Assembly (NCBI GenBank): GCA_002633005.1
Contig: NMRA01001172.1
Coordinates: forward strand, 1-43,079
From: Phoronis australis
Lineage: Eukaryota; Animalia; Phoronida
Reading direction: 5' to 3'
DNA length: 43,079 bases
The position numbers were made by a program, and so were the translations under genes. Each line of letters opens with the position of its first letter. Position 1 is the stretch's first letter. Below are positions 1 through 43,079 of the stretch, one piece after another. The notes under the pieces were generated by a model. It was not told the origin of the DNA. It saw only the letters and a program-made list of their open reading frames with translations, and did no database searches.

Positions 1-818
1 ATCCCAGTAGCCTTTGCGCACCCTAATTTCCGGACATGCGCAATCGTTAAATCGATTCAGTTGCAACTCCCCTATTCGAGCCAGTGCGTCAACTGTGCCA
101 TTGACCATTGATCACAGAAAAATATGCGCGTGGATGCCATAGCAAAGAATGACCAGGGCGTGCGTTCAGTATACGCTAGGACCTACGATAGGACCTAGCT
201 AATACCAGGAAGAGATAACCAGGAAGAGACAACTGTTTTAGCGCATTTTAACGTGTTTTCAAAAGTGATTTCAAAAGTAAATGTTAAAGTCGTCTGGAAT
301 CCAAGCATTGTGTTTGAAAGCTTAACTCTTTAGCTATAAAATGACACCACTTTGGTCCGCAAAGACTGCATATTAATGGCACTGGGATGCTTTGAACATG
401 ACTTGTTTTACCCTTCCAAAAGATGCCTCTTCCCAGGCATGTACTCGGGCATGATCCTCCTTTTTGAACCAACAGATGTCACTAATATATGCAAATGAGG
501 CTCGCATCTTCTACGTCATATGACGTCATACGACGTCATACGACGCGAACCCTCAGGTGTCTGTAGTCAATGACTCGAAACGCAGTTCTACCTGATTGGG
601 CAGATCTAAGAAAATTTTAATTTTCTTAAAAGAACTCACACAATGGTTTCACATGGAAAATACATTTAATTGTATTTGGATACGCTTGCATTTGTGTAAG
701 CGTGGACTTTGTCATTTTGCTTAAATCCAGATTTAGAAGCAGGTGTTAGTCAAGAAATTAGCTGCTCCCGCCACGGTGGCAGGTGTCGTGGCGTCCCAGT
801 CGCCGGGAAGTCTTACCC

Positions 819-930
819 ATTCATGCGCAATTCGACGAACTAATGCTAGTCCCTGGTCAGCTCCGCTATGATTCATGCGCAATTCGACGAACTAATGCTA
901 GTCGCTGGTCAGCTCCGCGGCTATGATTCA
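819..930 (+). repeat. 52-bp tandem duplication
   Basis: attcatgcgcaattcgacgaactaatgctagtc(c/g)ctggtcagctccgc at 819 and 871. Confidence 0.9.
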
Positions 931-2010
931 TTTGAGACGTGCGGCTTAACTCGAGTATACCCGTGTTCTGGCTCCAAGGTCGTTTTGTTTGACCCAGTTT
1001 CGGGAACTAAGTTCATTTTAATTCGGTCATTTCCTGAAGATTTTTTTGAAAGATATGATCCCGACTCGGAAATCCTTGGCCAATAGAGCTGTATCAAAAT
1101 TCCTTTTTGAAACACGGCCACTGGTCCAGCTTTTGCCGGGCGGCTGGGGAAAATGCTATGGAACGCGTGTCCCAAAAATGCACAAACTTCAACCCCTGCA
1201 GTTCAAGTTCTTTTCCCGTCAATCACTGTGCGCGGATTCTACGCGGGCAGCCTACTGCATGACTACACCTTATTTTAACGTGGGTGCGTTACTGAGTCAC
1301 GACGTGTCCAGCCTTTGCAGTATGCACGGGAATGTCAAGCAAACGATTCTGTTTAGAAGAACCTAAATTCATTGCACAATACTACTGGGAACTACAAGCA
1401 TCAAGGAAATGCAAAGAGACTTTTCAAATTTATGAGCAGTGACTTGAACTTCTTTTTCGATCCGATCTACGGTTTGTAAATTTTTAAATTTCTTTAGTCT
1501 AGTTTTTAATTCAATACATTCATGAATATCACTGTTATCGTTTAGTGTCCTTCTTTGAGATATGGTGGTCTGATGATGTATCGAATTTTTGCAAGTCAGT
1601 CTTCAGCCTTCAACAAAGTTCAGTGACGCATCGCCATTTCTTACAAGACAGCTTCTGTGCTGTGCACGAATGTTTTGTGTTTTTGATGAATTTGGAATCT
1701 CAACTTCCCCTCGTGAGTAGTTGGCAGTGTCATGTCGGAGGTGTATAGAGGGAGCAGCAATGAAAAAAAGTGGGGGCTTAAGCCCCCTCAGCCCCCCTGT
1801 AGTGNTGTAGTGCACCGCCTATGGAACACTGAAAACTTGGACTGAATTAAAGGAGAATGCCACCCGATTTAATTAGTCTTTTTGCCTTATTAATCGGTCT
1901 ATATCCACATCGCCTCGCACACGGTCGACCTTATCTTGCCAAGAAGTGTCGCGTTAACCTGTGAGGAAGGTGAGAAACGACGCTAGCGACGTCAGAGGTT
2001 CATCTGCAGA

Positions 2011-2226
2011 GTGAATGCCGCTATGTTGTGGTGCATCGTTCCCGCTTGTGCGAACTATGCAGCTGCGAGGAAAGCGGGTATATCGTTTTTTCGACTTCCT
2101 CGAGAGTCCGAAATGTTTAGGAAGTGGATCGCAGTAGTGGAGAATGAAAAGTACGCTGTAAATAGCAAGTTGGAAACCGTGGAACATCTCCTTGTCTGTG
2201 GCCTGCAGTCGTCGACAGCCGCGTGA
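2011..2226 (+). pseudogene. THAP domain remnant (transposase N-terminus)
   Basis: CIVPACAN....GISFFRLP.....RKW......LLVC matches the C2CH THAP pattern; truncated before HF/AVP. Confidence 0.75.
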
Positions 2227-2229
2227 GTG

Positions 2230-2426
2230 CCTGACGAATGCCAGCTTGCCAAATAACTATCCCTACGTTCCGTTGTCTGAGCTTGTTCACGGCGCCTCTT
2301 TAGTATTTCTTCATCACTGTATTCCTGTTCGAACTGATAGCCTGTGAAACCTAACGATCCACCTGCGAAGTCTTCGTCGGGACTGATGAGCTCTCGTCCA
2401 AGTCGCCGGGGATTGCGAGTTGCCAT
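2230..2426 (-). pseudogene. N-terminal remnant of the Kolobok second ORF (KolX-like)
   Basis: MATRNP...GYQFEQEYSDEEILKRRRE...YLASW resembles the YxFEP acidic N-terminus that precedes WCxCxxC in P2X7-ballast-like proteins; family link is from memory. Confidence 0.45.
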
Positions 2427-5400
2427 GTTGACGTTTGTTACTGAGCGTTCTGTTTCAAAATGAATTATTCTCACCCTAACCAATACTTATATAAAACTGA
2501 AACAATGTCTGTCTCATTAGATGCAATATGTAATGCCTTTGGAGTGTTCCTGAGTGCAAATGATTTGAGAAGTCAGCATTGAATAAATCACTGCGTTACC
2601 GGGTTTAGGTGCAATAAAACTAATTGACGGGACACCGAGGCCGTGTGAGCTCATGCTAATTTAGTGTTTGATGGCAGAAACTGCTGTGAAACAACTGGAT
2701 TTCCATCCTACGGCCAGATGTTAAGGGAATCTTTATTTATATTTACATTATTCAAATAATGATTGTCAATGTACAACTTCTGCCCTGACCATGTGCGCAC
2801 CCATGGGGGCTCGGGGACTCGAACGAGGGCAAAGTTGCGAAGTGAGCAAAAAGGTCCGCCTCTGGGAAACAAAAAGTCCGAGAAAATTCAAGCGATAAGC
2901 TGACACCAGTAACCCGTGTTGTGAACTGTTTAACGCAACCGTACGTGCCGTTATGGAGTAGAACTACTCGATCTAAATTGATACAAATTAGGTTGTTTTT
3001 TGGGTGGCATGCTCCTTTAATACGCTCCGCAAAATTTTTGCTTTACTTATTTTCTCGAATTTTCGAAATACATGCATGAATGATTAAGTGCACATTTTCA
3101 AGAGCGCTTAGGCGACCTATGCTGCAAAAACGGAGACCCTAACAACAATTGTCCTGGTCAGGGCCCTCAAATGGTAAACCATACACTGATGCCGAGTTGT
3201 CAAAGTTATCTTGAGTTTTCTCTCTGATCAGTATTCGAACTCTTTCTTTTTTGTCTTTCCCCAGCCGCACACCTTTGTCGGTTGTCATGGTTTAACCCTG
3301 AGGCATGCAATTTTTTGGGGTGGCACTCGCCCTCCCCCCGCTCAGCTTACTAAGGTCCTGATGCAAGGAGTCCATCTTTGGTCAAAGGTCAATGTTGTGT
3401 TTCAACACGGCACTCGTTGTATAGCTTGAGCATTAAATTATAGGTTTAAGAAATACAGGAGCAGTTTTGCGCATTTATGTGTGCGTGTAAAAGGGTTTAT
3501 GGATTTGTACTGAATTTGTTGCTGTATCTTGTCTCATGGGCCTGTACCCAGCACGTGACCACTAATGTGGACACTAATTCGGCTATTGCACAAGTCGACT
3601 GTAGCAAGGTGGCCAGTGAAAATGTAAGGCAGCACCACGCCAGTGGGCGTGAGTGACAACTCGGATTTCTAGTCTCTTATTATGAAAACCATTGAAGCAC
3701 CTGCAAACAAGAATTTTGAAGTATGGAGAATTTCAACAGGCGTTAGCTGTAGACTTAGTCGCGAAGCTGCCAACATTCCAGCCACGGTTACTGCCGGTCC
3801 TTCGAAGCAATTATAGCACATATATACGAATTTTTAAGAATTGCAACGGTGCGTTAATGTCCATGGCGTCGAGGAATCTGAGGCATTTAATGATGAACAA
3901 CTGTTATGGCTTAATTTGGAAAAACACTTAGCAAAACTAACTTCCAGGTATGCATACTGTGGCGGAATTAAGAAATACGATTATGGCAGTGCTAATTGTA
4001 GCAGAGCCAAAAAGTGTGCTAAAATGGTAGAAAATTAGGCATAACATTTCTGTAGCAGATAAAAGGTTGATTGGCACAGGAGAAGGCCGATGTCTTCAAT
4101 GCTCAGAAAAATTTCGGCAGGCAAGAGACTTGCCAAGAAAATGGCACAGTTGAGTGAGGGCATTCTAAAGGAAAGAACTGCAGCCAATTCCAGTTATTCG
4201 GTGCAACTTCTCTCACCCGACGGCGTTGTTTCACGATACCGCAACCTCTAACAACGTCAAAGAAACGAAACGCGGAGGGTGAGATATTACAGAGTATTAA
4301 TATTATTCTTGGATACAGATGTCCACCTCAAAATGAATTTCCCACGGTCATTCTTTATGCCGATAGCAATGATTTCGTCAACTGAAGAAGAACATGTACC
4401 ATAGACATCCCGCGCGCTCCGTCTACGGTTCTGACACTTCAAACTTTTGTCAACACGATAGGTAGCCGCAGAAAGTTCGATGTTGACCTCATTCTAATCT
4501 TCTCTGCAATCCACAGTCTGGGGACGAAAACAATTCAATCCGCTCCTCGAAATAGGGCTTGCTTAGCTGGAATTCAGAATTGCGGTCATGAGAGTGTTTT
4601 CACCTCCTGATTGCGAAGCGATCGAGTTAGTTGTGGTATCTTCATCAGCGCGTGCTCTCAGCGGGAGGTCACCGCTTTATCCACTCAAGCGCTCGACAAC
4701 AACTAAACTGACAAGAGTCTCAGAACTCCCACATGCAAATTTATATGCAAATGAGGGAGTACTTGACTACTGCGCCATCTATACATCGACGGAAAAGCTT
4801 AAATACCCGTGACTGCGTGTGGGAAGTTGCGGTTGCGTGCGCTGAAGTCGATATTTTCAAAGTACAATTACACCACTGTTTAAGGTTGCAAAGAGAGTTT
4901 TTTGATATCCTTCTATAGAAAAAGCATTAATCTCTCTGATAAAATCACCTGTTTCCTTTTAAACGAAACTTAAGTCCTGAAATTAGTCCGGGGAAGGAGG
5001 CCAAAAACGGCGGTTTAGCTAGTTGTCACTTCCTGGTTATCTCTTCCTGCTAATACCTAGTCAAAGTCACGTGTTCTCATTTAAGATGCACGGCAATATC
5101 TCACGTAATTTCGCTAAACGGGGAAGCGTGTAAGACAGTTTAGGCGAATTACACCACTATAGGGAAAGACCACCCACCAAGATGCATAATATCCAATCTG
5201 TGACACAGAAACTGTAGTTGAATCCTGCTTTCAATCTTTCAAGTTTGAGTCCCTTGATGCATTAGCGGGTGACAGTACAATCAATGATTGGTTGAAATTA
5301 CCAACACAGGTTTAGTACCCTTTAGGAAATGCCACAAACGAAGCAAACTCGCTGAGCTAAAGTGTCAGCAACTGTTCTATTTTTGATTGGAGAGAGATTC

Positions 5401-6322
5401 CAAAATTAAGCAAATGTCACTTGTACCCTTTGCACGCTGTATAAATTTCATATCCTTAGTCAAACCAGTAGTCGACATTTTCCGTTGAAAATTGTCGACG
5501 ATCGCATTCAACCACGGCTCATTGAATGCCACCTAGCATTTGCTACTAAACTGTCCGGCATTGAAAATGAATGATCTTATCTCCCCTGTTTGCTTGTTAT
5601 TGAATGTGCGTCACAATCCGAGATGTCGATAGTGAGAGTGAGAACATTCTGGATGAATATGCGAGGTATAAGGATGAAACAAATTCGTTGCCAGAAGGTT
5701 CCGATAACGACCATAGAAATGGAGAACGCATACACCAACGACGACGTTCAGAGGATTGCATTTCGTCTCATCCGCTATCGAAGAACGCTACCAGGTGACT
5801 CATAGATGACTTCTTATGCCCTAATAGGAGATCACGTGGCAGATTCCCGAGCGTTTTGGAAATTTGCTAATAACATTTTATTCAGAGTTAAATAATGAGT
5901 ATGAAGCAGTGTGACGCGCATGACTTGCCTCTGTGTGATCGACTCAGGTTTCGTCACAGGCCTCGGAAATGTCGGTGAGTACCGCCGTCGCTCTGTTGGC
6001 GTAGCTTCTACGGAAGGCGAATATAGCTTTCCCGTTAGAGTGGCAACTCTAACTTAACTTCCTTTACCGTTCCAACTAACTCCTCTCTGGTAAGGACATC
6101 GGAGTTTTCGTTTTTCTGGGATTAAACGCCAGGTGGCATAGTTCATGATTTGCATTCTCTAATGAACATACATCCGTGTTGCATATCGCACCTCTATTCC
6201 CAATTGCTTTGTGTGTAACTATTTTCGATAATCTCTCTATCGATTACTCCCACAGGAACGGACTTCACTTTACCCCGCCCTGCAATTGGGAAAGCGACAT
6301 AAGACGCGTTTTTTTGTTGCAG

Positions 6323-6426
6323 TGGAACCTGGTCTGCGATAAAGCACACATGGGGGCGTCCCCGGCGTCAATTATTTCTGCTTCCCAGATACTCAGCTGC
6401 ATCACATTCGGATACTTGGCTGACAA
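6323..6426 (+). CDS. SLC22 exon (WNLVCDK...FGYLADK)
   Basis: ttgcag| acceptor, |gtgag donor, 104 nt, phase 0-2. Confidence 0.92.
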
Positions 6427-9400
6427 GTGAGACGTTGAGGGTGATTCTATAAATAAACCAACTTGTACAATTTCCAGTTGTCTAGACTCTCTCACTGTGT
6501 TCTTGAGAATTTAAATACCAGCATGGATTTGGTTTTGATAAACTACTATGTTATTTTCTTATATTTCTTTCCATATCTATTTGCACTCCTTTAATATAGA
6601 AGTTGGATAATGCATCAGGCATTGTTCAATTGAAAATAATAGGCCTATACCTCACGCTGTTGTTTTTGAATAGGACTTTTTTGAAGCATTCAGTTTGATA
6701 GATATATCACTGAGCCTTACCTTTCGCATTTGTTATTTCTTGTATTCAAGGCCAGTGTAAAGTAAAGAGCTAATGAAAAGAAAAGACCATTACACTTGCA
6801 GGATCATACAGTGTTGTTGGTAGAAAGATTAACATTTGAAATACGCCAATCTATTGATGCTGCTGATCATAGTAGCACTGATATAATACGCATGAATTAA
6901 AAACCATTTCAGGTTTGGACGTCGAAAACTACTTATCACACAGATATTTTTACGTATTCTGACTGGTGTCGCGTCAGCATTTGCCAGCAGCCCGATATTC
7001 TACTTTGCTTGTACGTTTCTCTCCGGATTTTCTAACGGAGGAACCTACAACCTTGCTTGGATTCTTGGTGAGTTGTGGCGAGCATCTTTCAATTCTAAAA
7101 TAACCACAACGTGTTTCATTTAAACTTAAAAATCTACGATGCATTCAATCACTCGCGACTCAACGCGTGGAAAAATCTTGTTTTATCAGACGGATATATC
7201 TAAGGCAAATATTAGGTCTCTACCAGACCGCAGAAACGTCCTTAACGACGTTCCTTTCTTTTTAAAATACTTCTTGTTTCCAAGAGCTGCAATTCTCATC
7301 ATTAAAATATAGGTGCATTGTTCCAATCAACTCATATATACCTTCTACCTGCCGTGAAACAGAAGAATTGAGTTACGGTTAATAATGGGGCTATTCGACG
7401 AATTCTCCTCGCGGTGTCGCTGCTGTACTAGTGGTGATTGTCTGCAAGCAAACAGCTGATAAAAAGACTGAATTGTTGTGAAAATACGTCGTAGCGCTAA
7501 GCCTTATTATTGCTATTTTCCGTGGTGCAAGTCTCCGACAGGTGGTCTCAAATTACCAAAAGACCTAAGGTTACTACAGGCGTGGAGAATTACGATAAAA
7601 CTGGTCAACCAAGTGACAAAAAGTGTGTGGATGCCGAGGCCTCACGCCCAGTGGGAGCTCTATGCATTTCCATTGAGAGACAACATAATCACGTTACTTG
7701 GTAAGTTTTTTGCAATTAGTTTCTATCGACATAGCTCACTGATGTTATCTTCACCAGTTACTCACTGAATAACGGGTTTATTCTGTGGAACAAAGTGTTA
7801 ACTTTTCAGAAACTCACCCGGGACCCCGATGGTATGCTAGCAGCACATACCAAGTATTCATATATTGTCCTGAGTGAAAGTGCTCCCAATACAAGAGGTG
7901 TATGGGACGTGCCAATCAGAAGTCAAAGGTGAAGTCACAGCAGTTACTCTTCAAAACTATGCTATGTCCAATAACATTCTCTAGATGAGTGAGTTTCCTT
8001 ATTTAATAGAGGACACCACCCCCAGGACTACCACATTAGTTACTGAATTAACATGAATGGGCTATTCAGTAAATTTGTAACACTGCATTGGAATAAATAT
8101 TGACACCTAGAATGAATTTTATTTGTTGAGACCATAAACACATTTTAGGTGTCATGAAAACTACACATTCTTAAATCACTTGTAGCCAGTTTCACATATT
8201 TCAATTCAGATCATAAGGCTTGGGTACAAAGATTATTGGTTTTTACATATAAACATGAAGATGAAATGTTAAGTATGTTCTGCCTTACAAAAGTAGTTTT
8301 TTCTTGTGTTTTCTTTTATAATTCGCTAATATTTCTCTGACTATTCTGTTACAGGTGAGAGAAAACGACTGAAACCAGCCGCCTTACCGTCATTTTAGCT
8401 TTCGTCAAAATGAAAAGCAGTCCTTTAGCAATAACCTCTCAATTCAGAAAGTCATCCCTTGATATCGATGATTATTACCACAACATTAGCGTCAAATGGC
8501 AAATACAACCGTGTAATAACCCATAAAGTTATCTCACTAGTGAGATACCGATTTGGCGGGAAACCTAGGACGGGGTCGAACCCGGGACCCTAACATTGCT
8601 AGTCGCCGACTTTACCACTACACCACGCAGCGACTGACGTCATCAAGATTGAAAATAGAATACTTAAATGAGCACGCGCAATAATCGCACGTTCAACAAA
8701 CCACATTGTACTGTACTTATACGCAACGAAAAATAAGACACAGAATTTCCATAAAAATGATATCTTAATTCGGTGAAATTTTTCTCTCATGTCCTCTTAC
8801 TTATAAATCACCGATCTCTAGTTTGAATGCGGGTATCGTCTCGTCAGGATCTTTGACTTGAGAATTATATTCAGTTACCAGTGGTAACATACTGTAGCAG
8901 ACGATAATTTCCCGGTCGAAGCTTAGCGTTATTTTAAGCTACAATAGTTCATAAACCTTAATTTATAAATTCAATTTATTTCTATAATATTTAAGTTTTC
9001 AATTGGTTTTGAGTAAAAGCATTATTTGACAAAAATAGCCGGGCTTTTCTTAAAAGGTCGCGACCTCCGACCCCGGGCCTCTGACATAGAAAGTAGTTAC
9101 ACAGCCGTGGAGAGTCAGAAAAGGTAAATCGATTCATTGCAATGTTTCTCGTTTAGTATGTGGTATAAATAGATTATTACATGTTCTCAGCCGTTATCCC
9201 CCGTTATCTAGAGCCCTCGTGGATTTTGGAGAATTATCACCCTCGGGGCTAACGCCCCTCGGGCGATAATTCTCCAAAATCCACTCGGGCTCTAGATAAC
9301 GGGGGATAACGACTTCGCCATGTAATAATCTATATTTATGGACTCTGTTGCATTTGGAAAATTACAATTGTTTTTAACAATGTTGTTCCTTTGTATGTAT

Positions 9401-12400
9401 GTGGTTGTTCTGTTTGCCATTTTGTTTTTAAGTACACTGACAATTGTTTATTCTCGAATCTTGTGCATACATGTAGCAACTACCTACGATTGAAAACATT
9501 GCTTGCATGTGCAACCTTTGCTATAGACAAGTTAACACAAAACTTAAAGCTGTTGTGAAACAATTACTCGATTTTATATGCTATGGTCACATGTTAGGGG
9601 AATCTTTATTTAGAAACACAGATACATTATTCAAATCATTGTTACTGTACAACCTTTGCCCTGACGGTCTGTGGAAGGGGAAGCCGACTTCGCGGCCCCC
9701 GATAAGTAAATTGATTTTCAGTTTCGTAGCTAATTCACATAAATAATTACGTGCATATTATTTCTTTGGCTCACTATTATAGTCTTTTCGTGACTGGAGG
9801 TTTAGTTTTCAACTCAAGCTGGTTGATGTTCGTCCCAGTGCCTTATCGGGTTCCGAGCCACTGGCCGGGATAACAAGTGTTTTGTGTGTTTAGAACTCAA
9901 AAAATCATAAGAATAAACAACACAGATTAAGGTTCTCTTGTCTGTATTTCACGGAAGAATACTTCGAATTTATATCCGAACAGATCCCAAACTCCTGCTA
10001 CGGACCTTGGTAAATTGACCTGCCGAACTTTTAGGCTACGTTGTGTCCAAACATCAACACGTTTTTATAAGAACTTGATGTATTTTTAAGGGCTTTACAT
10101 CGAAGTTTGATGATTTATTGGTGTAAACGATGACACCAGTAACCCGTGTTCTGAACAGCTGAACAGACTCCATGTGAAACCAATGACGTCATTGGATAAT
10201 TGTTGCAAAAGCGATGCATATCTCCTCTGCACGGTACAAGCCCTCAAACCTAAAAAACAAAGGTCACAGGTGAAAACAGACATGATATATTCCATGTCAA
10301 TAGATTTCCGGACGACATAGGATTGGGAGCAAACAAATAGCCTAATATATATTTGTCACGTACCCCTTGGGCTTGGATTGTAATCTTACCTGACTAACAA
10401 TTATAGAGTTGACAGCATAAACATTCAGCATTGATTGATGTAACCGTCACTGATGAACCTGCTAGAAATCATTCCAAACATTAATAATACTACTTTGATG
10501 AACGAAAAGATCCCGAGTGCTAAGTCAAGTACCATCACGAACCTTACCTTTCTATAAGGTCATGCTTACTTCATCTCGTAGAAGCACCTTTTCACGCAAT
10601 CTCAGATTCAGGTGGCACGGCTGCGAGCCATTTCACCATGTATTAATGGGTTTGCCAAATCGAGGCCGCTATATCTATCACCACTAGTACCCGCGCGCCC
10701 TCTAGCTACATGTATGTAAAGATTGTCGAATAGCCCCATTGCGTTACCCGTGGAAGAATGCTGTTAATGAGAGCGTTCTCGAAGGTCGTGACTGAAAAGA
10801 AAATTGTCTAACCTAGGCGTTTACCCACACTTTAATTATGGACTTTCGTCCCAGAAGCACCATCTTTTTGTAGGAGTTAATAGAATTCCATAAACCTATC
10901 CCTTTCGTGGAAATTGACCTATCGCCGGGATTTTGAGTGACGGCTTAACTGACCAATCAGAACGCAGCATTTTTGACACACCTTCGTTTCCAAGCTGCCA
11001 TTTTAGCCGATAAACAACACATTGTCGGGTAAAACTTATTGTTTGTTTGTCTATTTCGCATGTTGGCGGAGCTTGAGACAAGTAAAATCTTGGACAGATG
11101 TCTTTTAACACATAAAGCACGATACAGCACAAGAATAAATGCCCTGTAGTAGAAAATTAGTCCATATTTTACAATGCACATTTTGAAATAAAAATAACCT
11201 CAAAAGTCCAATCTGCAATCTTCAGCATTTGATAGACCAATGGAAAATGGACCTGTAGTTTCGTACTCTCAATGTGAACCTTTTACGGGGAACTTAGGGT
11301 GCTGCCTTTTGGAAGGAAACTGGGCGTGAAAAAAAGTCGGCCATCTGAGTGGCACGTCTCGTTTTCCACTCATGGGAGTAACTCGGGGTAATTGGTAATA
11401 AAACATCAACGCTGGAATCTATTGGTGTCTTTGCAGGGATGGAGTACATAGGAGAAAGGAGGCGTCTGTTGTTTGGGACTATTGCTGTTACTTTCTGGGC
11501 ACTTGGATATATGCTGGTAGGCGGAGTCGCTTACTTCATACGTCATTGGTTCATTCTGACCCTCGTGTGCAACGTTCCCGTGGTTTTGGTGTTATTGTTG
11601 TTTATTTGGTAAGAATGTAGAGGATACGTCACTGTGCTCATTTTTATGTGCTAACATTAGTAGCGAAGCTACTAATAAGGAAACGAAGGCCAGTTTGCAT
11701 GAAGGTCAAGGACAAAATGGAGTGTCTGTTTCTGTTCCAAAGTGCAATTAACTACGCTTTGGTTTCCCTGCGTCTTCCCGCTGTTAGCCCCTAAAGATGA
11801 AAGCGTAATTACACACCCGAATGTACCCGAAGGCGTCCAGAATGGAACACGTACACTTGAATGACATTACTTCGCCATCACAGGTTTTTTTGAGTAATAA
11901 GAATTTTCGATTTCATTTTGTCTCCTTACGTTTCTACCTAGGCTGCTGCCGGAATCCCCTCGTTGGTTGATGCAGACTGGTAAACGAGAGGAGGCGAAGA
12001 AATTGTTGTTGAAAATAGCGAAATATTCACATTATTCACAAGAAGAGTTTGAAGATGGATTTGGGAAAACAGAAGTACACATAGACTTAGTAAGTTGGTA
12101 ATTTAACATCTCGAAAAACTTACGTCATCAAAGCGTCCCCGTTATGTTGATTACTGTGCAATATACGGTAATCACGTGAACAATTCACTGTCTTATGTAC
12201 ATGTATAACAGATTCATGTTTGTCAATGCCCACATACATGAAGATGGTACCGGAACAACACGACTCACGCCCTATTACTGAACACACATACAGCAAACTT
12301 AGAAACTCGTGCACGCATCCACAAAACATGACTGACGCGCAAGCAAATGTCAGCTCGCTGACTCACTTCAACTGATGAACTGCAACTGTGTAGTACAGTA

Positions 12401-15400
12401 TGTCATTGGTTGCACTTATACTGACTGCACTGCCACCTGTCACTACAGCGAGGCCGCCAGTGTCTTAGCAGCTCGTCCACGTGACTGTTAGTGGACGGGA
12501 GTGCTTTTGTAGTGCGTTGTGTTCTATAAATATGGGGCTGAGTTTTCAAGTCAACGAACTGAGAATAGGGGTCTGTGAACAGTGTTTATAGGAGAGGATG
12601 TATTTGCATAAATTCTCGAATCGTGGAAATTTTACAATTTGGCTACCTTTTGGTTTGGAAAGTAAAGTCAACAAAAAAGACACAGAGTTGGGCTGCGGCT
12701 TGCGCGTACCGTTTAAATAAGAGTACCATGTTTTTCTATCAACCGATCTGCCAACCGATCAACCGTGGCATCATTAATTACTGTCATATGTTACTTTAAT
12801 TCAGTTATGAGGGTACAGTATATTGTACACACTTTACACATAATCTGACATTAAATTTAATTAGCCCATACCCAATTCTGAGAGCTTATGGGATATGCTT
12901 TGGCGCAAAAAGGTTAGCCTACTGTCTGACATTTACGCATTATTAGTTGTTGGTCAGTATATTTTTGAGATTCGAATTATATTTAATTCACGTTTCTTTG
13001 AGGACACAAGGCTATTTGCCTACACATTGCAGATGTCACAAACACTTTGCAAAAGACTCAAGCAAACTCACTGAAAATTAGAATTTCTTCACACAATTCT
13101 TGAAAACTCTTTTGGTTTTGGGAACAAAATCACGTAAAGTCAAGTAATTTTAACCAAATGCTGTTTCAGTGTGTTTCACCCAAAGATTTGCTCAAGTCAT
13201 CTCTGATGGTGCGCATTCTCGTGATCAACCTATTTTTATGGTAAGGAAAGCGGAATAGCGTGCACACATATGGTTCAGTACTGAACTCACTACTTGCACG
13301 AATTCGTCATTATGCTTGAAAACGAAGTACTGTGTCCAAACTACAATGGTTCTGCATGTTTAGAACACTCACGCTTTCACGTTTGCGTTTTTAAAATTGA
13401 TGCTAAACCAAAGCAATTTTTCCCCAAATAACAGTCATATTTTGCAGCGCCACCAAGTGTGCAAGTAGTGAATAACGATACAATGGAAATTTTCCGACGG
13501 AAGGCTACAAAGCATTTATGTGACACAATGTAGTTTGAATTTTACCATTTATCGGTCTTAACTTGTTCCTAACTCAGATTAGAAGTGTTTTCCCGTTTTA
13601 GTGGTTTGTCATTACTTGATAGGCTTACCAGGATGATTATTTGGAAAGATCCAGCTGGTGATTTTATGCGCCAAGCATACAGCAATCTCGAACAAAAAGG
13701 AAATGTCAGCTCATTTCAATCATACAGTGTATCTCATCTCGGTTAGAAAAAATGACTAAATGTTGGTTCTTATCCAATCCAAAAACACAGCAATATACAC
13801 TGACATGGCTCCCGGAGCCAAGTTGAGATCCGGTTCGTTGTCCGTTATCCAGAGGAACAACTGGTATGTGACTATTAACCGACGAATGACCCCTTTTGAG
13901 TAAAACGAGAGCAGTTGTAGAACTTCAAGGACGTGACTTAAACCAAGAGTTACATGTAGTTTTGCAAAGCTTAACTGAAAAATGAAGAAAATGAAAGCGA
14001 AGAACCTAATCATCATGGTAGTTTTGCAAACAAAATTGTTCATTTTTACAGGATGTTTACAGACATGGTTTACTTTGGGTTGTCGTACGGGTCATCAAAT
14101 CTAGCCGGAAACGACTTTTTGAACTTCGTCATATCAGGTGGCGTAGAGGGCGCTGCTTACGTGGTCTCGTACTTCTTACTGGTTTATGCGGGAAGGAGAC
14201 TGTCGACCGTAACTTGTTTGGCAGCAGCAGGAGTCGCTCTGATACTTTCTGTTGTCGTGCCTGCAGGTAATCACTTTCAGCAATCTGGGACCATCTTAGT
14301 TACGAGCAGGAAAAGAACTTTAATGAAACGGGGCCTAATTTATTCAAAAGCATAAGGAATATTAAGTGGAAATATTAGTTAGAATATGTATCAATGCAAT
14401 TTGACTGAGTACACGAACCATATGCTTCCACTCGATATCACATATTTGTTTCATCCTTATTTGTTCTGCCTATCAGCCGTGACAACAGTTACAAATTATC
14501 AAACTTAATAAATTGTTGGTTGGCATTATGAATAAAAAATAAAAAAACGAAACAGCACTAGTTGAAAAGTTTAAATGTTTAGAATTGTAGGCAAACTAGT
14601 GTGTTTTCGGATGGGAAAAATAACAAATGCTGGCTTACACTTACATGTATGGCCGTATATGAGGGATTTTACGATAAGTGTAACTCAAATGCTTATACAG
14701 CTTTAGTAGGACCTCGTATTTTCAAGTGAATATTTGGGAATAGTCTCACCACTATTGTCACGGTTTAGAGTAATAAAAGTCTACTTCTGTTGCATAGATT
14801 TGGGTGCACTAGTTACTGTCTTGGCGATGTTCGGAAAATTTGCCATCTCTACTGGATACGCAGTCCTCTACGTTTACTCCGTGGAATTGTTCCCAACGAC
14901 AGTTCGAAGTTTCTCCCTTGGCCTATTGAGCACGTCATGCAGTATCGGCGGAATAGTGGCACCATATGCGGCACTACTGGCAAGTTTTGAACACACGTGA
15001 TAAAGGGCCCGCCTACCTATTTGTAGGCTTCCATGCCCGGTTGCATGAAACAGTCCCAATTAAGGACTCAACTAAGTTCCCTAAATCTAACGCGTATTTT
15101 TGGACTGGTGAAAACATCGATTGCCCTTTCTTGTATTGTTTTAGTTCCATTATTGAGTTATCTTTTGACTTTTATACAAATTGAAAGTGAACGGTTAAAT
15201 TGCCAATATTATCGAAAATAATTCGGGATCTTTTCATACAACACCTCCAATTTAAGGACTAAGTCCCTATTTATTTTCAATGAGCTCTGGGCTAAGTTAT
15301 TTTTGATATTATTAAAAAGGTCATTAAACAAAGAGGAACTCATGCTAAAGATGAAATGATAGAAAACTATTGCACCTGGGAGTTCATAAAGACACAAAGA

Positions 15401-16083
15401 CTTAAGGACCTTTGTTGAGTCCCTACTTGGGACTGTTTTATGCAACCGGCCACTGTTCACAGCATCGAATGTTTTAATTAGCTGCTGTTGTTTGGAAAAT
15501 TATTGTGGACAGATGATCGAAAGCATTTTTAGTTTCTATAACCTAGGAGTCTATTGGTTTCAAGTGGTAGGGTTACGGTCGCAAGACTTGTGCAACCGTT
15601 GCGATATGTCACTCGTTCGCCACCTGCTAATCTGACATTGCAAACGAAAATACTCTAATCTTAGCTTGAGCCATTGTTCTTGATCGTAACGACAAAAATC
15701 CGCTAATAAAAATGCATTTGTTTCACAACTGAATGAGAAATGAAAATGCAAGATAAAAATCATAGTAACACAATTTTTGAGAGACCGGACAAACTGCTTT
15801 CGGTTGATGTATAATTATCAAAGGAATACTATTTTGAGAAACTGATTAGCATTGTATTGCACAAATTTTGTTCTTGCAGGGAAACGTTCTGACCGTTGAG
15901 ACACCACTCGTCATCTTCGGTGTGTGTTCCTTAGTCAGCGGGTTGTCAGCCATTTTCCTACCTGAGACTAAGGGCCTAACACTACCTGACACTATGGAAG
16001 ACGTAGACCGTTTCCATGGTACCATTAATCCTTGCCTGAAGAAGAAGAAGCACGTGTGCGTTATTTTACGAGACTTTCCTTAA
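6323..16083 (+). CDS. SLC22: SLC22-family (organic cation/anion transporter-like, MFS) gene, 5'-partial; exons 6323-6426, 6913-7067, 11437-11608, 11942-12089, 13170-13240, 14052-14266, 14798-14979, 15880-16083
   Basis: Exons splice in frame (1251 nt, 416 aa + stop). They give the SLC22 motifs WNLVC, GYLADKFGRR, PESPRWL, VYFGLS, ELFPTTVRS and LPETKG. Exon sizes 104/155/215 nt match my recollection of vertebrate SLC22A1-type exons. Exon 1 (TM1 + large extracellular loop) was not found in the window. Confidence 0.93.
6913..7067 (+). CDS. SLC22 exon (FGRRKLL...NLAWIL)
   Basis: tttcag| acceptor, |gtgagt donor, 155 nt, phase 2-1. Confidence 0.92.
7478..8398 (+). pseudogene. Spliced THAP remnant (about 7478-7700 + 8355-8398)
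   Basis: CYFPWC....KLPKD....AW...I......W.P, a frameshifted SMHF, G|gtaag donor, then ttacag|GERKRLKPAALPSF (the LKPxAVPxF motif). Confidence 0.7.
8563..8635 (-). mobile_element. tRNA-derived SINE head / tRNA pseudogene
   Basis: A box TGGTGTAGTGG and B box GGTTCGACCCC at tRNA spacing; acceptor and anticodon stems do not pair. Confidence 0.6.
9169..9333. repeat. Near-perfect palindromic MITE (about 80-bp arms)
   Basis: atagattattacatg...cgttatcccccgttatctagagccc..gtggattttggagaattatc.ccc mirrored around a ggggctaacgcccc centre. Confidence 0.9.
11437..11608 (+). CDS. SLC22 exon (MEYIGERRR...YFIRHW...LFIW)
   Basis: ttgcag| acceptor, |gtaag donor, 172 nt, phase 1-2. Confidence 0.92.
11942..12089 (+). 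CDS. SLC22 exon (LLPESPRWL...VHIDL)
   Basis: cctag| acceptor, |gtaagt donor, 148 nt, phase 2-0. Confidence 0.9.
13170..13240 (+). CDS. SLC22 exon (CVSPKDLLKSSLMVRILVINLFLW)
   Basis: tttcag| acceptor, |gtaagg donor, 71 nt, phase 0-2; resembles the DLFRTP..RKRTLIL..W segment of SLC22 proteins. Confidence 0.82.
14052..14266 (+). CDS. SLC22 exon (MFTDMVYFGLS...VVPA)
   Basis: ttacag| acceptor, |gtaat donor, 215 nt, phase 2-1. Confidence 0.92.
14798..14979 (+). CDS. SLC22 exon (LGALVTVLAMFGKF...ELFPTTVRS...APYAALL)
   Basis: catag| acceptor; the only donor giving the required phase 0 is CTG|gcaagt (GC-AG intron). Confidence 0.88.
15034..15452. mobile_element. PIF/Harbinger-type MITE in the SLC22 GC-AG intron
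   Basis: About 55-bp imperfect TIR (TG(C/G)CCGGTTGCAT(G/A)AAACAGTCCCAA.TA.GGACTCAAC...); TSD degenerate. Confidence 0.75.
15880..16083 (+). CDS. SLC22 probable last coding exon (GNVLTVETPLVIFG...LPETKGLTLPDTMED...)
   Basis: ttgcag| acceptor, phase 0, LPETKG motif, TAA at 16081-16083; a further spliced 3' exon cannot be excluded. Confidence 0.85.
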   Translation, partial: GNVLTVETPLVIFGVCSLVSGLSAIFLPETKGLTLPDTMEDVDRFHGTINPCLKKKKHVCVILRDFP

Positions 16084-16696
16084 TAATTTAATCGCGCGAT
16101 TATGCAATGTAGTCTTGGCTTATTTTCATACTTTGTGGGCGGCACTTCTTCAAGGTACGGTTTCGCGAAAAGTGACTTCAGGCTTAAGTCAGAATGCTGG
16201 TTACTTAAGGATATTTCCAACCTTATTCACAAAAATTGGCCATTTTTGCAAAATTTCACTTGTGTCTAGCAAAATACCTTATCTTCATTCTCGGGGAACT
16301 TCAAATACGAAATATATACTGCGTAGCGAGAAAAAAAGATTTAGCAGAACCACCTTGGAACCGCACAACTGCGTGGATATTTGTTTAGCACCTATCCAAG
16401 GTCAAAGGTTAAAGGGCTTTCAAGTAAATCGAGTCTCCCGCCAGGTACAGAACACCTTCGGTATACCCTCAGTCCTTTCATTCACAAATTGGCCATAACA
16501 TTGAAACAACGAGGTGTGGTTATGATAGAATGGTCCCGGGGAAAACGAATACAAAACGTAGTTTTTATCCTAAGGGAGTTGTGGATCTACATGCATACGA
16601 CCGTTGACGTTGAAAACAAATGCTACGAGTTGCCTCAGGCCTCAGTCTGGTCATGAGCACAGAAAGTTGTGAAAAGAGATAAATCCTCCCCCTTAC

Positions 16697-17139
16697 TCCT
16701 TAATTCAATTATTAAGTTAACATTTCGATGTTTCGATTTCATGTTAACGACTTACTTTAACCACCAATTCAATTTTTGTTATCCATTTCTTACTTTGTTT
16801 GGTATCAGTCTCCCAGCACGTGATGTGTACAGGCTATGAGTTGTGACCTACTTTTCTAAGTAGGTCGTACAAAACGGCAAAAGTTGGCTGCGAAAGATAG
16901 GTCTATTTGAGGTTTTANTCCTTAATTCAATTATTAAGTTAACATTTCGACGTATCGATTTCATGTTAACGACTTACTTTAACCACCAATTAAATTTTTG
17001 TTATCCATTTCTTACTTGGTTTGGTATCAGTGTCCCAGCACGTGCCATGTACAGGCTATGAACTGTGACCTACTTTTCTAAGTAGGTCGTACAAAACGGC
17101 AGAAGTTGGCTGCGAAAGATAGGTCTATTTGAGGTTTTA
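16697..17139 (+). repeat. 221-bp tandem duplicate separated by a single N (probable assembly or haplotype artefact)
   Basis: 16697-16917 vs 16919-17139, about 11 mismatches counted by eye, N at 16918. Confidence 0.85.
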
Positions 17140-17859
17140 ATGATATTTAAGTTCGTTACGCACTGCAAAATTAGTTGACATTGCAAGAAAACATTGAAAT
17201 AGGTGACATAGTTAAGGATTCTATAGGTTATGTATACCGAAAACAAGTTTTCACAGAATAATTAACCAAAGACTTAGAGATTTTCACGTGTCCCAGTTTA
17301 ATCGGCTTTTTCTCGGCTTCGGCAAATCGACTTTATTTGAACTTAGGAACACCAGTTCTCGAAAATGGCACGATGGACTTCGCTGAAACTTTCCAAACTT
17401 AATATTTAGTCACTAATCTCAAAAACACTGTTAGGATTTTTGATATAAAAGCTTAGGTTTTGTGTAATGTGGCAAAAACGAATACGACTTCAATTTTTTT
17501 ACAAAAATACCTTACGTTTTGCAAGTTTCTTTGTCATAGAAACCAAATGAACAAACTAATCGAAAATTCCTAACAGCGTTTTTGAGGTAATTGATGAAGT
17601 TTTCATTTAAAAAAGGTTTCGTTAAAATCGACCGAGGGGTTATTTTGCTATGAATGTACCTTTCTTAAAAATGAAATTTTTACTTAAAAAAGGTTTTAAC
17701 GTAAAAATAATAATAACAAATAAATACAAAAAGTATATTTATATTTCCTGGTCTTTGTTCTTTCAGAAAATATATACTTTTACTAGTTGACAAAGCTTAG
17801 TATTTTTTGATATACGAGTTAGAATAGAGGCCACTAAATAAGGTTTGAAATAACCTTAA

Positions 17860-18310
17860 GGTAGTCAAATGCCGGAGGTTTGCCACACCACACAACATAT
17901 TTCAAAGTTTAGCCACTTAACATGTTTTTTGTGTTGGAGAAAAAAACTTTCAATTCAAGTTTTATCAAAATAATCTTTATTTCAGCCTAAAACTGATTTT
18001 GGGAAAGTTATGATATCACACTTGGATTACGCTGAAACTTGGGTGAACCAATTATTTTCATTCGTTTTCTCCAAAATTAACTAATAAAATTGCAATTTTC
18101 CGTTTGTGATGTTTCGGGTATGAAAAATTTGGTTTAAAAAAAAATTCAAACTTCAGATTCTGTAATAACTTAAAGATGGAAATAACATATCAAATATTGA
18201 ACATTATTGAATTATGATTGTTTAGATTTAATTAGTACATAAAACGGAATTTCTACGAGTGCACTTATGAAATTATCTTCTTCAGAACGCTCTTCTTCAT
18301 TTTTCATTTT
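17860..18310 (+). repeat. Dispersed repeat family, 5' part (Kolobok-like start TTAA|GGTAGT)
   Basis: Aligns by eye with about 37148-37630. Confidence 0.7.
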
Positions 18311-19149
18311 GATTGAACAACATTATAGATTATTTTCATTTTGTGCTCCATTATTTGCAACATTTTCTAATAAAGAATGACAAGCTGAAAAGCATGATAG
18401 CAAAAACAGTTAACTATTCGCCAAATGTTACTCTGTGCGAACTGAGTTTGCTTGCTTGTATATTGCTTGAAGAAATGAAATTTACCCGGGTGTATTGCTT
18501 TGCTATGTTTTTTTGTAAAAAAGCCATCATCCTTTGTTCAATGTTGTCATATTAACCTACATAAATTACAAATTTTACGAAGATCCTGCCAAGATTCAAG
18601 AGAAAAGTTGCAGACACAAAAAAGCAAAACTGCCATTAGGGGTGCCATAGTAGGCGAAGCCATTCAAAAATCACTACCCTCCATACTTTTTCCTAATAGA
18701 AACGCAATTACTGAATTTCCATTACAATCCTTTATGATTTGGCCAATAGAGAGGCAGACGCCAAAAACAGACTAAAAATAATAAAATAAATGGCTATTTT
18801 TAGTATTAGGTGGTGCAGAGACTCACAGACCCAACATGATTTTCACTTTCAATGTTCCATCCAATGAGGCATACAGAGCCGCAACTAATCCTACGCAAAA
18901 CACTCTACTCAACAGCAGGTCAACCAAAACCCCAGCCAGGATGAAAGCTGACTGTTGCTTCTGATGATCTCAAATGTCTAAGACTAATGATTGTAGGATG
19001 CTCGACATTCGTTGGGTAAAGCAGCTAGTTTCCGCACTGCAAAGAATAATGGTACGGAGCTCATTGATAGCATTGCATCATTAAGATGGAGGAGAAGAGA
19101 TGCAGGAAGGGAGGGAGCAAGGAGAGAGAGAGAGATGGAGAGATGGAGA

Positions 19150-19477
19150 NNNNNNNNNNNNNNNNNNNNNNNNNNNNNNNNNNNNNNNNNNNNNNNNNNN
19201 NNNNNNNNNNNNNNNNNNNNNNNNNNNNNNNNNNNNNNNNNNNNNNNNNNNNNNNNNNNNNNNNNNNNNNNNNNNNNNNNNNNNNNNNNNNNNNNNNNNN
19301 NNNNNNNNNNNNNNNNNNNNNNNNNNNNNNNNNNNNNNNNNNNNNNNNNNNNNNNNNNNNNNNNNNNNNNNNNNNNNNNNNNNNNNNNNNNNNNNNNNNN
19401 NNNNNNNNNNNNNNNNNNNNNNNNNNNNNNNNNNNNNNNNNNNNNNNNNNNNNNNNNNNNNNNNNNNNNNNNNNNNN
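19150..19477. other. Assembly gap (328 N)
   Basis: Run of N next to a GA-rich tract. Confidence 1.
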
Positions 19478-19720
19478 CCCCAAATATGACAATTGACTCT
19501 GACAATCGCGTGAAAGCGCACAAACGCCGTGTTTGTCAAGGTAGACAGTTTTCAACGCACGAACTACGCATGTACTTTTATTTTCACCGTTCTTTTCTCA
19601 TTATAAGTACTGTTTTCTCACAAAACGTTTCAAACAATGTCTGGAGCCATGAAATAGGCCTATAGGCCAAGTCAGTGAGTAATTGGTACAGTTTGCCAAA
19701 ACTATCTGTATTCTGCAACT

Positions 19721-19788
19721 GAGAGAGATAGGGAGGGAGGGAGGGAGAGAGGGAGAGAGGGAGAGAGAGAGGGAGAGAGAGAGAGAGA
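19721..19788 (+). repeat. (GA)n/(GGGA)n microsatellite
   Basis: Direct inspection; a similar tract lies at about 19100-19149. Confidence 0.95.
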
Positions 19789-21329
19789 TCTTTTATGCAA
19801 ATTGGGAGCAGCTGTACTGATGAGAAGACCAGTGCAGGTATTCACTTATTTTCAGGGGAGGGGGGGGCTTGACTTCTCTAATTCCCCCTAATGCCGATGT
19901 TATTTTTTGCGTCTGAGGCTGTATAGTTCATCAAAGAAGTCCATATAGTCTTCACGTGCAGTCATTCTACTTCAACAGCAAACTTTCAACAAACGGGTGT
20001 TGAAACATCAGGCAAATCCAACACTCAGGGCTTACAACTACACTAGATTATGTTAAATCTACATTTCCATAGCATTTATACCAAAAAATGAAACAAGTTT
20101 CAACTTCATAAAATTAGTCTCGATATATTTCTTTCCACGATAGGACTCCTTTGGTTTCTGTTACCTACAAGAACATCGAAGCCATAAGTGATGAAAAAGT
20201 CTATTGAGTTGTTCCATAGTCAAACTAGGCATCATCACTGAATGTAACCAATGCTTCTCTAGCAAGTAATTGTCTGCAACTATGTAGCTTAAAGTTGCGG
20301 TTTGTCTTACCCACTGATAAATTCATAAAACTCAGGAATTTAATTATTGCACCACATGCCAAGATTTCAGTTCACACCGAGCAGACTGGGTAATGGGAAT
20401 GATTCAGGCCTTCATCTAGAGGGCAGTGGGTGTCCAATTGGACAAACTGCCCTTGTTCAGTAGTACACTGGACGCCCAGACTCAAATTTAGACACCAGGT
20501 CGAGGACACCCTGTTTTTCACATTTGGATGCCAGTCAAGTAAGTACTTGTGTCTCTCCTTAACTTCATAGTGCTAACAGTACAGGTAACACTTGGAGCTA
20601 ATAGCGTCCTGTCCACTATGAAAAAGTTAGTTCTAAATTAAGACAATGTCTAAGATATAGCGAACTTTATTACAGACCCGTATCTCAACAGATACATACC
20701 ACACTAAAACAGCAACCTGAATTGGGGTCATAAAACGCAGTCATGAGTCAAGGACGCCCTGTGAATTTAATGAATCCAATTTCAGCCTGTTTTTGAAATC
20801 CTGGGTACCCTCCCGAGTTGAGTCCACATGTACGTTGAGGCATATTTTTTAATGCCTGTTGATCTAACATGATATTATTGCTCATTGTTTACTTTAGAAG
20901 TGGGTTTTGAGTATTTTAATGTTAATTCAATTGGAATAACTTTGTGTCAATATGAATGATCTATTTAAAAAACAGTTGAATTGTTTATTTCAAAACTAGT
21001 TTAAAATTTTAATGCTTTTTACAATAACACACTCAGATAGTATTAATTCTAATAAATACGTTTGGGCTCTTAATATTTGAAATAAGTGTAATATTTTAAC
21101 ATAACTAAATTACTTAGCAAAATTAACAAGCATGCATGTATAGCAAAAACTGGTTACACCTGACTATTGTACCTAACTTAAGGACAATCTTCGCCTAATA
21201 TCGAAACGTAGTTTTCACGCACTCTAGCTTTGTGTTTGCTTTCCACTTCTTGTTTATTCTTAACTTGGCCAAAAAATAATATTATTCGGAATGTTGAGCA
21301 CCTTCTCAGTGATTTTCTTGTGTACCTTT

Positions 21330-21589
21330 CGTGCACGCGCCCAGCCTAAACATGGGGTGTGCTTGAATTTTTGAGATTGTGCAGCTTTTATTAAGATTCA
21401 CGGGGTACACTAAGAGCCACAAATTGTGCATTCGCCGAATTCTAGTAGTTTCCGCTTTTTAGTGGACTTTTGTCCCATTTTCTACTTTTTCAGAGTTTTT
21501 GTTTCTGAGGTGGACCTTCTTGCCCACTTCGCCGAATGAGGAGGGGCTCATTTGAGCCCCCAGAGCCTCCCCCTCTGGGTGCGCGCATG
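21330..21589. mobile_element. MITE with CATGCGCGCACCCAG-type TIR; related copies at about 33175-33410 and about 2790-2890 (inverted, partial)
   Basis: TIR 12/15, possible CCTTT TSD; internal sequence shared among the three copies. Confidence 0.7.
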
Positions 21590-21874
21590 CCTTTCAAGTG
21601 CCATTTATTGATGAGTTCAATGTAATTCAAAATGAATTCATGTCTGTAGTTACAACACATTAACAAGGAAGCTATTAAGAAGTCATGCCAAGGGTGTTGT
21701 CAAACAGCAAGAGAAACCGTTGGTTCTGTCACATCTCGTAATGGAGAGAGCTATGACTGTCTCCAACTGTCTCTCTTCAGAATGGCTAGTCATGCGACCA
21801 TTCTGTCACAATCTGATTGGATGGCAGACATAACATGTCCCTTTATTAACAAAAATACTTTAAACAAATCATGT

Positions 21875-23255
21875 TATCCTTTCAGTACAAAATTTAAATT
21901 ATGAAAAAATAATGGAGATTCCCTAACGAATGTGAGAATTATGCATGCCTTGAACAAAAAAAGTGGATTTTCCATTTTCCTTTTGTATTCTGGAAGTTGA
22001 ATTTCCCAATTGCATTTTGCATACATGGGTTATTGAACAATTTAGCATTGGAATTTAAGTTTTCCTTCTATTTATCGAAAATTGAATAAACAGAAAAAAC
22101 AGTGGTTGTGTGCATAAGGCATAATTACAGTTTTAATGGAAACAGGAGCATGTATATTAATTGTCCTGATGTTATAATTAGCCAAATGAAAAAACGAACA
22201 TACTTATGTGACGACTAATTTTTGTGAAACACTGAATTCAGCTACTAATATGAAACATTTGTAGATAATAATTTAGAACATATTCACTGGAATGTTTGGA
22301 ACTTGTATCACCTTAAGTAGTGCAGACATAAATTTTGATGGATAAAGATACATATCCAGCAATTAGAAATGTCGATCTGAATAACAAATTGAAGTTCACT
22401 TCCTGGTGAAATTTCATACAGATCAGAGAGATTTTAATCAAGAGCTCAATTAAAACGAAGTATATTTATTTCCATGTTTTAATCAACTGGAAAGCCTAGT
22501 AAAATTTTTAATTTTAAAACAGTTTTGTCACTGAACAAGGACAATTCACTTGGGTGCACCTATGGCTGACAGCAGGAAATGATGGTCGTCCTCACTTCTA
22601 GTTTATTCTACACGTAGGTTGGCAGATTCACAAATTTCAACCTCCCCCACAAAGCAGACACGCTATATGTGGAAAATATGGGTTGTTGGTAGATTTAAAT
22701 GTTGGGTGCTGCATGAAAAGCTATTTAAACATCAAATACAGGGGTCGAACAATGGCAAATTGGTCAAGCACTTCACTGGAGCATATCTGATGACAGTCAA
22801 TAACACCAAGGTCCAGGCCAAGCGTGAGTGCTCTGATTTAGATCGGTGCGAACTTGCCAAAAATAGTGGAACAATTGCTTCTCGTACGCGCGTGAACGCA
22901 CGACACAGCCTTTATAGCACAGAAAATTTATTGTCACTCATGAACTGGGGCTCGGGTTGCAATACAAACGTATAAAATTCTTCCGTTAATATGGGCACCA
23001 TGACGTCATGCAAGCCAATGGGTGAACAAGTCGAAACAGAATTATAAACGCATCTACGACTATTCAACCGTTACTATGACGTAGTTGATGAATAAATATA
23101 TCAATGGATACTTACTTGAACTGAAAATTACGCATAAGAACGTTAGAACAGACAACTGATCCATTTTAAATTCTTCAGTACGGTGACCTAGTTATGGTAT
23201 GTCGCCGCGTCGGTTAATTTAGGTCAATATCCGGGCTTCGTCGCACCTGTGTCAC
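21875..23255 (+). repeat. Dispersed repeat family, 3' part
   Basis: Aligns with about 37730-38365 and about 39230-40327. Confidence 0.85.
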
Positions 23256-23686
23256 GTGACTTAAAACAATCAAGATCCGTATACCGCGGCAATATCGTCC
23301 GGTTACCTATTTTCGTCAGGCTCCAAAGTTCGCCCGCCATCTTGTTTCGCGTGCAGCGCAACCACGCGGGACTTAGCGTTCCAATTTGGAGTTCTCGTCT
23401 GCACGTTAGGTACTAACTTATCGGAAGAGACACGTATCAAAGTAATGAGACAAAAATCGGTGAGTTTACCGATTGTTTTTTAAAACCACTTAAAAATCAG
23501 TAGATTTTACTAATACACTTTTTTGTGCGTTTTCAGAAGATGTTTTCGAATTTAAATTTTCTTCCGACGGGACACAANTGGGGTTGAAAATGGGTGGAAG
23601 ACCCAGGCGTCTCCACCGTTGTCGTTTTTACCAGTGCGATCAGGATTTTTAAGCAGAAGGTCCGCGGAGAATCGCCTTTTTCAGAC

Positions 23687-23900
23687 ATGAAAAGATGCGT
23701 TTGTGGAGGCTGTAGTAACAGCAACTTGACCGAGAACGTGACCAAATTTCCTTAAGACAGTTGCACAGATATGGGATCAGCTTGAGCGCCGTACGAGAGT
23801 GTTACGTCAGCGTGGAACGGGCGGGAACAAACTCTTTGTGGACACATTTCAAGGAATCGTGTTTCGACCAAACACAAAAGTGGCGTTACTATGACGAACA
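23687..23900 (+). pseudogene. THAP domain remnant
   Basis: MKRCVCGGCSNSN...KFP*D...W...RRTR...LCG/HFKESCF with a stop and frameshifts; preceded by an apparent 5'UTR intron (gtgagt at 23460, tcag at 23684). Confidence 0.72.
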
Positions 23901-26900
23901 AACTGCTTCCATTCTAGGGCGTGTGATGCCAGGCCCTCATCCCCGGCCCAGATCAGTCGAGTGCTACGACACGTAGGCTTATGCATGTGTTTAGACCGTG
24001 CTAATTCGATCATGGCAATTGTGAATGCAAGTGACCCAGGTTTACTGTGGCCTTTGTCAGTGATTATTAAGTGTCTATTTTGTGAATATTGACCAACCTT
24101 TGGTTCATTTTGTGATAGCTCACATACGTCTTTGTTTGAGTAGCCCTACTGGATCATTACTGCAGTATTCATCGTCGAATTCATTGTCTGATTTCCGCTC
24201 TGTGATCTGCATAATAGTCGTCCAATTCTCGCTCATGTGGAGAATTTCTCGCTTTCACTGGTGACCGCGCTGATTCCCTAAGCCCCAGACAACTTTACGA
24301 TGCCTATTAAGCACGCCCTTTGTATTGAAGTAGTTCTGAGCTAATGAAGTGGAAAGGTAATCGCTAGCATTACTGTCTTAACAATGGTTGTTGTTAGTAC
24401 CCCCAATCTGGTTTTCTCTGACATTTGCAGAGTTACAGCCTGCAACTCTTTAGAGTAGTTTTAACTTGGTACATTATAAATATTACAAAATGACTAAAAA
24501 GGTTAACTCGTGTTTATCTTCACAAAGGGCCACTTCCCAAGGGAATGATAAGTTTCATATTGGTTTTCTTTATTTAATTTTTAATGCTGAGTCTGCCCAC
24601 TTGTTTTTTTTCTTACTGGGAACGGGTTGATAACTTTTTATCTAAATTTTGAGCTTGAAGTACCAAAACAGTGGTAGATTTTGATCGCCAGCTAAACTTA
24701 ATTAATTAAGTTCATTGTGAGCCCATCCCTAAACTTACCATATTACAGGTACACTAAACATTTTCACGTGTCATTAAAGTTTAATCTTTATTAGAACTCA
24801 AATCATAAAATATATACAAAAGTGCAAATATTGTGATAACCAAACTGAAGATTTGGCATCTCTGGACAATTTTGGTGGCACTGACTATATAACTAGTATG
24901 CTAGCTCTTTGTCAGTAATAAAAAATGAAAAGTGGGCACAACAACTGTTTCCTGATCAAAATCTGCTTAAACGAGATTGAAAGAATATTAAAAAATAAAG
25001 CCACTTGATGTGATATTGTTAACTCTGATCAACATTTGAATATCCACCGAGTATATCAATACGCGCAGTAGTTTATCTTCAATCGTACCCAATGGTTGTA
25101 GTTTTTAGATTATTAGTTCATCGATTTTTAAAAATCAAAAACTGTATTTGGTTGTTTTTTCCAGCTGAATAATACCGTCGTTTATAATGAAAATTAGTGG
25201 TCAATGCATTTTGAAAATTCGCCACTATGTACAGTCAGAGATGGCTAATACAGTTTATGGGTCTTGCTCTCATCGGGCAATGCGGTCATCACAACTGTAC
25301 CTGACTCCGCGCCGCGCTCTCTTTGATCCTGGTACAAGCTGCTCAGAAGGACGAGCGGCGAAAATTCCCGCTTATCTTTAGAAATGCGTGACTTCCTTGT
25401 AAGCGTATTATTCACGGTATGTCAAAATTGTCCTCGCCTTGTGATCTGGTGAGTTCCGCCATAGCAATTGATTGTCAAGTAACCAAACGTCTTGGCGATA
25501 AACTTGGGAATAACTAAAAAAATTTCAAAATGAAAAAAAAGTATTGCGATTATGTGGCACAAAAAGTGCTTATTTGGTTGAATTACGTGGTATTCATTTC
25601 ATATTAGCGAAGTGAAACCTCATAAACCAAGAAAATGCGTGTTGGTAACTTTTTATGACTGCCAGCTTCCTCCAATCGTCTGTACTATATGGCTGCCAAC
25701 TACGCAAACACCACGTGGCGAAGTTGGTACGTATAGACGTGATTGTGCTTGGAATTAGAAGCATATATCTTTGTAGTTAGAAGCACCAGTAGCTGCAACA
25801 ATCTTGTTGTTGTTCGTCTGTATCCTACTGTCTGTAACAGTTAGGCTGGGACTGAGCCTTTTCCGCTTCACCCTTTCTGGTCATTTTCGGACACGGTAGG
25901 TAATTGACATTGTCAAGCTTTACTTATCAATGAACAAAGTTAATTAAAATTACAAAAAAACATTTTTAACATTTTTTACATTCACTAGCAGACACCATAA
26001 ACCAACAGTAAAACTGAACTGATGACCAGGAACAATGTCACGGTTAATATTGTCTATTTTCCAAGTCACTGATATTCACCCTGACGGGTATCTGTAAATC
26101 ATAATTAGTTTCCCGATAATTACTCATACAGTAAGTGAATAATGATAAGCGTGATAAATAAAACCCCACGTGGCAAGAAGGTGTTGATTGCACAGCTGTC
26201 GCAAAAAGCATGCATTTGATGTCTACTTTTTATGAAAGGCAATTGTAATATTTGTACTGAATAGAGAGAAATGAAGAAAAGAGAGTCGTTCAAAGACGTT
26301 CAGAAAATTTTTGGATTGGCCACGAAGCATAAGTTTAATAGTCAGAGCGGCCAAGACCCGTAGATCTGTCCATGGACGGACATCCTGTATGGCTTGGGCA
26401 CAGTGACACCACTTGGATTCTGAACTATACACCATTGCATTACCATGATGGGTGAAAACAAGAACTCCCGGTGAAATGATGTTCTCACAAAACCCGTGAA
26501 TGTTGTTCACGAAAAAGTTATACTGGGAACAGCACAGCGATTTTCGACGAGTTTCGCTACCGCTACTTTGAATGCCAGCAAAGGTAGGTGTAGCAGACGA
26601 ATGTAAACGGTACTGATTCCTGAGAATACGTGCATATCAGCTGGAATGATTGTTGTACAAAATACAAACACAAAACTAGGACTGATGCAGTCTCCACTTA
26701 AAAGTCGTCCATTCAAGTTTGAACAATTTCACGTTAATGCAAAAGTACTAAACGATATAGGTCCAATCCATAACAATCAATGCTAGTGATAGGGGTCGAA
26801 TGTCGGCTTAGCTTCATCTTTGACCTCTGTTTCATTCATTCATTGATTTGTTGTTTCAGTTCCGGGGACCCGTCATGAGTGGTTTGGAGACCGGATATGC

Positions 26901-27179
26901 TGAGTGCGTGCTCAACCAACGCATTATTGACGACTGCTCGTATGTACGTCCATCACTTGGGCTCACTGGATCCAGCATGATTACATTTGATTGGACAACG
27001 AAACAGACGGTTTTATAGGTATATGAGCGGTGACACGAGAGGAAACACTGGACTGTGAAATCAAGCTTACACTGCTCTCACGTCTCGTGAGATTATCCTG
27101 GAGTGGTTTCGTTGCTCGAGAAAAGATGAATACAATTCTCACCTACACGCCACTTGAACGTGCGCCTTGGAGATTAGTG

Positions 27180-27583
27180 CTAGGCATCGAGATTCTCCTG
27201 ACCTGGTTGTCTTCTGTCATGTGTCTCACCAGTGTTGCGATTAATGGTACTACTTCCATCATCATAGTACTGTCCATAGTCCAAAGGTTGATAGTGTGGT
27301 CCATGATCGTCCTGTCTATCTGTTTTCTGATACACAGGCTGGTCCAAGATAGAGTACTCAGCCCGCGCAGTGTCTCCAGGATTCGAAAGCCTCTGGTATA
27401 ATGGCGGCTGTATGGAAGAATACATCCCTTGTTGGCCAGCTTGAGACCTGTCCAGTTGGTGATACCCTGGGTCACGCAGTCGAGTGTAGTCTCCCTGGTT
27501 CGTTCTCTGAAACTCTGCCTCTTCGTAAGGAGCCATGTCAGCTATTTTTTCCATCATACGTTTACTTGGGCCAAGTGGTATAC
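27180..27583 (-). CDS. Last coding exon: SAM helix 5 + Tyr-motif repeat tail
   Basis: ttccag| acceptor, phase 1; GIPLGPSKRMMEKI completes the SAM; then YTRL, YHQL, YSSI, YQRL, YSIL, YQKT, YQPL; TAG stop. Confidence 0.85.
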
Positions 27584-30500
27584 CTGGAATGGACAAAGAT
27601 GTGCATTTTGAATTAAACACGACACATTGAACTGGTAGGAATAATTTTCATGATAAAAATAAATACACAAACACGGTAACGGTTATCAAAGTAGCTGTGG
27701 GTAATCCAACACAAGAGGTAAACGGAACTTATTGCATACTCATTAGCACCAGTTTTCATGTAAAAGGGTGCTTTTTCGAACAAAGGTTCCTACGAAAAAG
27801 GTATCATTTAGTCATGATTTCTTTAAAAAGTGGTTCACTTTAGGAGTTGGTGAAACTCTACACAAAAAATACAACATATCCCTTTTCCAGCTACACACAC
27901 ACGCACGTACGCACGACGCACACAAACACACACAGGTCTGAAACAACTTTTACTTGAAAAACACATATTGTCTTACTTTTACATGGCATCCCCTTTTGTT
28001 TTTTTTTTCACCTACCCCCACTGTCCCTACCTAAAGTCCCTGTGAGATCTTCCAGGGTCAGTTTAGCCAGAATGTTACTTGTGATCAGTTCCCGTTGGAA
28101 TATAGGTACATATCGCTCAAAGCCCAATCTTTCCAGGAATTCTCTCACATCGTCATCTACAGAAAATTTAATGACAATGGCAATATACATCTGTAAACGA
28201 ACAAATGGGAACAAGTGACTGACACCATTCCAATGCCCCTGAAAAACATTTTCTGCTAGATCTGTCTTCTGGGTTCACATTAGCTAGATAATTCATCTGA
28301 AACCCCAAAATTTAAGTAAAAGAAATTATGATATCACGGAATGAATCTTGTTTCCGTGGGATTCCAGATAACATTCTGGGCTCAGCTATTCAGTTACAAA
28401 TAGGGGTAATTAAACACCCGTTCTTCCCAGTCAGAATTAGATTTTTTTTGCTAAGCCGAGTTTACTTACACAGGTTATTTGGAACAGTTGTATAAATAAG
28501 ATCAGGTTTCACTAAGAACTACTTCCACTGACCTTTCACTGCAAAATTCTAATCCACTATGCAGACTAGTTACCCCCTCCAAACCCAAAATGAGAAGGAA
28601 TTTATTGCACTGGATTGAACTGTTATCTTTTAACAAATATTAACAGTTTACTTTGTCACTAATAATTTAGATACTCAACAAATACAAACATGTAGAAAAC
28701 TATCTTATTGGTGACATTATTAGTGTGCACTGTACGATGGTCAGCAAACACCACATAAAAATGACCATTGATGCAATCTTGGCTTAAAAATACAAATTTG
28801 ATAATTAGTTTTGAGCCAAATAACTGAAAAGTTATCATACCCAATGTTTCTTCTGGTTCAAAAGCTCTGTTGGCGACATTTTTAAATCCTTGCCGATCCA
28901 CTAAATGATTGTTCACCAAGAGATCTGGGTTATTATGCTGCAATTAAACAAAAGAGACCTATTGGGTTGAGTTTCAACTAAGGGTGCACATGTCGAGGAT
29001 GAAGAAAATGTGAAGCCTACAAGAGAGAAAGAGTTAACTTAGAGTCTAAAACAATCCAGTGCAAGGGTCCATTGCGTGAAAAAGCGACTTACAACTTAAA
29101 ATAGAAATTTGGTCTTATGCTACCCATAACTATTCCTGAAAAATAATGAAAAACTCACTTTATGAAAAGAACGAAATGTATGACAGTATATCCATAATTG
29201 CTACATGCTGAGAAAATTTGTGCAAATTATTTGCAGGCAATGATGTGCTGATAATTGCAGGTCTAACCCTTTATCCCATACGCGTTGAATCAGTCAAGTG
29301 CAATACGACCATATGATATTGTTTTGCGTATTCCCCTCCCGCACTACTGCAATAGTGTCCTCTGACATGAAAAGTTCAAAATGTAGGTCAATGACGACAC
29401 GACTTCGTTAGCCGGTTCGATCAACAAACTTTCCGAAATTAATTTAAAGTAATAACATTGCAGCAGTATAAGTAACTGTCAACATGCGAACAGGTCCCAA
29501 AGGAAAAATCTGAAACAAAACTGTTAATTATATAGGACACTTCTGTCTCAGTTTTCAATTGCTAAATATTATATTGTCTGCAACTCAGGCGCCGATTTTT
29601 GCGGTATATGCAATAACAAATATTGTTGCTTTTTAACTTTATCAGGAAATGTTACAAGTTCAGTGCACAATTACGACTGTTTTCATTTTTGTTGTCTCTT
29701 TCAAGTCATAAATCGTTACATTCAAAACTGTTTCTTTTACGAGACAAAAATTGGAAACTAACGCGCAACTACATACATATAGGTTACGATCCGCCACGTG
29801 AACAGTCTGGGTGAAGTATTTAAAAATTTGTCGCAAAAATGAAGGAACCTTTGGAATTCGAAGCGTGTGATTGGAATACATACAAAACGTACGTCGATCG
29901 GCGTAGATGCAGTAATATCTCACTCGGCATTATTCCGCGGTATATAACTTCATATTACTTCATCTACGCCACTCTAGGTGTGTTTGTGTTTTTATTCGAT
30001 AACTGTAAAGTGAATTGGAAGGATATGAACAAATTGCTGCCTCAAGTCTTACGTCACTTTTCATGGGATAGTAAATAGAATCAACTGACACATTTTACCC
30101 AACTTTCGTGTTTTTAAAAGACATTTTGAAATAGTTGGAATACGAAAAACACCCAAAGATTCACAGGAAAACCATTAGACTATCAGGGATTAATACATCC
30201 AATATATCATATTCATAGAACAAAGCGCCTACGTTTTATTAAGATTCTCAGTGAGCACGGTATGTTAGTCAGAACTGTTCTCATTTAAAGTGGCAATTAA
30301 GTCCCCTTTCATTCCAACCAATTAATTTAGACCTCTTGCTGTTATGTGACAGGTCTCAAAATATTCCTTCGTCAAAATAGAGGTGATTTCTGGGTTGGAA
30401 AAAACTGGTGGTTTGCTATTACAGAACAATCTCTAGAAGTTGACCTTCCATGGCGTGTCACTTTATTTGCCAAGCAATGTCTCGCGAAATAATGAACGGT

Positions 30501-33500
30501 CTATATTTTTGAAAGATCAAAAATCATTTCTCTTCTGAGTAAGGAAAAATCAATGCCAATTTTATATCCGTAAGTGGTCTAAATCAGAAGTTCATTTCTT
30601 CTGTAGCTTGACCGCTGCTTGCACCCTACTACCAATACATTTCCCCTATGCAACTTGCCACTTTTCACTTGAAACCAATCTCCAGCATACCCGCCAGCTT
30701 TGGCCTACTCAGGTGTTTTATCAAACATTCCAGTGACCCTTCCACACATCAATTTAGGCCAAGACTTGAATCGTGTGCAACCCTCACTAAAACTCCGGTC
30801 TGGGCCTATGAAGCCATTGGAACACACCGAACGTTTTCGCGAAATTTGTTCTTGTTGTAAATCATTCACAAAGCAAAGAAAGCATCATAAGTTCAATTAA
30901 AGAGAAGAAAGTAAATTTTCAGCATGGAAGTGAAATGGAAGATCCCTTGCACTGAATTACGATTTACGGGAAAAAATAAACGATTCTCCAGCACTGGCCC
31001 TTCCAAAGAGCTTTGTGGTGGTTTGAGTTAGCGTAAAACTTTAAACAATTTTGTCTTCAAACTCTGGAAAGGGTTTTAATGAAGAATTCAGTTTTTATGA
31101 CATGCGGCATCAAAAACAGCCTGCGCTGCATGTAATTTTGGCAGTGCTATCACTGGCATCTATCCCTTTTCCATTATCCCGCAAGACATGGGAATACCAT
31201 TTGCAAACCGAGGATTGCAATTTGTCAAGGCAACAACTCGTGTCAAAGAAAAGAAGTTTGTCAGAAATTCCATCTACGTGCTTTGGTACCTGGTTATTCA
31301 AATCCTAACAAGTTAGAAGCATTCCATTTTGCCTACTGCAAAATGAGATGCGCTGCCTAATGGTGCTCACATTTCCATTGGAGGAGCCAACGTCGTCTGC
31401 CCGAGCTTTGTAGTGTACCGTTGAAGCACTGTTCTTGTTTCCCGATCCAGCATACGCTGATCCACGGTTGCTACGGAACAAATAGGAAATGAAGCAACAC
31501 TGGCGTTTACAAAAATGAGGCATCATGAATCAGTCCTAAAATGGAAAAACAATATAATCTTTACATTCTTTTAACGGGATCATATTAGCTACCCACAAGA
31601 ACAATTATATTGGATTGTTTGAAACAAAATCATGTTCATTTTTATCTTACAGAACAAAAATGCATAATTTAAGGTTACGTAGGACCTTTTCCACTTGTTT
31701 GTGTATTTATGCAAATTTACAAAACTATAGATTTTAACTCATTATCAGTTAGAATGATATAACGTATCAACAAGAAAAATTTCATTGTATTGCTTAAAAC
31801 ATAATTGTTTTCATTCTTCTCTCCTAAAGCAACAATGCATTGTACAAGGTTATGTAATAAGTCCTCATCGACATGTCTGGAGTGTGCATTTTAACCAAAT
31901 TAAGTATAAAAAGCCTGTAGACTTTGATTTTTGACTTAATACCAAGAATTTAATGTTGAATGGGTCTTGTGACCATATTTTCGGTAAAATTTACTAAAAA
32001 GGTAAACCCATAGCATGATAAAATTTCGTTGAGAAGAAAAGTTCAAAATGAAATATAAAAAACATTGTTTCAGTTTCTGAACTTATCATTTCTTTCGCTT
32101 TTTTGCAATTTTTGATTTTTTTTCACATAAATCAAATGTCCTATTTCTTACCATTGGAAGATCTAGCATATTCTGAAGGGACCCAATTTCTGAGGCAAAC
32201 TGTTTGTGCCAACCCTAAAAACAGCATCCATCTTTGGTCACTCTCAACTTAGGGACTGACCTGTGAATTTTACTAAATGTACCTTGAGGCAAGTACATTT
32301 CAGATGTTGATGAATGATAATCAACTTACCTCGTAAATGTGGGACACGGGCGACGTTTGATGACACACACAACAATCACCACTGCCAAAACTAATAAAAA
32401 ACTGCCAACGGAGACACCAACAATCAGTCCATCGGATTGACCTGACTCATTGCCACCTGAAAATAATAAAGTACTTTGTAATTCACCACATACCACATCT
32501 GACAGGGCTGCTATTGCGATGCCACAGCTGCTTCTGAAATTCGCTTCAGTTGTAGTTGCAGATTCATTGAACTGTTCAGCAACTGTGTGGAATGCACTGT
32601 GACAGCCAATACAAACGCAAATCACGCCCTCTGGTTCCCGGTCTTGCCAAACATGGCCGTAAATCTCCTGTGTGAGAGTTTTCTGGTAAATCGGCCAAGA
32701 CAGAAAAAGACGGCCTGTTTCAAGACAACCTGGGTGAAAACGACGACTAAACGAAGGTTTCTGGTTAACAAATTTTATTGAAATCTACAATCCGTTGCTT
32801 TGGTTCGACATATTCAGACATAACTTGAAATTAGAGACTATTGCCGTCAATTTCTACCATAAATATCACAATGATGATTGGCAAATACTGGCAACCATGT
32901 TTTTGGGGGAACACCTACCTGTTCTGTGATGTCCGGATGACCAATATGCAATCCCCCGCATATGGCATGTGTCGAGAAATATTGCATCCAGCGCTAACAG
33001 CCTCGGATATGGAGTCCTAGTATTTGAAATAAAAATTCAAGGACCCAAAGTTCAAAGGATTTGCCATACCTGTAATGCTAGTTGTCGACTCGGAAGTTGA
33101 ATCGGCATTCTCTAAGTGTATTCAACAGGGCAGCCAATTTGAAATAGAAAATACACAAAATTCTAGGACTGATTCATGTGCGCACCCAGCCTAAAAACGA
33201 GGGCTCGAATTTTTGAGAATGTGGACCTTTTACTGAAAAAGAAAAAATGGGGTATGTTCAGAGCTATGAATTGTATATTCGCCGAATTTAGGTAGGTCCT
33301 ACCTTTTTAGTGGACTTTTTCTCGTTTCTACTTTTTCGGATTTTTTGTTTCTCTGAGGCGGACCTGCTTGCCCACTTCGCCAAATGAGGGCTCTTTCGAG
33401 CCACCCGGGTCATCAATGCCATTGAACATGCAAACATGTAAAGTGAAGCGCAAACGTTCTCAAATTGTTCCGTCAGCCAGTCACGTGCACAGCATTTGTT

Positions 33501-36500
33501 ACTTGGGCTGTGAGCCAGACCGGGAGTTATGCTGAGAGTGACAGGATTGGTGAATAGTTGTGAATTCGTAATTGTTCGTTTATTCTTCCATTGCCATTGT
33601 TTTAATGTTGTTTTTTGCATTTTTGTGCATTTTTGTTGTTATGGGAATTTCAAACTGAATGAGCATGGGGAGTTATAAAATTTGAAAAGGACTCAAAAAT
33701 TGAAAAGGACTCAAAATTTGGCTGTCCTCTGAGTCCCAAGTACTCGATGAAAAACAATTCTAGCGCCAAAGCTGAATCGTACAATGTGTGTCTGTATGCC
33801 AGTATTATAAAGCTCACTACCTTAAGATTTTTGGCAAAAAGTCGCACGACTAACAGGTTACGCTATAACAAAGTTACAAGAAATATTTTTTGTCAAATAC
33901 ATAACATTAAGAAGTTGTCAGGAATAGACATCAGCTCACCTTTAAAACTGAAAGCCTGTGTAGCACTTGAAATGATTTTTTTCGACATGGACTGTCTTGA
34001 TACATCGCAGCGAAACACTGCCCCAGTGTCCTTTTCGTTAGCAACAAATGTGTGATTGAACACAATTCTGCCCACTTTGCTTCCATCTGTTTTAGTTTCA
34101 ATTATCTGGAATTGCTCTTGAGGTTGTCCCTGTATATCCCATACAACTCCATTTTTTCGTTTCCATGACAACATTCCGGGAGGTGAGCCCACATTGCCAG
34201 TGCACGTCATGACTATAGTATCGCCATCAGTCAGGTGTGTCTTAGCAGGTTCAAAGGTGACAGTAGGGACTTCTGGCTCAACTGAAAGTTAATGTGGAAA
34301 GAACTACGAAAACATCAGCAGAAAATGACATCAACATATCATTAGCATAAATATGTGATTCTTAAAGAACCCCGTATTTAGATCATTCATTCTTTTACAA
34401 GTAGGCAGTAACATGCCACTAGATAACACCAAGAAAACAACTATTTTCACTTCAGAAACGTTCTTACAGCATTACATCATTCATCAACAATTCACCACCC
34501 TTTTGAACGACATGTTTTATATCCTGTGATAATGTTATCACAAAACCTTAGTTTTGAATTAGATTTTTACAGTCATGAACTCCTTTTCAACTTGCTCCTT
34601 GGCAAAAACAAGTGTAATTCCCGGGATTTAAAGGAAATGGGTATTTCATTTATTTGCTGGACCTTAAAATCGTTTAAATTTACATCACAGTAAGGAGTAA
34701 GTTGAGTGTGGTCAAAATAAAAGTTTTTTTTCTACGGCACACTGTTTTATTGCCACTACAAAGATCTCACTTACTATTAATTTCTACGTCTACTTCATCT
34801 GAATGTGAACTACTAACACCCGAAGCCTCCAGTTCAATCTCACACTTGTACTTTCCTTTGTCAGCAGTGGCCACATTCATAATCACTAGACCAGCGTTGC
34901 CATCTGGTCCGCCTGTATCATCCTTAGCGTTGCCAAGGAAGGCACCCTTCTTGGATACACCCGGTTTATCTCCTGTATACACTTGATACCACATAACCTC
35001 CTGCTTAGTACCACCTGAAACCCAACTCTGTTTAAAGATCTTCACGTCATCCTTGAACCATTCTATAAGTTGCACTGCCCCGCCTGAGATCAAAGTATAC
35101 TGACACAACAAGGTCAGGTTAGATCCTATCTTCGCATACACAGGTGAATTATTTACAATATTCACGTTGTTCTCTTGGCTGGAGACGAGCAAGCCTGGAA
35201 GTACAAGTAAAAGTTGCTCTAACTAACATAAAACAGTGTGTTATTTAATGGGCAGATATATCCAAACTAAGCAAATTTTCTCAAAACATAATTTCTAGAT
35301 AGCTGCCACACCTTACAGTTTACGGTATATCATAGGCCTGCTGAACCCAAAGAAGCTGTTAGAACAACTAATCCGCTCACCTTTCACTTTGAAAGTCCGT
35401 GTAGCACTGGAAATGATTTCTTGCGACATTGACTGTCTTGATGCATCGCAGCGAAACACTGCCCCATCGTCGTTGTTGCTTGTAAAAAATGTGTGATTGA
35501 ACACAATTCTGCCAACTTGACTGCCATCTGTTTTATTTTCGATTATCTTGAATTGCTCTTGAGGTTTTCCTTGTATGTCCCACGTGACTCTAGATTTTCG
35601 TTTCCATGACAACATTCCGGGAGGTGACCCCAAATTGCCAGTGCACGTCATGACTATAGTGTCACCATCAACCAAGTCTGTCTTATCAGGTTCAAAGGTG
35701 ACAGTAGGGTCTTCTGGCACAACTGAAAGTTGAAGTGGAAAAACTCCCAAAACATCAATACAAAACGACAGTAACCCATCATTAACAGGAACAAGTGATT
35801 TCCAAAGAACATAGATGTTAGATCATTCATTCTTTACAACTAGGCAATAACATGCCACCTGATTACACCTAGAAAACAACAGTTGCATATTAACAACGTT
35901 CTTACAGCATTACGTTTCTCATCAACAATTTACGACCCTTTTGAACAAGACATTTTATATCCCGGGATAATATAACTGTATAAATAAGTGATAACCTCAA
36001 TTTCCGTCACAAAAACAACTTTTGAATTCGATCACTTGCTGTCATGAAATCGTTCTCAAGTTGCTCCTAATGGTCAAAATAGGTATCATATCTGGTCTTC
36101 AAACAACTGTCAGTATTTTTGCTGGACCATAAAATCGCTAAATTCACATTACAGTACGCTGTAAGTTGAGCGCGGTCTCAGTCAAAAAATATTTTTTATA
36201 GAACGCGGGTTTATAAAGCCGCTACAAAGCTCTCACTTACTATTAATTTCTACGACCACATCATCAGAAGGTGAATAGGAAGTGCCCGAAGCCTCCAGTT
36301 CAATCTCACACTTGTACTTTCCCTTGTCATCATTGTCCATATTCATAATCACCATAGTGGCATTACCATCTGGTCTGCCTGGCCCATTCTTAGCGTTGCC
36401 GAGGAACGCACCCTTCGCGGATACACCCGGTCCCCCTGTTGCATATCTATTATACCACCTTATTTTTTGTTGAGTTGCACTTGAATACCAACTCTGTTTA

Positions 36501-39500
36501 AAGAACTTCACGCCATCCTTGTACCATTCTATAACTGTAACCTCCCCGCCTGACATCAAAGTATACTGACACAACAAGGTCAGGTTAGATCCTATCTTCG
36601 CATACACAGGTGAATTATTTACAATATTCACGTTGTTCTCTTGGCTGGAGACGAGCAAGCCTGGAAGTACAAGTAACAGTTGCTCTAACTAACATAAAAC
36701 AGCGTGTTATTTAATGGGCAGAGATATCCAAACTAAGCAAATTTTCTCAAAACTCATTCTAATTTCTGCATAACTGCCACACCTTGATATCTTTTTAGTG
36801 ACATTCCAAGTGAAATTTTGGAAAGTTCTTCAAAAAATTACCTATCATTTTTAATAGGGTAAATGACAAGTTATATATCGTATCAATACAGACATATTAA
36901 GATAATGGTCTCAGTGGGACTGTGCTTATATGCGAAACTTAGGTGCATGCGCTAATATTTGAATCACTTGAGTAAAAAGGCTGCGAAAAAGGCATTAATT
37001 TGGATATAGGGCCTTGGGTTCAAATGCGCGGCAAATTGTAAGGCAAAACTTATTTACCAGTTTCTTGAAAATAGACCAAGGAAATCCAACTATACAGAGG
37101 TATTTTGGTTCCAAAGTATTTTTCGAAATTAGCTTTTTCTCTTGAAATTTGGTGTATCAAGGCACTCAAATGTCTGAAGTTTTGGCACATAACATGTTTT
37201 TCAGCAGTTTCTGAATAAAAAAATGAAAAAATTGTGTTCTAGACGAAATTTTTCAATTCGACTTTTATCAAAATTATCTTTATTTCAGTTTGAAGTTGAT
37301 TTTGAAACAGTTATGATCATACTTGGACTAAGCTGAAATTTGGAAGAACCAATTATTTTCATTAGTTTTCTCATAATTTACAAACCAAATGGCACTTCTC
37401 CGTCTGCTACGTTTTGGGTATGAAAAATTGGGTTTAGAAAAAATGCAAGATACTCTGTAATAAGATGGAAAAAAATCAACAAAATTTGAAAATTATTGAA
37501 TTATAATTGTTTGGATAAAATTATCCCAAAAAGACATGTCGCGAACGGAAAATTCTGTTACAGGTGGATTTTCTGCAAGTGCATTTATGCGCTTATCTTC
37601 TTTAAAACGGTATTTTTCTTTTTCCAACTTATGTTTGACTGCAAACTGATCATACTAAATGTTAATCAATGAACAAGATTCATGGATAGTTTGAACAGTG
37701 AAATTCGGTATAAATACAACATTTCTGTAACATTTTCAGTACAAAATTTTAAGTATTAAAAATAATTTAGGCTTCCTAAATAATGCCTTGAACAAACACT
37801 GGATTTTCCATTTTCGTTTTGCATATTGGAAGTGAGATATTGAACAAAAGTTGAATTTTCCATTTGCATTTTGCAAACGGATTATTGAACAAACGTTGGA
37901 TTTAAAATTCTTTTTTATTTATTGAAAATTGAATTAACAGAGCAAACGGTGGTTGTGTTTTCAAGGTACAATTACATTTTGATGGAAACAGGAGCATGCG
38001 CCCTATTTATTCTCCTGATGTTCATCCAAATGAAAAAAACAACTTACTTATGTGATGACTAATTTTTGTGGAAACACAGAATTTAGCTAAGAAACATTTG
38101 TAGGTAATAACTTAGAAAATATGCATAGGAATGTTTGGAGTTTGTATCGCTTAAAGTAGTGCAAGGTGTGAACAAGTCGAAACTGAATTTTAAACGCATC
38201 TATATACGATTATTCAACAGTTGCAATGGCGTGGTTAATGAATGAATATATCAATGGATACTTACTTGGACTGAAAATTACGCATAAGAATGTTAGAACA
38301 GACAACGGATCCATTTTAAATTCTCCAGTACGGTGACCTAGTTATGGTATGTCACCGCGTCGGTTGTGTTGTGAAAGTGCAACCCCGATTTAACCGGCGA
38401 GCGTGCTAACCATTCAGCTAATAGCCCGTTAGCGAGTGGCTAACAGAGGATAATGTAAGGTGCGACTACAGGCACGATCTTTAAGAGTGTGTAACCAGCA
38501 CGAACTTGGTTGCATCTCCAAATTTACATTGCGTGCGATACTGGAAGGAGGAGGGCCAGATACTATACCGGTGCCTACCCTCTGACGTCACCAACAGAAA
38601 CAGAAACAGAAACGAATCCGCTACTAGAATAAAATTTGAAACGTTTGCTCGAGTCAATGGCGACTTCCAATGTTCTTGCAGCATGTTTATTGGCATATCA
38701 CGGTTCAGAATATTTAAAAAGACAAGCACTGTTTATTCTGCTAATTCAATTTTCGATAAATAAAAGGAGAATTTTAAATCTAGCGTTTATTCTTTAACCC
38801 GCAAATTGAAAATTCAACTTATATTCAATATCACACTTTTAATATGCAAAACGAAAATGGAAATACAGTGTTTGTTCAAGGCATTACTTATTAAATCTCC
38901 CTTATTTTTCATATTTCAAATTTTGTAATGAAAATGTTACAGTCATGTTGCATTTATACCAAAACAGTATGATTTACATTTAGTGTGCCCAGTTTGCAGT
39001 CAAATATGAGCTGGAAAAAGAAAAGACTTTTTTAAAGGAAGATTAAGCGCATAAATGCTGTTACAGAAATTCCATCTTTGACTGAATTTTCCATTCGCAA
39101 CATGTTTTTTTATTCATTTCATCCAAACAATATAATTCAATAATGCTACGTGCTTTAGGCTGGCGGTGTATGACTGTTGTATGTGCATCAAACAGCCGTG
39201 TACTCACTGCATTCATACAGTGGAATCTTAAGGTACAGTTACATTTTTAATGGAAACAGGAGCATGCGTTTATATTTCCTGATATTCATCCAAGTGAAAA
39301 TAGCAACTGAACAATTTTTGTGGTAACACTGAATTCAGCTAAGAAACATTTGTAGATAATCATTTAGAAAATTTTTACGGGACTGTTCGGAGCTTGTATT
39401 GCTTAAAATAGAGCAGATATGAAGTTTGCAGTACACCGATACATATCTACCACAAAGTGTCTGAATAATAAACTGAAGTTCATTTGCTGGTTGCCAATAA

Positions 39501-42500
39501 GTGATTTTTTCATGAACCCAATTACAACCAGGAAAATTTATTTCCAGCTTTCAGCCAACTGCAAAGCCCATTAAACGTTAAAATTTTAAGACACTTTTGT
39601 CACTGAAAAAGGACAATTGACTAGGGTATACCTATGGCCGTTATCAGGAAATGAGTCACGGTCGTTCTGTGCTCATGTAGGTTGGAAGATTCACACATCT
39701 CAACCTCCGCCATGTAGCAGAAAATTTAAGTTTTTGGTAGATTTCAAATGATGGGTGTGGCATGAAAAGCAAACTAGTAGACATTTGAACATCAAATACC
39801 GGAGTCGAACAATGGCAAATTGGTCAAGCACTGACTAAATTGGAGCATATCTGATGTCAGTCAATAACACAAGGTATGCCAAGCCGAAGCGCTAGTGATC
39901 TAAATTAGATCACCACAAACTTGCCAAATATAGTGAAACAAATGCTTCTCTTAAGCGCGTGAACGTACGACACAGAACTTATAACACAAAAAATGAAAAT
40001 TCAATGTCACTCAGGAACAGAGGCTGGGGTTGTGACACAGACGTAAAGAATTCTTCCGTTAATATGGACACCATGACGTCATCCAAGGTGTGAACAAATC
40101 GAAACAGGATTTTAAACGCATTTGTGAATATTCAACCGTAGCTATGGCGTCGTTGAGGAATAAATATATCAATCGATACTTACTTGAACAGAAAATTACG
40201 CATAAAAACGTTAGAACAGACAAATGATCCATGTTAAATTCTCCAGCAAGTTGACCTAATCATGGTATGTCGCCGCGTCGGTTGATTTAAGCCATGGTCA
40301 ATGCCTGAGCTTTATCGCACCTGTATCATCAACATCTGTGTGTTTTTGTTTGTTTCTTTTTACCGCGGCATTGATTGAACGCTTTGTGTGCATAACGTAT
40401 TGTCTGTCCCGTTAGGAAAACGGTTACACTGAAACTGAAATTCATGAAATCTTCATGTGTAACTTGACTACTTTCGCCGCAGTAGTCAGTGACGGATTTA
40501 TATGGGAGTATGAACCTAAGGGACACCGCGCCGACTGAGACAGGGCTAAAACCTGAATGTCCCGCGCCCGGCCACTTCAGGGAGGAAGCTCATAATCTGT
40601 CGGGATCCGTGAAATTTAAAAAGGCGGCTGTCACGGGGAACCACTCAATCCGTTCTTGGGTCTGTGGCCGAATGAGCCGGGAGCTCCGGATCCTGTGCCA
40701 ATGCGTGCAGAAAAAGCAACGCTTTCGAATCCGCTACTAGAATAAAATTTGAAACGTTTGTTTGATTCAGTGGTGGCTTCCAATGTTCTTGCTGCATGGT
40801 TACTAGCATATCACATTCAGAATATTAAAAGACACCTGTATGAAAGCAGTAGCTACACGGCTGTCTGTTACACATACAGCAGTCACAGAACGCCAGCCTA
40901 AAGCACTTAGCATAGGTGAACGAGGTACGAACATCTGACCAGCTGGAGAACTCAGAGTGTATCTCCGTACGTACAGAAATGGGTGCCGTGCCGGTGTCTG
41001 CATTCTGGGTTTGATCCCTAGGTACATGTGCCTTACAGACGAAATAAAAGTTAGCTAGATTTGACATTCGAAATACCGCGGCGACCAAAACGAACAGTCG
41101 TACGCAATTGCATTAACACCAAATGACCCATGACAGGCAAATTGCGGCCTGCAAAGAGTCCCCAAGATATCCAAAACCGACCTCCAAAAATGTGCCAGCT
41201 CAAAAATTGGAACATTCGAGGTACCAAAAAACAATTACATATGCTTCAACACAGGCGACGGACAATTCAAATTACGGTGGCCCAAAGCTGACGTACATAA
41301 ATCGCTTTTCACCGAAGAGAAGAAGTTTTCTCCTCGGAAAAAACTTCTTTCCAATGAAAAACCTTTCCATCGCGGAGAACCTTCTCCGCGGAAAAAGGTC
41401 TCTGTGGAAAAGAAAACATTTCTCCGTGGAAAAAAATTCTTCTCTGCGAAAATCTTTCAGCTGCGGAGAAAATTTTTCTCAGCGTATAGAATTTTTTTTT
41501 CCTCGCTAGAAAAGTTTTCTCCGTGGAGAAAAGTGATTTTTTCGTACTGTTATTTTTTTCAAATCAGCTTTGGGTCTCCGTATAAATTGTCTGTGACAGA
41601 CAAGGTACACTCTCGGCTGTGCCTGCCAGTAGTTTAAAGGATCTAATTTTTTTCGGACTTGTCGAATCCGTTTGACTCCTGAGCATGTAACATAGTGGGC
41701 TACAAGTTTGTTTAGTATTTTTTTACGGCCAGGTGGAGCAATGCGCAGTCAATCTTAACATTGGACATCAACCTTTTCTGACATAAATAATAGGAAAGCT
41801 GAATTGGAACCATCTCTCAAATAGCTGACACACAAGAACTTAGTTCCTGAAAACGTCAGCCACGACAGAGATTGGCCTTTTGATTTAATATTGTGAAAAT
41901 ATTATTTAAAGTTATTATCTTAGCTGTTTGTCAATCCCAGAATTGAGATCAACATTTTCTCAACATGCTAAATCACATATCGCTAAAATTTTCCTTTGAA
42001 TCACTATTTTAAATTTCAATTGTATTAGAATCTAAATCCAATGCTAATTATTCACGACAAAAGTAAGCGAAAAAAGCAATTTTAGTGGGTCAATGATTTA
42101 CTACGCTCTTGTAAGGCAAAACTTATTTACCAAGGAAATCCAACAATACGGAGGTATTTTGCCCTCCAAAGTATTTTTCAAAATTAGCTTTTGCTCTTGA
42201 AATTTCTTCTTCCAGTTATGTTTAATGTTCCTAGCCTATGATAGATGGCGCTAGTGTTAAGGTCTTGCTACACCATCATGTAATAAACATTGTCTGACTA
42301 GCATCAAACAAATGTATACAGGCTGTAATGTAATGTCATCAATACTGTTAAGCAAACATTGCAATCAGGAGAACTGGAAAAATACACATCAACCAGTTTT
42401 GGAGTAACACATCTGCAAATTTTTATAACAAAGAATCCTTCACGCAGTTCGGAGGACAGAATGCGATATTTCAAAAATGGACTTGAAAATGTTAATAAAA

Positions 42501-42956
42501 GTGGCCATTAGGTGGTGCAGAATCGGTGGATTTTATCCTCAACTAATGAATAGAAACATGCTTGCCGGATTTTGTGAAGATCCGTCACATATGCATAAGT
42601 GGGAGTATAGAAATGGCCACAAGGGGGTGCAGCAGAAGACCGAGTGGTGGGGAAACTGGTATTCTGTCTTATCATCTAAGGAATACAACATGCCGAGAAA
42701 GAAATGACGGTAATGGTCCAACCACACATATATGTGACGCATAAAAATGAACAATTAACCATGTTTTGCAGCACATCCTTCTTGCAATAAACTGGTGGCA
42801 CTCCTATGATATGAAAAATCTCCAACCCTTGATGCACCTTGCACTTACCTTCAGCTATAGTCACTTTGACATCCCGCCTCCCTTCGTGTTTCGTTCCGTT
42901 TATATAATTCGTAGCCACACAAGTGTATGTGCCCGAATCTGTTGGTTTTGCTTTGT
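27180..42956 (-). CDS. Ig-superfamily type I transmembrane receptor with cytoplasmic SAM domain and multi-YxxL/I tail, 5'-partial; exons 42956-42849, 36660-36241, 35722-35381, 35194-34775, 34281-33940, 33111-33070, 32456-32330, 31470-31371, 28190(or 28156)-28031, 27583-27180
   Basis: All exons are bounded by AG/GT and join in frame (about 820 aa). Ig domains have the canonical Cys, Trp and DxGxYxC pattern. One hydrophobic TM is followed by KRR. The SAM motif VREFLERLGFERYVPIFQRELITSNILAKLTLEDL..LG|IPLGPSKRMMEKI is followed by a Tyr-rich tail. The 31371-to-SAM junction and the membership of the 42.9-kb exon are the least certain parts. Confidence 0.8.
28031..28190 (-). CDS. SAM domain exon (helices 1-4)
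   Basis: V.EFL..LG...Y...F....I....L..LT.EDL..LG pattern; donor G|gtaggg. Acceptor is either tttacag| at 28190 (phase 0) or tctgtag| at 28156 (phase 1, which would need another exon). Confidence 0.8.
31371..31470 (-). CDS. Juxtamembrane cytoplasmic exon (NRGSAYAGSGNKNSASTVHYKARADDVGSSNGN)
   Basis: Pyrimidine-rich acceptor ...ttccgtag|, |gtgagc donor, 100 nt, phase 2-0, matches the TM exon phase. Confidence 0.7.
32330..32456 (-). CDS. Transmembrane exon (GLIVGVSVGSFLLVLAVVIVVCVIKRRPCP)
   Basis: About 23-aa hydrophobic stretch + basic stop-transfer; ttttcag| and |gtaagt, phase 1-2. Confidence 0.9.
33070..33111 (-). CDS. Short Ser/Thr-rich stalk exon (ENADSTSESTTSIT)
   Basis: cttag| acceptor, |gtatgg donor, 42 nt, phase 1-1, mucin-like composition just before the TM. 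Confidence 0.65.
33940..34281 (-). CDS. Ig C2-type domain exon, copy 2
   Basis: Paralogue of 35381-35722, 342 nt, phase 1-1, open frame. Confidence 0.92.
34775..35194 (-). CDS. Ig V-type domain exon, copy 2
   Basis: Paralogue of 36241-36660, 420 nt, phase 1-1, open frame. Confidence 0.92.
35381..35722 (-). CDS. Ig C2-type (CD80/Beat-like) domain exon, copy 1
   Basis: PEDPTV..GDTIVMTCTGNLGSPPGMLSW..DDGAVFRC; 342 nt, phase 1-1. Confidence 0.92.
36241..36660 (-). CDS. Ig V-type domain exon, copy 1
   Basis: LTLLCQY..IEWYKDG..DKGKYKCEI; 420 nt, phase 1-1, ttccag| and |gtaagt. Confidence 0.92.
37148..40327. repeat. Cluster of the dispersed repeat family: direct copies at about 37148-38365 and 39230-40327, inverted copy at about 38727-39143
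   Basis: Shared blocks such as ggaaacaggagcatg, gatacttacttg.actgaaaattacgcataa and atggtatgtc.ccgcgtcggtt; 38727-39143 is the reverse complement of about 37492-37951. Confidence 0.85.
38366..38427 (-). mobile_element. Possible tRNA-derived SINE head fragment
   Basis: TAGCTGAATGGTTAGCACGCTCGCC (A box/D arm); B box degenerate; sits at the break point of the dispersed repeat. Confidence 0.4.
41273..41582. mobile_element. MITE with TACGG...CCGTA termini (IS3EU-like) and internal palindromic repeats
   Basis: TIR TACGG(TGG/AGA)CCCAAAGCTGA; interior is an array of TTTTCTCC-NN-GGAGAAAA-like units; TSD degenerate. Confidence 0.7.
42849..42956 (-). CDS. Ig-domain C-terminal half exon (KAKPTDSGTYTCVATNYING...VKVTIAE)
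   Basis: DSGTYTC motif; ttttgcag| acceptor, |gtaagt donor, 108 nt, phase 1-1. Confidence 0.85.
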
Positions 42957-43079
42957 CTGCAAAAAAACAACACATATGCGATGATTTTTATTACAGTACT
43001 CCCCAACATAAATCAGAGTACAACTTTTTAAGACATTTTAGAAAAATTACCAACCAAAGAAAAACCGTAAAGCAACGCA

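Follow-up and report, generated by a model that had tools for sequence, protein, structure and literature searches.

Can a single-pass immunoglobulin (Ig) receptor carry its own adaptor domain? This question is raised by a locus of Phoronis australis (assembly GCA_002633005.1, contig NMRA01001172.1), where exons for Ig domains, a transmembrane (TM) segment, a SAM domain and a tyrosine-rich tail follow one another within a 43,079 nt window, the whole stretch of DNA analysed here. The gene model consists of exons from window position 42956 down to 27180, all on the minus strand and bounded by AG/GT ends, with a single open frame throughout. The CpG observed/expected ratio of the window is 0.84 and the adjoining gene is SLC22-like. 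RNA support consists of pairwise junction reads from three runs under the same species label, and counts are given per run. The donors were other individuals, alleles and paralogues being mixed. Fifteen of 25 joints are listed and absences are stated among those. Pfam curated cut-offs are 26 bits for V-set, 21 for C2-set_2, 20.5 for SAM_2 and 21.4 for U-box; the V, C2-set and SAM domains proposed previously all score above them.

A chain of splice joints from the membrane to the tail

The TM exon (32330..32456) shows a 19-residue hydropathy peak of 3.1, a basic stop-transfer and a juxtamembrane Cys. It likely has a second acceptor at 32441. It is joined to a first cytoplasmic linker exon (31371..31470) by 26/12/48 reads at 85% likeness or more, and this linker to a second one (28841..28937) by 5/7/2 reads (31371 to 28937). 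The second linker continues into the SAM exon (28031..28156; 4/8/28 reads) and the SAM exon into the terminal exon (35/25/75 reads), whose coding part (27180..27583) ends at a TAG stop (27182-27180). This chain, built from pairwise junctions rather than one long read, links the SAM and tail to the TM segment, as the first-pass annotation had proposed, and speaks against a separate transcript for the SAM and tail exons.

On the other side of the membrane, a short Ser/Thr-rich stalk exon of 14 codons (33070..33111; AG/GT ends, open frame) is joined to the TM exon by two plus two reads only, and no joint from a C exon to the stalk appears among the 15 of 25 joints listed. The ectodomain exons all end in phase 1 and their splice phases are compatible with that of the TM exon. 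The ectodomain-TM link of the window copy is therefore drawn from splice phases and these four reads. Most of the reads that carry a TM stem from a variant that shows 22 differences over 128 nt and has a different stalk, which is absent from the window.

SAM domain and tyrosine repeats

The SAM exon encodes helices 1-4 (Pfam SAM_2 33.5 bits, SAM_1 29 bits) and the terminal exon opens with a helix 5 motif, which completes the five-helix profile. On the read-supported chain the TM-SAM distance is 75 aa. This leaves no space for a kinase between the two, and the claim that the receptor carries no catalytic domain is borne out. The closest solved SAMs, those of TIR-1/SARM1 and tankyrase, are oligomer-forming, the likeness being weak (E 0.02-0.06). 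Acidic residues in the middle of the domain and basic ones where helix 5 begins give it the charge layout of head-to-tail SAMs. Many SAMs, however, do not form polymers, and the N-terminal Trp of the usual SAM consensus is absent from the translation; both points count against the reading of the locus preferred below.

The tail contains 11 Tyr and six YxxL/I motifs in register with 22-residue repeats, while shuffled sequences contain 0.94 such motifs on average and six or more in 1 of 20,000 shuffles. The spacings of the motif pairs are 4 and 10 residues. The description of the tail as ITAM-like thus holds in part: two pairs fit the loose definition YxxL/I-x(6-12)-YxxL/I (PMC9052152, as far as its available part goes), whereas the strict YxxL/I-x(6-9)-YxxL/I is not matched. 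According to the same part of this source, Syk binds phosphotyrosine pairs of varied spacing and also dimerised single motifs. Neither ITIM ([SIVL]xYxx[ILV]) nor ITSM (TxYxx[VI]) matches were found in the terminal exon. Comparison with the Atlas placed the tail in a eukaryote cluster (0.85) with low recognition, to be taken as a lead only.

A decayed U-box behind the stop

Neither the element described here nor the leader exons presented below were part of the first-pass annotation. About 180 bases 3' of the stop, on the same strand and in the same exon as the tail, the transcribed 3' UTR contains a decayed U-box, an E3 ubiquitin ligase domain (26836..27003). The domain is broken up, its beginning, core and end being read in different frames, with a stop inside; the start and end motifs are in another frame, and the start motif is unique across the six frames of the window. 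The Pfam match reaches 22.6 bits (cut-off 21.4), PDB U-boxes match with E 8e-5 to 2e-3, and the Atlas assigns the remnant to U-box (0.92). RNA reads on the strand of the gene cover it at 11-15x. Contig X4 contains 5 gap letters over 27180-26830.

Between the tail frame and the U-box lie at least four frame changes and several stops, so that a former in-frame fusion is putative. Proteins in which a U-box comes after a SAM are known (PMC3087547, available part), and the cytoplasmic part probably goes back to a SAM...U-box module, the ligase of which has decayed here, leaving a non-catalytic receptor. It is also possible, although we lean against it, that the remnant arrived as a passenger, from another gene or a retrocopy caught in the 3' UTR, and was never in the receptor. 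Those frame changes and stops are what a passenger would display, and protein and metagenome searches recovered no intact fused relative. However, a passenger accounts poorly for the shared strand and exon, the short distance behind the stop and the known SAM to U-box order, and no other donor-gene remnant was found around the U-box in three frames.

The SAM to U-box order recalls WDSUB1 and other SAM+U-box proteins. In these, according to the available part of a survey of animal U-box genes, WD40 repeats or nothing precede the SAM, in contrast to the Ig-TM found here (PMC3087547). The pieces of the locus scanned by Pfam gave no WD40 match. Moreover, the WDSUB1 U-box is intact, while the phoronid one is decayed, out of the coding frame and set off from the SAM by the tyrosine repeats. 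The survey counts seven genes, and the words 'transmembrane' and 'immunoglobulin' have no occurrence in its available part (PMC3087547).

Ectodomain: a probable two-Ig form rather than a five-Ig chain

The ectodomain had been read as a five-Ig chain, [Ig]-V-C2-V-C2. This does not hold. Two leader exons lie between the first Ig fragment and the first V exon, and splice onto a V exon (21/18/41 reads in total). Leader Lb (38266..38314) encodes a signal peptide with a hydrophobic core and is the main first coding exon. La (40184..40232), with an ATG and 16 signal-peptide codons, is an alternative one (2/5/7 reads) and is identical to Lb at 43 of 49 nt. The next exons are V1 (36241..36660; end of the signal peptide and V-set domain, 32.5 bits, phase 1-1), C1 (35381..35722; CD80-like C2-set domain, C2-set_2 25.2 bits) and their tandem duplicates V2 (34775..35194; 31.7 bits) and C2 (33940..34281; 23.2 bits). 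No further exon candidate was found between C2 and the stalk, and no Fn3 exon. V1 and V2 share 74% aa identity, and their first 106 nt are identical, so that reads from a leader to V1 or to V2 are indistinguishable: the Lb joints placed on V1 (14/12/25) and on V2 (5/1/9) are ambiguous in placement. Skipping of V1-C1, considered on the basis of the latter, was rejected for this reason.

The fragment at 42849..42956 encodes the latter half, strands F-G, of a domain resembling I-set Ig domains; its Pfam I-set match (E 8e-4) stays below the cut-off. It belongs after the C2 domain of an upstream unit whose other exons are outside the window: in the assembled contig X4, the end of a C2-like exon is followed by 189 nt and then by this fragment, with 4 differences in 109. 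No stalk or TM for that unit was found between 42848 and La. The five-Ig reading thus joined exons that belong to two or more duplicated units.

A four-Ig chain V1-C1-V2-C2, devoid of the leading fragment, is a rather unlikely product of the window copy. An open frame runs across the four exons, and the 15 joints listed are only part of the 25. There is also a precedent, since the four-Ig form of human B7-H3/CD276 arises from a duplicated V-C pair. However, no joint from C1 to V2 is among the 15 of 25 listed, and V2, as V1, begins with the end of a signal peptide. In the V to C joints listed, the V end resembles V2 and the C start resembles C1 (8/10/14 and 1/1/13 reads), which points to two-Ig units of another copy. 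The mature chain would read signal peptide-V-C2-(third Ig in some units)-stalk-TM-75 aa linker-SAM-117 aa tail, the two-Ig form amounting to about 568 aa.

The exons provide a signal peptide, two Cys per Ig domain (B-F pair) and one TM, which are the features of type I Ig-superfamily proteins. In the PDB, the C2 exon matches CD276 best (E 1.3e-6, residues 4-45 only), and further weak ectodomain matches are sidekick, JAM, CEACAM and P0. B7-H3/CD276 and V-C2 Ig proteins also share the tandemly duplicated unit of V and CD80-like C2 domains; B7 proteins have short tails and are not known to carry a SAM. The dN/dS ratios, from one pair each, are 0.73 for V1 and V2 (0.70 for the middle strands) and 0.56 for C1 and C2. 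Being below 1, they give no sign of positive selection, and its action on the V domain, which had been considered, is unsupported. An AlphaFold model of V2 (pLDDT 40.7 from a 2-sequence alignment) was set aside.

Probable turnover of the locus

The window holds three leaders, two V-C pairs and one stray third-Ig exon, with a single copy each of the TM, linker, SAM and tail exons. The third leader, Lc (23116..23164), is identical to La and to Lb at 46 of 49 nt each and its intron matches theirs. No V exon was found behind it, and a 328-N gap occupies 19150-19477. This orphan, the start of a further broken unit behind the 3' end of the gene, points to whole-gene duplication. At least three TM variants occur in the RNA. 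We infer that the locus belongs to a birth-and-death cluster. Among the read differences listed, at likeness cut-offs that differ between exons, those changing a residue amount to 13 of 21 in the TM exon, 8 of 10 in linker 1, 1 of 2 in the SAM exon and 0 of 3 in the tail. By these rows the protein is variable outside and steady inside, which favours the immunoreceptor reading.

Clustered protocadherins splice variable ectodomain cassettes to a constant inner part. A gene of this kind, where several leaders and V-C(-I) units would be spliced to one constant TM-SAM-tail, seems unlikely here. It would account for the single inner copy in a window where V and C exons occur in two pairs, together with a third-Ig exon and two leaders that are in use, for the phase 1 end of every ectodomain exon, and for the identical two differences from the window carried by all SAM-exon reads listed. 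It would also fit the 42956 exon, well covered (at most 37-48x vs 32-90x for the SAM) without a TM or stalk exon before La. However, the leader to V2 reads that would reveal alternative cassettes are inseparable from leader to V1 reads, the stalk and diverged TM of the main RNA form are missing from the window, which indicates separate genes or alleles, and Lc testifies to duplication of the whole gene.

A proposed activating receptor with a built-in adaptor

The receptor-adaptor layout suggested by the first-pass annotation, an Ig ectodomain, one TM, a SAM and tyrosine motifs, is thus supported by Pfam matches and, from the TM to the tail, by RNA joints, and it is expressed. In our preferred reading, to which we give a probability of roughly 55%, the product of the locus is an expressed single-pass receptor, its Ig domains facing out and its SAM and six YxxL/I motifs facing in, which likely signals as an activating immunoreceptor with a built-in adaptor. 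The V domain would bind a putative ligand, upon which the chains would cluster through their SAM, whose assembly is predicted. Src-type phosphorylation of the clustered tails would then create a docking array for SH2 kinases of the Syk/Shark type. The SAM likely clusters SH2-docking tyrosines. As judged from its sequence, the receptor is a candidate for a function in immunity or allorecognition. In Hydractinia (PMC9546547) and Botryllus (PMC12065747), the candidates for allorecognition include Ig receptors that bear tyrosine motifs and are encoded in variable clusters, according to the available parts of both sources. Against this reading, no motif pair shows the strict 6-9 spacing used for Alr, and the dN/dS ratios give no sign of positive selection.

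The cytosolic adaptor SLP-76 has an N-terminal SAM and an SH2 domain, and Eph receptors are single-pass proteins with a cytoplasmic SAM. The phoronid protein differs from the latter by the lack of kinase, ephrin-binding and Fn3 domains and by a SAM located 75 aa from the membrane and followed by 117 aa. With SLP-76 it shares a SAM beside tyrosine docking sites, placed here on an Ig receptor rather than in the cytosol. The SLP-76 SAM self-associates and is required for microclusters, as described in the available part of PMC3795252, and thus provides a precedent for SAM-driven immunoreceptor microclusters.

The Botryllus fester co-receptors (FcoR), as presented in the available part of a review, share a signal peptide, V-type and C2-type Ig domains, a TM and a long tail with YxxI/L/V cores, and they also belong to a birth-and-death cluster of variable gene content (PMC12065747). 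Some of their tails carry an additional interaction domain, SH2 where the phoronid has a SAM, and an E3 ligase gene stands beside each pair, compared with a U-box remnant behind the stop here. However, their V-sushi-C2-C2 order, compared by description, is not found, no exon scanned giving a sushi match; FcoR is paired with a fester gene while the window contains no fester-like gene, its neighbour being SLC22-like; and the phoronid tail has no ITIM, unlike FcoR. Hydractinia Alr genes likewise form a tandem cluster of single-pass Ig genes and pseudogenes, with alternative splicing and some tyrosine-motif tails (PMC9546547, available part). They are set apart by the description of their domain layout, V-set, I-set and Fn3-like in Alr against V, CD80-like C2 and a 14-aa stalk here, by an ITAM spacing of 6-9 against 4 and 10, and by the SAM. 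The term 'SAM' occurs in neither main text, as far as available (PMC12065747, PMC9546547).

A cell-adhesion or guidance receptor of nectin/JAM/B7-like V-C2 type without an immune role, whose tyrosines would recruit cytoskeletal adaptors and whose SAM would bind other SAMs one-to-one as in Eph, is improbable: the weak ectodomain matches, the dN/dS below 1 and a low Atlas lead to a poxvirus A36-like tail (0.77) agree with it, but protein searches gave no relative, unlike for conserved adhesion families, a family of fast turnover is suggested by the orphan leaders, the duplication of cassettes and the three or more variants of the TM, and the tail contains no YxN, YDxV/P, YxxM or YxxQ.

Relatives and implications

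In protein searches the tail drew 56 candidates, V2 226 and the SAM exon, searched among longer proteins, 12; none was significant, which is weak evidence. A HMMER profile of V1 and V2 gave 149 matches, of which none reached E<=1e-30 and almost all were generic sums over several Ig domains; the 10 of 149 that were named are Ig proteins of fish, turtle and sea urchin. For the SAM exon, the tail and the U-box piece, no match was obtained in any of the 149 (4.6 bits at best), and metagenome scans found no relative. The literature search returned nothing relevant to the layout, supplements, where such layouts could be tabulated, lying outside its scope; PMC2679021, in its available part, is unrelated. 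The family therefore remains unnamed, as initially thought, and an Ig ectodomain-TM-SAM-tyrosine motif layout is apparently without earlier description, none having been found.

The protein collections searched contain no member of this family, and its turnover makes the cluster a candidate recognition repertoire. An in-frame fusion of the U-box, past or present, would amount to a single-pass Ig receptor that brings a U-box ligase of its own, unlisted in the available part of the 2010 survey (PMC3087547). A more speculative and rather doubtful extension is that the locus is a degenerate member of an undescribed variable family V-C2-(I)-TM-SAM-phosphotyrosine repeats-U-box, where some paralogues or alleles would ubiquitinate tail-docked proteins and truncated copies would act as ligase-less partners in the SAM polymer. 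In that case, in-frame U-box paralogues and ligase-less copies would constitute a new kind of paired-receptor switch. As for the activating receptor with a built-in adaptor, its interest lies in the assembly of signalling clusters. In ascidians, LAT and SLP-76 are absent or were not found, according to the available part of PMC12065747, and since some invertebrate lineages lack these adaptors or have not yielded them, the question arises how their tyrosine-motif receptors build signalling clusters. A receptor with its own SAM beside a tyrosine array may be one candidate answer.

Exon chain and splicing

Between 27180 and 42956, minus-strand exons with AG/GT ends form a single open frame. Two V-set domains (V1, 36660-36241; V2, 35194-34775), two CD80-like C2-set domains (C1, 35722-35381; C2, 34281-33940) and a SAM domain (28156-28031), all on the minus strand, exceed the Pfam curated cut-offs. 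On the same strand, exon 42956-42849 encodes just the two final strands of a domain that resembles I-set (Pfam E 8e-4, below the cut-off), and a 42-nt Ser/Thr stalk exon (33111-33070) precedes the TM exon (32456-32330, hydropathy peak 3.1). Two linker exons (linker 1, 31371-31470; linker 2, 28841-28937) complete the chain between stalk/TM and SAM. The terminal exon starts with SAM helix 5 and is coding up to a TAG at 27182-27180. Of the 251 cytoplasmic residues, 75 precede the SAM, 59 form it (our delimitation) and 117 follow it; a kinase domain cannot fit there, in agreement with the first-pass annotation, which had proposed a receptor without a catalytic domain.

Three raw RNA runs (about 18-19 in 100 of each examined) and one contig set, carrying the same species label, were mapped to 26000-43079 and 31300-33160. 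Most mapped reads (1534/2103, 1328/1782 and 2263/2797 in the three runs, repeats contributing) are 90-95% like the window; they therefore stem from other individuals, with alleles or paralogues among them. On the gene's strand, TM is joined to linker 1 by 26, 12 and 48 reads, linker 1 to linker 2 by 5, 7 and 2, linker 2 to SAM by 4, 8 and 28 and SAM to tail by 35, 25 and 75. Another 21, 22 and 50 reads leave linker 1 for linker-2-like sequence, and a 1677-nt RNA contig holds TM and linker 1 plus 1276 nt past them. The proposed link from TM to SAM and tail is thus borne out: they lie on one transcript type, as a chain of pairwise junctions rather than a single molecule.

Tyrosine tail

The terminal exon contains 11 tyrosines, six of them in YxxL/I motifs (0.94 expected by composition; six reached in 1 of 20,000 shuffles). 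These motifs lie within 22-residue repeats at spacings of 4 and 10, whereas the ITAM of Hydractinia Alr proteins is defined by a spacing of 6-9 (PMC9546547). The tail fails this strict definition, and two pairs fit the looser spacing of 6-12 (PMC9052152); the label "ITAM-like" needs correction. A motif scan of the terminal exon found no ITIM, ITSM, YxN, YxxM or YxxQ. Among the read differences listed, those changing a residue number 0/3 in the tail, 1/2 in SAM, 13/21 in TM and 8/10 in linker 1; this contrast between a steadier SAM/tail and TM/linker 1 is indicative, the two mappings having had different likeness cut-offs.

Ectodomain and gene cluster

Two leader exons, La at 40232 and Lb at 38314, each encode ATG and 16 signal-peptide residues, and the remainder of the signal peptide opens both V exons. 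Leader-to-V joints are seen in 21, 18 and 41 reads; their placement on V2 is ambiguous because V1 and V2 do not differ at all over their opening 106 nt. The leaders separate the 42956 exon from V1, and the five-Ig chain first proposed, with this exon ahead of V1-C1-V2-C2, must be corrected. In one RNA contig the 42956 exon follows a C2-like end after 189 nt of other sequence; the exon therefore encodes the latter half of a third Ig domain, placed behind the V-C2 of another unit. A possible phase-1 terminal exon lies behind it (42670-42540, minus strand; no joint among those listed); if used, it would extend the protein by about 45 residues, Cys among them, before a stop, so that the upstream unit would yield a secreted product. 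Some same-strand RNA depth occurs at 41960-42529 in two runs.

V1-C1 and V2-C2 are tandem duplicates (80% over 1451 nt; 74% and 78% at amino acid level). The identical V1/V2 start, set against a dS of about 0.24 in the rest, suggests gene conversion. The dN/dS values of 0.73 (V) and 0.56 (C) between the duplicates indicate relaxed constraint at most. The V-to-C joints listed link the end of a V2-like exon to the start of a C1-like one (8, 10, 14 and 1, 1, 13 reads), and further reads pass from a V1-like part through 33 unlike letters to a V2-like part; such reads derive from additional copies. Among the 15 joints listed of 25, none connects C1 to V2 or C to stalk. It is possible that this copy forms a four-Ig chain, or that several ectodomains share one tail. 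The stalk-to-TM joint has 2+2 reads; 7 and 20 reads and one contig enter TM from another stalk, absent from the window, and the RNA runs contain at least three TM variants. The TM exon has two acceptors 15 nt apart (minus strand): 32456 is used by a diverged RNA form and 32441 apparently by four close-form reads. A third leader, Lc at 23164, has a partial intron, and no V exon was found behind it in the window; the 328-N assembly gap at 19150-19477, with GA-rich flanks, could hide its exons. Further along the intron behind La, the sequence at 38714-39144 matches the Lb intron (37492-37964, 76% alike) in inverted orientation. This suggests that a rearrangement removed the V-C exons once belonging to La, although La continues to be joined to V in the RNA. 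Most simply, the locus is seen as a tandem cluster under unequal crossing-over, with leader-V-C2-(I)-stalk-TM-SAM-tail as its unit.

A decayed U-box behind the stop

The most interesting lead, overlooked by the first-pass annotation, is a decayed U-box about 180 nt past the stop codon, on the same strand and in transcribed sequence (depth 11-15x). Its stop-free core scores 22.6 bits (Pfam cut-off 21.4), matches solved U-boxes (7 of the 9 sequences listed, at E 8e-5 to 2e-3), and falls with U-box clusters of the Atlas (0.92). The start motif of the U-box consensus lies 25 nt ahead of the core in another frame, its single occurrence in the six frames of the window; the consensus end motif shares that other frame and has a stop at the usual Trp position. 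Motifs out of frame and this stop show that the domain has decayed. Several frame changes and stops separate the U-box from the tail frame. The RNA contig across the U-box (source X4) has 5 gap letters, and the main transcript of RNA set X3 maps at 90% to the UTR past the U-box and not to the U-box itself; other copies therefore differ here. The order SAM then U-box is on record for WDSUB1 and for SAM+U-box proteins from sponges and a choanoflagellate (PMC3087547). The domain probably once formed the end of the receptor protein. Gene-strand reads and a contig carry the 3' region on to about 26000 (26009-26518), and a polyA signal may lie at 26339.

Proposed mechanism

The gene expresses a type I Ig protein with a SAM domain and a tyrosine array, without an enzyme domain. 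The SAM is acidic in its middle and basic at the start of helix 5, and weakly resembles those of SARM1 and tankyrase. We propose that the V domain would bind a cell-surface or microbial ligand and that the SAM would gather receptors in clusters, in the way that SLP-76 is clustered by its own SAM (PMC3795252). Src-family kinases would then phosphorylate the tail repeats, and tandem-SH2 kinases may dock at the 10-spaced pairs or between neighbouring chains, Syk docking being described as flexible in both respects (PMC9052152). An activating output would be expected, since the tail lacks an ITIM. An ancestral U-box would have provided shut-off, the part played by Cbl for vertebrate receptors. We give this mechanism as a whole a probability of about 0.55; a role of the same Ig protein in adhesion or guidance seems rather unlikely.

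Neighbouring sequence

A multi-exon SLC22-like (organic cation/anion transporter) gene (about 6900-16080, plus strand; OCTN2 is matched by one of its exons, E 1.8e-11) lies tail-to-tail with the receptor cluster. A THAP domain (1987-2223, plus strand, Pfam E 1.1e-7), followed by broken ORFs to about 4250, is likely a decayed DNA transposon; the short minus-strand ORF 2058-2486 has no Pfam match. A high-copy repeat at 33173-33405 and 21328-21561 (76% alike) is covered by RNA reads of either strand, many of which end loosely, and similar small repeats occur near 29440-29790 and 31740-31945. The stretch 16693-17139 holds a tandem duplication of 222 nt (94%).

Relationship to known receptors

No protein relative was found by word-indexed searches, HMMER against 1.84 billion representatives or metagenome scans. 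A literature search covering mainly the main texts of open-access papers found no relevant description of the layout; its novelty is thus "not found", not proven. Botryllus FcoR (PMC12065747) and Hydractinia Alr (PMC9546547) are closest in spirit, but the receptor appears to belong to neither. The core architecture of Ig ectodomain, TM, SAM and tyrosine tail stands. The combination is real, expressed and apparently undescribed, and would add a new form to the invertebrate tyrosine-motif Ig receptors.
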